Below, one piece after another: positions 1-64,000 of a DNA stretch of 64,000 nucleotides. Under the pieces are notes generated by a model. That model made no database searches. It was not told the DNA's origin and saw only the letters and a list, made by a program, of their open reading frames with translations. The DNA comes from Pseudomonadota bacterium (GTDB lineage Bacteria; Pseudomonadota; Alphaproteobacteria; Rhizobiales; Xanthobacteraceae): positions 12,681-76,680 of the forward strand of contig JAEXYA010000017.1 of the NCBI GenBank assembly GCA_023451825.1. Reading direction: 5' to 3'. Each line of letters starts with the position of its first letter. Position 1 is the first letter of the stretch. The translations under genes and the position numbers were made by a program.

Positions 1-350
1 ATATTGTCGCGGACGCTGAGATGCGGAAACAGCGCATAGTTCTGGAACATCATATTGACCGGCCGCTGATGCGGCGGCACGGCGGCGATGTCCTCGCCGT
101 TCAGTTCGATCTTGCCCGTGTCCGGTGTCTCGAAGCCGGCCAGCATGCGCAGCAGCGTGGTCTTGCCGCAGCCGGAGGGGCCGAGCAGCGCGAAGAACTC
201 GCCTTCCTTGATATCGAGCGACAGCCCATCGACGACGGTGTGGGCGCCAAAGCGCTTCGACACGGCGTCGATCCGCAGCAGCGGCGTGGGATAGGCGACG
301 GCGAGATTGTCCTCGGTCGCGATGTCGATGGTGGCGGCAGGATTCGTCAT
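1..350 (-). CDS. ABC transporter ATP-binding protein, N-terminal part (gene continues past the 5' edge of the window)
   Basis: Own translation of the minus strand from the ATG (complement of 348-350): MTNPAATIDIATEDNLAVAYPTPLLRIDAVSKRFGAHTVVDGLSLDIKEGEFFALLGPSGCGKTTLLRMLAGFETPDTGKIELNGEDI... Walker A is GPSGCGKTT, with a PotA/CysA-like layout. Absent from the ORF track because there is no stop inside the window. Confidence 0.85.
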   Translation of the reverse strand, partial: MTNPAATIDIATEDNLAVAYPTPLLRIDAVSKRFGAHTVVDGLSLDIKEGEFFALLGPSGCGKTTLLRMLAGFETPDTGKIELNGEDIAAVPPHQRPVNMMFQNYALFPHLSVRDN

Positions 351-412
351 GGCCGCAAACTAGCGGCGGAACCGGGCGGGCTCAACTCTTGAGGCTGTTG
401 CCAGGCTGGAGA

Positions 413-517
413 CCGTAGGATGGGTTGAGCGTAGCGATACCCATCACAACGCGCGTTGGAGTTTGCGGTGATGGGTATCGCTCCGGCGCTGTCGCGCCTG
501 CGCTCAACCCATCCTAC
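413..517. repeat. REP-like nested inverted repeat (family A), copy 1
   Basis: Outer arms GTAGGATGGGTTGAGCG / CGCTCAACCCATCCTAC and inner arms GATACCCATCAC / GTGATGGGTATC. The same architecture recurs at 4271, 9506, 61610 and 62989. Intergenic. Confidence 0.85.
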
Positions 518-529
518 AATCACTCCATC

Positions 530-662
530 CCTCATCCTGAGGAGCCGCGTAGCGGCGTCTCCCAGCGAATGGCGAAGCCATTCGCAAGGGATGGCCGCGC
601 ACTCCGAGCCCGGCGGCCATGGTTCGAGACGCGGCCAAGAGGCCGCTACTCACCATGAGGGA
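530..662. other. Second imperfect palindromic intergenic element next to REP copy 1
   Basis: Central 9-bp stem gcgaatggc-gaa-gccattcgc (565-585). It is flanked by partially complementary arms (ggcgtctc / gagacgc; cctcat / atgagg). Single copy in this window, so repetitiveness cannot be shown here. Confidence 0.4.
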
Positions 663-705
663 GGAGTGTAGCGCGATAGAAGACCCCGTGAGGCGAGGGA
701 GAAAC

Positions 706-3030
706 TCACCCCGCCTTGCGCACGCCCGTCGCCTTGCCCACCAGCCCCGCATATTGCGCGATCGGCGCCGGGCGGCCGATGAAATAGCCCTGCACGCCAT
801 CGCAGCCTTCATGGGCGAGGAAGGTCAGTTGCTCATGGGTCTCGACACCCTCGGCCACGATGGAGACGTTGAGACCATGGCCGAGGCCGATCACCGCCTT
901 GACGATGGCCGCCGATTGCGGATTGCGGCCGAGATGCATCACGAAAGCACGATCGATCTTGATCTTGTCGAACGGGAACGCCTGCAGATAGGTCAGCGAC
1001 GAATAGCCCGAACCAAAATCATCCATCGAGATGCGCACGCCGAGTGCCTTCAACCTGCGCAGCAGCGCCAGGCCGCGATCGAAATCCTCGATCAGTACGC
1101 CTTCGGTGATTTCCAGTTCCAACCGGCCCGGCGCAAGGCCCGTCTCCAGCAGGATCGCATGCACGACACCGACCACATCGCCGCGCACGAATTGCGCCGG
1201 CGACAGATTGACGGCGACCTGCAGCGGCACGGCCCATGACGCCGCCTCGCGGCAGGCCTGGCGCAAAATCCATTCGCCCATCTCGACGATCAGGCCGCTC
1301 TCTTCCGCCAGCGGGATGAAATCGGCCGGCGAGACGAAACCGCGGGTCGGATGGATCCAGCGCGCCAAAGCCTCGAAGCCGGTGATATCGGCATCCAGCA
1401 CATTCTCGCTGGCGCGCGCCTGCGGCTGGTAATGCAGCGACAATTCGCCGTTACGGATGGCAGTGGAGAGATCCTGATGCAGCACGCGGCGGTCGCGCAA
1501 CTGGCGATCCATTTCCGGCTCGAACACGCTGATGGAGCCGCGCGAGCGCGATTTGGCGCGGAACAGGGCCGCACCGGAATTGGCCAGCAACGCCGCGGCA
1601 TCGCGGCCATCGCGCGGGAAGAGCGAGATGCCCGTCGTCACGGCAATCTGCACCGACTTGCCGTCGATGGCGAATGGTTGAGCCAGCGAGGCTGCAATGC
1701 GTTCCGCCAGCGCCTGCCCCACTTGCGGCTGTGCGCCGTCGATGATCACGCCGAATTCGTCGCCGCCGAGGCGCGCCACGACGCCACCGCCGACCGCAGC
1801 CTCGATCCGGCGGGACACATCCTTCAGCAGCCGGTCGCCGATGGCGTGGCCGAACACGTCGTTGATTTCCTTGAGGCCGTCGAGGTCGATCGACAGCACC
1901 GCAAATTCCTCCGAAGCATCGGTGCAGGCGTCGATCATCTGCGTCAACGCCTGCAGGAAAGCGGCGCGGTTCGGCAGGTCGGTGAGCCCGTCGTGATAGG
2001 CCATATGCGCCATCCGCGCCTCGGTCTGGCGGCGGTCGGTGACGTCTTCGTGGGTCTTGATCAGATATTGCGCCTCGCCGTCCTCATCGACAACGGTGAC
2101 GCGGCGCGTCAGGAACAACCGCAGACCATCCCGGGTCGAGATCGGATGTTCTTCGGCGATCGGCGTCTGGCTCTTGATGGCGGCCTGATCGCGGGCAACG
2201 ATGATCTTGGCTTCTTCAGGCCGCAGCATTTCCAGCACGGTCTTGCCGACCGCATCCTCGCGGCGGCGCCCGAGGATCACCTCGGAATTACGATTGGCGA
2301 ACAGATAACGGCCGGTCGCCACGTCCTGCACCATCAGCGACACCGGAATATGGTCGAGCACCGTCTGCTGGAACTGCTTGGTATTCGCCAGCTCGTTCTG
2401 CATCCGGCGCTGCTCGGTGCAGTCCTCGTGAATGCCGATCCAGCCGCCATTGGGCAGTCGGCTGAACTTGATATGGACGAATTGCTCACCGGGCAGCTCG
2501 GCGACATAGCCGCCCGAAGACAGCGCCCTGTCGAAATGCACATCCTCGTTGATGCCGGCCACACCGCGCTGGCGGCGCAATTCGCGCAGGCCGGGGCCAG
2601 TCATGCCGCGGGTGATATCGGCACGCGTCAGCTTGTAGATATCCAGATAGCGGTCATTGCAAAAAACGACGCGCTTCTGCGCATCGAGCATGACGATGCC
2701 CTGACCGAGATGATTGAGTGCAGATCCAACAAATTCATTACGTTGCTGCTGCTGACGCTGCACGCTGCCGAGCGCAGACGCGACCCAGAACACGATCGCC
2801 GTGGTGAAGGCACCGACCACCAGGCCGCCGATCACCACATGCCAGATGAAATAGGGATCGGCCACTTGCTGCGCCGTCTGTACGGCGACCGTCGCGTTGT
2901 CGGCGGCCGCAGGGGTGAGGCTGGAAAACAGACAAGCGGCGGCGATGGCGCATCCAGTCGCCCCCCTCATTGCTCGCTCGATCTTGCCAGTCATTGCGCA
3001 CCCGCGTATTCGCAGAGTGCAAGTCTTCAA
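706..3030 (-). CDS. Membrane-anchored PAS-GGDEF-EAL signalling protein (diguanylate cyclase/phosphodiesterase)
   Basis: 774-aa ORF with an N-terminal signal/TM segments, a PAS-like region, a GGDEF motif (ARLGGDEFGVII) and an EAL motif (GFEALARW...). The exact start is uncertain; several in-frame Met lie near the N-terminus. Confidence 0.9.
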   Translation of the reverse strand: MKTCTLRIRGCAMTGKIERAMRGATGCAIAAACLFSSLTPAAADNATVAVQTAQQVADPYFIWHVVIGGLVVGAFTTAIVFWVASALGSVQRQQQQRNEFVGSALNHLGQGIVMLDAQKRVVFCNDRYLDIYKLTRADITRGMTGPGLRELRRQRGVAGINEDVHFDRALSSGGYVAELPGEQFVHIKFSRLPNGGWIGIHEDCTEQRRMQNELANTKQFQQTVLDHIPVSLMVQDVATGRYLFANRNSEVILGRRREDAVGKTVLEMLRPEEAKIIVARDQAAIKSQTPIAEEHPISTRDGLRLFLTRRVTVVDEDGEAQYLIKTHEDVTDRRQTEARMAHMAYHDGLTDLPNRAAFLQALTQMIDACTDASEEFAVLSIDLDGLKEINDVFGHAIGDRLLKDVSRRIEAAVGGGVVARLGGDEFGVIIDGAQPQVGQALAERIAASLAQPFAIDGKSVQIAVTTGISLFPRDGRDAAALLANSGAALFRAKSRSRGSISVFEPEMDRQLRDRRVLHQDLSTAIRNGELSLHYQPQARASENVLDADITGFEALARWIHPTRGFVSPADFIPLAEESGLIVEMGEWILRQACREAASWAVPLQVAVNLSPAQFVRGDVVGVVHAILLETGLAPGRLELEITEGVLIEDFDRGLALLRRLKALGVRISMDDFGSGYSSLTYLQAFPFDKIKIDRAFVMHLGRNPQSAAIVKAVIGLGHGLNVSIVAEGVETHEQLTFLAHEGCDGVQGYFIGRPAPIAQYAGLVGKATGVRKAG

Positions 3031-3165
3031 TTCCAGGTATTGGGATCAGGTAAATGCGTGTGAACGCAGGCTGACCAATCCTGGAAATTGATGGGTATTC
3101 GGCTGCGATGCTTAATGCTTTGCTAAAATGCGTCGCAACCGGGAAGAATTAGGGCCTGAATCGAA

Positions 3166-4269
3166 ATGGACAGGGTTGAATGCGTCGTGGTCGGCGCCGG
3201 TGTCGTGGGCCTCGCCATTGCCCGCCGGCTGGCGGAAGCGGGCCGCGAAGTCATCGTTCTGGAAGCCGCCGACGCCATCGGCACGGTCACCTCCTCGCGC
3301 AACAGCGAAGTGATCCATGCGGGCATCTATTATGCCGCCGGCAGCCTGATGGCCAAGCTGTGCGTCGAAGGCAAACACAAGCTCTACGCCTATTGCAGCA
3401 GCCGCGGCATCCCGCACAACAATTGTGGCAAGCTGATTGTCGCGACACGGCCGGAGGAAATGGCCAAGCTCGCCTCCATCAAGGCGCATGCCGAAGCCAA
3501 TGGCGTCGCCGACATGCAGGTGCTGTCGGGCGATGACGCCCGCGCGCTCGAGCCGGCGCTGGCCTGCGAAGGCGCGCTGCTGTCGCCTTCGACGGGGATC
3601 ATCGACAGCCACTCTTACATGTTGTCGCTGCGCGGCGAGGCCGAAGCCGCCGGTGCGGCCTTTGCCTTCCTGGCACCATTCGAGCGCGGCCGCGTGACGG
3701 CTGAGGGCTTCGAGATCGAAGTCGGCGGCGATGCACCCATGACGCTTGGCTGCGACATGCTGATCAATTCCGCGGGCCTTACCGCCACCATGATCGCGCG
3801 CCTGCTCGAAGGCATGCCGCTCGACCTGATCCCGCCGGCCTATCTCGCCAAGGGCTGCTACTTCAGTTGCAACGCCAAGGCGCCGTTCTCGCGCCTGATC
3901 TATCCCGTGCCTGAGCCCGGCGGCCTCGGCGTGCATTTGACGCTCGATCTCGCGGGACAAGCGCGTTTCGGCCCCGATGTGGAATGGGTCGATCACATCG
4001 ATTACGAAGTCGATCCCGCGCGCGGCGAAAAATTCTACCCCGCCATCCGCCGCTACTGGCCATCGCTGCCGGACGGCGCCCTGATGCCGAGCTATTCCGG
4101 CATGCGCCCGAAGATCGTGCCGCCGGCCGTGGCAACGCAGGATTTTATGATCCAGGGACCAATGGTGCATGGCGTGCCGGGTTTGATCAACCTGTTCGGC
4201 ATCGAGTCGCCGGGGCTGACGTCATCGCTGGCGATTGCGGATTATGTGGCTGAGGTGGCGGGACTGTAG
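3166..4269 (+). CDS. FAD-dependent oxidoreductase (LhgO/YgaF-like 2-hydroxyglutarate oxidase family)
   Basis: 367 aa. N-terminal dinucleotide-binding fold [27 protein letters not shown], followed by [14 protein letters not shown], typical of this DAO-superfamily branch. Confidence 0.8.
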
Positions 4270-4270
4270 A

Positions 4271-4375
4271 CCGTAGGATGGGTTGAGCGAAGCGATACCC
4301 ATCACCACAAACGCCGGCGCATGTGGTGATGGGTATCGCTCCAGCGCTTCGCGCTTCCGCTCAACCCATCCTACG
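4271..4375. repeat. REP-like nested inverted repeat (family A), copy 2
   Basis: CCGTAGGATGGGTTGAGCGAAGCGATACCCATCACCAC...GTGGTGATGGGTATCGC...CGCTCAACCCATCCTACG, immediately after the stop of the oxidoreductase gene. Confidence 0.85.
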
Positions 4376-4549
4376 CCATCGCGTTTGATGTGAAAGCCGC
4401 ACCTGCGTCCGAAGCAATCCTGTCCAACCGAAGTATCAGATCGCTTCGTCGCAAGAGCTTGAGCCGTGTGGGCATCATGACTGCACGATGCGGACACGCT
4501 GGCCTGACAACGTCATGTGATGAGGCGTGATGTCAGGGAATGTGGGGAA

Positions 4550-4732
4550 TTAATGCAGCGTTGTGCTGGTTTGTCGAAGGCGTTCGATCTCGTCCTTGAC
4601 CATCAGTTTCCGGCGCTTGAGTTCCACGATGCGAAGATCATCGGTGGACAGATGCAGCAAGGCATCGTGCAATTCGGTTTCGAGAACCTTGTGCTTGCGT
4701 TCCAGTTCGACCAGATGCGCCTGAAGTGCCAT
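4550..4732 (-). CDS. DUF465 (YdcH-like) small coiled-coil protein
   Basis: 60 aa from an internal Met of track ORF 4550..4954: MALQAHLVELERKHKVLETELHDALLHLSTDDLRIVELKRRKLMVKDEIERLRQ... The L-K-R-(R/K)-K-L-x-x-K-D motif is typical of DUF465. ATG confirmed at complement 4730-4732. Confidence 0.7.
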   Translation of the reverse strand: MALQAHLVELERKHKVLETELHDALLHLSTDDLRIVELKRRKLMVKDEIERLRQTSTTLH

Positions 4733-4983
4733 TCGAAAACTCCTCGGTGGTTGAAGAAAACCAAAGTTCGGTTTCGGTTGGACGATGAAGTCTACATGAC
4801 AGTGGACATCTGTCGATGGGTCTTGAAAATTGTACCGCCGCGCTCCGCACATCGTGAAAAATGAATCGTAAGGAATGCGCTGCAAAATGCCGGAACCCGA
4901 TGGCTTGCGCGGACCACGTCCAGCAGCGATAGTTACCTTACGGATTCCCGCCAAACGACCGGCCGGCCAAGTCAGCGAAGATC

Positions 4984-5190
4984 ATGAACGACGACGAAGA
5001 TCGCGAACTCCCTGCCGAATTGGCCCGATTGCAGCAAGAACACCGCGATCTCGATGCTGCCATCGACGCTTTGCAGCGGTCGCCGGCGCCCGACCTGTTG
5101 CAGCTTCAACGATTGAAAAAACGCAAGCTGCAATTGCGGGATCGCATCTCGGTGGTGTCGGATCAGATTACCCCTGACATCATCGCCTGA
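4984..5190 (+). CDS. DUF465 (YdcH-like) small protein, paralog of 4550..4732
   Basis: 68 aa: ...LARLQQEHRDLDAAIDALQRSPAPDLLQLQRLKKRKLQLRDRISVV... Same family signature. Confidence 0.75.
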   Translation: MNDDEDRELPAELARLQQEHRDLDAAIDALQRSPAPDLLQLQRLKKRKLQLRDRISVVSDQITPDIIA

Positions 5191-5506
5191 GACAACAGGT
5201 CACGTCCGTCGCTCCGGTTCCAGCGATCGGCGCATCGGATATCGCGCCGGTTTGGGATGAATTCACTGCCTCTGTGATGCCGCAAGACGGCCGCTAGGCT
5301 GCCGCACCATTTTTAGCGGAAACCGTATCAGACTGCGTCAAATCCGGGCTTGCCGCGCCTGCGCGTCGGGTTTTCTTTTGCATCGGATTTGTTACAAGGC
5401 TGTCCCGTCATCAGTGACGAGATTGTTCGTTCGACGCTTCCTGCGCCGCAGGGAGCGCCTTTGGTATTTTCAGCTATCCTTCTGGATTCGCGAAAGAAAT
5501 CACGGA

Positions 5507-5995
5507 ATGTCCGCGCCCGTCGCCATCATCATGGGAAGCCAGTCCGACTGGGAAACCATGCGCCACGCCTCCGAGACCCTGACGGCGCTGGGCATCGCCC
5601 ATGATACCCGCATTGTATCGGCGCATCGCACCCCGGATCGTCTGGTGGCCTTCGCGAAGGGCGCGAAAACGGCTGGATTCCAAGTGATCATCGCCGGCGC
5701 TGGCGGTGCGGCGCATCTGCCGGGCATGGCGGCAGCATTGACGGAGCTGCCGGTGTTCGGCGTGCCCGTGGAATCGAAAGCGCTGTCCGGCGTCGATTCT
5801 CTTTATTCGATCGTACAGATGCCCGGCGGTATTCCTGTTGGCACGCTGGCGATCGGCAAGCCCGGCGCGATCAATGCCGCGCTGCTGGCAGCCTCGGTGC
5901 TCGCTCTGCATGACGATGGTCTTGCCACGCGCCTCAAAGCCTGGCGCCAGGCGCAGACGGACGCTGTGGCCGAAAAGCCGGAAGGTGCTGCGTAA
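5507..5995 (+). CDS. purE: N5-carboxyaminoimidazole ribonucleotide mutase
   Basis: [46 protein letters not shown]...[10 protein letters not shown] is a classic PurE sequence. Start placed at the internal ATG 5507 of track ORF 5378..5995. Confidence 0.95.
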
Positions 5996-7089
5996 TGGCT
6001 CCGGCGATGAAAGTGCTGAAGCCCGGCGATACCATCGGCATTCTCGGCGGCGGCCAGCTCGGTCGCATGCTTGCGCTTGCGGCTGCGCGACTTGGTTTGA
6101 AGTGCCAGGTGTTTTCGCCCGATCCGGATTCGCCGGCTTTCGACGTCGTGCAGAACGCGACCTGCGCTGAATATGCCGACGTCGAGGCGCTCGAACTGTT
6201 CGCCAATGACTGCGATGTCATCACCTATGAATTCGAGAATGTGCCGGCTGCGACGGCATTGATCCTCGACGCGCGCCGTCCTGTTCTGCCGGCGCAGAGC
6301 ATTCTGCAGACCACGCAGGATCGCCTTGTGGAGAAGGACTTCGTCACCGGTCTCGGTATCGGCACTGCCGGCTATGCCGGCGTGTCCAGCGCCGGCGAAC
6401 TCCGCGATGCCGTCAAGAAACTTGGCCTGCCCGCGGTGATCAAGACGCGCCGTTTCGGCTATGACGGCAAGGGCCAGGCGATGATCCGCGAAGGCGACGA
6501 TCTCGATCAGGTCTGGGACGATCTCGGCACCAAGGACGCCATTCTCGAAGCTTTTGTCCCATTCGAGCGCGAAGTCTCCGTCATCGCCGCGCGCGGCGCC
6601 GATGGCAGCGTCGAAACGTTCGACGTCACTGAGAACGAGCATCGCGATCACATCCTGAAATTCTCGCACGCGCCCGCCCGCATTCCCGATGCGCTGGCCG
6701 CCAAGGCACGCGAGATCGCCGAGAAGATCGGCACCGCGCTCGGCTATGTCGGCACATTTGCGGTCGAGTTGTTCGTCGTCCCCGGCAAGGATGGTCCCTC
6801 GCTGGTGGTCAACGAGATCGCTCCGCGCGTGCATAATTCCGGCCACTGGACGCTGGATGGCGCCTCGGTCTCACAATTCGAGCAGCATATCCGCGCCATC
6901 GCCGGCTGGCCGCTCGGCAAGCCTGTGCGCCACGGCCAGGTCACCATGACCAACCTGATCGGCGACGACATTCTGGATTATCCGAAATGGCTGGCGATCC
7001 CCGGCGCCACCGTGCATCTCTATGGCAAGGGCTCCCCCCGCCCCGGCCGCAAGATGGGTCATGTGGTCGAGGTCAAACCTCAGGTTTAA
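5995..7089 (+). CDS. purK: N5-carboxyaminoimidazole ribonucleotide synthase
   Basis: 364 aa. ATP-grasp N-terminus IGILGGGQLGRMLALAAARLG. Stop/start overlap (TAATG) with purE. Confidence 0.95.
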   Translation: MAPAMKVLKPGDTIGILGGGQLGRMLALAAARLGLKCQVFSPDPDSPAFDVVQNATCAEYADVEALELFANDCDVITYEFENVPAATALILDARRPVLPAQSILQTTQDRLVEKDFVTGLGIGTAGYAGVSSAGELRDAVKKLGLPAVIKTRRFGYDGKGQAMIREGDDLDQVWDDLGTKDAILEAFVPFEREVSVIAARGADGSVETFDVTENEHRDHILKFSHAPARIPDALAAKAREIAEKIGTALGYVGTFAVELFVVPGKDGPSLVVNEIAPRVHNSGHWTLDGASVSQFEQHIRAIAGWPLGKPVRHGQVTMTNLIGDDILDYPKWLAIPGATVHLYGKGSPRPGRKMGHVVEVKPQV

Positions 7090-7155
7090 CCCCTCCTGCG
7101 GCCGTTTTGCCGTGACACAGAACTGGGAACCCGGACCCGACTGTTGAGAAAACCT

Positions 7156-7175
7156 CGATTTTCCGCGGAAAATCG
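7156..7175. promoter_or_regulatory. Perfect 20-bp palindrome cgattttccgcggaaaatcg between purK and rpsU
   Basis: Read directly. Lies 67 nt after the purK stop and about 135 nt before the rpsU start. Could be an operator or a stem-loop; function unknown. Confidence 0.35.
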
Positions 7176-7310
7176 CCGAATGAGCTTTGGGGCGTGGTGG
7201 ACATTCACCATTTCATCTGTTAGATGAGCGCCCTTACAGGTTAAGGACCTGGCCTTCGTCGGTCCTTTTCTTACCCGAAATTCTGATCCGTATGATGAAG
7301 AGGATGCCGC

Positions 7311-7619
7311 GTGCAGGTTCTCGTTCGCGATAACAATGTTGACCAGGCTCTCAAGGCGCTGAAGAAGAAGATGCAGCGCGAGGGCATTTTCCGCGAGATG
7401 AAGCTCCGCGGTCACTACGAGAAGCCGTCTGAGAAGAAGGCCCGTGAAAAGGCTGAAGCCGTGCGTCGCGCACGCAAGCTGGCCCGCAAGAAGCTGCAGC
7501 GCGAAGGCCTGCTGCCGATGAAGCCGAAGCCGGTGTTCGGCGCTGGCCCCGGTGGCGAGCGCGGTGGCCGTCCGGGTGCAGGCGGCGCAGGTGCCGGCGC
7601 GCCGCGTCCGGCTCGCTAA
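7311..7619 (+). CDS. rpsU: 30S ribosomal protein S21 with a Gly/Ala/Pro-rich C-terminal extension
   Basis: GTG start. [61 protein letters not shown] is canonical S21, followed by about 35 low-complexity residues. Confidence 0.9.
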
Positions 7620-7640
7620 GCCAAGCAATCGTTGATGTTG

Positions 7641-7673
7641 ATAACGCGGGCCTCGAGCCCGCGTTATTTTTTT
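7641..7673 (+). terminator. Rho-independent terminator of rpsU
   Basis: 11-bp stem ataacgcgggc / gcccgcgttat, loop ctcga, then a T-run (7668-7673). Confidence 0.8.
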
Positions 7674-7776
7674 GCCCGCACAGTTTTTTACGGGCATGGA
7701 CAAAAGCGCGCCGCTTTGTCCGGATGCAATTGTCTCGCTGACGCGGTAGGAAGCTTCACGAACTGTTGCGAGAGAC

Positions 7777-8448
7777 TTGTCCTGCATGGACCGACGGCTG
7801 ACCACATCGCCATCCTGCATCGGCAAGCGCGGCGCCGCCGTTCTCGCATTGCTGCTGACAAGCCTCTGCGCGGGCGGCTGTTCATTCAACCTGGCCTCAC
7901 TGACACCGGGCGCCGACAAGGACGAGCCGAAGCCGACGGCCACCGCTGCGCCGCAGACCCGCAGTCTTTCTGCCAAGGCCGATCCACAGGAGTCCAAGAT
8001 CCAGGCCGCGCGCGGGGCGAGCCTTGCGCAAGCCGGCCAGAGTGCCGAAGCGTTGGCCGCTTACAACACGGCTATCGATCTAGACCCCGCCAGCGCACAG
8101 GCCTTTTATCAACGTGGCCTGCTGTATCAGTCAGAGAAGAACTACGAATTTGCCATCGCGGATTTCACTTCCGCAAATGGCCTGACGCCGCAGCAGCCCG
8201 ATTCCTTGCTGGGCCGCGCGCAATGTTATCTCGCGCTCGGCAAGAATCAGGAAGCCGCAGCCGATCTTGACGAAGCGGCGAGCGCTGCGCCCGGCAACGC
8301 GCAAATCTGGATGGCCCGCGGCGCAGCCTATGAGAAACTCGGCAATAAGGAAAAGGCGGCGGACTCATTCAGCCGTGCGGTCTTGCTACGACCGAATGAC
8401 GACGCCGCTCGCAACGGCATGACGCGGAACGGCGGCCGAACGGGATAG
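7777..8448 (+). CDS. TPR-repeat lipoprotein
   Basis: 223 aa. Signal peptide with a lipobox-like LCAGGC. At least three TPR units (AEALAAYNTAIDLDP..., AIADFTSANGLTP..., AADSFSRAVLLRPND). Confidence 0.8.
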   Translation: MSCMDRRLTTSPSCIGKRGAAVLALLLTSLCAGGCSFNLASLTPGADKDEPKPTATAAPQTRSLSAKADPQESKIQAARGASLAQAGQSAEALAAYNTAIDLDPASAQAFYQRGLLYQSEKNYEFAIADFTSANGLTPQQPDSLLGRAQCYLALGKNQEAAADLDEAASAAPGNAQIWMARGAAYEKLGNKEKAADSFSRAVLLRPNDDAARNGMTRNGGRTG

Positions 8449-8510
8449 TCTGCCGCCGCAGCCTAGCAGGGCAAAGACGTATGCGGCGCCGGCTGAGGTC
8501 TGTTTGAGCT

Positions 8511-9380
8511 TCAGCGCTCGAACGGCCGCGGGATCACCTTGTCGAACATCGACTTCGCGCCGCTCAACACGTCTTCGACGACACTCGTGCGGCCACCGCG
8601 TTCATCAGCATTGGCCTGCATCTCGCGCAAAGGCACGGGCACATCTCCGGGCGGGCGGGGGCCCCGTGAGCGGGCGGACAGCGCGGGATCTTCGATATTC
8701 GGATTTGACAGCACGATCGGCGGCGGGAGTTGCTGCATCGGCTGCGCTTGCTGGACGGGCGGCTGCACCACCGGCGTCGATTGCGGCTGAACCGCCGCCG
8801 TGCGCTCAGGCGCACGCGGTGCTTCCGATGGTCGCGATGCTTCCGATGGTCGCGATACCTCGACCTTCTCGCCGCGGCTCAAACGCTCGATAGCGGCGCG
8901 GGCGAGATCATTGGCGTCGCCGGCAGGCGCCGTACCGACGGTCGCAACGACGGGGGTCGGCGACGGCGCCGCGATGGACGATTCGCTCTTTGCCGGCTCT
9001 GCCTTAGCGACGGCCTTCTCACGCGAGGGCGCGTGTCGGCGCGCTTCGACAGCCTTGGAGGAATCGGTCTTGGTCGCATCGGTCTTGGCGGCGTCCGCCT
9101 TGTCCGACTTCTCCGTGAGAGCCTTTTCGGCTGGCTTATCAGCCGTCTTTTTCGCCGGGATCGCCGCGGATTCGGGAGCATCCACAGCAGCAGCAGCCTC
9201 CGCCGGCTTCGCAACTGCCTTTCCCGGGGCCGGCGCGCTCTGGGCTGCAGCCGGGGCCGGCGGACGATCCTCACGCGCCTTCGGGATGATGTAGTAATTG
9301 ACGATATAGGCGCCGACCACCGTCGCAAAAACCGACGGCAGGATGTCGATGGTAAATTTCGAAAGATACTTCTTCAGCAT
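8511..9380 (-). CDS. Membrane-anchored Pro/Ala/Lys-rich low-complexity protein (hypothetical)
   Basis: 289 aa. N-terminal TM helix (ILPSVFATVVGAYIVNYYIIP), then a long low-complexity region. Competing ORFs on both strands are Arg-rich shadows. Confidence 0.55.
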   Translation of the reverse strand: MLKKYLSKFTIDILPSVFATVVGAYIVNYYIIPKAREDRPPAPAAAQSAPAPGKAVAKPAEAAAAVDAPESAAIPAKKTADKPAEKALTEKSDKADAAKTDATKTDSSKAVEARRHAPSREKAVAKAEPAKSESSIAAPSPTPVVATVGTAPAGDANDLARAAIERLSRGEKVEVSRPSEASRPSEAPRAPERTAAVQPQSTPVVQPPVQQAQPMQQLPPPIVLSNPNIEDPALSARSRGPRPPGDVPVPLREMQANADERGGRTSVVEDVLSGAKSMFDKVIPRPFER

Positions 9381-9505
9381 GAACCCGGCCTCATTCCCCG
9401 GCCGCTACATGCTGGAAATTTGAGGCTGATTCAGGGATCAATCGCGACGGATCAAAGGCAAGTTCCCGCACGGTGCGCGGGAATGTTTCAGTGTGTGACG
9501 GACTT

Positions 9506-9587
9506 GTAGGATGGGTTGAGCGTAGCGATACCCATCACCGCCGGGCGCATGTGGTGATGGGTTTCGCTGCGCTCAACCCATCCTACG
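9506..9587. repeat. REP-like nested inverted repeat (family A), copy 3
   Basis: GTAGGATGGGTTGAGCGTAGCGATACCCATCACCGCC...GTGGTGATGGGTTTCGCTGCGCTCAACCCATCCTAC. Confidence 0.85.
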
Positions 9588-9598
9588 GCCGCTGCGTC

Positions 9599-9880
9599 TT
9601 ACTTGATCTCGATTTCCAGGAACACGATGTCCTTGTCGGTCTCATTGAGCACGTCATGCTCGACGCCGGCTTTGCGGAAATAGGACTTGCCCGCGACGAT
9701 GTTGGAGATCGATCGGGTACCATCCGGCGCCACGATGGTCATGGCGCTGGTGGTGACCGGCACGATCACATAGTCCATGCCGTGGGTGTGGTGCCCCGTG
9801 GCCGCGCCCGGCGCCAGACGCCATTCGGTGACGCGGACTTCGGGCGTGTCTTGCTGGACATCGGACTGGGCAGCGAGCAT
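9599..9880 (-). CDS. Cupin domain protein
   Basis: 93 aa with the His cluster GHHTHGMDY and a small beta-barrel-like pattern. Confidence 0.7.
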   Translation of the reverse strand: MLAAQSDVQQDTPEVRVTEWRLAPGAATGHHTHGMDYVIVPVTTSAMTIVAPDGTRSISNIVAGKSYFRKAGVEHDVLNETDKDIVFLEIEIK

Positions 9881-9893
9881 GGGGCTTCCTTGA

Positions 9894-11021
9894 TTACGGT
9901 GCGAATACCGTCAGCAGAAATACAGCAAAGACCAGCATGTGCACCATGCCGAACAGGATGTTGGTTACGCCTGTGGCGAATGTCAGCATGCTGATGGCGA
10001 ATGTCATGATGAGCAGCGTGGTCTCGCTGGGCGGCAGGCCGAGCACCAGCGGCTGGCCCAGCAGTGTCGCAACCAGGGCCACCGCAGGAATGGTGAGACT
10101 GATGGTGGCCAGCGCCGATCCCAGCGAGAGATTGATGCTCTTCTGCAGCTTGTTGTGACGTGCAGCGGAAAACGCAGCCACACCTTCGGGCATCAGGACG
10201 AGCAGCGCCACGACGATGCCGGTAAAGGCTGCCGGCGCGCCGATGGCAGCGCCGCCGGCATCCACGACCACGGAAAACGACTTGGCCAGCGCCACCACGC
10301 TGACCAGAGCAACGATCAGCAGGATGGCATTCATCTTGATGGAATGCGTCGGCGGCGCTCCGTCATCGTCTTCATCGTCATTGATGAAGTAATCCCGGTG
10401 CAGCACGGTCTGCGTGTAGAGGAACAGGCCGTACAGGATCATCGTGATGACGCTGACAAAGGCCAGCTGCAGCGCCGAGAATAGCGGACCGGGCGTTGTC
10501 AGCGTGTAGTTCGGCAGGATCAGTGTCATTGTAGACAGTACGATCAGCACGCTGAGATAGATCTTGGCACCCGAGACCTGGAATTCCTGCTCGCTGTAAC
10601 GCAGCCCGCCGGCAAGGATGCACAGGCCCACCATGCCGTTGCAGACGATCATGACCACCGCGAACACGGTGTCCCGCGCCAGTGTCGGCGCCGACTTCTC
10701 GCCGATCATGATGGTGGCAATGACCGCCACTTCGATGATGATCACGGACAGGGTCAACAACAGCGTACCGTAGGGCTCCCCGATCTTGTGGGCGATTACC
10801 TCCGCATGATGGACGGCCGCAAACACGGTGCCGAACAGGATCGCCAGCAAGACGATGGCAAACAGGACGCCGAACACCGATGGGGTGAAGCCGATCCCGA
10901 GCACGGTGGTGACGGCGACAAATGCAACGGCTGATGCCGGAAACATCCATGACGAGCGGGGCACGGGGTGTGCGGACATCGCGTAAGTACCTGGGGATTC
11001 GAGAGATGGGAGGCGCAACAT
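9894..11021 (-). CDS. Ca2+/H+ antiporter (CaCA/ChaA family)
   Basis: Polytopic membrane protein with two alpha-repeat-like segments (GEPYGTLLLTLSVIIIEVAVIA; LGSALATISLTIPAV). The true start may be the internal Met at 10979 (MSAHPVPRSS...). Confidence 0.8.
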   Translation of the reverse strand: MLRLPSLESPGTYAMSAHPVPRSSWMFPASAVAFVAVTTVLGIGFTPSVFGVLFAIVLLAILFGTVFAAVHHAEVIAHKIGEPYGTLLLTLSVIIIEVAVIATIMIGEKSAPTLARDTVFAVVMIVCNGMVGLCILAGGLRYSEQEFQVSGAKIYLSVLIVLSTMTLILPNYTLTTPGPLFSALQLAFVSVITMILYGLFLYTQTVLHRDYFINDDEDDDGAPPTHSIKMNAILLIVALVSVVALAKSFSVVVDAGGAAIGAPAAFTGIVVALLVLMPEGVAAFSAARHNKLQKSINLSLGSALATISLTIPAVALVATLLGQPLVLGLPPSETTLLIMTFAISMLTFATGVTNILFGMVHMLVFAVFLLTVFAP

Positions 11022-11151
11022 AGGACAACGTTTGCCCCGGCGTCAGGTTGCAGGGCTGCGTCATGCTGACTCGCCAATCATCCCTGGCAATGCTTATAGT
11101 CCAGCATCACCGCGTGGTGAGCTCGAAAAAAGAAGAAAGGGAGCAAACGAG

Positions 11152-11529
11152 ATGTTTTCGCATGTCATGATCGGCACCAATGACCTGGAAAAGGCAAAGG
11201 CGTTCTACGACAAGCTGCTCGGCACGCTGGGCGTCGAGCCCGCCGTGGTTGATCGTCATCGCATTTTCTACCGTACCAAGACCGGGACCTTCTCGGTGTC
11301 GAAGCCGATCGACGGCAAGCCGGCCACTCCTGCCAATGGTGGCACCATCGGCTTTCTGGCCAAATCCCAGGAAGAAGCCGACGCCTGGCACGCTGCCGGT
11401 ATCGCGGCAGGCGGCACCACCTGCGAGGAGCCGCCTGGTGTCCGTGAAGGTGGCGTGAAGATGTATCTCGCTTACCTGCGCGACCTCGACGGTAACAAGC
11501 TCTGCGCCTTGCACCGCGTGCCAGCGTAA
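11152..11529 (+). CDS. VOC family (glyoxalase/bleomycin-resistance/dioxygenase fold) protein
   Basis: MFSHVMIGTNDLEKAKAFYDKLLGTLG...YLAYLRDLDGNKLCA. ATG at 11152 preceded by aaggga. Confidence 0.85.
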   Translation: MFSHVMIGTNDLEKAKAFYDKLLGTLGVEPAVVDRHRIFYRTKTGTFSVSKPIDGKPATPANGGTIGFLAKSQEEADAWHAAGIAAGGTTCEEPPGVREGGVKMYLAYLRDLDGNKLCALHRVPA

Positions 11530-11538
11530 CGTTGGCCT

Positions 11539-11696
11539 TCTCCCCGCATGCGGGGAGACGGTGGCCCGGCGACGCCGGGGCGGATGAGGGGAGCTTCAAT
11601 GGGACGGAGCACGTGAAGAGCCCCCTCACCCGACGCCGTGATGCGATGCATCCGGACGCCAACCTCTCCCCGTAAGCGGGGCGAGGTTAGGGGAGC
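11539..11696. repeat. Intergenic element bounded by CTCCCCGC...GCGGGGAG-type hairpins
   Basis: Perfect palindrome tctccccgcatgcggggaga at 11539-11558, directly after the VOC stop. A related ctctccccgtaagcggggcgagg lies at 11664-11686. The same hairpin type occurs at 51665-51693. Confidence 0.5.
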
Positions 11697-11714
11697 GTCG
11701 CTGCAATCATTGGA

Positions 11715-12536
11715 CTAGTCAGCGCGGATAAATTTCAAGCCTGTTTCGATAGCTCCGTAGGTTGCGAGATCATCGTGCCCGCCTTCCGGAAGCCGTACGA
11801 ACTGCTTGGGCTCACGGGCCAGATCAAACAGCCGCTGCCCCAAACGGACCGGAATGGTCCGATCGCGCTCGCCATGCATGATCAGAAGCGGAGCTGCGAC
11901 ACGCGCAATGCGAAGATCCGAGCGAAACTGATCCCGGAGGAGCCAGCGCACCGGCACGTAGCTGAAGTGCAATGCAGCAGCATCCGCCATGGACGAATAA
12001 GGCGCTTCAAGAACCAGCTTCTGGATTGCGTTCTCCGCGGCCAGCGCAGTCGCGACACCTGTCCCCAACGAGAAGCCCCACAGCACGATCCGGTCGGCAG
12101 CGTATCGCTCTCGCGCAAACGCGTAGGCCGCGGCGGCGTCCTGAAGCAGCCCGGCCTCGCTCGGCGCGCCGCTCGAGCCGGCATAGCCGCGATAGGAGAC
12201 GGCGATCAGTCCGTTACCGTCTCCTGTCAATTGCCGAAAACGGCCAATCTGAGCCGCGATAAAATCGCCATTGCCGTGGAAATAGATGATGACCGGCCGC
12301 GATGGCTTTGCAGGGACATGCCAGGCGATGATGCGCTCGCCGTCCGGCGTGGTCAGCACATGCTCTTCCGCCTGCGCGAAGCCTGCCGCTTCCGGCGAGG
12401 TCCGCGTCGTCTGCGGGATAGGAAAAATGAGTTGCCGTTGCTTCACATACAGCAACGCGAGAACCGCGCCGTAACAGACCGCCGCCACTGCGACGGTCCA
12501 TAACAGGATTTGCACGGCGCGCCGCCGATCCGGCAC
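11715..12536 (-). CDS. Alpha/beta hydrolase
   Basis: 273 aa. N-terminal TM, an HG box (IIYFHGNGD) and a nucleophile elbow GFSLGTG. Confidence 0.8.
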   Translation of the reverse strand: MPDRRRAVQILLWTVAVAAVCYGAVLALLYVKQRQLIFPIPQTTRTSPEAAGFAQAEEHVLTTPDGERIIAWHVPAKPSRPVIIYFHGNGDFIAAQIGRFRQLTGDGNGLIAVSYRGYAGSSGAPSEAGLLQDAAAAYAFARERYAADRIVLWGFSLGTGVATALAAENAIQKLVLEAPYSSMADAAALHFSYVPVRWLLRDQFRSDLRIARVAAPLLIMHGERDRTIPVRLGQRLFDLAREPKQFVRLPEGGHDDLATYGAIETGLKFIRAD

Positions 12537-12543
12537 CGGCGGA

Positions 12544-13947
12544 TCACATCGCCTTGACGATGTTCTCCGTCACCTTCTTCGCGTCACCCAGCAGCATCAT
12601 GGTGTTGTCGCGATAGAACAGCGGATTGTCGATGCCGGCATAGCCGGAAGCCAGCGAGCGCTTGATGAACATCACGGTGCCGGCCTTCCAAACCTGCAGC
12701 ACCGGCATGCCATAGATCGGCGAGGTCTTGTCCTCTTCCGCTGCCGGATTGGTGACGTCATTGGCGCCGATGACGAAGGCGATGTCGGCTTGGGCGAATT
12801 CCGAATTGATGTCCTCAAGTTCGAACACCTCATCGTAGGGCACATTCGCTTCGGCGAGCAGCACGTTCATGTGGCCGGGCATACGGCCGGCGACCGGGTG
12901 AATCGCATATTTCACCTCGACGCCTTCCTTCTTCAGCGTATCGGCCATTTCGCGCAACGCGTGCTGTGCCTGCGCCACCGCCATGCCGTAGCCGGGCACG
13001 ATGATGACCTTCTGCGCGTTCTTCATGATGAAGGCCGCGTCATCGGCAGAACCGAGCTTGGCCGGCTTCTGCTCGCCCGAACCACCGCCCGCTGCAGCCG
13101 TCTCGCCGCCAAAGCCGCCGAGGATCACCGAGATAAACGAGCGGTTCATCGCGTGGCACATGATGTAGGACAGGATCGCGCCGGACGAGCCGACCAGTGC
13201 ACCGGTGATGATCAGCGCCGAGTTACCCAGCGTGAAGCCGATGCCGGCCGCTGCCCAACCCGAATAGGAATTGAGCATCGAGATCACGACCGGCATGTCG
13301 GCGCCACCGATCGGGATGATCAGCAGAGCGCCGAGCACCAGTGCGAGCACGGTGATGACCCAGAAATCCACCGCCGAGCCGGACTTCACCAGACCGTAGA
13401 TGAAGAAGATCAGCGCCAGGCCAAGCACGATGTTGATGATGTGACGCGCCGGCAGGATGATGGGCGCGCCGCTCATCCGGCCGGACAGCTTTGCGAAGGC
13501 GATCACCGAGCCAGTGAACGTCAAAGCGCCGATGGCGACGCCGAGCGACATTTCGATCAGGCTCGCGGCGACGATCTTGTTGGTCGCGGGATCGAGAATG
13601 CCAAAAGCTTCCGGCGCATAGAAGGCGCCGGCGGCGACCAGCACCGCGGCCATGCCGACCAGCGAGTGGAAGGCGGCGACCAGTTCAGGCATCGAGGTCA
13701 TCGGCACGCGCTTGGCGATGACGGCACCGATGCCGCCGCCGATGGCGATGCCGAGGATGACCAGGACCCAGCCCAGCGCATCAGCTGGCGGATGCGCCGC
13801 CAGCGTGGTGCCGACGGCGATGGCCATGCCGATCATGCCGAAGAAATTGCCCTGGCGGGATGAGGCCGGGCTCGACAGGCCGCGCAGCGACATGATGAAG
13901 AGCACGCCGGCGACCAAGTATAGCAGTGCAGACAGATTGGCGTTCAT
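12544..13947 (-). CDS. pntB: NAD(P) transhydrogenase subunit beta
   Basis: 467 aa. Polytopic N-terminal domain plus a dIII domain with VIIVPGYGMAVAQAQH. Confidence 0.95.
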   Translation of the reverse strand: MNANLSALLYLVAGVLFIMSLRGLSSPASSRQGNFFGMIGMAIAVGTTLAAHPPADALGWVLVILGIAIGGGIGAVIAKRVPMTSMPELVAAFHSLVGMAAVLVAAGAFYAPEAFGILDPATNKIVAASLIEMSLGVAIGALTFTGSVIAFAKLSGRMSGAPIILPARHIINIVLGLALIFFIYGLVKSGSAVDFWVITVLALVLGALLIIPIGGADMPVVISMLNSYSGWAAAGIGFTLGNSALIITGALVGSSGAILSYIMCHAMNRSFISVILGGFGGETAAAGGGSGEQKPAKLGSADDAAFIMKNAQKVIIVPGYGMAVAQAQHALREMADTLKKEGVEVKYAIHPVAGRMPGHMNVLLAEANVPYDEVFELEDINSEFAQADIAFVIGANDVTNPAAEEDKTSPIYGMPVLQVWKAGTVMFIKRSLASGYAGIDNPLFYRDNTMMLLGDAKKVTENIVKAM

Positions 13948-13989
13948 CTCAGGACCCCATCACTTTCGTCACCTTGAGGTGAGCGCCAA

Positions 13990-14304
13990 TCACTTGGACT
14001 TCTTCTTGTACATTGCGAGCATGCGCTGGGTGACCAGGAAGCCGCCGAAGATATTCACGCAGGCGAAGATCAGCGCCACGAAGCCGAAGCCACGGGCGAG
14101 CACGCCGCCGCTGCCGGCGAGCTTGACGCCCACCGCGAGCAGCGCGCCGACCACGATCACCGAGGAGATCGCATTGGTCACCGACATCAGCGGCGTATGC
14201 AGCGCGGGGGTCACCGACCACACCACGAAATAGCCGACGAACACGGCCAGCACGAAGATCGAGAGTTGGAAAACGAAGGGGGAAACCAGCGAGGCATGAT
14301 CCAT
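13990..14304 (-). CDS. pntAB: NAD(P) transhydrogenase subunit alpha part 2 (membrane part)
   Basis: 104 aa, three TM helices, and its position between pntAA and pntB. Confidence 0.9.
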
Positions 14305-14316
14305 GGCGATTGTCCC

Positions 14317-15447
14317 TTACGCAGTCTTCGGCTGGAAATTCGGGTGGATGACAGCGCCGTCTTTCGTCAGCGCCGTGGCTTTCACCAGTTCGTCGTCCCA
14401 GTTCACCGCAAGCGCCTTGGTCTCCTTGTTGACCAGCGTCTCGATGAAGGAGAACAGATTTCGCGCATAGAGGCTGGAGGCCGAGGCAGCGACGCGGCCG
14501 GCGACATTGGTGAATCCGACGATCTTGATGCCGTTGACGTCAGCGACCTCGCCGGCCTTGACGCCCTCGACATTGCCGCCGCGCTCGACGGCGAGATCGA
14601 CCAGCACCGAACCGGGCTTCATCGACGCGACCATCTCGGCCGTGACCAGGCGCGGTGCCGGGCGGCCGGGGATCAGCGCGGTGGTGATGATGATGTCCTG
14701 CTTCTTGATATGCTCGGCCGTGAGCGCGGCCTGCTTGGCCTGATACTCTTTCGACATTTCCTTGGCGTAGCCGCCGGCGGTCTGCGCGTTCTTGAACTCG
14801 TCGTCCTCGACGGCCAGGAATTTCGCACCGAGGCTTTCCACCTGTTCCTTGGTGGCCGGGCGCACGTCCGTTGCGGTCACGACGGCGCCGAGACGGCGGG
14901 CGGTGGCGATCGCCTGCAGGCCGGCAACGCCGACGCCCATCACGAACACCTTGGCGGCCGGAATGGTGCCGGCAGCAGTCATCATCATCGGGAAGGCGCG
15001 GCCGAAATATTCGGCGGCCTCGATGACGGCGCGGTAGCCGGCGAGATTGGCCTGCGACGACAGCACGTCCATCACCTGCGCGCGGGTGATGCGCGGCATC
15101 AGCTCCATGGCGAAGGCGGACACGCCAGCGTCAGCAATAGTCTTCAGCGCGGCTTCATTGCCATAGGGATCCATGATCGCGATCACCAGCGCTCCGCGCT
15201 TGTAGTTCGCAAGCTCGGACGCTTCCGGGCGCTTCACCTTGATGACGATGTCGGCGTCCTTCACCGCATCGGCCGCGATGGTCGCACCGACGGCGGTGAA
15301 TTCGGAATCCGGAAGGCCCGACTTGATGCCTGCACCAGGCTCGATCGCCACTTCGGCGCCGAGCGCCTTGAACTTCTTGATCGTGTCCGGCGAGACCGCG
15401 ACGCGCGGCTCCAGCGGATCGATTTCCTTGGCAACGGCAATCTTCAT
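14317..15447 (-). CDS. pntAA: NAD(P) transhydrogenase subunit alpha part 1 (dI)
   Basis: 376 aa. Alanine dehydrogenase/PNT fold with the Rossmann motif VMGVGVAGLQAIATARRLGA. Confidence 0.95.
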   Translation of the reverse strand: MKIAVAKEIDPLEPRVAVSPDTIKKFKALGAEVAIEPGAGIKSGLPDSEFTAVGATIAADAVKDADIVIKVKRPEASELANYKRGALVIAIMDPYGNEAALKTIADAGVSAFAMELMPRITRAQVMDVLSSQANLAGYRAVIEAAEYFGRAFPMMMTAAGTIPAAKVFVMGVGVAGLQAIATARRLGAVVTATDVRPATKEQVESLGAKFLAVEDDEFKNAQTAGGYAKEMSKEYQAKQAALTAEHIKKQDIIITTALIPGRPAPRLVTAEMVASMKPGSVLVDLAVERGGNVEGVKAGEVADVNGIKIVGFTNVAGRVAASASSLYARNLFSFIETLVNKETKALAVNWDDELVKATALTKDGAVIHPNFQPKTA

Positions 15448-15526
15448 GGGTCCTCCGGCGGAGCTCGTCCGCGCGTGGGCAATCAGGTCAGGGATGGACG
15501 CCGCGGCGCTGCGGCGAAAGGCGGGA

Positions 15527-15679
15527 TCAGGTGAGGAAGATGCCCATCAGCGCCACGATCGCGACGACCGAGATGGTGCCCCATTTCACAAGCACCAGGA
15601 AACCTTCATAGGTCTGCTCATGCGCCGGGTAATCGTTGCCATCCGCCGTGGTGTAGGCAACTTCGCTATGATCAGCCAT
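15527..15679 (-). CDS. Small single-TM protein resembling prokaryotic aa3-type cytochrome oxidase subunit IV (COX4_pro_2-like)
   Basis: 50 aa from an internal Met: MADHSEVAYTTADGNDYPAHEQTYEGFLVLVKWGTISVVAIVALMGIFLT. ATG confirmed at complement 15677-15679. It sits directly upstream of pntAA, not next to cta genes. Confidence 0.55.
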   Translation of the reverse strand: MADHSEVAYTTADGNDYPAHEQTYEGFLVLVKWGTISVVAIVALMGIFLT

Positions 15680-15808
15680 TTCGGTGTCCCCTCGCTTTTT
15701 GATCTGTTGCCTCGGAATTAGCGCAATTGGATTTGAACGGCAACGGCTGTTGGCATGCCACACCCGCCTTTAAATGATGCACTGCAGCTAATCTAAAATG
15801 CAGGACGC

Positions 15809-16201
15809 TTAGGCGGGCCAGCTGTCGCGGATCCAGCGGGTGAGCGACTGTTCGCTGACTTCGCCTGCAGCAAGGGACATGATGATCGTTGTGGCCTGAG
15901 CGGGGTCGGGTTCAAACCGAATGCGGTTCTTCATTAAGAAGATCACCATCGACATGAACGCGATCCGCTTATTCCCATCCACAAAAGCGTGGTTTTTCGC
16001 CAGGCCAAAAGCATAGGCTGCTGCCAGCTCGGGCATTTCAGCCTGCTCGCAGCGCCACTTGTTGATTGGCCGGTCAAGAGCTGATTGCAACATGCCTTCG
16101 TCGCGCAGACCCGGCGCGCCACCGAACCTGCGCAATAGCTTGCTGTGGATCGCAATGACCTGATCGTAAGTAATCCAGCGCGGCTCTTCCGCCTCGCTCA
16201 T
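15809..16201 (-). CDS. doc: Doc (death-on-curing) / Fic-family toxin
   Basis: 130 aa with the Fic/Doc motif HAFVDGNKR. Confidence 0.9.
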   Translation of the reverse strand: MSEAEEPRWITYDQVIAIHSKLLRRFGGAPGLRDEGMLQSALDRPINKWRCEQAEMPELAAAYAFGLAKNHAFVDGNKRIAFMSMVIFLMKNRIRFEPDPAQATTIIMSLAAGEVSEQSLTRWIRDSWPA

Positions 16202-16213
16202 CGGGACCTCATT

Positions 16214-16444
16214 TTATTTCGCCAAGGCTGCGAGGGTGTCTTTGTACTTGTCCATGACCTCGTCGGCCGCTTCCATGGTTTCTTCAAAATCCGGATCGTA
16301 TGGCATCAACTGCAAACCGCCACCCGCCAGCTCCGTCACATACAGCTCCTGACCTCGTTGGAGGTCGAGGCGTTGCATCAATTCCTTTGGCAGCAAGAGG
16401 CCGTCGGAATTGCCAATCTTTTTGATCTCAAGTTTCACGTGCAT
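16214..16444 (-). CDS. AbrB/MazE/SpoVT-type antitoxin of the Doc toxin
   Basis: (MH)VKLEIKKIGNSDGLLLPKELMQRLDL is a swapped-hairpin motif. Lies 12 nt upstream of doc. The GTG at 16438 has better spacing from the AGGAG than the ATG at 16444. Confidence 0.85.
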   Translation of the reverse strand: MHVKLEIKKIGNSDGLLLPKELMQRLDLQRGQELYVTELAGGGLQLMPYDPDFEETMEAADEVMDKYKDTLAALAK

Positions 16445-16510
16445 CTCCTAAAGCGTGGCCACAATCGGCCGGGTTGTCGTCCTCGATCCTCCTTCCCCCA
16501 AAACAACTAA

Positions 16511-16540
16511 AGGCATGTTATACAGATGTATAACATGCCT
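16511..16540. promoter_or_regulatory. 14-bp-arm perfect inverted repeat (aggcatgttataca-ga-tgtataacatgcct)
   Basis: AT-rich palindrome 67-96 nt upstream of the antitoxin start and 35 nt after the pepF stop. On the minus strand it is followed by ttagttgtttt, so it may be the pepF terminator, the TA operator, or both. Confidence 0.5.
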
Positions 16541-16574
16541 CCTGGCGACGTTCAACAAATGTTTTACGCGAATG

Positions 16575-18461
16575 TTACCCCATCGCCTCCAGCTCATCGA
16601 TCATCCCGGCGATGACCGAGAGGCCACCGTCCCAGAAGGTCGGATCCTTGGCATCCAGCCCGAAGGGCGCCAGCAGTTCGGAATAGTGCTTGGTGCCACC
16701 GGCCGCGAGCATTGCGAGATAGCGCTCCGCAAAGCCTTCCTGCGCATTCTCGTAGACTGCGTAGAGCGAGTTCACGAGGCAATCGCCGAAGGCATAGGCG
16801 TAGACGTAGAAGGGCGAATGGATGAAGTGCGGGATATACATCCAGAAATTCTCGTAGCCCGGCTTGATCTCGATGGCCGGGCCGAGGCTTTCGGTCTGCA
16901 CGCTCAGCCAGAGCTGGCCGATCCGCTCCGCGGTGAGCTCGCCATTGCGGCGCTCGGTGTGAACGGCGCGCTCGAATGAGTAAAAGGCGATCTGCCGGAC
17001 AACCGTGTTGATCATGTCCTCGACCTTGCCAGCGAGCAGCGCTTGGCGCTGCTTGGCGCTCTTGGTCTGGGCCAACAGGCGCTTGAAGGTCAGCATCTCG
17101 CCGAACACGGACGCCGTCTCGGCGAGGGTCAGCGGTGTCGGCGCCATCAGCGCGCCGTTCTTCGCGGCCAGCACCTGATGCACGCCGTGGCCGAGTTCAT
17201 GCGCCAGTGTCATCACATCGCGCGGCTTGCCCTGATAGTTCATCAATACATAGGGATGCGCCGAGGGCGTGGTGGGATGCGAGAAGGCGCCCGGCGCCTT
17301 GCCCGGACGCACCGGCGCATCGATCCAGCGATCGGTGAAGAAGCGCTTTGCGATGCCCGCCATCTCGGGCGAGAACGCGCCATAGGCATTCAGCACCATG
17401 TCCTGCGCATCGGCCCAGGCAATCGTGCCGGTCGGCGCAAAGGGCAGCGGCGCGTTGCGGTCCCAGTGCGCCAGCGTCTTCTTGCCGAACCACTTTGCCT
17501 TCAGCTGATAATAGCGATGCGAGAGTTTCGGATAGGCCGCGCGCACCGAAGCGACCAGCGCATCCACCACTTCGCGCTCGACGCGGTTGTTGAGATGACG
17601 GCTATCCGCGACATCCTGAAAACCACGCCAGCGGTCGGAGATTTCCTTGTCCTTGGACAGGGTGTTGGTGATCAGCGCGAAGGTGCGCTCATTGGCCTTG
17701 AACGTCTTCGCCAGCGCCTGCCCCGCCGTCTTGCGCTTGGCGGCATCGCGGTCCTGCAGCAAAGTCAGCGTCGGCTCGATGGCCAGTTCCTTGCCGCCGA
17801 CCTTGAAGCGCAGGCCCGCGATGGTCTGATCGAACAGGCGATTGAAGGCGCCATAGCCGGTCTGCGACTTCTCGTGAAACAGCTGCTCGACGCGGTCTTC
17901 GAGCTGATACGGCTTGTCCTTGCGGCTGTCTTCGATCCAGGGCCGATAGTGACCAAGTTCCGGCGTCTGCATCGCGCGCTCGATGACGTCGTCCTCGATG
18001 CGGTTGAGTTCGAGCGCAAAGAACAGCAGATGCACCGACGCCGCGGTGATACGCTCCGAGACGTCGCCATAAAATTTCGAGATCGCGGGATCGACGGTGT
18101 TGCCCGCATGGATCAGCCCGGCATAGGAGCCGAGCCGGCCTGCAAGATCGTCGATCGCCTCATAGCTGCGCACGGCTTCTGCGAGCCAGACGCCACCATT
18201 CGGCTTCGCCGTCTCTTCTGCGAGCTTGCCTTTATAGGCGGCCTCGAAAGCCGCGCAGTCCGCATCGATCTTGTCGAGATCGCGCGCGATCTCCGGCGCG
18301 GTGATCGACGTATAGAGATCTGCCAAATTCCATTCCGGAAGCTTGCCTGCGGCTGACTTCCCGGCAGCCTTCGAGGCGGTCTTGCGAACCGGCTTCTTCA
18401 CGACTGCAGTCTTCTTGGCGGCGGGCTTGCGGGCGGATTTGGCAGAAGCGGATTTCGGCAT
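16575..18461 (-). CDS. pepF: Oligoendopeptidase F (M3B family)
   Basis: 628 aa. Zn motif HELGHGVH. Lys/Ala-rich N-terminal tail. Confidence 0.9.
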   Translation of the reverse strand: MPKSASAKSARKPAAKKTAVVKKPVRKTASKAAGKSAAGKLPEWNLADLYTSITAPEIARDLDKIDADCAAFEAAYKGKLAEETAKPNGGVWLAEAVRSYEAIDDLAGRLGSYAGLIHAGNTVDPAISKFYGDVSERITAASVHLLFFALELNRIEDDVIERAMQTPELGHYRPWIEDSRKDKPYQLEDRVEQLFHEKSQTGYGAFNRLFDQTIAGLRFKVGGKELAIEPTLTLLQDRDAAKRKTAGQALAKTFKANERTFALITNTLSKDKEISDRWRGFQDVADSRHLNNRVEREVVDALVASVRAAYPKLSHRYYQLKAKWFGKKTLAHWDRNAPLPFAPTGTIAWADAQDMVLNAYGAFSPEMAGIAKRFFTDRWIDAPVRPGKAPGAFSHPTTPSAHPYVLMNYQGKPRDVMTLAHELGHGVHQVLAAKNGALMAPTPLTLAETASVFGEMLTFKRLLAQTKSAKQRQALLAGKVEDMINTVVRQIAFYSFERAVHTERRNGELTAERIGQLWLSVQTESLGPAIEIKPGYENFWMYIPHFIHSPFYVYAYAFGDCLVNSLYAVYENAQEGFAERYLAMLAAGGTKHYSELLAPFGLDAKDPTFWDGGLSVIAGMIDELEAMG

Positions 18462-18489
18462 GAAAACTTTCGGCTAGATGCAGCGGCAA

Positions 18490-18918
18490 TCACACATAGG
18501 CGGCCAATTGCGGGGCGACATGGACGAGCAATTCTTCGCCTTCCAGCAGGAGCGGCTCGACCTTGTCATTGATCATATGGCGAATCGTACACCACACCAT
18601 GACAATCCGTGCGACAAGCGGCCATCGCGTTGCCCGCAGGGCGCTGCGGGCATGCATGGCCACCAGCGGCAGGCTACGATGCTCGAACAGCAGCTTGCCC
18701 TGGCCGTCGTCCAACACATAGAGCCTGCCGATGCGCGAGACGCACAGGGTGCAGGCCCCGTCACCTCCGAGCAGATAGAATTGCGCATCGCCGTTTTCGG
18801 TGAGGCCGGTGTCCCAGCCTTCCACGCGCCGGCCCATGTTGAGGGTCTCGCCAAGGGTGCAGAGCTCCGTTTCGCTCCAGGCGCCCAGTTGCGGCTTCCG
18901 AAATGCGATGATGTTCAT
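18490..18918 (-). CDS. Hypothetical protein (142 aa), translationally coupled to the upstream XRE regulator
   Basis: Balanced amino-acid composition. Its ATG overlaps the XRE stop (ATGA, 18915-18918). I recognise no family. Confidence 0.5.
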   Translation of the reverse strand: MNIIAFRKPQLGAWSETELCTLGETLNMGRRVEGWDTGLTENGDAQFYLLGGDGACTLCVSRIGRLYVLDDGQGKLLFEHRSLPLVAMHARSALRATRWPLVARIVMVWCTIRHMINDKVEPLLLEGEELLVHVAPQLAAYV

Positions 18919-19244
18919 TTGGACGCTCCGAACAACAGCCGGTGTAATTCCGGCTCGTAATAGACCAGCAGATGCCTTGCGAAGTCTGCGGGATCGAGCT
19001 TCAGGGCCAATGCCCAGGCCTCCATGGTCTCGGTCGGCACCCGGCTGAAGCCGTTCTCAACCTGCGAAATGAACGTGTAGTATTTGAGACCGAGCCGTGC
19101 CGCGAGATCGACCTGCGAAAGCCCCGCCTCGGTCCGCCGTGTCTTCAGCCAATTGCCCGCTTCTTTCCGCAGCGCACGCGTTTCTGGCGCCGCCTTGCTG
19201 ACGGTCGCCTTGCCTGAAACGTCTTGATCTTTTCCAAGTTTCAT
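18915..19244 (-). CDS. XRE-family helix-turn-helix transcriptional regulator
   Basis: 109 aa from an internal Met (complement 19242-19244): ...LKTRRTEAGLSQVDLAARLGLKYYTFISQVENG... is a Cro/C1-type HTH. Confidence 0.8.
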   Translation of the reverse strand: MKLGKDQDVSGKATVSKAAPETRALRKEAGNWLKTRRTEAGLSQVDLAARLGLKYYTFISQVENGFSRVPTETMEAWALALKLDPADFARHLLVYYEPELHRLLFGASK

Positions 19245-19354
19245 GTTTACGAAACTACTCAAGATGAATTGCTCGAACTGATGACTTTTCGTAGCAGCTT
19301 TGAAGGCGCACGAAAACGTTGCAGGCGCAGTGAGACGGTCTCGAAGAGCTAACA

Positions 19355-19696
19355 ATGTCGTTTACCGATCGCAGCTTCACGGATCGCAATGATGCGCCCG
19401 CTACCCCGGGCGGGGTCAAGGAGCTGTTTGCCGCAATCCTGCTGCTGACCCTGGCCGCTGGCCTCGCCTTGCGCGCTTTTGTCTCGCTCGACGCACTGGC
19501 GCCAATTGTCGCGACTTTGCTATTCGCACTCGCAGCATCGATCGCTGGTGGCGCGCTGATTCCGCAAAATCGCAAACGCCGCGCTGCCTGGCTCGATGTC
19601 GCCGGCGTCCTGACCTTTATCGGCGTCGGCCTTTCGATCGTGATCGATCCGGACCAGATGGTCCGCTTGATCACGCCTTCGGATCAACCTGACTAA
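19355..19696 (+). CDS. Small membrane protein (about 3 TM), hypothetical
   Basis: 113 aa with hydrophobic helices. N-terminal duplicated pentapeptide SFTDRSFTDR. Divergent from the XRE gene. Confidence 0.5.
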   Translation: MSFTDRSFTDRNDAPATPGGVKELFAAILLLTLAAGLALRAFVSLDALAPIVATLLFALAASIAGGALIPQNRKRRAAWLDVAGVLTFIGVGLSIVIDPDQMVRLITPSDQPD

Positions 19697-19811
19697 CAAC
19701 TGGATCAACCCGCGGGAATGTCCCCGCATTTAGACGTCCTGGACCGGGCCCCTCTGGCAGCTCCCAAAAGCTGTGATGTCGGACTGGACGTTCATACACA
19801 GAGAGGCCCGT

Positions 19812-20453
19812 ATGTCGGAACTGTTTACGCCCGAAGCCCTATCCGCATTGCTCCAGGTCATCATGATCGACCTGGTTCTCGCCGGTGACAACGCCATCGT
19901 CATCGGCCTCGCCGCCGCCGGTCTGCCCAAAGAGCAGCGCGCGCGCGCGATCCTGATCGGCATTGTTGCCGCCACCGTCCTCCGTATCGGTTTTGCCAGC
20001 GTCACCGTCCAGCTGCTGCAGATCATCGGCCTTCTGCTCGCCGGCGGCCTCCTGTTGCTGTGGGTCTGCTGGAAGATGTGGAGCGAATTGCGCTCCGGTC
20101 ATGAGCATGATCTCGAAGAAATCGAGCGAATGAATGAGGACGGCAGCGCCCCGCGCAAGACCATGGGTCAGGCGATCTGGCAGATCACCCTCGCCGACGT
20201 CTCGATGTCGCTCGACAACGTGCTGGCCGTGGCGGGCGCTGCCCGCGAGCACCCGACCATCCTGATCTTCGGCCTGGTGCTGTCGATCGCGCTGATGGGT
20301 CTCGCTGCCAGCTTCATCGCCAAACTGCTGCAGAAGCATCGCTGGATCGCCTATGTCGGCCTCGCCATCATCCTTTATGTGGCCGGCGACATGATCTATC
20401 GCGGCGGCCTGGAGGTATGGCCCCACGCGCAGGCCTATCTGCAGAAGAGCTAA
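19812..20453 (+). CDS. TerC/YjbE-family integral membrane protein
   Basis: MSELFTPEALSALLQVIMIDLVLAGDNAIVIGLAAAGLP... and a second DNVLAV motif. ATG 19812 preceded by gagagg. Confidence 0.85.
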   Translation: MSELFTPEALSALLQVIMIDLVLAGDNAIVIGLAAAGLPKEQRARAILIGIVAATVLRIGFASVTVQLLQIIGLLLAGGLLLLWVCWKMWSELRSGHEHDLEEIERMNEDGSAPRKTMGQAIWQITLADVSMSLDNVLAVAGAAREHPTILIFGLVLSIALMGLAASFIAKLLQKHRWIAYVGLAIILYVAGDMIYRGGLEVWPHAQAYLQKS

Positions 20454-20457
20454 GTTT

Positions 20458-20539
20458 AGGGTGGGCAAAGGCGTTCTTGCGCCGTGCCCACCTTCCTGAC
20501 CAAGAAGGTGTGGTGGGCACGCTACGTTTTGCCCACCCC
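20458..20539. repeat. REP-like nested inverted repeat (family B: GGTGGGCAAAG...CGTGCCCACC...GGTGGGCACG...TTTTGCCCACC)
   Basis: Two nested arm pairs read directly after the TerC stop. A different sequence family from family A. Confidence 0.6.
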
Positions 20540-20650
20540 ACAAATTCAGGCCGTGTCCACCCTGCGGATATTATCAAAGCATTAAACTCTGCTCGCCATT
20601 TTGGCTCAATTCGGGACACCCCAACCTTGGAGTGCCCGTCTGGAGCAAGC

Positions 20651-22138
20651 ATGGCAGAACGAATTTTGATCGCCGACGACGATGCCGTCCAGCGCCGCCT
20701 TGTCGAGAACATGGTGCAGCGCTGCGGCTACGAGGCCATTGTCGTCGATAACGGCGCGGACGCCGTCTCGCGCCTGATCGATCCGGACGCGCCGGCCATC
20801 GATGCCCTGCTGCTCGATCTCGTGATGCCCGGCCTCGACGGCATGGGCGTGCTCGAACGCATCCGCGACGCCGGCCTGAATATTCCCGTTATCGTCCAGA
20901 CCGCCCATGGCGGCATCGACAATGTGGTCTCGGCCATGCGTGCCGGCGCCCACGATTTCGTCGTCAAGCCGGTCAGCGCCGAGCGCCTACAGGTGTCGCT
21001 GCGCAATGCGCTCAACACCCACGCGCTGAAAGGCGAATTACAGCGCATCCGCCATAGCCGCGAAGGCAAGCTTACTTTCGCCGATCTCGTCACCCGCAGT
21101 GCGGGCATGGAAAATGTGCTGCGTGCCGCCCGCAAGGCCGCATCGTCATCCATCCCGGTGCTGATCGAAGGCGAGTCCGGTGTCGGCAAGGAAGTCATTG
21201 CCCGCGCCATCCATGGCTCCGGCGAGCGCAGCAGCAAGCCCTTCGTCGCGGTGAATTGCGGCGCTATTCCCGACAATCTCGTCGAGTCCATCCTGTTTGG
21301 CCACGAGAAGGGCGCCTTCACCGGCGCCACCGAACGCCATGCCGGCAAATTCGTCGAAGCCTCCGGCGGCACGCTCTTCCTCGATGAAGTCGGCGAACTG
21401 CCACTGAGCGCGCAAGTGAAATTGCTCCGGGCTCTTCAGGAAGGCTCCGTGGAAGCCGTGGGTGGCCGTCGCCCGATCAAGGTCGATGTCCGCATCATCT
21501 CGGCGACCAACCGGCAGCTGCTCGACCTCGTCAAAGCCGGCAACTTTCGCGAAGACCTGTTCTACCGCCTGCACGTGCTGCCGCTGACGGTGCCGCCGCT
21601 CCGTGCGCGCCGCGAGGACATCCCGCATCTGTTGCGGCACTTCCTGGCCCGGTTCTGCGCCGAGGAGAACCGGCCGATCACCAGCATCTCCGGCGAAGCC
21701 ATGTCGGTGCTGACCCAGCTCGATTGGCCCGGCAATATCCGGCAGCTCGAAAACGCGGTGTATCGTGCCGTGGTGATGAGCGACGGCGACCAGCTCGGGC
21801 TGGCGGATTTTCCGCAAACCATGGCGCCGGCTGCACCGATTCCTTCGCCGACAACCGTCCCTCTGATGGTAGAGCCTCTGTACCATGCGACCGCACCAGC
21901 CATGGTCCCCGATGCGGCACCGTTGCTCGCGACCGCAGGCAGCCTGAGCATGCTCGCTGAGGACAACGAAGTGCGACCGCTCGACGAACTCGAATCCGAG
22001 ATCATCCGCTTCGCCATCTCGCATTACCGCGGCCAGATGTCGGAAGTCGCGCGTCGACTGAAAATCGGTCGCTCGACGCTGTATCGTAAACTTGACGAGG
22101 CGGCGGAAAAGAACGCAGCACCGTCGAGCGAGGCATAG
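20651..22138 (+). CDS. Sigma-54-dependent response regulator (NtrC family; TacA-like)
   Basis: Receiver domain (ILIADDD...LLLDLVMPGLDG). AAA+ domain with GESGVGKE, GAFTGA and ELPL..QVKLLRALQE. Pro/Ala-rich linker. Fis-type HTH (VARRLKIGRSTLYRKL). ATG at 20651. Confidence 0.9.
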   Translation: MAERILIADDDAVQRRLVENMVQRCGYEAIVVDNGADAVSRLIDPDAPAIDALLLDLVMPGLDGMGVLERIRDAGLNIPVIVQTAHGGIDNVVSAMRAGAHDFVVKPVSAERLQVSLRNALNTHALKGELQRIRHSREGKLTFADLVTRSAGMENVLRAARKAASSSIPVLIEGESGVGKEVIARAIHGSGERSSKPFVAVNCGAIPDNLVESILFGHEKGAFTGATERHAGKFVEASGGTLFLDEVGELPLSAQVKLLRALQEGSVEAVGGRRPIKVDVRIISATNRQLLDLVKAGNFREDLFYRLHVLPLTVPPLRARREDIPHLLRHFLARFCAEENRPITSISGEAMSVLTQLDWPGNIRQLENAVYRAVVMSDGDQLGLADFPQTMAPAAPIPSPTTVPLMVEPLYHATAPAMVPDAAPLLATAGSLSMLAEDNEVRPLDELESEIIRFAISHYRGQMSEVARRLKIGRSTLYRKLDEAAEKNAAPSSEA

Positions 22139-22444
22139 CTTCGCCTCAATCTATTGCGGTGCACGCACCGAACATGTCCTTGTTGTGGCGGGGGAACTTG
22201 AACCGTTGCGGTGTGGTGACACACCAAGTCAAAAGCATCCCGTGCAAACAGCTGCAACGTTGCAAAGCATGTGGGTTGGCGGCAGTTTGTATTGAAACAA
22301 ACCTATCAGGTGCTGGAACCTGGATTGGGTCGATGTATCGTCTGCGTATTGAATCGCGACATACGAATGCTTCAGCCGAAGCTTGGATGAAAGACTAGAA
22401 CTGTTCCAGGAGCATTGGAGCAGCTTCACTGGAGAGGAGCGAGA

Positions 22445-24598
22445 ATGCGAGACCTCAACAAGAGCCGTTCTGGATTCGACCGCGTGCTGATGGCCGTGGC
22501 TGCTACATTCCTGACGGTCTCGGCCGGCGCTGCCACGGCACAACAAGCCGCCTCGCCGCGCGACAGCGTCTCCGAACTCGCCATTGATGCGGCCGTGCCG
22601 CGCCCCGAACCCGCCAATGTCCCGCCGCCCGCGGCAAGCGACATCAAGACCGACACGACTGCCGCGGCGCCCGATGCATCGGACACCACGACCGGCGCCA
22701 TCTCGGCCGAGACGCCGAAGATTGCCGAAACTCCGAAGCCCGCCGAAGAAGCCAAGCCCGCTGAAGCCGCGACCGCTCCGGCAGCACCTGCGCCCGCCGC
22801 AGCCGCCGTTGCGCCTGCCGCTCCCGCAGCGGAAGCAGCAAAGGATGTCGCCAAGGACGTGGCCCAGCCTGCATCCAACGTCGCTGCAGCGGATCAGCCC
22901 GTCGCCGACAAGCTGCGCGACATGCTGGGTGGCAAGTTGCCGCGCCAGTTCGACCGCAAGGGCGAGCGCGCCGCCGTCGAGAAGTTCTATACCGGCCGCG
23001 ACTATGCGCCGCTATGGACCCAGGGTGGCATCGCCAGCTCCGTCGCCAAGGGCGTGATCGCACGGCTGAAGGATGCCGGCAGTGAAGGCCTCGATGTCGC
23101 TGACTATCCGGTGCCGGACTTCACCGCTGCGAGCACACCCGATGCACTCGCCGAAGCCGAGTTGAAGCTCACTGCCAGCATGCTGGACTATGCCCGTCAG
23201 GCGCAGAGCGGCCGCATGCATTGGTCGCAGCTCGACGGCGACATCATGTATCCCGAACACCCGACCGACCCGGCCCAGGTACTCGCCAATATCTCGACGG
23301 CGAAGGACGCCTCCGCTGCGCTCGCCAGCTACAATCCGCCCCATGAGGGCTACAAGAAGCTGAGGGCGAAGCTCGCCGAACTACGCGGCGAGAGCGAGAT
23401 GCCGGTGCAGCCGATCGCCGAGGGACCGGCGCTGAAATTCGTCAAGGCGACGAAGAAGAATCCTAACCCGACGGTGACGGAAGACGATCGCGTGCCGCTT
23501 GTCCGCGCCCGCCTCCATGTCGATAATTCCAGCGACACCAAATACGACGAACATGTCGCGGCGGCCGTTCGTAAATTCCAGTCGGCCAATAGCATCAAGG
23601 TCACCGGCATTCTCGACGATGCCACCGTGCGCGCCATCAACGCGCCGAAGCGCGATCGCCAGATCGATACGCTGCTGGTTAATCTGGAGCGCTGGCGCTG
23701 GCTGCCGCGCCAGCTCGGCGCGTCGTCGCTCGGCAATGCCTATGTGATGCTGAACATTCCCGACTATACGCTGAAAGTGATGCAGAACGGCGGTCAGGTC
23801 TGGACCACCCGCGTCGTCGTCGGCAAGGTCGGCAAGCACGCTACGCCGCTGATGACCGAGACGATGAAATACATCACGGTCAACCCGACCTGGAACGTGC
23901 CGCCATCGATCATCTACAACGAATATCTGCCGGCGCTGCAGCAGGACCCGACGGTGCTCGACCGCATGGGCCTGAAACTGTCGCGTAAGCCTGACGGCAG
24001 CATCCATGTGTCGCAGCCCCCCGGCGACGACAATGCGCTCGGCCGCATCCGCTTCAACTTCCCGAACAAGTTCCTGGTTTATATGCACGACACGCCGAAC
24101 AAGAACCTGTTCGCCCGTGACGAGCGTGCTTTCAGCCATGGCTGCATGCGGGTGCAGAACCCGGACCAGTACGCGGCAACGCTGCTCAACATCACCATGC
24201 CGAACGACCGCTATTCGCCCGAAAAGGTGCGCGGCATGTACGGCCGCAGCGAGATCGACCTGAAATTCCCGACGCCGATCCCGGTCAACATCACCTATCA
24301 GACCGCCTTCGTGGATGACGCCGGTAAGCTGCAGATGCGCAAGGACATCTACAGCCGCGATTCACAGATGCTCGCGATCCTGAAGAATACCAAGGGTAAG
24401 GATCTCGAGCAGGTGGTGGCCCGCGCTCAGCCGAGCTATGCGCGTCCGAAGGCGAACATCCCGCAAGGCGTGAACTTTGATGGCGCCCCGGTACGCAACA
24501 GCGAGCCGAACTTCTTCGAACGATTGTTCGGCGGTGGTGCTCCGGCGCCCCAGCCGATGGCACAGCAGGGGCAGAACCGTCGCACCGTTACTCGTTAA
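22445..24598 (+). CDS. L,D-transpeptidase, YcbB/LdtD-like, with a peptidoglycan-binding domain
   Basis: Signal peptide, Ala/Pro-rich spacer, PG_binding_1-like segment (AVRKFQSANSIKVTGILDDATVRAIN) and a YkuD catalytic motif (YMHDTP...SHGCMRV). Confidence 0.9.
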   Translation: MRDLNKSRSGFDRVLMAVAATFLTVSAGAATAQQAASPRDSVSELAIDAAVPRPEPANVPPPAASDIKTDTTAAAPDASDTTTGAISAETPKIAETPKPAEEAKPAEAATAPAAPAPAAAAVAPAAPAAEAAKDVAKDVAQPASNVAAADQPVADKLRDMLGGKLPRQFDRKGERAAVEKFYTGRDYAPLWTQGGIASSVAKGVIARLKDAGSEGLDVADYPVPDFTAASTPDALAEAELKLTASMLDYARQAQSGRMHWSQLDGDIMYPEHPTDPAQVLANISTAKDASAALASYNPPHEGYKKLRAKLAELRGESEMPVQPIAEGPALKFVKATKKNPNPTVTEDDRVPLVRARLHVDNSSDTKYDEHVAAAVRKFQSANSIKVTGILDDATVRAINAPKRDRQIDTLLVNLERWRWLPRQLGASSLGNAYVMLNIPDYTLKVMQNGGQVWTTRVVVGKVGKHATPLMTETMKYITVNPTWNVPPSIIYNEYLPALQQDPTVLDRMGLKLSRKPDGSIHVSQPPGDDNALGRIRFNFPNKFLVYMHDTPNKNLFARDERAFSHGCMRVQNPDQYAATLLNITMPNDRYSPEKVRGMYGRSEIDLKFPTPIPVNITYQTAFVDDAGKLQMRKDIYSRDSQMLAILKNTKGKDLEQVVARAQPSYARPKANIPQGVNFDGAPVRNSEPNFFERLFGGGAPAPQPMAQQGQNRRTVTR

Positions 24599-24619
24599 TC
24601 GCGGCACGCTTTACCTTAA

Positions 24620-24646
24620 GGGCTCCATCTCGGATGGAGCCCTTTT
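24620..24646 (+). terminator. Rho-independent terminator after the L,D-transpeptidase gene
   Basis: 10-bp stem gggctccatc / gatggagccc, loop tcg, then TTTT. Lies between convergent genes. Confidence 0.75.
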
Positions 24647-24647
24647 G

Positions 24648-25313
24648 CTATCTGGCCTCCGCCTCGCGGCCCGATGCCGCCAGGAACACGGCATATTGAC
24701 CGTCAAAAGCGCGCCTGAAAGCGGGTCGCGCTTCGCCGCGAGCGACATAGGCGGCAAGATTCGGATGTTCTTCGAGCAGCCCAGATCCACTGGCTCTGCG
24801 CAGCACACCGATCATCAGGAGGTCGCCGGCACTGAAAGCAGGTCCCAGCCATTCCGCATCGCCGAGCACGCGCGAGAGATCGGTCAGGCGATAGCGAACC
24901 CGCTGTTCGAGAATTGGCCGACGCTCCGCGAACCAGGACTGATCGCCTTCGACCAGGATGGCCGCGTCGCGCTCGACGATTGGCGGCTCGATCGTGCTCA
25001 GCGCCGCAAACATCCACATGATCGCGCGGGCACGCGCCACCGGATCCTCCGGCAGCAGACCCGCGTGGCGCTCCGCAATATGCAGCACGATGGCGCCTGT
25101 CTCGAAGAGCGTGAGATCGCCGTCCTCAAAGCTCGGGATTTGCCCGAAGGGCTGGCACGCCCGATGTGCTGCCTCCTTCATCTCCGCAAACGTCAGCAGA
25201 CGAACATCATAAGGCTGCCCAGCCTCCTCCAGCGCCCAGCGAACCTGCATATCGCGCGCGAGCCCTTGGCCGCGGTCGGGCGAATCCTTGAAGGCCGTAA
25301 TTGTAGGTTTCAT
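24648..25313 (-). CDS. Glutathione S-transferase
   Basis: 221 aa from an internal Met (complement 25311-25313): MKPTITAFKDSPDRGQGLARDMQVRWALEEAGQPYDVRLL...FGQIPSFEDGDLTLFETGAIVLHIAE. Confidence 0.85.
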   Translation of the reverse strand: MKPTITAFKDSPDRGQGLARDMQVRWALEEAGQPYDVRLLTFAEMKEAAHRACQPFGQIPSFEDGDLTLFETGAIVLHIAERHAGLLPEDPVARARAIMWMFAALSTIEPPIVERDAAILVEGDQSWFAERRPILEQRVRYRLTDLSRVLGDAEWLGPAFSAGDLLMIGVLRRASGSGLLEEHPNLAAYVARGEARPAFRRAFDGQYAVFLAASGREAEAR

Positions 25314-25718
25314 GACGAACCATCCTGTGACGGTGTGGCGGCGAATGGTCGCCGCGACGCACGTCCCAAGGACGAAAAGGCAGCGCGCTTTTCGACATCC
25401 GCCCCTTCTATTTTCCAATGCCCTGCCGGAAATCAGTCCGGGCAAGCCGCACAGTTATCTCCTGGGCTCTCGTTAAAGCATTCAGAAATGACAGAAAGAC
25501 CATTATTTCCAGAAACTTAGAGCCAAAACGCCCTGGCTTTTGAGTGACCATCCGGTTGTAAGATTAACCATTGTCCACCTCCAAGGTGGCACTGGGCTAG
25601 TTTTCGCCATAGTCGGCGGGTTAATCTTGACAGTGGCAGAAATGCCAACTTTGGGGGGAGCGGTGTAAATCTCGATTAACCCTCCCGTTTTAAGACTCGA
25701 TTCACCCTCTTTCGTCAC

Positions 25719-27386
25719 ATGGGGTTGCGAGAGAGTTTGAGTAACTTGGGTGGGTTTTACGTGCCGCTTGGTTTCGCACGCAAAGTAACGTGGCGTCCGT
25801 CGCGCGCCGGCTTGAATGCCGGTTTGGCCTCACTGGTGCTGATGGCCAGCGCGAGTTCGGTTCACAATGCGACGGCGAATAGCGAAACCCGCACGCTCTC
25901 ATTTTACCACACCCATTCCCGCGAAAGCGTCACCGTCACGTTCAAGCGCAACGGGCGTTATGACGAAGACGGGTTGAAGAAGCTCAATCACTTCCTGCGC
26001 GACTGGCGCAATCAAGACTCCACCACGATGGACCGACGCCTGTTCGATATCGTCTGGGAAGTCTATCGCGACGTCGACGCCACCCAGCCCATCCAGATCA
26101 TTTCCGCCTATCGCTCGCCGGCCACCAACGCCATGCTGCGCCGCCGCTCATCCGGCGTGGCGCGCCATAGCCAGCATATGCTCGGCCACGCGATGGACTT
26201 CTTCATTCCCGGCGTGCAGCTGGAGAAGATCCGCATCGCCGGCCTGCGCCTGCAGCGCGGCGGCGTCGGCTTCTATCCGACCTCCGGCTCGCCTTTCGTG
26301 CATCTCGACACCGGCAGCGTGCGCCACTGGCCGCGCATGACCTACGCGCAGCTCGAGCGCGTCTTCCCGAATGGCCGTACCGTGCATCTGCCGTCCAGCG
26401 GCGGCACCATGCCGGGCTATCAGCTCGCCGCTGCCGACATCCAGAAGCGCGGTTCGGGCGACAGCGTGAGCCTTGCCAGCAGCAAGCCGGGCAACCTGCT
26501 CGCCTCGCTGTTCGGCCGGAAATCGTCGTCTGACGATGAAGATGAATCCGCTGTACCGGCGATTACGCCAAGCAAGCCGACGCCGGCCAACACCGTGGTC
26601 GCAGCGGCTGCGCCATCGGCCGATCCGGTGCCGATGCCGCGTGCCAAGCCGGCTGCTGCCAATGTGGTGCTGGCTTCGGCCGATACCGAAGCCGTGCCAA
26701 TCCCGCGTCCGAAACAGCCGATTCCGGCTGCGGCGGTGCCCAGGAACGATGGTCGCCCGCAAAACCCGGCCGACATCATCAACGCGCGCGGCTTCTGGGA
26801 TGATATCCCCGAGCCAAAGCAGGCGACGCCGCAACAGGTCGCAGCCCTCACCGCCCGTCAGGCGCTTGAGCGCATCGCCGAGCAGGAGCAAGGCAGCCAG
26901 GAATCGGGCGTGAAGGAATCCACCTTCGCCAAGGCGCTCGCTTTTGCGCCACCGCGCACCTCTCCGGTCGATCGCGCGCATGTGGTCACCGCCAGCGCGC
27001 CAATCCCGCGCAGCATCCGCCCGAATGTGCCGAACAAGAATTCGATGGTCGTGAATGAAGTGACCACGGTGATCGGCAAGAGCATCGGCCAGCCCGGCCC
27101 GGTCGCGATCTCGACGCGCCTCACCGCAGCCTACATTCCGGAAAATCACATCTGGACCCGCGCGATGATCGTCGCACCGAGCGTAACGACCGCGATGTCG
27201 GTATCATCGATCGGCGACGGCGACCTCACGGTCCTGCGCGCGCATTTCGCCAAGCCGCAGACGGTCCTTGCAATGAGCTTCTCTGACGATCCGCAGGCGG
27301 GTCTGATGAGCGATCAGTTCACCGGCTCGGCGACGGCGAAGCTGGTGACGACGAATTTTGCGATGCGAACCGCGTCGCTGCGCTGA
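25719..27386 (+). CDS. DUF882 / peptidase M15-type (YcbK/MepK-like) protein with a long C-terminal extension
   Basis: LSFYHTHSRESVTVTF...ISAYRSPATNAML...HSQHMLGHAMDFFIPG...GVGFYPTSGSPFVHLDTG are the Zn-ligand motifs of the family. A Pro/Ala-rich and further region of about 330 aa follows. The start codon is uncertain. Confidence 0.85.
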   Translation: MGLRESLSNLGGFYVPLGFARKVTWRPSRAGLNAGLASLVLMASASSVHNATANSETRTLSFYHTHSRESVTVTFKRNGRYDEDGLKKLNHFLRDWRNQDSTTMDRRLFDIVWEVYRDVDATQPIQIISAYRSPATNAMLRRRSSGVARHSQHMLGHAMDFFIPGVQLEKIRIAGLRLQRGGVGFYPTSGSPFVHLDTGSVRHWPRMTYAQLERVFPNGRTVHLPSSGGTMPGYQLAAADIQKRGSGDSVSLASSKPGNLLASLFGRKSSSDDEDESAVPAITPSKPTPANTVVAAAAPSADPVPMPRAKPAAANVVLASADTEAVPIPRPKQPIPAAAVPRNDGRPQNPADIINARGFWDDIPEPKQATPQQVAALTARQALERIAEQEQGSQESGVKESTFAKALAFAPPRTSPVDRAHVVTASAPIPRSIRPNVPNKNSMVVNEVTTVIGKSIGQPGPVAISTRLTAAYIPENHIWTRAMIVAPSVTTAMSVSSIGDGDLTVLRAHFAKPQTVLAMSFSDDPQAGLMSDQFTGSATAKLVTTNFAMRTASLR

Positions 27387-27544
27387 GACGAGCCGCGTTC
27401 CCCCGCGCCCAGGCAGCGAGGCCTCGAGAATCTCTATCCGCGTGAGCTCATGAGCTCAGCTGATCCGGTGCAACACGAGCGCCAAAATGGGATCACGAGT
27501 TGAGGAATATCGCTTCCAGCTCGTGTCCAGCCTGGCCGACGCCC

Positions 27545-28525
27545 CTATGAAGAGCGCGCCGACACCACATTTGGCCGCCCCAAGCTTCCGGTTTGAAGAC
27601 AGCGGTAGATCGTCCCGATCGCTACTGCGAGCACAACGAGATTTGCAAAGCCAAAAAGAAATGGCGCGATATCGTGGATGACACCGCGATCTCCGAGAAT
27701 GACCAAGCGAATTGGTGCAATGGCTAGCGCCGTTGCGCCGAACGTGAACGCCCAGTAGGACGGCTTAAAAGGCTCCTTGAGTATCCAGGGCAAAAGCCGC
27801 AGCAGAACCAACGCCTGCAGGATACCGTAGCCAATCATCGCATGCGTTACGAGCGGCGATGCTTGCGGCGCCACAGCAATCAGTGCGACTGCTCCAACCA
27901 CCGGCGGAGCCAGCTGAATGCCAAGCGTGGGGCGCAACATCGGTGCGAGCTCAGGAGCGGTGAGAAGCCTGTGCAACAGCACGGACTCGATGGCCAGCCA
28001 TCCAAACAAGCCCATGCCGAAGAACAGCGTGCCGATATCAGCCAAGCCCAAAGCGCCCCCCACAGTGGCCGCAACGAAGCTGCCGGCAACACTCGGCAGA
28101 TAGAGGACGGATGTGGTCTGATCCACATTGCGCCCCCCGAGCCACAATCCGCCCGTTCGCCAGACAGCGAAAATGATCGTGAAGGAGGCACCGGCGACAT
28201 AGAGCAGCAACGCAGTCCTGTGAGAGTAAGGCTCGGCGCCACCGGCGACGAGCATCGTTGCAACGCCCACCAACCCGACAAAGCAACACTGAACCGGATG
28301 CGAGAGTTCGGCTAAAGCAGCATCGCGTGCCACGAACCACTTGGTCGCATAGAGTATCGTCAGGGTTAGCCATACGACGGCTGCTGCGAGCATGATCAGC
28401 TCGCCGATGATCGCCGGCAGTGCCCAGGCGAGATGTGCGAAACGCCACGCGGAGCCAAGTCCGGCTAGTCCCAGCACCATTCCAAACAATGCTGCTGGCA
28501 GGACGACGTTTCTCCCGGACATCAC
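27545..28525 (-). CDS. TehA/TDT (SLAC1-like) family anion/dicarboxylate transporter
   Basis: 326 aa, about 10 TM. N-terminal LPAALFGMVLGLAGLGSAWR is typical of TehA-like proteins. Confidence 0.75.
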   Translation of the reverse strand: MMSGRNVVLPAALFGMVLGLAGLGSAWRFAHLAWALPAIIGELIMLAAAVVWLTLTILYATKWFVARDAALAELSHPVQCCFVGLVGVATMLVAGGAEPYSHRTALLLYVAGASFTIIFAVWRTGGLWLGGRNVDQTTSVLYLPSVAGSFVAATVGGALGLADIGTLFFGMGLFGWLAIESVLLHRLLTAPELAPMLRPTLGIQLAPPVVGAVALIAVAPQASPLVTHAMIGYGILQALVLLRLLPWILKEPFKPSYWAFTFGATALAIAPIRLVILGDRGVIHDIAPFLFGFANLVVLAVAIGTIYRCLQTGSLGRPNVVSARSS

Positions 28526-29289
28526 ACAATTCGCTTGTTCGAGACGGACGATGCGCCACCATTGAGTTTGGCGATCGTCTCGTCCGTGCTCCAGATCGCA
28601 TTGGCCATGAAGCGGAAATTGATCAGGGCAGCGAGATATCCATCACCGTCAGGCAACTTCGGAGCAGCGATTGCATCCCGTACGACAGCGACCTCAAAAC
28701 CCGCCTCCAGAAGATCACGCATATGCGATTCAACGCACATATTGGCCAGCATTCCGGCGAGAACGACCTGTCTAACGCCCTGCTTCCCGAGTTGGAGCTT
28801 CAAATCGGTCGTTTGAGGACCATAGACCTTGTGGGGAGAGCAAATGATCGTCTTGCCGTCCTCAATGAAGGGCTTGAATTCCTCCATAAAGTCCGCGCCG
28901 GAGCAACGGAAGCCGTCCGTCGTATATGGCCCCTTGCGGTCGAAGGCCCCAGTGTCGTGTTGGAATTTCTCAAGCGGAGCCTGCCAATTCCACTCGTGAT
29001 CCCAGCAATAGTAATAATGCGGAGATACCGCGACGACGATCCCGGCGCGCTTCGCAGCGGCGAACAGCCCAACCAGATTCGGAACCAAGTTCGTTTCGGT
29101 CACGCTCTCACCGACCGCAGCCCAAGCACGGCCCACAGGGCTCATCACGTCCACCTGAGGGTCGATCACCACGAGCGCTGCGCGCGATAGTTCAAGCACC
29201 ATCTCGACCTTTGGCAAAGCCGGCGTGAGCGAGTCAGCATAGAGTTCGGCGGAACGCGCTGAGAATTTCGAATTCATGATTGGCTCCAC
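28522..29289 (-). CDS. Isochorismatase-family (cysteine) hydrolase
   Basis: 255 aa with ALVVIDPQVD and GMLANMCVESH (catalytic Cys context). Its stop overlaps the TehA-like start (ATGA). Confidence 0.8.
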   Translation of the reverse strand: MEPIMNSKFSARSAELYADSLTPALPKVEMVLELSRAALVVIDPQVDVMSPVGRAWAAVGESVTETNLVPNLVGLFAAAKRAGIVVAVSPHYYYCWDHEWNWQAPLEKFQHDTGAFDRKGPYTTDGFRCSGADFMEEFKPFIEDGKTIICSPHKVYGPQTTDLKLQLGKQGVRQVVLAGMLANMCVESHMRDLLEAGFEVAVVRDAIAAPKLPDGDGYLAALINFRFMANAIWSTDETIAKLNGGASSVSNKRIV

Positions 29290-29412
29290 ATTCGTTAGCT
29301 AAAGATTCACGGGCAGCCCCCCGGGGCGCATGGCACCGATTGAGCGCGACGGTTCGGCCACCGCTCGGCCACGCCATCAGCCGCTGCGCGCATCCAGACA
29401 GGAGGACAGCAT

Positions 29413-30183
29413 CTAACGCTCGGCTTGAGCTGCCTGCTTGATGACCTTCGCGACCATCCGCGGCTGCGAAATAAGCACGGCGTGACTGGCCTTGATCTCG
29501 GTCACTTTGGCCTTTGCGCGTGCATACATCGTGCGCTCAAGATCTGGATTGATCATCCGGTCGTTCGTGGCAACGATTCCAAATGATGGCTTGGTCTTCC
29601 AAGCCGCCGTCGTAACCGGCGTGGTGAAGGCCTTGGCATTCGTCGGCATCTGAGAAATAGCCATGAACCGCGCATCGGCCGCCGGAACATCAGCTGCGAA
29701 ATCGGCATGGAAGCTGTTTGGGTCGATCAACAGATAGCCATCGGCTGTTGGCGATGTGCTGTTCGCCAACGGCGGCTTGGTGCTGCGCAACGCTCTGACA
29801 TGCTCGCCCTCCTCCGGGGCGTAAGCGGCGACGTAGACCAAGCTGGCAACATTCGGATGCTTTCCCGCTTCCGTGACAATCACGCCGCCGTAACTATGCC
29901 CGACCAGCACGGTTGGCCCGCTCTGACGATCGAGAATCCTTGTCGTCGCAACGACGTCATCCTCAAGCGAGGTCATTGGCTGCTGCACCACACTGACCTT
30001 GAAGCCGTCCTTCTGCAGTATATCCGCGACGGCCCGCCATCCGGACCCATCGACAAATGCGCCGTGGACCAGGACGACATTCTGCACAGACGTCTTCCGC
30101 GACTGCGCGTTTGCGCTGGCAATGAACATCGCAGAAACAAGCAGTGCAACGACCAGCGTTCGTCCGCTCATGGAAGCCTCCAC
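29413..30183 (-). CDS. Secreted alpha/beta hydrolase
   Basis: Signal peptide ...ASANAQS. HG box VVLVHGAF. Nucleophile elbow GHSYGG. Confidence 0.8.
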   Translation of the reverse strand: MEASMSGRTLVVALLVSAMFIASANAQSRKTSVQNVVLVHGAFVDGSGWRAVADILQKDGFKVSVVQQPMTSLEDDVVATTRILDRQSGPTVLVGHSYGGVIVTEAGKHPNVASLVYVAAYAPEEGEHVRALRSTKPPLANSTSPTADGYLLIDPNSFHADFAADVPAADARFMAISQMPTNAKAFTTPVTTAAWKTKPSFGIVATNDRMINPDLERTMYARAKAKVTEIKASHAVLISQPRMVAKVIKQAAQAER

Positions 30184-30481
30184 TCTGGCTTGGTGACCCG
30201 ACTGTCACATTCAAGACCAATGAAAAGTAGCGGAGCGCGTGCCGCTGCCGGAGTTAAGACTTGTTAAAACAGAGTTGAACGTCGACGCCATCGGGCCCTC
30301 CTGCGCCTGCGTCCCTCATTTTACATCGTTTAACGTTCGTCATGCGCGGCTTGACAGTAACGTCAGTGAGAAGACCGCACAGCCTCTCGGGTCATGAGAC
30401 TTTCAACACTGCACCACGCAGTGGGTCTGTTTTTAATTTGCCGTCGTTTGTGCGGATCGCATTGGCGCAGCCGGCGCCCGG

Positions 30482-30946
30482 TTGAGAATGAGGGAGACCA
30501 TGCCGCGATCTTCGATGACACTCTCGCTTTCGGACGCCAAACAAATGCTCGAGGCTGGCGAAGCCAAGGCCGCGCATTTCGGCGTGGCCTACAACATCGC
30601 CGTGGTCGATGCCGGCGGCGCGCTGGTGGCCTTCTCCCGGCAGGACGGAGCCTTGATCGGCAGCATTGAACTCGCCATCGGCAAGGCGACGACAGCTCGC
30701 ATCTTCGACAAGAGCACCTCGGACCTTGCGGAAATGGCGCAGCCCGGTGCGCCGCTTTACGGCATCCAGCAAACCAATCACGGCAACGTGGTGATCTTCG
30801 GTGGCGGTCTGCCAATCACGATCGGCTCCGTCATTGTCGGCGCCGTTGGTGCCAGCGCAGGAACCGTCGATCAGGATATTGCCGTTGCGGAAGCAGCCGC
30901 TGCGGCGCTCAGCGAAGCCCGACAAACAGGAAAGGTACGGACATGA
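30482..30946 (+). CDS. GlcG/HbpS-like (DUF336) heme-binding family protein
   Basis: ...LSLSDAKQMLEAGEAKAAHFGVAYNIAVVDAGGALVAFSRQDGALIGSIELAIGKATTA...GGGLPI...GAVGASAG. The start could be one of several Met near the N-terminus. Confidence 0.8.
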   Translation: MRMRETMPRSSMTLSLSDAKQMLEAGEAKAAHFGVAYNIAVVDAGGALVAFSRQDGALIGSIELAIGKATTARIFDKSTSDLAEMAQPGAPLYGIQQTNHGNVVIFGGGLPITIGSVIVGAVGASAGTVDQDIAVAEAAAAALSEARQTGKVRT

Positions 30947-31998
30947 AAGCCGCTCGCATCCTTCAATATAAGAAACCGCTCGTCCTTGAGGACATCCCGA
31001 CGCCCGACATCCAGCCGGATGAAGTCCTCGTCAAAGTGGCGGCATGCGGAATGTGCCGCTCCGATGTCTTGCTCGTCGATGGATTTTTCCAAGGTTATGC
31101 CGACATCCCACCGCCGGTCATCCCCGGCCACGAGATCACAGGTACTCTACAGAAGATCGGCAGCGTCGTGCCCAAGGCGGCCGGATTGCAGGAGGGTGAC
31201 CACGTGGTGGTTTCACCAGGCTGGGGCGATGGCGTGTGCCGCCATTGCCAGGTCGGCAATACGCATATCTGCCCGAATGTGCGCTGGCCGGGCTTCGGCA
31301 CTTACGGCGGCTTCGGCGAATATATCCCCGTCCCTGCACGCTATGTCATTAAGGTGCCGAAGCACCTGAAATTTGAGCAGCTCGCTCCGCTGACCGACGC
31401 CGGACTGACACCCTATCGCGGACTCAAGAAGATCCGTGACGCTGGCGGCCTCGGCCCCGATCGGGTCATCGGCGTCTTCGGCGTCGGCGGCCTCGGCGCC
31501 TATGCCGTGCAATATGCCAAGCTGCTCGGTGCCGGCGCTCCCGTCGTCGCATTCGCACGCAATCCGGAAAAGCTTGCGATCGCAAAGAAATATGGCGCGG
31601 ATCACGTCATCGATATCAAGAACAAGTCGGCCGCCGATATCGGCAAGGAATTGAAGACCGCCACAGGACAGAACAAGCTCGACGCGATCATCGACTGCGT
31701 CGGCGCGCCGGAAATGATGCAGATCGGATTTTCTCTGCTTGCAATCAGCGGTCACTATGCCGATGTCGGCTTCGTCGGCGATCGGATCGATGTACCCCTC
31801 TTCCCGCGCGTTTCGGGCGAGCAGACCTTCCACGGATCGTTCTGGGGCAATAATGCAGACCTCAGCGAGGTCCTTGCACTCGCCGCGGAAGGCAAGATTC
31901 AGCACACGATCACGACCATCCGCTTCGACCAGATCAACGAGTATCTCGATCTGCAGCGCGACAACAAGGTGGTGGGACGCGCCGTGCTGACATTCTGA
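30943..31998 (+). CDS. Zn-dependent alcohol dehydrogenase (MDR family)
   Basis: CGMCRSD, GHEITG, a structural-Zn Cys cluster (CRHCQVGNTHIC) and a Rossmann motif GVFGVGGLG. ATGA overlap with the GlcG-like gene. Confidence 0.9.
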   Translation: MKAARILQYKKPLVLEDIPTPDIQPDEVLVKVAACGMCRSDVLLVDGFFQGYADIPPPVIPGHEITGTLQKIGSVVPKAAGLQEGDHVVVSPGWGDGVCRHCQVGNTHICPNVRWPGFGTYGGFGEYIPVPARYVIKVPKHLKFEQLAPLTDAGLTPYRGLKKIRDAGGLGPDRVIGVFGVGGLGAYAVQYAKLLGAGAPVVAFARNPEKLAIAKKYGADHVIDIKNKSAADIGKELKTATGQNKLDAIIDCVGAPEMMQIGFSLLAISGHYADVGFVGDRIDVPLFPRVSGEQTFHGSFWGNNADLSEVLALAAEGKIQHTITTIRFDQINEYLDLQRDNKVVGRAVLTF

Positions 31999-32057
31999 CA
32001 GCATCGGGACGCTCCGCTGACCGTGAGGTTCGACATCATCATTCAAAGGAGACTATC

Positions 32058-32741
32058 GTGACGCAACATGTCCTGTTCATCGTGACCAACGCCGCCGTAA
32101 TCGGTCCGCACAGCCGCAAGACCGGCTTCTTTTTCGCCGAAGTTGCCCACCCATTCGATGTCCTCGACAACGCCGGGATTGCCATCGAGTTCGCTTCACC
32201 CGCGGGTGGATGGACGCCCCATGACGCATATGACGAGAAAGATCCTGCCCAGAAGGCATTTCTGGAGAGCAAGGCTTTCCGCCGGCTGAACCACAGCCGC
32301 AAACTGTCCGAAGTGGACGCCGCCGACTATGACGCCATTCTGGTGCCAGGCGGACTTGGGCCTATGGTCGATATCGCGCGCAATGCGGATGTCCAAAGGG
32401 CCATCGTACGGGCCTGGAGCACCGGCAAGCTTGTCACCGCCGTCTGCCATGGGCCATGCTCACTGCTCGGCGTTGATCTCGGCGATGGCGTGCCGTTCGT
32501 GCGCGGCAAGAAGCTCACCGCCTTCTCCAAGAAGGAAGAGTTCGACTACGCACGCGATGACGTGGCTTACGAACTCGAGGACGCACTCAGAGCTGAGGGA
32601 GCTGACTATTCCTCCACCGACAACTGGCAGCCGAAAGTCGTGGTCGATGGCCGCCTCATCACCGGCCAGAACCCCGCCTCGGCGGGACCACTGGCGAAAG
32701 AGCTGCTCGCTGCTCTCAAGCGGACTGCGTCGCCAGCTTGA
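32058..32741 (+). CDS. DJ-1/PfpI (type 1 glutamine amidotransferase-like) protein
   Basis: GTG start after aggag. YDAILVPGG and the nucleophile elbow AVCHGP. Confidence 0.85.
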   Translation: MTQHVLFIVTNAAVIGPHSRKTGFFFAEVAHPFDVLDNAGIAIEFASPAGGWTPHDAYDEKDPAQKAFLESKAFRRLNHSRKLSEVDAADYDAILVPGGLGPMVDIARNADVQRAIVRAWSTGKLVTAVCHGPCSLLGVDLGDGVPFVRGKKLTAFSKKEEFDYARDDVAYELEDALRAEGADYSSTDNWQPKVVVDGRLITGQNPASAGPLAKELLAALKRTASPA

Positions 32742-32841
32742 ATCGAGCAAACATCGGTGACGACGGCGCCGGACGCGCCGTCATTGCTTTGGATCGACTA
32801 AACATCGCCAACCATATGCCCTTTGCAGCGGGAGACCTTGT

Positions 32842-33141
32842 ATGACGACTTCACCGTCAAAGATCACGGCTACCCTGACCGCTCGCCCAGGCAAGGCCGA
32901 AGCTTTGCGAGCACTGCTTATAGATATGGCACCACATTGCCGGGCCGAACCCGGCAATCTTCGATGGGATATCTGGAGCGATCCGGCCACCGAAGGGCGT
33001 TACGTGCTCGATGAGCTCTACCGCGACGCCAACGCTGTGGAAGCACATCGCAACTCACCACACTACCAGAATTATCTGACCGCAGTCCCCGCGCTGGCCG
33101 ATCGCACCGCGCTGGTGCTCGAACCGCTGGATATCGCTTAG
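32842..33141 (+). CDS. Antibiotic biosynthesis monooxygenase (ABM) domain protein
   Basis: 99 aa with a ferredoxin-like ABM pattern (...EPGNLRWDIWSD...YVLDELYRDANAVEAHRNSPHY). Confidence 0.75.
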   Translation: MTTSPSKITATLTARPGKAEALRALLIDMAPHCRAEPGNLRWDIWSDPATEGRYVLDELYRDANAVEAHRNSPHYQNYLTAVPALADRTALVLEPLDIA

Positions 33142-33184
33142 CGAAGCCGCTTCATGCCAGCCCACCGCCCCGCCGCGCGATCCT

Positions 33185-34579
33185 TTGAAAGAGACGATGA
33201 TGATTCATGTTGTGCAGGCCTTCGACCGCACGCCGATTGCGGAGATACCGACCGACGACGCGGCGGCACTCGAAACAAAGCTGACCACGGCGTATGCTCT
33301 TTTCCAGACTCGTTCCGCTTGGCTGCAACCGCACGATCGGATAGCGGTTCTTCACAGGCTCGCTGACCTGGTCGCCGCAGAGCGCGAGAGCTTCGCGACC
33401 CTGATCGCACGCGAAGGCGGAAAGCCATATATCGATGCATTGGTCGAAACAGACCGTGCGATCGACGGCATCAGAAATGCGGCGGACCTTCTGCGCACAC
33501 GGGGCGGCACAGAAATTCCCATGGGCCTGACCAGGGCCAGCGAGAACCGGCGTGCCTGGACCATCAAGGAGCCCATCGGGGTCGTGGCGGCCATATCGGC
33601 CTTCAATCACCCGCTCAACCTGGTTGTCCATCAGATCGCGCCGGCGATTGCGACCGGCTGCCCGATCATCGTCAAGCCGGCGATGGCCACGCCGCTCTGC
33701 TGTCTCAGGCTTGTCGCGCTTGTCCAGCAGGCAGGTTGTCCGCCGGATTGGGTCCAGACCCTCATCCCTGAGAATCGCGCGCTGTCGGAGGCGCTCGCAA
33801 CCGATCCCCGGATCGCCTTTCTGAGCTTCATCGGATCGGCTGCCGTCGGCTGGCGATTGCGGTCCTTGCTGGCGCCCGGGACAAGATGCGCCCTCGAACA
33901 TGGCGGCGTTGCACCCGTGATCATTGATGGCGGCACCGACCTTGATGCGATCGTCACACCCCTCGCCAAGGGCGGCTACTACCACGCCGGCCAAGTCTGC
34001 GTGTCCGTGCAGAGGATCTTTGTGCAGACGGCCATGAAGCAGGCGTTCATCGACCGCTTTGCCGCGCGGGTCCAGGAATTGCGCGTCGGAGATCCGGTTC
34101 TTGCCGATACCGAGGTTGGTCCGCTGATTACGCCGGACGAAGCGGACCGGGTCGAAGCGTGGATCAGCGAAGCCATCCAGGCCGGGGCGCAACTGATCGG
34201 CGGCGAGCGCCTGAGCCAAACGACCCTCCGGCCTGCGATCATCGTCGAACCGCCGAGCACGGCAAAGGTCTCGGCGCACGAGATATTCGGACCGGTGACC
34301 TGCGTCTACGGTTATGACGACATCGACGACGCCATCGCGGCGGCAAACGCGCTGCCTGTCGCCTTTCAAGCCAGCATTTTCACCCGCGACCTCGACATCG
34401 CTTTCCGGACAGCCGAACGGCTCGATGCATCCGCCGTGATGGTGAACGATCACACCGCGTTCCGCACCGACTGGATGCCGTTTGCTGGTCGTCGCACATC
34501 CGGTTACGGCATCGGCGGCATTCCATATACGGCCGCCGAGATGACTGCAGAAAAGATGATCGTCTTCAAGCACGGTTGA
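33185..34579 (+). CDS. NAD(P)-dependent aldehyde dehydrogenase
   Basis: 464 aa. AFNHPLN, LEHGG (the ELGG equivalent) and a catalytic Cys context HAGQVCVSVQR. Confidence 0.9.
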   Translation: MKETMMIHVVQAFDRTPIAEIPTDDAAALETKLTTAYALFQTRSAWLQPHDRIAVLHRLADLVAAERESFATLIAREGGKPYIDALVETDRAIDGIRNAADLLRTRGGTEIPMGLTRASENRRAWTIKEPIGVVAAISAFNHPLNLVVHQIAPAIATGCPIIVKPAMATPLCCLRLVALVQQAGCPPDWVQTLIPENRALSEALATDPRIAFLSFIGSAAVGWRLRSLLAPGTRCALEHGGVAPVIIDGGTDLDAIVTPLAKGGYYHAGQVCVSVQRIFVQTAMKQAFIDRFAARVQELRVGDPVLADTEVGPLITPDEADRVEAWISEAIQAGAQLIGGERLSQTTLRPAIIVEPPSTAKVSAHEIFGPVTCVYGYDDIDDAIAAANALPVAFQASIFTRDLDIAFRTAERLDASAVMVNDHTAFRTDWMPFAGRRTSGYGIGGIPYTAAEMTAEKMIVFKHG

Positions 34580-34602
34580 GACCGCTCACCGCGGACCTAT
34601 CG

Positions 34603-35232
34603 TCAGTTCGGACAGGGCTGTCCGGCTGCTCCCCACATCGCCATATCCTTGACGTGCTGTTCGAACGACCCCGGAGGCGTCGAGCGTCCTGCGCCGGGTT
34701 GCCACGCCCGTGGGATAAACCCACTCAACGATTCGTCGTGCCGCAAATGCTCGAGCAGCGCAACGGCATCGCGGCCGCCATTGCGCGCAGGGTTCTTCAA
34801 CTGCGCACAGATTTCAGCCCCGCTCTTGCCGTACCAGATGAAATCGACCGGAGCCAATTGCCAGTCGATCCCCGCACGCAGCGGCGCTGGCGCAGGATCG
34901 TTCGGCTGCGTCGAGGTCATATGGCAGGTCGAGCAGCGCAGCGTCTCGGCTCCGATCCGGCTCATTCCGGCATGGATGTACATGCCGTGATTTCGATCCT
35001 TTCCCTCTCCCGTCGGCGTCCAGATCGGTATCGCTTTCGCGTCGACATGACAGTTGGCGCATCGCGGATGCGTCACCACGGCTTCAATTCTCTTCCAGGC
35101 CTTCAATCCCTCGGATCGATTGACGCTTCCCGGCGGCAAAGCATCTTTGGCCGGCACTTTTGCCGCGACAATTCCGGTGATTGTCGCGACTGACGAAACA
35201 ACGACGGCAAGCGCCACGACGGTTCGCTTCAT
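34603..35232 (-). CDS. Secreted diheme c-type protein (two CXXCH), probable redox partner of the adjacent molybdoenzyme
   Basis: MKRTVVALAVVVSSVATITGIVAA signal peptide, with CANCH and CSTCH motifs. ATG at complement 35230-35232. The track ORF starts at a GTG at 35244. Confidence 0.7.
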   Translation of the reverse strand: MKRTVVALAVVVSSVATITGIVAAKVPAKDALPPGSVNRSEGLKAWKRIEAVVTHPRCANCHVDAKAIPIWTPTGEGKDRNHGMYIHAGMSRIGAETLRCSTCHMTSTQPNDPAPAPLRAGIDWQLAPVDFIWYGKSGAEICAQLKNPARNGGRDAVALLEHLRHDESLSGFIPRAWQPGAGRSTPPGSFEQHVKDMAMWGAAGQPCPN

Positions 35233-35240
35233 GACCACCC

Positions 35241-37496
35241 TCACACGAAATCGATGAATTTGTTGAAGGGCATCTCGCGGATACGCTGTCCCGTGGCCGC
35301 GAATATGGCATTGGCCAAGGCCGGCGCCGCGGGCGGCACCGGCGGTTCGCCGACGCCTCTCACCTTTGGATCATTCTCCAAGCCTCGCACCTCGATGACC
35401 GGGCACTGATACAGCCGCATCGCTTCGTGGTGATTGAAATTGGTTTGCTGAACCGCTCCCTTGGAGTAGGTCAACTCGCAATTCATCGCGTGGCCCAGTC
35501 CCCACACTACGCCGCCCTGGACCTGGTTCTCGAAATTGACCGGATCCATGACCTTTCCGACATCGACGGCAACCCAGACCTTATCAATCCGTATGCCGCC
35601 GCTTGTCATCGTCACCTCGACAACTTCTGCAGTCGGTGTGCCGAACGATTCGACGAAAGCAACGCCACGTCCTCGACCGTTGCCGAGCGGCCCTTTCCAG
35701 TTGGACATTTCACCAACGGCTTCAAGCACCTTCCGATAGGTTGGAACGGTGCACATCTCGATGCGCGCCTTTAGCGGATCAAGACCTGCTGCATGGATCA
35801 ACTCGTCGAGAAAACTTTCAGTGAAGAAGCCGGCGGTCGATGCGCCAACCGACCGCCAAGTCGTGCTGGGCGAGAGGCCTCGGGCCTCGTAGCTCGTCGA
35901 TCGAAAATGCGGGATGTCATAGTAGACGTTCCACAGGCAGGCGCCGAGCTGACCATCGGGCTCCTTCGTCGGCGCCCCCATGCGCTCCAGCAAGCCCTTG
36001 AAGGGCGCGGTCGATGCAGAGGAGAGCTCTGCAGCGACGATCTTCCCCTTTTCGACAACGCCTTTGTGCCGGGCCAAGGAAATCTGCCGTGGAATGTCCT
36101 GAAGAAAGTCTTCCTCCCGCGAAAAGGTCAGCTTAATCGGCGTCCCACGCATCTGATTGGCAATCTCTGCGAGGATCCCGATATTCTCAAATTCAAGACG
36201 ATGTCCAAAACTTCCGCCGGTCCATTGATTGTGGAATTTCACCTGCTCTGGCTTAAGGCCGATGGCCGCGGCCGCGATCGACTGCACGGCCTGAGGACTC
36301 TGGTGCCCGACCCAGATCTCCATGCCATCGCCAGACACGACGGCGACGCCGTTGAGAGGCTCCAATGGCTGATGCGCGACATAGGGCGCGCGATACTCGG
36401 CCTCAACAACCTTGCCTTGCTTCAGAGCCGTATCCACGTCTCCGACGTTGCGCCACTCTTTTCCTATGAACTCAGGCTTGAAAGAAGCTTCTAGGATTTT
36501 CCAATGCCCCGCCTGCTCGGCAGGATACTTTGACGGTGTCCATTTACATTCGATCGCTGCGACAGCGCGCATCGCGTACCAGCTATTCGTCGCCACGACG
36601 GCAACGCCGTTTTTGACTTTCAGTATCTTGCGGACGCCCGGCATCGCGCGCGCCTTGCGCGCGTCATAAGATAGCAGCGGCTGCCCCTTGTTCGGATTCA
36701 GTTTGACCGAGGCGTACATCATTCCATCGAGCTGTAGATCGATGCCGAACTTCAACTCACCCAGCGCTTTTGCCCGGACATCGAGTCGGGTCATCGGCTT
36801 TCCCAGTAACCGCCATGTCGACGGATCGCGGAGCTGGACATTCAGGACTGGTGGAATGCTGGCGGCCTCCGCCGACAGATCGACATAAGGAATTCTGGTC
36901 CCGTCCGGCAAAATCACATGACCGGACTGGGTGCGGATATCCGCGACAGCGACGCCGGAGCGTTTGGCCGCTGCAGCCTTCAACGTCTCGCGTGCCACGG
37001 CACCAGCGACGCGAAGCTTTTCATAAGTGTCAGGTACCGTGCTGGATCCGCCGGTCATTTGCAGGCCGGATTTCCTGAGGCTTTCATACACGGCTGCACG
37101 TGCCTGTTCGGCCGCGGGACTATGATCGGCCGCCACGAACGGCGCCAATTCGTCTGCGAAGCCAGTGTTGAAGTAGGCAGGACTCGGACCCGCAAATCGC
37201 ACGTCGAACTGACCGAGATCGAGGTCCATCTCCTCGGCGATCATGATCGGCTGAACTGATCCGACGCCCTGTCCGATATCGGCATGCTGGGCTATGAGTG
37301 TAATCCGCTCTGGACTGATCTCCACCCACGGATTGAACGATGCAGATCTTGGTCCGAGCCCAATGGCCAGGGGATTTGTGTCACCGGGCCGAAAGGCGTC
37401 CGCAGCGTTGCCGTAGGTGCCGAACGCAATGCCGCTCGCGGTTGCGGCAGCTCCTGCGATGAATGCGCGGCGCGATAGGCCATGAAGTGCCATCAT
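35241..37496 (-). CDS. Molybdopterin-binding subunit of an IorB/aldehyde-oxidoreductase-type enzyme, with a Tat signal
   Basis: About 750 aa. MMALHGLSRRAFIAGAAATASGIAFG is a twin-arginine signal. Xanthine dehydrogenase family b-hammerhead/Mo domains judged by overall similarity. Its start lies next to the stop of the 2Fe-2S subunit. Confidence 0.9.
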   Translation of the reverse strand: MMALHGLSRRAFIAGAAATASGIAFGTYGNAADAFRPGDTNPLAIGLGPRSASFNPWVEISPERITLIAQHADIGQGVGSVQPIMIAEEMDLDLGQFDVRFAGPSPAYFNTGFADELAPFVAADHSPAAEQARAAVYESLRKSGLQMTGGSSTVPDTYEKLRVAGAVARETLKAAAAKRSGVAVADIRTQSGHVILPDGTRIPYVDLSAEAASIPPVLNVQLRDPSTWRLLGKPMTRLDVRAKALGELKFGIDLQLDGMMYASVKLNPNKGQPLLSYDARKARAMPGVRKILKVKNGVAVVATNSWYAMRAVAAIECKWTPSKYPAEQAGHWKILEASFKPEFIGKEWRNVGDVDTALKQGKVVEAEYRAPYVAHQPLEPLNGVAVVSGDGMEIWVGHQSPQAVQSIAAAAIGLKPEQVKFHNQWTGGSFGHRLEFENIGILAEIANQMRGTPIKLTFSREEDFLQDIPRQISLARHKGVVEKGKIVAAELSSASTAPFKGLLERMGAPTKEPDGQLGACLWNVYYDIPHFRSTSYEARGLSPSTTWRSVGASTAGFFTESFLDELIHAAGLDPLKARIEMCTVPTYRKVLEAVGEMSNWKGPLGNGRGRGVAFVESFGTPTAEVVEVTMTSGGIRIDKVWVAVDVGKVMDPVNFENQVQGGVVWGLGHAMNCELTYSKGAVQQTNFNHHEAMRLYQCPVIEVRGLENDPKVRGVGEPPVPPAAPALANAIFAATGQRIREMPFNKFIDFV

Positions 37497-37497
37497 G

Positions 37498-37959
37498 TCA
37501 CTTCTCCGCCATCTTGCTGGCCGCGGCATGGATCGCCGCACGGATACGCGGATACGTCCCGCAACGACATAAATTACCGGACATGACCTCGTCGATCTGC
37601 GTGTCGGTCGGCTTGGGTATCAGCGCGAGCAGCGAGATCGCTTGCATGATCTGGCCGGTCTGGCAGTAGCCGCATTGCGGCACCTGATGCTCGATCCATG
37701 CCTGCACGACCGGATGCGTTTCCTTGGCGATGACACCTTCCAGCGTCACAACCGACTTACCGGTGGAATCTCCGACCCGCGCCTGGCAGGACCGCACCGC
37801 ATGTCCATCGATATGAACAGTACACGCGCCGCATTGCGCCACACCGCAACCGAATTTTGGACTTGTCAGACCCAGTTCATCACGCAGCGCCCAAAGCAAC
37901 GGCATTGTCGGATCAACATCGACCTTTGACGTCGTCCCATTGACCGTGAGTTCGATCAT
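37498..37959 (-). CDS. [2Fe-2S]-binding small subunit (IorA/CoxS-like)
   Basis: MIELTVNGT... with [11 protein letters not shown] and [11 protein letters not shown] cluster motifs. ATG at complement 37957-37959 preceded by gggagg. Confidence 0.9.
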
Positions 37960-38178
37960 GCGTGTTCCTCCCTCTGGGGACCAGTCGCGCATCGTCCGCG
38001 CGCATCCGACGGACGGATGCGCTACTGATCTATGTGCCGTCGAATTTCCGAAGCTTGGGAGAAACAGTACAGCAACGCGCTGCGATAGAACGGTTAAAAG
38101 GTGTTAAGCGCCTTACGTGCGCAGCTACAGGCAACCGCGTTCATGCGTGACGATGACGCTTCAGGTTTCTCGTGACAA

Positions 38179-41055
38179 TCAGGAGGCTGTCGATTGACGA
38201 TCAAGCAATTCGGCCATGATGAGTTCAGACGCTTGCTTAGCGATGTGACGGGCACGCGAGGCACCGGGCAAGGTCAGCTGCTCTCCTGTCCACGCGCCAC
38301 AGCTCTCGATCAGCGAACGCGCTTGAGACGCACCACCCGTTCGTAGCTCAAGCTCGGCCAATTCCACGGTGGCTTGGAGTTGCCAGAACCGGAAGTCCTT
38401 CGAGCCGAAGAGGCAAATTGCTGTCTCGTATCGCTGCCGTGCCGCTTCGACAGAACCATCGCCACCCTTTGCTGTCGCCAGGCGTGCCATCATATGTTCG
38501 TATCGTCCGACAATTCTGACGTCTTCGTCATTCATGCGGTAGCCATAGGCCCGCTTCAATGCCGCCTCGGCCCCTGAGAGATCGCCGCACATCAATCGGA
38601 TCGTGGTGAGATCGAGAAGGATATGAGGGATGATCGTGATCCGCTGCTGAATCAGAGGGTCATGATCAATCGCCCGGGAGAACGCGTGCTCGGCCGCCAA
38701 CAGATCATCGATCGTTGCGCTGCCGACCTTGAACTCCTCACGCACCAGGAGGGACCGGAACACCGTGAGAAATCCTGTCCACGGCTGATACAACGCTGAC
38801 AGTTCCGCCAACTTCCGCAAATGTATCCGAGCACGCTCGATCTGTCCGGCCTCCAATTCGCACCAAATCAACCCCCGCGTAAGAATGTAAAAGCTCGCGA
38901 TGGTGTCTGCTCGCTCTTCGGCCTGCACCAGCAACCGGTCAAAATGTTCAAAGGCCGCTTCGAACTGTCCCATGTGATACTTGGCACGTGCCAACATGAC
39001 ATCACTGAGGGTGGTCATTCCATGACCGAAATACAACGCAAAGTCGCCGGGGAAGTCCGGCCACTTTGTGATGAATGCGTCGAGCTTTCGCCGCGACGCC
39101 GCGATACTCGAGTGTTCGAAATCATCATAGGCGGACAACAACGTCGGCAACCAGCGCACCACCGGATTGGACGATCTGGAAGCAACCGCAGTCAGTTCTG
39201 CAAGATGGACCGAGATCGGACGGCGCTTCCGAAGCAAGTCATGGATGAGCCCGAACAGTGCCCTGACTTGAAGAAACTCATCCTCGGTCGCCCGAGCTGC
39301 TTGCCACGCCTCGACATACAATGCTCCATCGTGCTGACGGCCCGAGGTGACAATCTCGAAGCCTGAACATGCGACGGCGACAAGGACGTTTGCTCTGACC
39401 CGCGCATCCGCGCCCGGATCAATTTCGGTCCGCTTGAACGCCATGTAGCGATATTTCTCGCCTTGAACGAGGGAGCCCAGTGCGAGCCACATCCGCTCCG
39501 CCGCGAGCGTCAGGCGCACGCCCAGTTCGGGACGCATAGCAAACGCCCAATCCAGAGCGGCGTGAACATCGTCGCTGATGGAGCGCAGCCTGGCGCGAAG
39601 CGACGACGGATCACTGGCGTTCCAATCGAGTGTTTCAAGGCATCGAAGGAAATAGTCGGCATGTCGCTCCTGAGACGACTGCCTTTCTTGTTCCGCTTCC
39701 GCTGTCAGGAGCACATAAGCGCGTGTCGTTTCCAGCAAGCGATATTCGATCGGCGCGACTTGCCGGCTCACATTCAACAGCGACTTGTTCACCAACTCGA
39801 CGATGATCCCGTGTACACGATCGGTGGTAACGCCAGTCCTGCTTCCGATCTCCACGGCGGCGTCCAGCAGAAATGGTCCAGCGAAGACGGCAAGCCGGGA
39901 CAAGACAACTTGCTCATCCCGCGACAACAGGCTGTAGCTCCAATCTATCGTCGCGGCCATCGACCGCTGACGTGGCACCGCGTTTCGACGCCCCACCGTC
40001 AGCAGCGAGAAGCGTCTGTCCAGCCCCCGAAAAACCTCATCGATACCGAGAACGCTGACCATGGACGCAGCCAGTTCGATCGCCAGTGGTATACCATCCA
40101 GCTTTCGACAGATTGCGATCACCGTAACAGCATTTCCGTCATCCAACTGAAAGGCCGGCGTCTGATACGAAACGATCCGCATGAAAAGCTGCACGGACAC
40201 GAAGCGTGCTGCGCTCTCGGCTGTCATCAGCACACCCGCCGGAGGCACCTCCAGGGGATCGAGACGCCACACCAGTTCTCCGGCAACCCTGAGCGACTCG
40301 CGCGATGTTGTCAGGACGTTCACGCTTCCCAATTCGCCGACGATGCGTTCAACGAGACTGGCGACAAGGTCGGCAATGTGCTCGCAGTTATCAAGCACGA
40401 GAAGAACGTGCTTGCTCTGTAGCGCAAGCAAAACTTGCTCGGCCGCAGCGCCCATCTCGACCGGAAGGTCCAGGGTGCCTATCACCGCGGCATGCAGTTG
40501 CACTTCAGTCGTCGCCCGCGCCAGATCGACGAAGCTATAACCATCGGTAAATTTCGCGCTGGCTTTTTCGGCGACCGCCGCCGCAACGGTTGTCTTTCCG
40601 ATGCCTCCCGCCCCGAGAATGGTGACGAGCCTGTTCGAGGCGACGCTCCGAAGTATACCGTCGATCTCTGCATCTCGGCCAAGCGGCGCGACCGATAATT
40701 TCGCGGCACTGTATGAATTCCGCTTGGCGCTGGCGGCATGCGTGGATACTTCCCGAAGGCGTCCCGTGAAACGATACCCGAGCGATGCCTCCGTTCGGAT
40801 CAAAACCCCCTCGTGGCCCAGCGCCTTTCTCAAGCCGGCGATCTGAACACGTAAATTTCGCTCGTCCACTTCAACGCCGGGCCATGCCCGCTGGCAGAGC
40901 TGCGCTTTGGTGACTAGTTCTCCGCGTTTCTCGATCAATGCCCCCAGCAGAGCGCGGGCACGCGAACCAAGTTGAACGCGGTCCTCTCCATGCCGCAACA
41001 GCCCATTCAGCTCATCAAATCGAAATGATCCGAACGCGGCTTGTGAACGCGACAT
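38179..41055 (-). CDS. STAND-class regulator 1: OmpR/PhoB-type winged helix + NB-ARC-like P-loop NTPase + helical TPR-like sensor (958 aa)
   Basis: N-terminus FGSFRFD...NLRVQIAGLRKALG...GYRF. Walker A GAGGIGKTT (complement of 40588-40614). Walker B LLVLDNCEH. RQRSMAATIDWSYSLL motif. About 550 aa helical C-terminal region. Confidence 0.85.
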   Translation of the reverse strand: MSRSQAAFGSFRFDELNGLLRHGEDRVQLGSRARALLGALIEKRGELVTKAQLCQRAWPGVEVDERNLRVQIAGLRKALGHEGVLIRTEASLGYRFTGRLREVSTHAASAKRNSYSAAKLSVAPLGRDAEIDGILRSVASNRLVTILGAGGIGKTTVAAAVAEKASAKFTDGYSFVDLARATTEVQLHAAVIGTLDLPVEMGAAAEQVLLALQSKHVLLVLDNCEHIADLVASLVERIVGELGSVNVLTTSRESLRVAGELVWRLDPLEVPPAGVLMTAESAARFVSVQLFMRIVSYQTPAFQLDDGNAVTVIAICRKLDGIPLAIELAASMVSVLGIDEVFRGLDRRFSLLTVGRRNAVPRQRSMAATIDWSYSLLSRDEQVVLSRLAVFAGPFLLDAAVEIGSRTGVTTDRVHGIIVELVNKSLLNVSRQVAPIEYRLLETTRAYVLLTAEAEQERQSSQERHADYFLRCLETLDWNASDPSSLRARLRSISDDVHAALDWAFAMRPELGVRLTLAAERMWLALGSLVQGEKYRYMAFKRTEIDPGADARVRANVLVAVACSGFEIVTSGRQHDGALYVEAWQAARATEDEFLQVRALFGLIHDLLRKRRPISVHLAELTAVASRSSNPVVRWLPTLLSAYDDFEHSSIAASRRKLDAFITKWPDFPGDFALYFGHGMTTLSDVMLARAKYHMGQFEAAFEHFDRLLVQAEERADTIASFYILTRGLIWCELEAGQIERARIHLRKLAELSALYQPWTGFLTVFRSLLVREEFKVGSATIDDLLAAEHAFSRAIDHDPLIQQRITIIPHILLDLTTIRLMCGDLSGAEAALKRAYGYRMNDEDVRIVGRYEHMMARLATAKGGDGSVEAARQRYETAICLFGSKDFRFWQLQATVELAELELRTGGASQARSLIESCGAWTGEQLTLPGASRARHIAKQASELIMAELLDRQSTAS

Positions 41056-41525
41056 CTCTCGTTCCTCGTAAAATTCAACGATTGGCCGCCGCGATCAATA
41101 CGAAGCAGCAACCAACATGCTCTTTCGAATTTCAACATGCCAACACGCGGTACTGCCCCCAGCGGTTCGCAAGCTTCGAATTTTCGCTTCCGATTATTCT
41201 CCTCAAATACAACCGAACTGTCGATCAGGACGGCAACTCGTCGATCCGAAGGTCGCGCGCTCTGATGGAAGATAACGCGTAGCTGCACTCCGCAATTTGC
41301 CTTGAATATGCCTCGCGGTGTGGAAAATCCTGGCTGCTTTACATTTTTTTACATCCTGCCATCGGGGACATCGTTCTCAGCCGACAAAGACCTCCCATAG
41401 GGATACCTTCATGGGAGGCCCCGCTTGTGGCGGTGCGGAAGGTAAAATAAAGTAAAACGTGCTGTTGGTCTCCTGATCCAGACGATGCAAAGCCGCAATC
41501 GCCTTAAAATCAACTGGTCCGTCCG

Positions 41526-44336
41526 ATGGTAAACCGTCAAGTTTGCTTCGGACCTTTTCGGTTCGATCCCAATTCAAGAGTGCTGTGGGACGGCAACGAG
41601 CGCACGCGTATCGGCGCGCGGGCCATTGCGATCCTCGATCTTCTCATGAAGGATCCCGGCAGCCCCGTTGCCCAGATGGACCTGATCCAGGCGGCCTGGC
41701 CCGGCCTCCACGTTGATCGCAGCAATCTGCGGGTTCAGATCTATGCCCTCCGGAAAGTGTTGAGAGACCAGGGTAAGTTCATTCAACCTGGACCATCGCA
41801 CACCTATTGTTTTGTCGGGGACGCGACGTTTCTCGCGCCATCGGACGCCTCATCCGCCTACCACGGCAGTCCATCCATTCCAGCCCCTTCTGTGTCTCCG
41901 GTCGGACGCGATCGTGTTATTTCAAGCATCCGGGCGTTATGCGAGATCGACCGTTTGGTCACCATTCTCGGATCCGGAGGCATCGGGAAGACGACGGTCG
42001 CGCTGCAGTTCGCGCATGAGCAACAGCATCAGTACCGGGCCGGCGCATGTTTCGTCGATTTGGGACGACTATCCGACCCCAATGCAGTGAACGCGATGGT
42101 GGCCAGCGCCGCCGGGTTCTCCGTCACCGAATGGCCGAGTACCGAATATGTCGCTCAGGCGCTGAGCAACAAGCACATGCTCTTGGTTCTCGACTGCTGC
42201 GAACACGTTCTCGAATCGGTTTCGGCGCTCGTCGAAACTCTCCTGAGAACTGCGCCGTCCATCAGGATCCTGCTCACGACACGACAGCCAACCGGTATTG
42301 CAGGTGAACAGCTATTCGTGCTGGAGCCTCTGCCAATTCCTCCGCCAATGACGGAGAGCTCGGCCGGGCCGGGCCTCGCGACATATGCCTCGGTACAGTT
42401 GCTGATCGATGGCGTGAAACGACGCGGTGCGCAACTCGAGATCACCGATGATACCTCGACTTACATCTCAGAGATCTGCAGGCGCGCTGAGGGCGTCCCG
42501 CTGACGATCGAGCTGACGGCATCGATGGTCGCAGTCCTCGGCTTGCATCAAGTTGCCGAAGGTCTTGCCGATGGGACGCAACTGCTGAGTATCGACCGAC
42601 GGAGCACCGTTCCCCGACAACGATCTCTCTCCGCGACGATCGAATGGAGCTACAATCTCCTCACCGACGAAGAACGCTATGCCATCCAGTGTCTGTCTTG
42701 TTTTGCTGGCTGGTTCTCGATCGTATCGGGCGTCGCCGTGGTGGAAGGCCCCAAATTGGACGCCGAGGCCGCACGTCATGCAATCCTCGGCCTCGCGCAC
42801 AAATCTCTGCTCGCCTCGGACACAATCCACGCCCCGTCGAAACTGAGATTGCTCGATACCACGCGGGCATTTGTCCTGAAGACGCCCGACCCGGTGGGCG
42901 ACAGATCCCGCGCCAGCGAACGCCACGCTCGGTACCTGATCACGCAGCTTGATCTCATTGAATGGGATACATTCGACCCGCACCAATACGCAGGCCTTAT
43001 TGACGAGATACGCATCGCGCTCGACTGGGCTTTCGCGAACTCCCCACATTTAGGCGTAGCGCTTGTTTTGTCGGCCGAGCGGCTCTGGCTCGAACTGACG
43101 TCGTTATTTCACGGCGCTCAGGATATCTTCAGAGCACTCCAACATGTCGACCTTGACCCACGCATCGACAAGGCGTCCCGTGCGCGGCTGCTGGTCTCGC
43201 TTGCCTCGGCACAGGCTTACCTTCCAGGCCTCGATGACGCCTCTCTATATGAGCGCGCCTGGCGTGCCGCACGCGACGCAAACGATCATTTCTTGCAATT
43301 GCGCGCCCTTTACGGGATCATTCAAAACCTGCTCCTCACGCGGCGACCAGCGGACTTCCATCTCGACGCATTCGCTACGGCATCCGAACGCTCCAGCCAT
43401 CCGTCGACACGTCATCTTCATCAACGCATGTCGGCCTTCAATGCCTTTGAGGGCTCCGAGCTCCGGCTGGCGCGCACGATGTTCGAGGCGTTTCTGAGCG
43501 ACGCGCAATCAATTCCCAAAGAACTTTCGCTCTACTTTGGCGGCATTGGGCCCAAGGCCTCTGCGAAAGTTGGATTGGCGCTCACGCAGTATTATCTTGG
43601 CTATTGTGACGACGCCCAACATGTTTTGGATTCTGCCGTCGAAGAGGCGAAGCTCCTCCGGCACGCGACCACCTCATATTTCGTGTTTGCTCAGGGCGCC
43701 ATCTGGGTGAAAATCCATTCGGGCGATTTTGCGTGCGCTCATGCCTATCTGGACGAACTCGAACATCTTGCAGAGAGCCACCTTCCGTGGCGAACTCTTG
43801 TCGATGGTTTTCGAGGGCTTATCGCTCGTTACGAACACAACGACCCGGAGACCGCATGCCGCCTGTTGGGAACCTGCCTCGATCAACCTTACATCATCAA
43901 GACCGGCTCTCTCCACCCGATCCTGTGGGTTGAGCTGGCAGATGCGCGGCGATTGCGCGGTGATCTCGCTGGCGCCGAAGATGCGTTGAACCGCTCGAAA
44001 GCTCAGCTTCGTGGCGACATCGATGTTCGACTGCTCGGGAAACATCATCCCGTTCTCGCTCAAGTGCTGCTTGCACGCGGCCGCGCCGAAGACATCGAGC
44101 GCGCGAGAATGCTGCTCAGGGAAGCGCGAGAACTCAGCATTCTGAAAGAATTCTATCTTTACGAATGCGAGGCCACCATCATCCTTGCCCAACTGGAAAC
44201 TCATCAAGGGAACGCCGGCGAAGCTCGCCACCTGCTGCAGCAGCTGGCGTCGCGCTTCGAAGACAGGCAGAGCGTGCCGGGCTTCGACCACGCTCAGACA
44301 CTCTTGAAGGCGATTGACGCCGGCGCTCCCTCATAG
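41526..44336 (+). CDS. STAND-class regulator 2 (936 aa), paralog of 38179..41055
   Basis: FGPFRFD...NLRVQIYALRKVL. Walker A GSGGIGKTT. Walker B LLVLDCCEH. RQRSLSATIEWSYNLL. The wing motif is TYCF instead of GYRF. Confidence 0.85.
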   Translation: MVNRQVCFGPFRFDPNSRVLWDGNERTRIGARAIAILDLLMKDPGSPVAQMDLIQAAWPGLHVDRSNLRVQIYALRKVLRDQGKFIQPGPSHTYCFVGDATFLAPSDASSAYHGSPSIPAPSVSPVGRDRVISSIRALCEIDRLVTILGSGGIGKTTVALQFAHEQQHQYRAGACFVDLGRLSDPNAVNAMVASAAGFSVTEWPSTEYVAQALSNKHMLLVLDCCEHVLESVSALVETLLRTAPSIRILLTTRQPTGIAGEQLFVLEPLPIPPPMTESSAGPGLATYASVQLLIDGVKRRGAQLEITDDTSTYISEICRRAEGVPLTIELTASMVAVLGLHQVAEGLADGTQLLSIDRRSTVPRQRSLSATIEWSYNLLTDEERYAIQCLSCFAGWFSIVSGVAVVEGPKLDAEAARHAILGLAHKSLLASDTIHAPSKLRLLDTTRAFVLKTPDPVGDRSRASERHARYLITQLDLIEWDTFDPHQYAGLIDEIRIALDWAFANSPHLGVALVLSAERLWLELTSLFHGAQDIFRALQHVDLDPRIDKASRARLLVSLASAQAYLPGLDDASLYERAWRAARDANDHFLQLRALYGIIQNLLLTRRPADFHLDAFATASERSSHPSTRHLHQRMSAFNAFEGSELRLARTMFEAFLSDAQSIPKELSLYFGGIGPKASAKVGLALTQYYLGYCDDAQHVLDSAVEEAKLLRHATTSYFVFAQGAIWVKIHSGDFACAHAYLDELEHLAESHLPWRTLVDGFRGLIARYEHNDPETACRLLGTCLDQPYIIKTGSLHPILWVELADARRLRGDLAGAEDALNRSKAQLRGDIDVRLLGKHHPVLAQVLLARGRAEDIERARMLLREARELSILKEFYLYECEATIILAQLETHQGNAGEARHLLQQLASRFEDRQSVPGFDHAQTLLKAIDAGAPS

Positions 44337-44401
44337 CTTTTCATACCGGCATCAGACGGACTGCTCTGTAGCGGACGCAATCTGACCCATACGACATATG
44401 C

Positions 44402-47260
44402 CTATTCACGTTCGGTTGCGAGCGAACGCAACACGCGCCCAGCCAATCTGACATCGGTCGAGGGGGCGTGAGCATCAACCCTGCGATAGACTGGTTCGAG
44501 GAGCGTCAACCCTTCAGCCCCGCGCCCGACATGTCCGAGCATACGCGCCAGAGCCGTCGTGGAGCTCAGCTCGAATGTCAGGGCACCCTGTCGCCTGGCA
44601 CAGGCGATTGCGGCTCTGAGCATTGCCTCAGCATCAACAATCTTCTCCTCGCGCCATAACAGAAGCCCCTTCACGCGCAGGATTTCGGCATCATACCAAT
44701 GCTCGCTCTGTCGTTCTGCGTGTTCGCTGGCTTCGGCGAGCGACTTTATCGCAAGCTCGGGACGCCCGAATTTCAATGCCGCTTCTGCAATGACCGTTAG
44801 ATACATCGGCACCCTGACAAGGAACCCGTTCCGAACAATCCGTCGCGCTTCACGATGCATGATATCGAGCGACGCTTCATCGTCGTCGAGGCACCCGACT
44901 GCGGCCTGGTAGAATTGACAGACAGGATCCCAGATGGCGAGATCGCGCAGCTCCACACCACGTTTCAGCGTGAGGATCAGTCTGCGAGCGCGCTCGATAT
45001 CTCCAGATCGCATCGTGAGAGGGATCGCAGCCTGCGCAAGCGCGTTAGCTTCGGATACCATATGCTCCAAGGCAGACGCTCGATCCAGGGCTTGCTGCGT
45101 TATACGTAATGCACCCGCGTGGTCGCCACGTATCCACATCGGAAATGCAAGTGCGACCCGCAGCCCGACAAGACGATCGATCTGAAACCTGGACATGCGG
45201 GTCGGCGCCGCATCGTCACCAAAATTTCCGACAAGGACTTCAAGGCCCTTCTGCGCACCCGTAATATCGCCGGTGTAGAATTGGGTGATATGCTTGAACC
45301 GCTTTCCGTCCGGCAACGCCGATATCTCACCGCGCAGCTCGGCAGTATCCTCGAATTGTTCGAGCGTAGCGAGAGCTTGGAGATGACGGCCAGAAAAGGT
45401 CTGAAGAACGGCATGGCCCCACAGCGCCCGCAGTTGAAATTCAGCGTCGTCTATCTCGACCGCCAGGCGATAGCATTCGCGCCAGGCATCATCGACCTCG
45501 GCACCGAGATGATCGGAAAAATTCAAGCCATTGCCATATGACGCCAGCAGTTTCATCCTCAGGCGCAGATCGTGAGGGAGCTCCGCCTCTTCAAATTGGA
45601 GGGCGCGTTCGACGCGGGATCGGCTCTCTCCGACGGTGGAGAGTTCATCCCAAAGAGGAATGGCCGCTGCAGTCAGGCGAACTCCCAATTCCGGATCACC
45701 GCCATCGCCGAACAACCATTCGATCGCCTTGCGGAGGTCATTCACCCGCTTGCCGTAAGACGCGGTCCAGTCCCGCCTTGCTCGCCACTGCCACTCAGCC
45801 TCTGCAGCTTCGAAAACCCTGAGCAGGTATCGCGAGAAACGCATCAGGACAGCATACTGCTCACCCTCATTCTTGAGCGCCCCGCCAGCAAAGCCACGCA
45901 TGATGTCAAGCAAGCGGTATCGCAATTCACCGCCTTGATAAATTTGCGATACCATCGATTTGGAGACGAGGCTTTGTGCAAGCGAAGTGACGGTCTCGAT
46001 GGCCCCTCCGTCGTCCGAGGCAATTCCCACAATGTCTTCGAGCGAGAAATGTCCCGTGAAAACTGAAAGCTCCCGGAACAACCTCGCTTCGCTCCTCGAC
46101 AAGATCCGATAGCTCCACTCCAGCGTGGCCAGCAAGGTCTGATGCCGGCGCACACGTCCTTCTCGCGTGACGTTTAATGGCTCCAAATCGACGTCGAGCA
46201 AACGGAGGAGGCTTTGGGCATTGGATCCGTCGAAGTGGGCAACTGCGAGTTCGATCGCAAGAGCAATTCCATCAAGGCGTCGACAGATGGCTGCGACCGC
46301 GCTTGCATCGACATCTTCAAATCTATAACCGTTCGCTTCGAAAGCCCTCCTGACGAACAATCTGACGGCAGAGTAATCAAGCGCCGAAACTGAATCGACC
46401 TGATCAGCTTCGCTTGGAAACTCGAGTGCCGGCAGGCGGTACACCGACTCATGTCGCGCCCGCAGCGGCTCTCTGCTCGTGGCCAGGATCACCAGACTTG
46501 GAACAACCGACCGCAGATGGTCTGCGATCAGGGACGCAGAACTCAACACGTGCTCACAGTTATCAAGTACAAGAAGAGTATGCTTGTGCCGGATGGCTTC
46601 GATAGCTTCTGCCAAGACGTTCGTGGTGTTCGTAACGCTTCCGAGCGCGGCTGCGACGACCGGAACGACCTGCTGAGCCTCATCGATCACGGCCAAGTCG
46701 GCAAATCGTACACCGTCCCGAAACGATGCCTTAAGCTCAAGCGCGACGGCCACTGCCAAGGTCGTTTTACCGACACCTGCGGGACCGACAACCGTAACAA
46801 AACGCTCGTCGGCTAACATCGCAGTCAACTCCGAAACCTGCTGATCGCGACCGACAAGATCGACGATCATCGGCATCGCCCCCGGTGGATACTCCTTCGG
46901 GTCCGCATCGATACCTGTGTCGTCCGCGGAGATCTCTACACGCGCAACGAATCGATATCCCCGTCCCTGTACGGTCGCGATGTAGGGGAGGCCCGAAGGA
47001 AGCGCAGGCAACACCTTGCGCAATGCAGAGATCGCGACCTTAAGGTTGGTCGATTTCATCGGACTTTCCGGCCACGCGAATGCGATCAGCTCGTCTTTGC
47101 TGACAACCTCGCCCGACTTCGAGACGAGGAGCTCCAAAAGGTCCAGGGATCGAGATCCGGGTGTGAGATACACATTCTTGTGCCTGAGCATCTGCCGGTG
47201 GGGTACGAACTCGACCTCTCCGAAACGATAGCGTTTACGCTCGATCATTTCGTCCCCCAC
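44402..47260 (-). CDS. STAND-class regulator 3 (952 aa), more distant paralog
   Basis: YRFGEVEF...NLKVAISALRKVL...GYRF. Walker A GPAGVGKTT. Walker B LLVLDNCEH. RHQTLLATLEWSYRIL. Long helical C-terminus. Confidence 0.85.
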   Translation of the reverse strand: MGDEMIERKRYRFGEVEFVPHRQMLRHKNVYLTPGSRSLDLLELLVSKSGEVVSKDELIAFAWPESPMKSTNLKVAISALRKVLPALPSGLPYIATVQGRGYRFVARVEISADDTGIDADPKEYPPGAMPMIVDLVGRDQQVSELTAMLADERFVTVVGPAGVGKTTLAVAVALELKASFRDGVRFADLAVIDEAQQVVPVVAAALGSVTNTTNVLAEAIEAIRHKHTLLVLDNCEHVLSSASLIADHLRSVVPSLVILATSREPLRARHESVYRLPALEFPSEADQVDSVSALDYSAVRLFVRRAFEANGYRFEDVDASAVAAICRRLDGIALAIELAVAHFDGSNAQSLLRLLDVDLEPLNVTREGRVRRHQTLLATLEWSYRILSRSEARLFRELSVFTGHFSLEDIVGIASDDGGAIETVTSLAQSLVSKSMVSQIYQGGELRYRLLDIMRGFAGGALKNEGEQYAVLMRFSRYLLRVFEAAEAEWQWRARRDWTASYGKRVNDLRKAIEWLFGDGGDPELGVRLTAAAIPLWDELSTVGESRSRVERALQFEEAELPHDLRLRMKLLASYGNGLNFSDHLGAEVDDAWRECYRLAVEIDDAEFQLRALWGHAVLQTFSGRHLQALATLEQFEDTAELRGEISALPDGKRFKHITQFYTGDITGAQKGLEVLVGNFGDDAAPTRMSRFQIDRLVGLRVALAFPMWIRGDHAGALRITQQALDRASALEHMVSEANALAQAAIPLTMRSGDIERARRLILTLKRGVELRDLAIWDPVCQFYQAAVGCLDDDEASLDIMHREARRIVRNGFLVRVPMYLTVIAEAALKFGRPELAIKSLAEASEHAERQSEHWYDAEILRVKGLLLWREEKIVDAEAMLRAAIACARRQGALTFELSSTTALARMLGHVGRGAEGLTLLEPVYRRVDAHAPSTDVRLAGRVLRSLATERE

Positions 47261-47287
47261 TAGATAAGGCTGGCTACTGTCTCAAAT

Positions 47288-47878
47288 TCAGTGCGCTCGC
47301 TCCTGCGCGACAGCCCTTCCGCTTGGACGCGCAGCCTTGCCCGCCGAGCCAATTCCCCCGTTCGATAGTCGCCAGGCGTTCGGTGAAGTCCCTGTCGAAG
47401 CTCGGAACGCCCGACAGAAATGGGCTTGATCGGAGAATCCGCAATCGATGGCGATCTCGACCAACCTCATGTCGGTCAGCTGCATCAATCTTTCTGCCCG
47501 CCCAATTCTGCACGCGATCAGATACGCTCTCGGCGGCTGCCCGACACTTGCTTTGAATGCATTGCAGAAGTATCCGCTGCTGAGCCCAACGTTCCTCGCG
47601 ATCTGCGAGACACGAAGCGGCCGATGTAGATTTTCTTCGATATAGCGCAGCGCATGGTCGATTTGACGGCTACGAGGTCCCTTGTGCGTCGAAGGTGCAA
47701 TCGCCGCTTTCGATGAACCGGCAAGTATAAGAATGGCTTCGTCCAGGCGTAACTTGGCCAAGTCCCGATCGGGATCGATCGCGCGACGCGCATCAAGCAG
47801 AAGCTGCGCAATCAAGGCGTCATCGGATATGCCCTGCCTTTCGAGCTCCGTCGGTTTAGGCGCGGATTTCCGGTTCAT
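47288..47878 (-). CDS. AraC-family transcriptional regulator (short, 196 aa)
   Basis: C-terminal double HTH: LRVSQIARNVGLSSGYFCNAFK...VEIAIDCGFSDQAHFCRAFR. Its stop is 27 nt before the start of STAND regulator 3 on the same strand. Confidence 0.85.
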   Translation of the reverse strand: MNRKSAPKPTELERQGISDDALIAQLLLDARRAIDPDRDLAKLRLDEAILILAGSSKAAIAPSTHKGPRSRQIDHALRYIEENLHRPLRVSQIARNVGLSSGYFCNAFKASVGQPPRAYLIACRIGRAERLMQLTDMRLVEIAIDCGFSDQAHFCRAFRASTGTSPNAWRLSNGGIGSAGKAARPSGRAVAQERAH

Positions 47879-48619
47879 ACTCGTTCCCGCTCATTCTGCT
47901 GTCCAAGGATCGATTTTGCAGGCGGCCGAATGAAATTGATCGAGCAACGTGCGCTATTGCCTGCCGCTCACCTGGAGAAAAGCGCTCTCTCAAAACCTCC
48001 AAGCGTCGTCGTGTGCGCTTCAAGCAGAGAATAATCGCACTTCCGGATGATCTGCGGTTAAGAGTCGTAAAAAGATGCCAATGAAGCAGCGAGCGCCCGT
48101 TTGAAAAACGTGCCGTCGGCGAACTTTTGTTAAATCAACTTGCCGCAGGTCGACATTGAGATGGTTGCTTCACCAGGCGGCGACACGGGTCAGGCCAATA
48201 CCTCTGCCCCTGGAATGATGCGGCACCGCTCGCCGCAGACTTGAGCGATATGAGAACGTCGCGATCGTATCTGGCGGTCCGCACCGGTCGCGGAAAAGGG
48301 TCTCGGGCCACGCCTGGGCCTGGGCGCGTCCTGATCGGGCCGGCCTGCGAAACGGCAATCGGCGTTGCGGACCGTTTCGCAGAGCGCTCACGATAAAGCG
48401 ACGAAGTTGAATATGCCCGTCGAAGATTTTTGCTCGAGTGCGGGCCTGCCAGCAGTACGGCGATGAGGACTACCGAGCGAAGCTGCTCTTCCGCCCCGAA
48501 CACGCACGCCGCTTCTTCCGCCTCAAGCCGAAGGTGGCGCAACGACTAATCGACGAGGGTAGGATGAAGGGGTGAATTCCTCATAGGACTACTCACCCAT
48601 CCAACGCAACAACTTCGGA

Positions 48620-48895
48620 TCAGAGCATCCCGAGGGCCTGCAGATAGGTCTCCAGGATCGTCTCCTGCTCGGCGCGCTCATTGGCGTCCTGCTTGCGCAT
48701 GCGGATGATGGTGCGCAGCGCCTTGACGTCGTAGCCATTGCCCTTGGCTTCGCCATAGACGTCCTTGATGTCGTCGGAAATCGTCTTCTTCTCTTCCTCG
48801 AGGCGTTCGATGCGCTCGACGATGGCCTTGAGCTGGTCCTTGGCGAAAGAATGCGTTGCCTGGTCGTCCAGCACGGACGCAGCATTGGTGGCCAT
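48620..48895 (-). CDS. DUF2312/UPF0335 protein (GapR-type nucleoid-associated protein family)
   Basis: 91 aa: ...[50 protein letters not shown]... Confidence 0.85.
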
Positions 48896-49075
48896 CGGGA
48901 ACTCCTGAACTGATTGGGTAGGGTGGGTTGGCGAGAGGCGCCGGTTATGGGCGCTAGTCTCTTAAAAACTTGTCTCTAATTCGACAGTCGCGACCGGAGC
49001 CGATGGGGTCAAGCCGCGACAATTGTCATCCACAGCACCCCACAGGAATGATGGCGCGCTGCCGGCCTGTTTCGG

Positions 49076-49390
49076 TCAATGGCCGTCATTTTTCCGCTCG
49101 AATGCGACCTTGAACGCCTCCTGCTTCTCTGGTGTCGCCTCGCTCTGGTGCAGCGCCTTCCAGTCCTCATACGGCATGCCGTAGACAGCCTCGCGGCTCG
49201 CATCCTTGCTCAGGGCAACGCCGCGCTCGTCGGCTGCATCCTTCAGCCAGTTCGACAAGCAGTTGCGGCAGAAGCCGGCAAGATTCATCAGGTCGATGTT
49301 CTGGACATCCGTGCGGCCCCGCAGATGCGACACCAGGCGGCGGAACGCAGCGGCTTCCAGTTCGGTTTGTGTCTTGTCGTCGATTGCCAA
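49076..49390 (-). CDS. DUF1244 protein
   Basis: 104 aa: ...AAAFRRLVSHLRGRTDVQNIDLMNLAGFCRNCLSNW... Confidence 0.8.
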   Translation of the reverse strand: MAIDDKTQTELEAAAFRRLVSHLRGRTDVQNIDLMNLAGFCRNCLSNWLKDAADERGVALSKDASREAVYGMPYEDWKALHQSEATPEKQEAFKVAFERKNDGH

Positions 49391-49563
49391 GGCCTGGACT
49401 CCATCTCGCTCAAAAGGTCCGATAAGCCCGTAAGATGGGTTCTTTACCAGATTTCGCCATAACGCAGGTCAAACTACCGGCGTCCCGCCGAATCGGTTGC
49501 TGCCGTTGACACACCCGTCCGGTCACGCGAAACCGTCAAGGAACTGATATATAGCGACGCTGA

Positions 49564-50211
49564 ATGATCATCGCGAATCCCCACCGTTCATACCGTACCC
49601 GGACATGGACCAGGCCTCCGGCCAGGTCTTGGGCCGCGTCTTGGGTCAAATCTTGGGCCAGCCTGCTGCCAGTTCTGGCCGTTATGCTGGCTGCCATGTG
49701 GGCGACACCTGCGGCGGCGGATTTCCGGCTTTGCAATAATACGTCGAGCCGGGTCGGTATCGCGCTCGGCTACAAGGACGCGGACGGCTGGACCACCGAA
49801 GGCTGGTGGAATGTATCGTCGCGGGCCTGCGAGACCCTGCTGCGGGGAACTCTCATCGCCCGGTACTATTATATCTATGCCATCGATTACGACCGGGGCG
49901 GCGAATGGTCGGGTCAGGCGTTCATGTGTTCGCGCGACAAGGAATTCACGATCAAGGGGACGGAAAACTGCCTGGCGCGCGGTTTTGACCGGACAGGTTT
50001 CTTTGAGGTCGATACCGGTGAGCAGCGCGCCTGGACCGTGCAACTGACCGAGACCAACGAGCAACCGCCAAAACTCCCGGGCCTGCCTGGTCCCGGCCCC
50101 GGAGGACCGCCTCCGGGCGCACCAGGCGCAGGCTTCCCTGCCCTGCCGAACAATCCGGGCACCCCGCCTGCGGGATCGCCGCCGGCGACGACGCCCGGCA
50201 CCAAGCAATAA
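49564..50211 (+). CDS. DUF1036 protein with a Pro/Gly-rich C-terminal tail
   Basis: ...ADFRLCNNTSSRVGIALGY...GWW...YYYIYA...FMCSRDKEFTIKG. The start is uncertain because the N-terminal about 25 aa look non-native. Confidence 0.75.
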   Translation: MIIANPHRSYRTRTWTRPPARSWAASWVKSWASLLPVLAVMLAAMWATPAAADFRLCNNTSSRVGIALGYKDADGWTTEGWWNVSSRACETLLRGTLIARYYYIYAIDYDRGGEWSGQAFMCSRDKEFTIKGTENCLARGFDRTGFFEVDTGEQRAWTVQLTETNEQPPKLPGLPGPGPGGPPPGAPGAGFPALPNNPGTPPAGSPPATTPGTKQ

Positions 50212-50223
50212 GCGAGCTTCGAT

Positions 50224-51657
50224 ATGAGACGACAACGCCGCATCAAGATTCTGGCCACGCTTGGCCCCGCCTCCTCCGACAGCGCGATGATCCGCAAGCT
50301 GTTCGAGGCCGGCGCCGACGTCTTCCGCATCAATATGAGCCACACGCCGCACGACAAGATGCGCGATCTGGTGAAGACCATCCGCAATGTCGAAAGCAGC
50401 TATGGCCGCCCGATCGGCATCCTGGTCGATCTGCAGGGCCCGAAGCTGCGCGTCGGCGCCTTCGCCGATGGCGGCGTCCAGCTCAAGAATGGCGAAGCCT
50501 TCACGCTCGACTCCGATCCTGCCCCCGGCGACGGCACCCGCGTGCACCTGCCGCATCCGGAAATCCTCGCAGCACTCCGCCCCGGACATGCGCTGCTGAT
50601 CGATGACGGCAAGTTGAAGCTGATCGCCGAAGAAACGTCGGCCGAGCGCGCGGTGACGCGCGTGGTGGTCGGCGGCCGCATCTCGGATCGCAAGGGCGTC
50701 AGCCTGCCCGACACCGACCTGCCCGTTTCCGCCATGACGCCAAAGGATCGCAGCGATCTCGAAGCCGCGCTGGAAACCGGCATCGATTGGGTGGCGCTCT
50801 CCTTCGTGCAGCGCGCCGAGGACGTGCACGAGGCCAAGCGCCTGGTGCGCGGCCGTGCCGCCATCATGTCGAAGATCGAAAAGCCCCAGGCCATCGAGCG
50901 CCTCGATTCCATTCTGGAAGCCTCTGACGCCCTGATGGTCGCCCGCGGCGATCTCGGCGTCGAATTGCCGCTGGAGCGTGTACCGAGCCTGCAGAAGCGC
51001 ATGACCCGCATGGCGCGCCGCGCCGGCAAGCCGGTGGTCGTGGCAACCCAGATGCTGGAATCGATGATCCAGAGCCCGGTGCCGACCCGCGCCGAAGTCT
51101 CCGACGTCGCCACCGCGATCTATGAAGGCGCCGACGCCGTGATGCTGTCGGCGGAATCCGCCGCGGGCAAATTCCCGACCGAAGCCGTCGCCACGATGAA
51201 TCGCATCGGCGAAGAGGTCGAGCGCGATCCGACCTACCGTAACGTTCTCACCGCGCAACGCCCGGGTCCGGAAGCGACCGTCGGCGACGCCATCGCCGAC
51301 GCCGCGCGACAGATCGCGGAGACGCTGGAATTGTCGGCGATCATCTGCTGGACCAGTTCGGGCTCGACCGCCATGCGCGTCGCCCGCGAACGGCCGAAAC
51401 CGCCGATCGTCGCCATCACGCCAAATCTCGCCGGCGGCCGCAAGCTGTCTGTCGCCTGGGGCGTGCATTGCGTGGTGGCGGAAGACGCGAAGGATCAGGA
51501 CGATATGGTGGATCGTGCGGGACGCATCGCGTTCCGTGATGGATTTGCCAAGGCCGGCCAGCGCGTGATCGTGGTGGCCGGTGTGCCGCTCGGCACGCCG
51601 GGCGCTACGAATATGCTGCGCATTGCTTATGTCGGGTCGAGCGACACCGGCGAGTAG
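50224..51657 (+). CDS. pyk: Pyruvate kinase
   Basis: 477 aa: RRIKILATLGPAS...FRINMSHT...MVARGDLGVE...ATQMLESM. Confidence 0.95.
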   Translation: MRRQRRIKILATLGPASSDSAMIRKLFEAGADVFRINMSHTPHDKMRDLVKTIRNVESSYGRPIGILVDLQGPKLRVGAFADGGVQLKNGEAFTLDSDPAPGDGTRVHLPHPEILAALRPGHALLIDDGKLKLIAEETSAERAVTRVVVGGRISDRKGVSLPDTDLPVSAMTPKDRSDLEAALETGIDWVALSFVQRAEDVHEAKRLVRGRAAIMSKIEKPQAIERLDSILEASDALMVARGDLGVELPLERVPSLQKRMTRMARRAGKPVVVATQMLESMIQSPVPTRAEVSDVATAIYEGADAVMLSAESAAGKFPTEAVATMNRIGEEVERDPTYRNVLTAQRPGPEATVGDAIADAARQIAETLELSAIICWTSSGSTAMRVARERPKPPIVAITPNLAGGRKLSVAWGVHCVVAEDAKDQDDMVDRAGRIAFRDGFAKAGQRVIVVAGVPLGTPGATNMLRIAYVGSSDTGE

Positions 51658-51664
51658 CTTTTTA

Positions 51665-51693
51665 ACATCTCCCCGCAAAGAGCGGGGAGATGT
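51665..51693. other. 12-bp perfect stem-loop (acatctccccgc-aaaga-gcggggagatgt) between convergent pyk and osmC
   Basis: Read directly. No U-run follows it on either strand, so it is not a canonical intrinsic terminator. Same CTCCCCGC/GCGGGGAG core as at 11539. Confidence 0.45.
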
Positions 51694-51702
51694 CGAGACA
51701 CG

Positions 51703-52137
51703 TCAGCCTTCCAGCTTCGCGTCCAGCGTGATCTCGGCGTTCAGCACTTTCGACACCGGGCAGCCAGCCTTGGCCTTCGCCGTGCAGTCGTCGAACTTCG
51801 CCTGATCCGCGCCGGGAATCTTCGCCGACAGCGTCAGATGTACCTTGGTGATGGCAAAGCCGTCGCCCTGCTTCTCCAGCGTCACATCTGCCTTGGTCTC
51901 CATCGCATCGGCCTTGAGTCCGGCCTCTCCGAGGATCAGCGACAGCGCCATGGTGAAACACGCCGCATGCGCGGCGCCGATCAGTTCTTCAGGATTGGAG
52001 CCGGGCTTGCCTTCGAAGCGGCTGGCAAAACCATAGGGATAGTCTGCGAGCGCGCCGCTCTTGGTGGAGATCGATCCCTTGCCGTCCTTGATACCGCCCT
52101 GCCATTTGGCCGATCCGAATGTCGTGGTCATGCACAT
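51703..52137 (-). CDS. osmC: OsmC-family peroxiredoxin
   Basis: 144 aa with NPEELIGAAHAACF and a second Cys context KAKAGCPVSK. Confidence 0.9.
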   Translation of the reverse strand: MCMTTTFGSAKWQGGIKDGKGSISTKSGALADYPYGFASRFEGKPGSNPEELIGAAHAACFTMALSLILGEAGLKADAMETKADVTLEKQGDGFAITKVHLTLSAKIPGADQAKFDDCTAKAKAGCPVSKVLNAEITLDAKLEG

Positions 52138-52173
52138 GTCCTTATCTGGTTGTGAAGTCGATCGGATATGATC

Positions 52174-53157
52174 CTAGCGCGATGCAGCCGTCGGATTTAT
52201 GTCAGCGGATGCCGCGATCCGCTCAATCTCGCCGACGACAAGCTCCGGAACTGCATTCTGCACCATATGACCAACGCCCGGCAGTAGAATTAGTTTGCCA
52301 TCTGGCACGGTCTCGATAAGCCGCCTCGAATGAATTTCCGGCGAGACCGTGGTGTCCGCATCGCCGGTGATGGCGACGACCGGCATCCGGATTTCGGCAT
52401 AACGCGACGCCAGCTCCGTCACCGCCACCTTCAACGTCACCAGATCCCAAGCATTTGCGAGAAACTCGCGAGGTCTCAGCACGAGCGGGATCGCGCTTTT
52501 CGCCATATAGCCGTCCGGCATTGCCTGCGGCGCGAAAACGCCCCGCGTGCCCGGCTCGGCCAGCCACAGCCCCAATGGCAACGTGATCGTATAGGCGAGC
52601 AACGGCCCGATCACCGGCGTCGTCACGATGGCGTTGTAGGTGCCGACGCCGCCGGGCCAAGGATAGGCCACACCGGCCAATGACACGAGCCCAGCCACGC
52701 GTTGCGGATAGTCCAGCGCCATGCGCAGGCCCAGCACTCCGGCCAGCGAATGCACCACAATGACGGCGCGCGCGATTTGCAGCTGGCCCAGCACATCATC
52801 GATCATCTTGGCCTGTAACGCAGGCGACAGGTTTTCGCTGCGTGTGCTCCAGCCATGGCCCGGCCGATCGATCAGGATGACACGATGCCTTTTAGCGAGC
52901 AGATCGCCGAGCGGGACCCGCATCGTGCCGAGATTGGAGCTGGCGCCATGCACAAGCACGATCGGCAGTCCGGCTGCGTCATGCGGGCCGAGCTCGACCA
53001 CATGCAAACGTGCGCCAGTGACGTCAAAGAACCGGCCGATCGGTGGATACTTACGCTCGATAACAGAAACGCCGACTTGTGTGGCCAGCGCCAGCGCAGC
53101 GAGCGCGGCCACCAGCGAAAAGGCGATCATCAAGACTGTCCGGGGGATTTTTTGCAC
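52174..53157 (-). CDS. Alpha/beta hydrolase (membrane-anchored)
   Basis: 327 aa. N-terminal TM, HG box IVLVHGAS, and an elbow-like VVHSLAG. Confidence 0.75.
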   Translation of the reverse strand: MQKIPRTVLMIAFSLVAALAALALATQVGVSVIERKYPPIGRFFDVTGARLHVVELGPHDAAGLPIVLVHGASSNLGTMRVPLGDLLAKRHRVILIDRPGHGWSTRSENLSPALQAKMIDDVLGQLQIARAVIVVHSLAGVLGLRMALDYPQRVAGLVSLAGVAYPWPGGVGTYNAIVTTPVIGPLLAYTITLPLGLWLAEPGTRGVFAPQAMPDGYMAKSAIPLVLRPREFLANAWDLVTLKVAVTELASRYAEIRMPVVAITGDADTTVSPEIHSRRLIETVPDGKLILLPGVGHMVQNAVPELVVGEIERIAASADINPTAASR

Positions 53158-53203
53158 CGATCAGCTACGCGCAGATGCTGCATGGGTTTCGTGCCGGACA
53201 CGA

Positions 53204-53941
53204 TCATGCGTCCATCCCAAGACGCCCGAGACCCGGCAGCTTGAGCGCGGGACGCCTGATATCAAAACCGAGCACGGCGCCAAGCACATTCAGCTCCACC
53301 CCCTCGATCCAGCCAACCGTCAAACCGAGATAGCCGCCAAGCGTCGCCCGAACACCCGTACCCGAGGGCGTCCAGCCGAACGCATTGCCTTCGTAGGGGA
53401 AGTCTTTGCCGATCGCCGTCGGCGGCAAAGTCACCTGCAATTCCGGCACTGCGGCCAGGACGGCGGTGACAAAGGTGTTTGAGTTCGGCCCTGGCCAGGC
53501 GCGATAGTCGCCATAGGCGCGCCACGAATAGCTGGCGATCGCCGCCTTGATCTTCGGGATCATCACTTCCGCTGGCTGGCCCTCCGCCGCGGCGATCGCC
53601 ATCGGCTCATCGCCGAACCAGCGACCATCGGCTGCAAATCCGTTCAGGCGGATCGGATCGCCCCAAGCGGTATAATCATAGCGAGTATAGCTCTTCGCAC
53701 CCTTTTCCTTGAACACGATCCAGCTATGCACCGCGAAAATGCCGCGCCAACGAACCGTGCGCGCGGCGAAAATGCGAACAAGTGCGTCGGGATGTTCAGC
53801 GGCCGGCGGCAACAGGCCTGCGCTGGAGCGATCGGCGCTCTGCCAGTTCACTGAACGATCGCCCACGAAATATTTCGCGGCTGATACGCCAATCGGCACG
53901 ACAAGCAGCGCAAGCAGAACCAGCACGATTTTTCTCACCAA
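53204..53941 (-). CDS. DUF3750-like protein with an N-terminal signal/TM
   Basis: 245 aa: ...VRIFAARTVRWRGIFAVHSWIVFKEKGAKSYTRYDYTAWG... The family assignment is from memory. Confidence 0.6.
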   Translation of the reverse strand: MVRKIVLVLLALLVVPIGVSAAKYFVGDRSVNWQSADRSSAGLLPPAAEHPDALVRIFAARTVRWRGIFAVHSWIVFKEKGAKSYTRYDYTAWGDPIRLNGFAADGRWFGDEPMAIAAAEGQPAEVMIPKIKAAIASYSWRAYGDYRAWPGPNSNTFVTAVLAAVPELQVTLPPTAIGKDFPYEGNAFGWTPSGTGVRATLGGYLGLTVGWIEGVELNVLGAVLGFDIRRPALKLPGLGRLGMDA

Positions 53942-54137
53942 ACGATCCGAAAGCGGAAGAAAGAGGGGATATCAGTGTGAATATGGGGCTTATGCGAGGC
54001 TTCGCCACATTCCCTGCGACACAAAGTCTGGCGGAGCTGTCCACGCTATCCACAGGAACGGCGCGCGATCGGGCAGGTTGTTGCCATGATCGCGATGCGG
54101 AATGTCCGCCATGATCGCAAATGATCGAAGGTGGAGA

Positions 54138-54326
54138 ATGAAAATGGCGCCCGATCTGATCGAAATCGATATCGACGAAATCGTATCGACCTGTAACGGA
54201 GATCTGCGCGGCGCCGTGAAGGCCCTGTTGCTGGTCAACGAACAGCTCGAGACGGAACTGCAGCAGCTCTATGCCGCGTCAGTTCGCGGTGGCGCAATCC
54301 GCCCCGGTACGGGCGCTGTGCATTAG
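54138..54326 (+). CDS. Small hypothetical protein (62 aa)
   Basis: ATG 54138 preceded by aggtggag: MKMAPDLIEIDIDEIVSTCNGDLRGAVKALLLVNEQLETELQQL... I recognise no family. Confidence 0.4.
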   Translation: MKMAPDLIEIDIDEIVSTCNGDLRGAVKALLLVNEQLETELQQLYAASVRGGAIRPGTGAVH

Positions 54327-54331
54327 TTTCC

Positions 54332-54421
54332 GTAGCCTGGACGGCGCGAAACGAAATCCAGGACCAGCCGAGCGAATTGAAGCTGGGGTCCCCGGATTGC
54401 GCTGCGCTCCATCCTGGCCAC
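54332..54421. repeat. REP-like inverted repeat (family C: GCCTGGACGGCGCGAAACGAAATCCAGG ... CCGGATTGCGCTGCGCTCCATCCTGGC)
   Basis: Two imperfectly complementary arms of about 30 nt in the intergenic space before the MscS-family gene stop. Single copy in the window. Confidence 0.45.
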
Positions 54422-54443
54422 GCATAGCGTGCCCGCTGACTAC

Positions 54444-56879
54444 TTACGCGCGGCGCTGTTCTTTCTTTGCGTCCTTCGCCTCCCCGGCGTCACTGTCGTC
54501 AACGACCTCTTCCTTCGCCGGCGGGGGGAGCTGCATGATCGTGGTCTGGTTCGGAGCAGCGACCGCGATCCCCTCTTCCTGCAAGCGCATTTTCATGCGG
54601 CGATTGAATTCACGCTGCACGCCCCAGCGGCCGGTATCCGTACAGCGGATCTGACCGACCAGCGTGGCCATCGAACCATCCACCTTATCGACGCCCCACA
54701 ATTCCAGATCGCTGCGCATGAGCGGACGATAGGCGTCCTCCTTGCGCATCTCGATGGCGATCTCCTTGAGGATCGCACCGACACGATCGGTATCTTCCTT
54801 GTAATCGACGCTCACGGACACCGCCGCATTGCCGACGCCGCGGCTGGAATTCGTAATGGTGGTCACCGCGCTGAATGGAATGATGTGGACCGAACCATCG
54901 CCGGCGCGAAGGCGGATGGTGCGGATCGACAGGTTCTCGACCACGCCGGACAGGCCAGACACCGCAACCGTGTCGCCCACCTGCACGGTGCTCTCGAGCA
55001 GAAGGAACAGGCCGGTGATGACATCCTGCACGAGCTTCTGCGAACCGAAACCAATGGCGACGCCGAGAATGCCGGCGCCGGCCAGCAGCGGCGCGACATT
55101 GACGCCGATTTCGCTGAGCACCGTGAGCGCGATCACCGCAATGATCACACCCAGCAATGCGGTGCGCAGCATGGGCTGGAAGGTGCGCAGCCGCGCAGCG
55201 CGCGCAAAGTGGCCGTCGCGCGTAAGCGACGTGAGCTGCCGCTCCATCAGCGCATTGGTGCCTTCCCAGACGACCGCGGCGGTCACAGCCGCGATCGCCA
55301 CCGTGACGAATGCCGAAACGACGCGACTGCCGATCTGGCCGCCATAGAACCAGACAATCGCGTTGACGCCCCATACTTCTAGCAGCGCCACGAGACCGAT
55401 GACGGCCACGATGCCCGCCACGACTTTGCGCAGCACCGGCAGATAGCGATTGGCCCGCGTCTCCAGTCCCGGGAAGCGCTTCAGGACTTCGGGCCGGATG
55501 CGGAAGCCGCGATCGATCAGGCTGAGCGCCATCATCGAGACGAGGCGCGTGATCAGCACGACGACCACGGTCCCAACGATATATTGCAGCAAGAGCGCGT
55601 AGCCGTTGCGAATATTGAGCGCCCAGATGCCCCAGGCCGCCATCACGATGACGATGCCGAAGACGTGCCACAGGCTCGCAAAGCGATTGCGCATGCCGTT
55701 CAGGAAGCCGGTGGCCCCGACGGGCCCGCGCAGCGCATCGGCCACCGGTTTGCGACACTGCAGAATGATGACCACGACGAACAAATGCACGACAAGCATC
55801 ACGATCTTGATCAGAGCCAGATGCGCCGAACGATAAAGGCCCATCATCAACGCGACATTGGCGATCGCGATGCCTGTTGCGCCGACCCCGACGATGCGGC
55901 GCGTCCAGATTTCGAGATAGGCTGCGGTCTCTTCCTTCACCCGGAACAACGCGAGCGGACCGAACAAAGCGCGCATACCGCAGATGATGGCGCGCGCCAC
56001 CACATAGGAGTTCACGATGGCGAGGATCGCGAGACGCGTGGTGCCGGCGTCGCCGATCTGGGTGCCGAGCAGCAACGATACAGTGCTGGTGAAAACGAAG
56101 ATCGGGATCAGTTCGAGCAGCAGGCGACCGATCACATAAGGTAGCCGAAGCAGCGACTGCCACGCGCGCGTCAGGCTGCGGCGGCGCGTGTTGAGATCGG
56201 GCACTTCGGTGATATCGGCCGTCGAGGACGGCGGATCGGCACTGGCGATGACGGCCGAGGGCGCCCGCGCAACGAAGGGAATCCGAGCTTCGAGCGCCGC
56301 TTGTGGTCGGCGCAGCAGCCAGACGACGAGCCACTCGGCAGCAAGCGCACCGCCGAACACGACGATGAGCTTCCAGGCGATATCGAACAGGAGCTGATAG
56401 GTGTCGGGATCGTTGGCGGCGTTTTGCAGCCAGTACCATAGCGCGGGGAAGCGCGTGACCGACTGCACGGCGACCGAAACCTCACGCGAAATATCGCCGA
56501 GCTGATCCGCAATCGTCACCAGCAATTGCGCGCCGAGACTGTCGGCATCGAGCGGGATCGCGGGCTTCTTTTCAGGCTCTGCAGGCTTCGCCTGGGCGAT
56601 CGCCTGCAGCGTAGTGATCATCTCCTTGCGCTTGGCATCGTCCTGCAACGTCTCCAGCGCGGCTTTCGCCTGGGCCGGCGTGAGCGCAGGCGCTGCGGCT
56701 GCAGCCGGCGCATCAGCCTTCTGCGCCAGCGCAGGCGCGCTGAATGGCGCTGCGAGCAAAAGACATAACAATGCGAAAAGCGGGAAAGACTTCTTCGCCA
56801 AGACGAGCCCCTTCAAGACGATCTGGAAAGCGCCTTTTTCGCCTATTTCATGTGTCGGAAGTTTGGTTCCGGAGCTCAA
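54444..56879 (-). CDS. Mechanosensitive ion channel, MscS/MscK-like large form
   Basis: 811 aa. Signal peptide plus a periplasmic region, multiple TM helices, and an MscS core (GVAIGFGSQKLVQDVITGLFLLLESTVQVGDTV). Confidence 0.9.
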   Translation of the reverse strand: MSSGTKLPTHEIGEKGAFQIVLKGLVLAKKSFPLFALLCLLLAAPFSAPALAQKADAPAAAAAPALTPAQAKAALETLQDDAKRKEMITTLQAIAQAKPAEPEKKPAIPLDADSLGAQLLVTIADQLGDISREVSVAVQSVTRFPALWYWLQNAANDPDTYQLLFDIAWKLIVVFGGALAAEWLVVWLLRRPQAALEARIPFVARAPSAVIASADPPSSTADITEVPDLNTRRRSLTRAWQSLLRLPYVIGRLLLELIPIFVFTSTVSLLLGTQIGDAGTTRLAILAIVNSYVVARAIICGMRALFGPLALFRVKEETAAYLEIWTRRIVGVGATGIAIANVALMMGLYRSAHLALIKIVMLVVHLFVVVIILQCRKPVADALRGPVGATGFLNGMRNRFASLWHVFGIVIVMAAWGIWALNIRNGYALLLQYIVGTVVVVLITRLVSMMALSLIDRGFRIRPEVLKRFPGLETRANRYLPVLRKVVAGIVAVIGLVALLEVWGVNAIVWFYGGQIGSRVVSAFVTVAIAAVTAAVVWEGTNALMERQLTSLTRDGHFARAARLRTFQPMLRTALLGVIIAVIALTVLSEIGVNVAPLLAGAGILGVAIGFGSQKLVQDVITGLFLLLESTVQVGDTVAVSGLSGVVENLSIRTIRLRAGDGSVHIIPFSAVTTITNSSRGVGNAAVSVSVDYKEDTDRVGAILKEIAIEMRKEDAYRPLMRSDLELWGVDKVDGSMATLVGQIRCTDTGRWGVQREFNRRMKMRLQEEGIAVAAPNQTTIMQLPPPAKEEVVDDSDAGEAKDAKKEQRRA

Positions 56880-56930
56880 AACATGCGAGAATCTGCAAAA
56901 TCACGGCAGAGATGCGCGGAGCGGGACGCG

Positions 56931-57575
56931 TCAGATATCGCGGCCTTCGACCTTTTCGGTCAATGACTTGACCAGTTCCGGCACCTTTTCGAGATGCGGA
57001 TTGACGGCGAGCGCCTTACGATAGGCTTCGAGCGCCCGTTTATCGTCGCCGAATTCCTGCATAATCATGCCGAGGCCGGCCAAAGCCCCGAAATGCCGGG
57101 GCTCCCGCGCCAGCACCTGCTCGATATCTTCGAGGGCACGGGTGTAGTCGTTCTGCAAATAATACAGCGTTGCCCGCCGGTTCCAGCCTTCGATGTAGTC
57201 CGGCTTGAGCTTGACCACGGCGCTGAGCAGTTTCACCGAGACGTCGATCTGCTTGGCGTCCAGCGCGGTCTTGGCGCGGGTCATCAGCAAAGCTGCCGTA
57301 TCGCTCTGGGTCTGCGACCACTGCGCCCAGATTCGGCCTTCGACGTGTTTGGCGCTGGCCTCATCCGGCGCGGCTTTCAGGGCGCCGAACAGAAAATCCA
57401 GGCCGCGGATCCTGTCCGCACCGATTTTCGGAAGTTTTTCAGGGGCTTGGGGGATGGCTTTGGGCGTGCTGGGCTCGACCGATTTAGGGTCCTTGACCTG
57501 CGCAAACGCAGGACTTGCCGCCAAGAGGACGGTGAGCAGAACGCCAAAACCTGCGGTCCGGACTTGCGATGCCAT
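56931..57575 (-). CDS. Secreted TPR-repeat protein
   Basis: 214 aa. Signal peptide (...ASPAFAQ) and TPR units (YIEGWNRRATLYYLQNDYTRALEDIEQVLAREPRHFGALAGLGMI...). Confidence 0.8.
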   Translation of the reverse strand: MASQVRTAGFGVLLTVLLAASPAFAQVKDPKSVEPSTPKAIPQAPEKLPKIGADRIRGLDFLFGALKAAPDEASAKHVEGRIWAQWSQTQSDTAALLMTRAKTALDAKQIDVSVKLLSAVVKLKPDYIEGWNRRATLYYLQNDYTRALEDIEQVLAREPRHFGALAGLGMIMQEFGDDKRALEAYRKALAVNPHLEKVPELVKSLTEKVEGRDI

Positions 57576-57592
57576 GGGTGAAGTCTAGACAC

Positions 57593-57622
57593 GAAAAAAC
57601 GCGCTGCAAAGCGGCAGCGCGT
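57593..57622 (-). terminator. Rho-independent terminator of rpmJ
   Basis: The minus strand reads acgcgctgc-cgcttt-gcagcgcgt followed by TTTTT. Confidence 0.75.
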
Positions 57623-57676
57623 CAAAGACCTGTGATGTCGTGATGCCGGCCGGAAAATCTCCAGCCGAACAGCAGC

Positions 57677-57802
57677 TTAACCCTGGCGAGCCTTGAAGCG
57701 ACGCTGGGTCTTGTTGATCACGTAAACGCGGCCCTTGCGGCGAACCAGACGGTTGTCGCGGTGACGGGCGCGCAGCGATTTCAACGAGTTACGGACTTTC
57801 AT
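57677..57802 (-). CDS. rpmJ: 50S ribosomal protein L36 (Cys-less, zinc-independent type)
   Basis: 41 aa from an internal Met (complement 57800-57802): [41 protein letters not shown]. Confidence 0.9.
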
Positions 57803-58029
57803 CGGTCGATCCTGAGTGCTTGCGATCGTGACTTCACATGCCATGCGTCGCAGGCCGAAATCAGCGAAAATGAGCTTTAACCCGCTGGCAGCCAAGCCGC
57901 CCGGGACCCGCGGTTTCTAGCCACCACCGACCCCACTGTCAATCGAAACGGCCGACATCGCGCCTTTCGCGCGCGACATTTACAGGCCTTTGTCTCGTCG
58001 AGTGCCAAATTCCGTGCGGCAACACAGCG

Positions 58030-59013
58030 TCATTCTTGCGGCACGTTTGCGGTCTTGACGACACCGCGCCATTTGGCGATTTCCGAACCGACAAAGGCCG
58101 CAAATTCGGCTCCGGTTCGCCTGCCGGGCTCAACGCCCTGCGTGGCGAACTTTTCTCGAGTCGCCGGGTCGGCCAGGATTTCCTGCATCGCCGCGACCAG
58201 TTTCTTGTAGACCGGGTTCCCATCCGCCTGCGGCATATACATCCCGAACCAGGACGTCGCCTCGAATCCCTTCACCCCCGCCTCATCGAGCGTCGGCACG
58301 TCGGGCAGCGATGCGGCGCGCCGGAGGCTCGTGACAGCGAGCACGCGAATATTGCCGGCCTGCGCCGCGGGCAGCACCGTCGGCAGCGTGTCGAACATGA
58401 TCGGGATGTGCCCGCCGATCAGATCGTTCATCGCAGGTGCCGCGCCCTTGTAGGGAATGTGCTCGATATTGACGCCGGCCATCTGCTCGAACAATTCGCC
58501 GGCAAGATGATTGGCGCCGCCGATGCCCGAAGAACCGAACGACAATGTGCCCGGCTCCTTCTTCGCCATCGCGATCAATTCGGCGACGGTCTCGGCCGGA
58601 AAATCTTTCGACACACACAACGCATTCGGCGCCGTCGCCACCACGGCGATCGGCGAGAAGTCTTTCTGTGTGTCGTATGGCAGGCTCTTCCGCAGGCTCG
58701 GATTGATGACGTGATGCGTCGCCGTGATCAGCAATACGCTGCCATCGGCGGGCGACTTCGCCACCGCATCGGAGCCGATGGTCCCCGATGCGCCCGGACG
58801 ATTCTCGACCATGGCCGTGACGCCGAGCCTGTCACCGAGATACTGCGCGACGAAGCGCGCGAGAATGTCGGTGGTGCCGCCGGCCGGGAACGGCACGATG
58901 ATCTTGATCAGATTGCCGGGAATCGTCTGCGCACGCGCGGGCACAGCGGCGAGGCAAGCCACGGCCAAAACGGCCAGCATGCGTCTGCTGAGCAATGTCA
59001 ATTCGTCCTCCAA
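58030..59013 (-). CDS. Tripartite tricarboxylate transporter substrate-binding protein (Bug/TctC family)
   Basis: Signal peptide ...AAVPARAQ, then IKIIVPFPAGGTTDILAR and GANHLAGE. The start codon is uncertain: the track uses a TTG at 59013, and an ATG at 58980 is also possible. Confidence 0.85.
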   Translation of the reverse strand: MEDELTLLSRRMLAVLAVACLAAVPARAQTIPGNLIKIIVPFPAGGTTDILARFVAQYLGDRLGVTAMVENRPGASGTIGSDAVAKSPADGSVLLITATHHVINPSLRKSLPYDTQKDFSPIAVVATAPNALCVSKDFPAETVAELIAMAKKEPGTLSFGSSGIGGANHLAGELFEQMAGVNIEHIPYKGAAPAMNDLIGGHIPIMFDTLPTVLPAAQAGNIRVLAVTSLRRAASLPDVPTLDEAGVKGFEATSWFGMYMPQADGNPVYKKLVAAMQEILADPATREKFATQGVEPGRRTGAEFAAFVGSEIAKWRGVVKTANVPQE

Positions 59014-59099
59014 TATCGATTCTTATTGAATGACGTGCGAGGCTAGCCGCACGTCATTGCGCAAAGCTGTCGTTCAAAATCGATCGGAGTATAGGGCAC

Positions 59100-59540
59100 T
59101 CAGGCGGAAAGCGGAAACTCCACCATCGCCTCGCCGGTCGCGACCTTTTCGTCGTTCTGGTTTTTCACCAGCACATCGATGAGCACCCAGCGCGATTTCT
59201 GAGTCACCTGCTTGGCCTTGATGATGCCCACCGGTTGAATCGTATCGCCCGGCTTCACCGGCTTGACCCAGCGCGTTTCAAGCCGGCGATGAATCGCACC
59301 GGCCGGATACGCCCAATCCGTCAGCATGCGGGTGATGAGCCCGAAATTGTTCATGCCATGCATGATGATGCCGCCGAAATTGGTCTTGCCGAATGCGTTC
59401 TTCATGTAGTCGTCGTCGAGATGCAGCGGATTGTAATCGAGCGAGCCGTCGCAGAAGAGACGGATGGATTCGCGCGATACGGCGAAGCTCGGGCCATCGA
59501 TGGTGTCGCCGGCATTCAATGTTTCGAAATTCATGCTCAT
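59100..59540 (-). CDS. MaoC-like (hot-dog fold) dehydratase subunit
   Basis: 146 aa: ...DYNPLHLDDDYMKNAFGKTNFGGIIMHGM... Confidence 0.85.
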   Translation of the reverse strand: MSMNFETLNAGDTIDGPSFAVSRESIRLFCDGSLDYNPLHLDDDYMKNAFGKTNFGGIIMHGMNNFGLITRMLTDWAYPAGAIHRRLETRWVKPVKPGDTIQPVGIIKAKQVTQKSRWVLIDVLVKNQNDEKVATGEAMVEFPLSA

Positions 59541-59560
59541 GAATTCTCTCCCGCGCTCGC

Positions 59561-60031
59561 TTACATCGGACGGATGGTCTGGCCGCGGCCAGAGCAGATG
59601 ACGTCGCCGTGCTGATTGAAGAACACGTTGTCATGCACGACGAACAGCCGCTCACGCTTGATGAACTTGTCGAGCGCGCGGGCCTGCAGCGTGATGGTGT
59701 CGCCGGGCCGCGCCGGGATGTTGTAACTCCAGCTTTGGCCCGCATTCACGGTGCCGGGCGTGCGCATCCAGTCGTCGGTGGGCGTGCAGGAAAACATCAG
59801 CAGGATGTGGATCGAGGGCGGCGCGATCAGCCCCTCGTAAGGCGATGCCTTCGCGTAAGCTTCATCGAAGTACAGTGGATGATCTTCACCGACCGAGCGG
59901 CAATACAATTGGATCGCCTCCTTGGTCAGCACATAAGGCAGCGTCTTGCGCGGAACGCCGGGGACGATCTCGTCCCAGACCTTCCGCAAATTCGCGTCCT
60001 TCCAGAAATCGGTTTCAAAAACTTGCGTCAT
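59561..60031 (-). CDS. MaoC N-terminal-like hot-dog fold protein (partner subunit)
   Basis: MTQVFETDFWKD...SVGEDHPLYFDEAYAKASPYEGLIAPPS. ATG at complement 60029-60031 preceded by gggag. The track ORF extends to 60055. Confidence 0.7.
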   Translation of the reverse strand: MTQVFETDFWKDANLRKVWDEIVPGVPRKTLPYVLTKEAIQLYCRSVGEDHPLYFDEAYAKASPYEGLIAPPSIHILLMFSCTPTDDWMRTPGTVNAGQSWSYNIPARPGDTITLQARALDKFIKRERLFVVHDNVFFNQHGDVICSGRGQTIRPM

Positions 60032-60137
60032 TCTATCGACTCCCATAATGTTCATCTGGCGAACTTTTTATTCGTGTTGCGAACTATTTTTAGGCGATTT
60101 TGACTGACCTGCAAGGCGGGCGCTGAAGGGACTAAAC

Positions 60138-60908
60138 GTGGCCAAGGAAAGTGATGGATTTGTCCGTGCGATCGCGCGCGGCTTTGCGACGGTGGAAGCA
60201 TTGGGCAAGGCGCCCGGCCGGCACACGCTTTCCGAAGTCGCAGCGATTGCCGGCCTCAGCCGCGCCACGGCGCGGCGTATGCTGGCGACGTTGGTGGTGA
60301 TGAAATATTGCGAGGCCGATGGCCGCTATTTCAGCCTGCGCCCGCGCGCGCTCGGCCTCGGCCTGTCCTATCTCAACGCGCTGCCCTATTGGGGTTATGC
60401 GCAGCGCGCGCTGGAAGACCTGCGCAACGAGACCGGCGAATCCTGCGCGCTCGCCGTGCTCGACGAGACCGAGATCGTCTATGCGCTGCGCCTTCCTGCG
60501 CGACGCATTCTCTCCGCCAATCTTGCCGTCGGCAGCCGCCTGCCCGCGCATGTGGTGTCGCTCGGCCGCGTGCTGCTGGCCGCACTGCCGGCCGACAAAC
60601 GCGCGGACTATCTCGCGACCACCGACTTCCAGCAATTGACCGCGCGCACGGTCGTCGACCCGACGGAGTTGGGCCGCGAACTCGATCGTGTTGACAGTGA
60701 AGGCTATGGCTGGATCGACGGTGAACTCGATCCCGCGATCTGCGGCATCGCCGTGCCGGTGCGGGACCATATGGGGCGCGTCGTGGCAGCGATCAGCGTG
60801 AATACGATTTCGGGCACGCTGACCGAGGCGGAAGCGAAGGAGAAGTATCTCGTGCCACTGCGCAGGACGGCGCAGGATATCCGGACGCAGGCTTCCGCGG
60901 CAGGGTGA
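60138..60908 (+). CDS. IclR-family transcriptional regulator (PcaR/PcaU-like)
   Basis: GTG start. FVRAIARGFATVEALGKAPGRHTLSEVAAIAGLSRATARRML and a C-terminal effector domain with ICGIAVPV. Confidence 0.9.
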   Translation: MAKESDGFVRAIARGFATVEALGKAPGRHTLSEVAAIAGLSRATARRMLATLVVMKYCEADGRYFSLRPRALGLGLSYLNALPYWGYAQRALEDLRNETGESCALAVLDETEIVYALRLPARRILSANLAVGSRLPAHVVSLGRVLLAALPADKRADYLATTDFQQLTARTVVDPTELGRELDRVDSEGYGWIDGELDPAICGIAVPVRDHMGRVVAAISVNTISGTLTEAEAKEKYLVPLRRTAQDIRTQASAAG

Positions 60909-61011
60909 AAATCAAAAAGACTGCCGCAACATAAGTAGAAGCCCAAGCGACAAGGTCGTCCACTCAAAAGTACGATGGACGTACATCGTCAATTTCGCCA
61001 TATTTGCTGGC

Positions 61012-61296
61012 ATGATCCTCAGCTTTAGAGACAAGCGGACGGAGCTTTTCGCCAAAGGCGAATTCGTTCGAGCGTTTCAGGGCTTCGACAAGCAGCGTTG
61101 GACGCGATTGGAGATTCTCGAAGCCGCCGTCACTTAGTCCGATCTGGCAGGATTGCCAAGCAATCGTCTTGAAGCACTCAAAGGCGATCGTTCAGGCCAG
61201 TACTCGATCCGCATCAACCAGCAATGGCGCATTTGCTTCGTCTGGCCGGAAGGAGACCAGGGGCCATCCGAAGTAGAGATCGTCGATTACCATTGA
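61012..61296 (+). pseudogene. higB: higB-type (plasmid maintenance killer, RelE/ParE superfamily) toxin gene interrupted by an in-frame TAG at codon 42
   Basis: Own translation: [96 protein letters not shown] at 61135-61137, final TGA at 61294-61296. Not in the ORF track because both halves are under 60 aa. Confidence 0.8.
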
Positions 61297-61300
61297 GAAA

Positions 61301-61609
61301 ATGACCATGGCCCGACCGGCAATCCATCCTGGCGAAATTCTCGCCGACGAACTGAACGAGATCGACGTCACGCCGACCGAACTCTCAAGGCAGATCGGCG
61401 TGCCGCCTAATCGCATCTCGCAGATCATTCAGGGCAAGCGTTCGATCACCGGAGACACAGCGCTGCGGCTCGGTCACTGGTTTCAAACCAGCGCACAATT
61501 CTGGCTCAATCTCCAGATGGCTTACGATCTGAAGAAAGCGGCGGAGGAGTTCGGACGGGAGATTTCAGCGCTGCCGACCAAATCGACGGTGCGGCGTGCA
61601 GCGCGTTAG
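61301..61609 (+). CDS. higA: HigA-family antitoxin (XRE HTH)
   Basis: MTMARPAIHPGEILADELNEIDVTPTELSRQIGVPPNRISQIIQGKRSITGDTALRLGHWFQTSAQFWLNLQ is a canonical HigA sequence. Confidence 0.9.
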   Translation: MTMARPAIHPGEILADELNEIDVTPTELSRQIGVPPNRISQIIQGKRSITGDTALRLGHWFQTSAQFWLNLQMAYDLKKAAEEFGREISALPTKSTVRRAAR

Positions 61610-61692
61610 CCGTAGGATGGGTTGAGCGAAGCGATACCCATCACAGCAGGCGCATGTTGTGATGGGTATCGCTTCGCTTAACCCATCCTACG
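61610..61692. repeat. REP-like nested inverted repeat (family A), copy 4
   Basis: CCGTAGGATGGGTTGAGCGAAGCGATACCCATCACAGC...GTGATGGGTATCGCTTCGCTTAACCCATCCTACG. It abuts the higA stop. Confidence 0.85.
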
Positions 61693-61848
61693 AAGGCAAT
61701 GTGCCATCACCGCTAACGGCACCGCCAGCATCAGCCAGCTCAGCGCCCACCAGATGCCGCCTTCGCCGATCAGTGCGGCGAGCAAGCCGAACACGGTGAC
61801 GACACCGAGCATGATCGGCCACAGCCATTGGCGACGGAAGCTGCTCAT
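61678..61848 (-). CDS. Small two-TM membrane protein downstream of the PepSY gene
   Basis: 56 aa from an internal Met: MSSFRRQWLWPIMLGVVTVFGLLAALIGEGGIWWALSWLMLAVPLAVMAHCLRRMG. ATGA overlap with the PepSY-gene stop. Its last codons lie inside REP copy 4. Confidence 0.55.
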   Translation of the reverse strand: MSSFRRQWLWPIMLGVVTVFGLLAALIGEGGIWWALSWLMLAVPLAVMAHCLRRMG

Positions 61849-62969
61849 CGTGCCGCCGCCTGTAAGCCGACGATCGCCGTCCCCGCCGCGCGTCGCCGCC
61901 TTCGCTTCGCCCACCACAGATACAGTCCGCTGATCAGCACCACGATGGTCACGAGATCCAACAGTGCCCAGATGATCTTCAGCGGCAGGCCGCCGTAATC
62001 ACCAAAGTGCAGCGGCTGCGACATGAAGAGCGTGGTCGCATACCAGGGCATGTCACGCACCGAGACGATCTGGCCGGTCGTGGCATCGGCCAGTGCCGGC
62101 TTGAGGATGCGGCTGGTGATCGGCGTGTTGCCGGTGAGGAAAATCGCCACATGCGACGGCGTTGCGAAGGGCGTGCCGGGAAACGCCACGGTCATCACAT
62201 TCATGCCGGGCACGGCGGTGCGGACTTCACGCAGCACGTCGTCGATCCGCGCGCGTCTGGTCGGATCCTGCGCGGGCTTCGCCTGCGCGGCCATCTCGAC
62301 GAGCTGGTTGGCCTGCCATGCGAGTTCGATCGGCGCGGCCAATGTGTTGATCACGCCGGTGAAGCTGACGACGGCGAACCAGGCCAGCGTGCCGATGCCC
62401 AGCAGATTGTGCAGATCGAGCCATGTGCGCTGTGGCTTGCCGCGCCTGACGGCACCGAAATCGAGCCGGCGCGTGAACGGGCCATAGAGCACGACGCCGG
62501 AGACGATGGCGATGCACAGCAGCAGGCCCATGAAGCCGAGGAACAGCGTGCCGCCGATGCCGGCGAACAGATCGAGATGCAGCCGCAGCATGATGTAGAG
62601 AAAGCCCTCATTGGGCTGCGTGATATCGATCTGCCGGCCAGTGCGGGTGTCGAACACCTGATAGTGGAAATCGCCGGGATCGGTGGTCATCAAGGGCGCC
62701 GTCGGCACCTTCACAATGGGATGATCGCGATCGTAAAACAGATAGGGCACGACATGCCCCGGCCGTGCGGCGGACGCACGCGCGATGATGTCGTCAATCG
62801 AGGCCGCGCCCGGCGCGACGCTGGTGGTTTCGAGCTTGAGGTCGGGGCCGAGCTCGTCCTTGAAGATCAAGGGCAAGCCGGTGAGGCACAGCATCAGCGC
62901 GAACAGCGTGCAGACGAGGCTGCTCCAGCGATGCAGCCATGACCAGACGCGGATGGTGCGCGGGGTCAT
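61845..62969 (-). CDS. PepSY-associated TM-helix protein (PiuB-like, iron-uptake associated)
   Basis: MTPRTIRVWSWLHRWSSLVCTLFALMLCLTGLPLIF... plus later TM helices and WLDLHNLLGI. ATG at complement 62967-62969. The track ORF start at 63053 lies inside REP copy 5. Confidence 0.85.
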   Translation of the reverse strand: MTPRTIRVWSWLHRWSSLVCTLFALMLCLTGLPLIFKDELGPDLKLETTSVAPGAASIDDIIARASAARPGHVVPYLFYDRDHPIVKVPTAPLMTTDPGDFHYQVFDTRTGRQIDITQPNEGFLYIMLRLHLDLFAGIGGTLFLGFMGLLLCIAIVSGVVLYGPFTRRLDFGAVRRGKPQRTWLDLHNLLGIGTLAWFAVVSFTGVINTLAAPIELAWQANQLVEMAAQAKPAQDPTRRARIDDVLREVRTAVPGMNVMTVAFPGTPFATPSHVAIFLTGNTPITSRILKPALADATTGQIVSVRDMPWYATTLFMSQPLHFGDYGGLPLKIIWALLDLVTIVVLISGLYLWWAKRRRRRAAGTAIVGLQAAAR

Positions 62970-62988
62970 GGCGAGACAAACGCCGTTC

Positions 62989-63095
62989 GTAGGATGGGTT
63001 GAGCGGAGGCGCGCAGCGCCGCAGCGAAAACCCATCGGCGGAGCTTGCCGCATCGAAAGAATGATGGGTTTTCGCTGCGCTCAACCCATCCTACG
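62989..63095. repeat. REP-like nested inverted repeat (family A variant), copy 5
   Basis: GTAGGATGGGTTGAGCGGAGG...AAACCCATCGG...ATGATGGGTTTTCGCTGCGCTCAACCCATCCTACG. The outer arms are identical to the other copies and the inner arms are variant. Confidence 0.8.
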
Positions 63096-63105
63096 GTCCT
63101 GCGCT

Positions 63106-64000
63106 TCACCACCGATACCGCAGCCCCGCCAGCACCGTGCGACGGTTGGCGTATTGGCAATAGAAACCCGACGAGCAGCTCGAATAGTATTCCTTGTCGA
63201 ACAGGTTGTTGACGTTGAGCGTCAATGCCGCACCGTTGAGGCTGCGCGTGAGATTGCCAAGTTCGTATTTCAGCGCCAGATCCGCCACCGTATAGGCCGC
63301 AGTCTGCAGCGTGTTGTAATCGTCGCCGAAGGTGGAGCCGACATGGCGGACGCCGGCGCCGATGGTAAAGCCCGTCGCCGGACCGGTTCGGAAAGTGTAG
63401 TTCGCCCAGGCCGAGCCATAGAAATCCGGCACCGCCTGCGGGCGCATGCCGAGCAGCAGCGCATCGGTGGATTTAGTGACGCGGGTATCGAGGAAGGTCA
63501 GTGCGCCGACCAGTTCGAGACTGTCGGTGACATTGCCGCGCGCTTCCAGTTCGACGCCGGTGGAACGGACCTCGCCCTGCTGGACGAAGAGACCGGGCGT
63601 GGCCGACGGCGATTGCACATTCTGCTGGCGGATATCGAACACCGCGGCGGTGAGCAGGATCGGCAGGAAGGTCGGCTGATATTTGACGCCGGCTTCGTAC
63701 TGCTCACCCGTCGTCGGCACGAATGGCGTGCCATTGGCGCTGACACCGACCACCGGCTCGAACGAGGTGGCGTAACTCACATAGGGCGCAACGCCATTGT
63801 CGAACTTGTAGAGCAAGCCGGCGCGATACGTGGTCTTGGCATCGGACTGGGTCTGGCGACCTGCGACGGGGTTGAACGCGGTGACGCGGGAATCCGTGGT
63901 CTGATCGGCCCAGTCGTGGCGCACGCCGAGCGTGGCGCGCCAGCCGCCGAGACTGATCTGGTCCTGTGCATAGAGGCCGGCCTGCGACAGGTGCTGGCTG
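63106..64000 (-). CDS. TonB-dependent (siderophore-type) outer-membrane receptor, C-terminal part (gene continues past the 3' edge)
   Basis: The C-terminus ...RRTVLAGLRYRW ends in an aromatic residue, with a beta-barrel alternating pattern. The frame stays open upstream of the track's internal GTG (own translation: ...LYAQDQISLGGWRATLGVRHDW...). Confidence 0.9.
   Translation of the reverse strand, partial: SQHLSQAGLYAQDQISLGGWRATLGVRHDWADQTTDSRVTAFNPVAGRQTQSDAKTTYRAGLLYKFDNGVAPYVSYATSFEPVVGVSANGTPFVPTTGEQYEAGVKYQPTFLPILLTAAVFDIRQQNVQSPSATPGLFVQQGEVRSTGVELEARGNVTDSLELVGALTFLDTRVTKSTDALLLGMRPQAVPDFYGSAWANYTFRTGPATGFTIGAGVRHVGSTFGDDYNTLQTAAYTVADLALKYELGNLTRSLNGAALTLNVNNLFDKEYYSSCSSGFYCQYANRRTVLAGLRYRW

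Follow-up and report, generated by a model that had tools for sequence, protein, structure and literature searches.

Three neighboring genes in the window (the whole stretch of 64,000 nucleotides that was analyzed), here termed R1, R2 and R3, encode proteins that are best explained as cytoplasmic, one-component transcription factors with an ATP switch of the STAND class, related to bacterial NLRs. We propose, with a probability of roughly 0.6, that they are ligand-gated activators of the PhoB/AfsR style, which would control the accessory island around them as one shared regulon by binding a TTTACC direct repeat. A sequence-only reading had regarded the trio as an orphan NLR-like array, a view that is only partly right.

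Architecture and fold of the three regulators

Three reading frames of 958, 936 and 952 aa in -,+,- order, with an AraC gene beside them, had been listed from the sequence, and they lie exactly there: R1 at 38179-41055 (-), R2 at 41526-44336 (+), R3 at 44402-47260 (-), and a 196-aa AraC-type regulator at 47288-47878 (-) that consists of the HTH domain alone (Pfam HTH_18/HTH_AraC; HTH_18 E 2.5e-22). The start of R3 is ambiguous, as the GTG at 47260 gives 952 aa and the database copy has 948 aa. The AraC gene shares the strand of R3 and precedes it by 27 bp, and the two are probably co-transcribed.

The architecture of winged helix (wHTH), STAND/NB-ARC core and TPR-like repeats, as first proposed from the letters, is borne out by Pfam, by an AlphaFold2 model and by fold matches in the PDB. 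Trans_reg_C is matched in R1, R2 and R3 (E 1e-12, 1e-7 and 5e-14, respectively). A profile search for the NTPase core finds it in all three at aa ~125-375, as NB-ARC in R1 (E 3e-8) and R2 and as AAA_22 and nSTAND1/3 in R3, and weak TPR matches occupy the C-terminal ends (TPR_MalT in R2, TPR_12 in R3). R1 is laid out as wHTH (1-103), linker (104-125), nucleotide-binding domain (~126-270), HD and WHD (~271-452) and a helical TPR-like sensor (455-957); the sensor had been foreseen, but it measures about 500 aa and not 550. The motifs G-x-G-G-[IV]-GKTT (Walker A), LLVLD[NC]CEH (Walker B) and R..AT..WSY are invariant across the trio, as had been noticed, and most of them are likewise invariant or nearly so among 48 homologs. 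The confident model of R1 (mean pLDDT 87.4) finds its best PDB matches by Foldseek in the STAND-TPR protein 6mfv, Apaf-1, plant resistosomes and CED-4, which confirms the STAND core. By sequence, AfsR is the best match among solved structures. The His of the His-Asp switch of AfsR and NLRs is absent from the family of the trio, where YRLL[E/D] aligns to YRFHD of AfsR, and the switch of the trio may therefore work differently.

R1 and R2 share 37% identity, and R3 shares 28-29% with either, whereas each of the three is nearer to proteins of other genomes (45-57%). Recent tandem duplication is thereby excluded, in agreement with the sequence-only reading. The best non-self homologs of R1 are 44-47% identical, that of R2 is from Tardiphaga sp. 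42S5 (57%), and those of R3, whose clade is separate from the R1/R2 clade, are from Mesorhizobium, Rhizobium, Novosphingobium and Ancylobacter (49-53%). Divergence within the trio is greatest in the sensor (19-28% identity, compared with 31-42% for the wHTH). The trio belongs to a very common yet unstudied family of soil-bacterial regulators, with thousands of members in soil Proteobacteria; our literature search found no binding, expression or ligand results for any member. The array itself, described earlier as unusual, is not: in a random sample of 79 family loci, about 12 have another, separate family gene no more than 10 kb away, and arrays of two to five paralogs recur, those of three to five in Rhizobium, Massilia, Acidisphaera and one soil contig. 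Short AraC genes likewise adjoin family members in four other loci (L012, L021, L029 and L072).

A low-GC3 island with a conserved set of enzyme genes

The trio sits in an accessory island of ~21 kb (about 27.5-48.1 kb), as the lower GC3 seen by eye had indicated: GC3 ranges from 0.63 to 0.66 within the trio and from 0.62 to 0.74 over 27545-47878, compared with 0.72-0.85 in the flanking core genes. At its left end are a SLAC1/TehA-type transporter (27545-28525, -) and an isochorismatase-family hydrolase (28522-29289, -), each with a GC3 of 0.67, whereas the core gene next to them, DUF882, has 0.79. The predicted target operon (30482-34579, +) encodes an HbpS/GlcG-like protein (30482-30946), a Zn-dependent alcohol dehydrogenase (Zn-ADH; 30943-31998), a DJ-1/PfpI protein (32058-32741), an ABM protein (32842-33141) and an aldehyde dehydrogenase (ALDH; 33185-34579); the assignments draw on Pfam and on the ABM reading frame, and the nearest NCBIfam models, all below cut-off, are aldehyde reductase Ahr/AdhP, glyoxalase III HchA and lactaldehyde dehydrogenase. 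An alpha/beta-hydrolase gene, also a predicted target, precedes it at 29413-30183 (-; Abhydrolase_6, E 2.6e-22). The N-terminus of this hydrolase, judged by eye, is hydrophobic and resembles a signal peptide. Downstream of R1 and on its strand (34603-37992, -) are genes for an IorA-like 2Fe-2S subunit (37498-37992; Fer2_2), an IorB-like molybdopterin subunit (35241-37541; MoCoBD_1/2) and a protein with two CxxCH motifs, CANCH and CSTCH (34603-35244), together iorAB-cytochrome c.

This gene set fills the island and recurs beside the close relatives of R1, R2 and R3, where HbpS-like, Zn-ADH, DJ-1, ABM, ALDH, alpha/beta-hydrolase, glyoxalase and IorAB-cytochrome c genes are found. In R. leguminosarum, an R1-like regulator adjoins HbpS/ADH/GFA/DJ-1/ABM/ALDH genes and the hydrolase, and in Rhizobium sp. 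F40D2 the orthologous operon is divergent from an R3-like regulator (phmmer E 1e-64 to 1e-238 for the orthologous HbpS-ALDH operon genes). M. caraganae has HbpS/IorAB on one side of its regulator and ABM/hydrolase/DJ-1 on the other. Relatives are accompanied by ABM and glyoxalase in B. japonicum and two metagenome contigs, by OYE and HbpS in L084, by hydrolase and tautomerase in L085 and by ABM/DJ-1/GFA in L088. Homologs of the hydrolase (phmmer E 1e-34 to 1e-68) are beside or no more than ~5 kb from family members in L005, L010, L015, L017, L049 and L085. A census of neighbors in the wider family revealed no robust enrichment (Abhydrolase_6, 8/142 near and 2/97 far; AraC, 6/142 near and 3/97 far), which limits the association to the clades of the trio.

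A direct repeat at the promoters of the island

The upstream regions of HbpS genes from three further genomes, once aligned, revealed a direct repeat, TTTACC-N4-TTTACC, which is conserved outside the window at the -35 position of these operons, with a -10-like hexamer 18-20 bp downstream of the proximal copy. Near-exact matches in 1.6 Mb of loci are almost all in spacers by these regulators or their neighboring operons. With a scoring matrix built from sites outside the window only, the top five sites across the 64 kb are five promoters of the island, each aimed at the downstream gene; four of the five reach at least 15.3 bits, compared with two such matches in 30 simulated windows.

The first-ranked site (41336-41358, +; TTTACA-N4-TTTACA-TCC; 24.7 bits) points to R2, is a predicted wHTH site at -35 and matches the pattern exactly (0.01 expected by chance). 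The second (41436-41458, -; TTTACT-N4-TTTACC; 22.8 bits) points to R1. The two are face to face, 77 bp apart, a pairing kept in the Tardiphaga locus (L091) at 9647-9669 (+) and 9900-9922 (-). The R1 site is ~380 bp from the start codon, and the long leader so implied counts against our model. The third site (48051-48073, -; TTTACG-N4-TTAACC; 19.5 bits) lies ~175 bp ahead of the start codon of AraC, directed toward AraC-R3, and is followed ~19 bp downstream by a -10-like hexamer, GATTAT. The fourth (30318-30340, +; TTTACA-N4-TTAACG; 15.3 bits) precedes the HbpS-ALDH operon, as does the repeat at the equivalent place in the orthologous operons of L022, L081 and L089. The fifth and weaker one (30247-30269, -; TTTAAC-N4-TTAACT; 11.1 bits) is 64 bp before the hydrolase gene, with a score within the range of the best sites in simulated sequence. 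Upstream of iorA, a weak site (38087-38109, -; TTAACA-N4-TTAACC; <8 bits) aligns with a 15.0-bit iorA site of Tardiphaga (4660-4682, -); as this spacer is conserved throughout between the two, the alignment is weak evidence. Further sites, outside the matrix set, precede tautomerase, glyoxalase, DJ-1 and cupin genes (L001, L083, L086 and L088). The sequence-only reading had seen no obvious target operon; the conserved neighborhoods and the repeat now point to the 30482-34579 operon, the hydrolase gene, iorAB-cytochrome c and the promoters of the regulators themselves.

A different factor might use the motif, or the motif might in itself constitute a promoter element. The proximal copy at -35 resembles TTGACA, the T-rich spacer is reminiscent of an UP element, and ~58% of actinomycete AfsR-like proteins have no gene-cluster association, so that the repeat might serve an alternative sigma factor or another regulator while the STAND proteins, hitch-hiking on islands, act elsewhere like the global AfsR. 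We consider this unlikely, for the only gene common to every motif-bearing locus is a regulator of the clades of the trio, and off-clade loci (~1.3 Mb) hold few matches. The recognition helices of the motif-linked proteins share NL[KR]V[QNA]I, and OmpR/PhoB-type winged helices typically bind tandem hexamers that repeat every 10 bp. SARPs have sites of this form as well (PMC10936776).

One regulon or several

Each regulator might instead have its own operators and substrate, in the way MalT responds to maltotriose, with R1 governing iorAB-cytochrome c (oxidation of N-heterocycles or aromatic aldehydes) and R2 and R3-AraC each another pathway. The location of iorAB-cytochrome c directly downstream of R1, the IorAB genes that adjoin family members in L013, L089, L091 and L092, the strongly different sensors and a slight difference in recognition helix (RVQI in R1 and R2, KVAI in R3) speak for this arrangement, which we hold to be possible but doubtful. 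Proteins of the R1/R2 clade and of the R3 clade each occur singly in other genomes, accompanied by this repeat and by genes of the same kinds, one orthologous operon pairs with either clade in the two Rhizobium genomes above, and all three regulator promoters of the window carry the repeat. The trio thus probably reads the same sites, and the three proteins probably feed distinct sensor inputs into a single regulon.

The order R1, R2, R3-AraC is also present in Tardiphaga sp. 42S5, but two of the three regulator orthologs are truncated there, to 492 aa (R1, 56% identity over aa 1-480) and 116 aa (R3, 61% over aa 8-113). A short AraC gene is in the equivalent position (44.5% identity), as is iorAB-cytochrome c by the orthologous regulators (86-92%), in keeping with the suggestion that IorAB and AraC are plausible partners, and a copy of the hydrolase (80%) adjoins the trio. 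The regulators have thus diverged faster (56-61%) than the neighboring enzymes (80-92%). With truncated copies beside full-length ones in L007, L084, L085 and L092 too, the trio might be redundant, partly decaying products of a birth-and-death family, at least one no longer functional. That is quite improbable for the window, where none of the three is truncated, the Walker A, Walker B and conserved NOD motifs are intact in each, and every one has its own motif-bearing promoter.

The same rapid divergence of clustered paralogs, the common truncations, the low-GC3 setting, the STAND NTPase joined to a repeat sensor and the phage-like genes that abut the Tardiphaga copy could be read as an Avs-like anti-phage array, in which a DNA-binding output (for example, shutdown of host or phage transcription) replaces the nuclease or protease. 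The evidence renders this analogy, drawn by the sequence-only reading, very improbable. PADLOC found no anti-phage defence signature for the trio: its matches are P-loop-level noise (no stronger than E 8e-5, and absent for R2). The Avs5 structure ranks just 40th in the R1 fold search, the trio has no toxic effector domain, and about a dozen related loci have small oxidoreductase and hydrolase genes as neighbors, not defence genes, with the shared repeat preceding them.

A model for the switch

Observed directly are the architecture with its fold, the recurring neighborhoods and the repeat with its placement; for the shared regulon, we infer binding of the motif by the trio, activation over repression, the mode of the switch and the nature of the signal. 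At rest, the C-terminal TPR-like sensor would keep the nucleotide-binding core closed. A small-molecule or protein signal on the sensor would release this lock, allowing nucleotide exchange and self-association, and two OmpR-type winged helices would be set side by side on TTTACC-N4-T(T/A)ACC with its 10-bp period. With the promoter-proximal copy as the -35 position, RNA polymerase would be recruited in the PhoB/AfsR manner. The predicted targets are the promoters of the regulators themselves (R1 and R2 face to face, and AraC-R3), the HbpS-like/Zn-ADH/DJ-1/ABM/ALDH operon and the neighboring hydrolase gene; iorAB-cytochrome c is a probable further target. Sequence by itself cannot tell an activator from a repressor for R1-R3.

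The set of enzymes suggests that the regulon handles reactive aldehydes, 2-oxoaldehydes or quinones. The trio most likely serves to switch on neighboring aldehyde-detoxifying genes, rather than phage defence.

Architecture and fold of the three regulators

Three regulators, the trio, lie side by side in the ORF list of the window: R1 (38179-41055, minus strand, 958 aa), R2 (41526-44336, plus strand, 936 aa) and R3 (44402-47260, minus strand, 952 aa). Upstream of R3, the ORF list and Pfam place an AraC-type HTH protein (47288-47878, minus strand, 196 aa). The start of R3 is ambiguous: the GTG at 47260 opens the longest ORF (952 aa), and the database copy begins four codons downstream (948 aa). 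Each protein of the trio presents an OmpR-type winged helix at its N-terminus (Pfam Trans_reg_C; E values of 1e-12 for R1, 1.3e-7 for R2 and 5e-14 for R3), NB-ARC, AAA_22, AAA_16 or nSTAND matches at residues ~125-375 (NB-ARC above the Pfam cut-off in R1 and R2), and weak TPR matches at the C-terminus. A weak TPR_MalT match is seen in R2 alone (25 bits vs a cut-off of 45). Walker A (GAGGIGKTT) and Walker B (LLVLDN/C) are invariant across the R1-R3 alignment, and 48 homologs without exception keep G148, G151, G153, K154, T155 and D222. All motifs quoted in the sequence-only reading of this DNA are invariant in the trio, and most are invariant or nearly so in the 48-sequence alignment.

An AlphaFold2 model of R1 was built on this alignment (mean pLDDT 87.4, pTM 0.65). 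The winged helix (residues 1-103) is followed by a disordered linker of 22 residues (104-125, pLDDT ~53), an alpha/beta NTPase domain, a helical domain, a second winged-helix domain that ends near residue 450, and a C-terminal part of ~500 residues of paired helices. Foldseek comparison of the model with the PDB gave the STAND-TPR protein 6mfv as the best match, followed by Apaf-1, a wheat resistosome, Roq1 and CED-4 (E 2e-10 for 6mfv and up to 1e-5 within this set), and the helical tail resembles APC/C subunits of the TPR type. Among solved structures, the NOD region of AfsR (8k60, E 2e-4) gives the best match in sequence, followed by the winged helices of PhoB, KdpE and ToxR. The STAND NTPase core, on whose presence the sequence-only reading depended, is therefore found by Pfam, by the AlphaFold2 model and by Foldseek, and the succession of NBD, helical domain, winged helix and repeat sensor is that of STAND/NB-ARC NTPases. 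What the trio does not have is their His-Asp (MHD-type) pair, which in AfsR and plant NLRs serves as the activation switch and touches the bound nucleotide from the winged-helix domain. The switch position in R1 (residues 438-445; window ~39721-39744, minus strand) reads YRLL[E/D] in the 48-homolog alignment, where it aligns with YRFHD of AfsR. L441 of R1 is nearly invariant in the homologs; the acidic residue is kept and the histidine is replaced by leucine. Because of this replacement, the nucleotide lock of the family may differ from that of AfsR.

A large family with recurrent arrays

The trio belongs to the catalogued COG3710+COG3903 family (Pfam Trans_reg_C + HTH_77), to which its members are similar over their full length. 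R1 has at least 7875 homologs and R3 at least 6285 at E <= 1e-10, both lower bounds taken from 8000 candidates at most. Most of the homologs listed have 930-990 aa, the same domain order and PF00486 + PF25872, under names such as [quoted passage not shown] (JGI) or "ATP-binding protein" (NCBI). A genome scan gave at least 600 matches, those listed being 27-38% relatives of R2, and served as a sample of the family and not as an ortholog search. Among the matches listed, members with the full winged helix come from Alpha- and Betaproteobacteria, and the NOD-TPR part alone, with other N-termini, is seen in Actinomycetota, Chloroflexota and others. In addition, tblastn returned 138 plasmid or chromid records at E < 1e-50, mostly from Rhizobium, Sinorhizobium and Paraburkholderia. 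In soil and rhizosphere Proteobacteria the members number in the thousands, and one genome often has several.

A literature search for a characterized proteobacterial member found only an in-silico study of PSPPH_2539; PMC13101487 was dismissed as a family report, as "TpR" there stands for trimethoprim resistance. PSPPH_2539, from Pseudomonas syringae pv. phaseolicola, was predicted in 2012 to have an N-terminal winged helix, a COG3903 ATPase and a C-terminal TPR (PMC3574062), so the architecture of the trio had already been noticed in Proteobacteria. The likeness is one of architecture with a protein known from in-silico prediction only, which, unlike the trio, sits in a T3SS-2 (type III secretion) cluster.

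The array had been considered unusual, a view that the family does not bear out. When the ORFs of the fetched loci were searched with the trio profile, 18 loci proved to have at least two matching ORFs inside 10 kb, and a second separate family gene is present in ~12 of the 79 genome-scan loci (frameshift pieces and weak fragments set aside). Arrays of three or more occur in four other loci (Rhizobium sp. SG_E_25_P2, Massilia luteola with 4-5 members, Acidisphaera sp. S103 and a soil contig, L001), and the members of one array fall in different clades.

The gene order closest to that of the window, with the same orientation, is found in Tardiphaga sp. 42S5, at the locus of the nearest R2 relative. 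Cytochrome c, IorB and IorA (all minus strand) are 92.5%, 90% and 86% identical to their window counterparts, the alpha/beta-hydrolase 80% and the short AraC protein 44.5%; the interval from IorA to the R1 ortholog is occupied by ABM, glyoxalase and periplasmic-binding-protein genes. The R2 ortholog (57% identity) is full length. The R1 ortholog (56%) has 492 aa and stops just past the winged-helix domain, with the sensor absent, and R3 is represented by a remnant of 116 aa (61%), the wHTH only. Since order and orientation recur, the adjacency of the trio is inherited and is not an accident of one strain.

Divergence, truncation and accessory DNA

R1 and R2 share 37% identity, and R3 shares 28-29% with either. 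Each is nearer to proteins of other genomes: R1 is 45-47% identical to its homologs there, R2 57% to that of Tardiphaga sp. 42S5 and ~50% to those of Bradyrhizobium and other Tardiphaga, and R3 49-53% to those of Mesorhizobium, Rhizobium, Novosphingobium and Ancylobacter. The divergence of the paralogs, judged from these identities, is old, as had been proposed. It is strongest in the C-terminal third (19-28% identity vs 31-42% for the wHTH). Between window and Tardiphaga, the regulators diverge far faster than the adjoining enzymes, and they are readily truncated. Shortened copies beside full-length members are common in the family and occur in L007, L084, L085 and L092 (Tardiphaga 839) as well. 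They are of three kinds (wHTH only; wHTH + NBD; NOD without wHTH), and their coordinates are 8028-9506 and 12854-13204 in Tardiphaga sp. 42S5 (L091), 12963-14264 in L092, 8484-9806 and 14576-16114 in L084, 547-1110 in L085, and 7841-9409 in L007. These copies may be decaying genes, or else forms without the sensor, permanently on or dominant in action.

Short AraC-type genes (~150-215 aa, mostly the HTH domain alone) adjoin family members in several unrelated genomes (window 47288-47878; L012 12800-13441; L072 6349-6852; L021 5047-5541; L029 3907-4500; L091 13342-13803). A near-vs-far census gave no significant excess of AraC genes near family members.

The impression that the surrounding DNA is accessory is supported by codon usage. 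Every gene from 27545 to 47878 has a GC3 of 0.62-0.74 (mean 0.68), compared with 0.72-0.85 (mean 0.79) for the flanking genes (L,D-transpeptidase, DUF882, gapR, DUF1244, DUF1036 and pyruvate kinase). Neither a tRNA nor an integrase was found at the borders of this island, and direct repeats flanking it were not found either, the repeats detected in that search being only coding motifs common to the paralogs. The Tardiphaga island has other flanks than those of the window, phage-like genes among them. The ~740-bp gap that separates the AraC gene from gapR (47879-48619) has no convincing ORF; it contains a repeat site at 48051-48073, and its remainder may be a scar of the island border. In Rhizobium leguminosarum (L082 1-748 and 4971-9736), the R1-like regulator has within a few kb a 920-aa TIR + WD40 protein and a mutagenesis cassette (imuB/dnaE2); these are unrelated to the trio but show surroundings that are accessory and conflict-rich.

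Neighboring genes and candidate targets

The trio had been described as having no obvious target operon between its genes. To its left, the window carries a gene set that recurs beside the closest relatives of all three: alpha/beta-hydrolase (29413-30183, minus strand), HbpS-like (30482-30946), Zn-ADH (30943-31998), DJ-1 (32058-32741), a 99-aa ABM protein (32842-33141), aldehyde dehydrogenase (33185-34579), and a two-CxxCH protein with IorB and IorA (34603-37992, minus strand). The R1-like regulator of R. leguminosarum has HbpS-like, Zn-ADH, GFA, DJ-1, ABM, aldehyde dehydrogenase and hydrolase neighbors. ABM and a glyoxalase-fold gene are the neighbors in B. japonicum and two metagenome contigs, an old-yellow-enzyme reductase (OYE) and HbpS-like in L084, hydrolase and tautomerase in L085, and tautomerase, aldo-keto reductase, OYE and aldehyde dehydrogenase in the soil contig L001. 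Beside R3-like regulators stand ABM, DJ-1, a flavoprotein and GFA (L088) and, in M. caraganae, HbpS-like, IorA, IorB and a 210-aa protein on one side and ABM, hydrolase and DJ-1 on the other. In Tardiphaga 839 the neighbors are AraC-IorAB-cytochrome c together with ABM, glyoxalase, aldo-keto reductase and hydrolase. Rhizobium sp. F40D2 has an HbpS/ADH/DJ-1/ALDH operon orthologous to that of the window (E 1e-64 to 1e-238), which runs divergently from an R3-like regulator. This recurring set, together with a cis-repeat, provides candidate targets left of the trio.

A family-wide census of neighbors (142 near vs 97 far genes) showed no robust enrichment, so the association with detoxification genes is confined to the R1/R2 and R3 clades. 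NCBIfam gave no equivalog-level name for the island enzymes, the nearest models, all below cut-off, being aldehyde reductase Ahr/AdhP, glyoxalase III HchA and lactaldehyde dehydrogenase; the substrate is for that reason a guess. These nearest models would fit the handling of 2-oxoaldehydes or other reactive carbonyls. The aldehyde and quinone regulons of AdhR and MhqR in Bacillus subtilis, which comprise Zn-ADH, DJ-1/PfpI, glyoxalase/dioxygenase-type enzymes and carboxylesterase, are similar in kind to the predicted targets, but AdhR and MhqR are small MerR- and MarR-type proteins, unrelated to STAND proteins. For co-transcription of R1 and iorAB, generic sigma-70 and terminator scans stayed at chance level.

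Long shadow ORFs opposite real genes, such as 33152-34573 (minus strand, 473 aa, no Pfam hit), which is antisense to the aldehyde dehydrogenase gene, cannot be counted as genes because they are an artefact of high GC content. Elsewhere in the window, a terC RNA motif (Rfam RF03067; 19736-19791, plus strand; 51.3 bits, above the gathering score) overlaps the start of the ORF at 19773-20453 (plus strand).

A direct repeat upstream of regulators and neighbor operons

Alignment of the regions upstream of HbpS-like genes in three other genomes revealed the pattern TTTACC-TTTT-TTTACC-TCC. The R1-R2 spacer contains an exact match to it (41338-41356, plus strand) and a copy with three mismatches (41438-41456, minus strand), for a chance expectation of 0.01. 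When up to four mismatches were allowed over 1.62 Mb of loci, all matches except that in L050 fell in spacers beside regulators of the R1, R2 and R3 clades or their neighbor operons. A matrix trained on ten non-window sites only was then used to score both strands of the 64-kb window. Its five best sites are 41336-41358 (plus strand, 24.7 bits), pointing to R2; 41436-41458 (minus strand, 22.8 bits), pointing to R1; 48051-48073 (minus strand, 19.5 bits), pointing to AraC-R3; 30318-30340 (plus strand, 15.3 bits), pointing to the HbpS operon; and 30247-30269 (minus strand, 11.1 bits), pointing to the hydrolase. Four sites reach 15.3 bits in the window, vs two in 30 Markov simulations. Sites outside the training set lie upstream of tautomerase (L001), glyoxalase-ABM (L083 and L086), and DJ-1-ABM and a cupin gene (L088). 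Applied to Tardiphaga, the matrix picks out the same face-to-face pair between the R1 and R2 orthologs and sites upstream of iorA and glyoxalase-ABM, and in Tardiphaga 839 one upstream of AraC-iorAB. A weak counterpart of the Tardiphaga iorA site is aligned with it upstream of iorA in the window (38087-38109, minus strand).

At most sites a -10-like hexamer (GCTAnn, GATAnn or GATTAT) is found 18-20 bp downstream of the proximal repeat, which places this repeat at -35; the candidate repeat period is 10 bp. A tandem hexamer with copies one helical turn apart, overlapping -35, is the classic layout of OmpR/PhoB-type winged helices, as in pho boxes. The proteins linked to the motif have the recognition helix NL[KR]V[QNA]I, and elsewhere in the family this helix reads SLRVH, NLQVH or TLHVH.

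The pair in the R1-R2 spacer is convergent (window 41336-41458; L091 9647-9922), with a gap of 77 bp in the window and ~230 bp in Tardiphaga sp. 42S5. Because the sites face each other, the implied R1 and R2 leaders would overlap in antisense and cross each other's promoter; with the promoters facing, a layout kept in Tardiphaga, transcription of each gene may interfere with that of the other. The sequence between the two sites contains an inverted repeat, CCTCCCAT-N12-ATGGGAGG (41391-41418); as RNA, its folding is not clearly better than that of shuffled sequence (z = -1.7).

Comparison with known regulators and defense proteins

It is above all in immunity and cell death that STAND/NLR-type switches are known, and to our knowledge few bacterial STAND-class transcription factors (MalT, AfsR and GutR) have been studied. 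Among solved structures, the closest by sequence is AfsR, one of the large SARPs of Streptomyces (wHTH + BTA + NB-ARC NOD + TPR). As in the trio, an OmpR-type wHTH precedes an NB-ARC-type NOD and TPR, and Walker B takes the form LDN and then a small residue. The direct repeats bound by AfsR overlap the promoter (PMC10936776), the same arrangement as the predicted repeat of the trio, and several paralogs per genome are common to AfsR-like regulators (bioRxiv 10.64898/2026.09.02.748808) and the family of the trio. There are also differences. No BTA/BTAD domain (~150 aa after the wHTH) was matched in the trio by Pfam at E <= 0.01, and only the low-confidence linker of 22 residues separates wHTH and NOD. 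The NCBIfam equivalog model for AfsR gives 34-39 bits against a cut-off of 1430. The switch histidine (F/Y-HD), conserved in 3,853 actinomycete AfsR-like proteins (bioRxiv 10.64898/2026.09.02.748808), is leucine in the trio. At SARP sites the repeats recur every 11 bp and the 3' copy lies 8 bp from -10 (PMC10936776), whereas the predicted repeat has a 10-bp period and its proximal copy would sit at -35. Hosts and neighbors differ as well, being Proteobacteria and detoxification enzymes rather than Streptomyces and antibiotic gene clusters. With the missing BTA, the low AfsR-model score and the other predicted repeat geometry, the trio are not SARPs.

MalT and PH0952 (6mfv) share with the trio the order NOD, arm, helical-repeat sensor (TPR/SUPR), a similarity at the level of fold only. 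In TPR-sensor STAND proteins, according to two reports (PMC6468293, PMC4381067), the sensor keeps an ADP-bound closed form, and the inducer brings opening, ATP binding and multimerization; this logic of inducer-released autoinhibition is likely common to the trio. However, the DNA-binding domain of MalT is a C-terminal LuxR-type HTH, in contrast with the N-terminal OmpR-type wHTH of the trio, and PH0952 has no assigned DNA-binding output. Pfam found no GerE (LuxR-type) HTH in the trio, whose C-terminus is TPR-like, and for this reason they are not MalT/LAL proteins. PhoB/OmpR regulators have in common with the trio the Trans_reg_C wHTH and a tandem repeat, here predicted, one turn apart over -35. 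But the trio proteins have neither a receiver domain (no Response_reg match; the wHTH begins at residue 1) nor a partner kinase, and are thus not response regulators; the STAND switch would replace phosphorylation.

The sequence-only reading had likened the array to NLR/Avs defense sensors. Avs and bNACHT proteins do combine a STAND NTPase with a C-terminal repeat sensor, and are, like the trio, clustered fast-evolving paralogs on accessory DNA. The trio, in contrast, have no nuclease, protease, SIR2 or TIR effector, their N-terminus being Trans_reg_C, and their genomic context is metabolic. PADLOC defense models matched only short P-loop stretches (mad8, E 8e-5 to 8e-4) in the trio, with no match in R2. 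With similarity limited to the P-loop and no defense neighbors, a defense role was rejected.

A proposed mechanism and its meaning

By analogy, the trio may work like AfsR or MalT. The predicted repeat resembles the afs box of AfsR, where a pair of SARP protomers, placed next to each other, touches sigma region 4 (PMC10936776). The most likely mechanism for the trio would begin with a signal bound by the C-terminal sensor of R1, R2 or R3, proceed through nucleotide exchange and self-association, and end with paired winged helices on the repeat, from which RNA polymerase would be recruited. Binding, the direction of regulation (activation or repression), the switch and the signal are all what we infer here. 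Elsewhere, members of either clade (R1/R2 or R3) are found without the other beside the same repeat, so the trio of the window probably shares its predicted sites. Shared sites would make the three parallel inputs to one regulon, with positive autoregulation.

We propose, tentatively and with a probability of roughly 0.3, that the island is a multi-sensor switchboard, in which three fast-diverging NLR-like factors with different TPR sensors and the same DNA specificity converge through one repeat, perhaps as mixed oligomers, on a common regulon for detoxification of reactive aldehydes and quinones. The trio is real and was correctly described; its members are further STAND-class transcription factors, less exceptional than had been proposed. 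What the analysis adds is the prediction of a regulon and of a binding site, together with evidence that NLR-like birth and death of genes also takes place where immunity is not involved. The predicted motif (TTTACC-N4-TTTACC at -35) and the small regulon of aldehyde/quinone enzymes can be tested cheaply, and three sensors apparently with one DNA site offer a natural comparison. Should the switchboard be real, the family would be a proteobacterial, BTA-less and His-less branch of the bacterial NLR-related regulators, with gene birth and death as in immune NLR clusters, but sensing chemicals and not pathogens. If the predicted motif and regulon fail, the genes remain ordinary uncharacterized regulators on an accessory island; if they hold, a large unstudied class of chemical sensors would be opened, and the clustering, rapid divergence and truncation of NLR genes would be found outside immunity as well.
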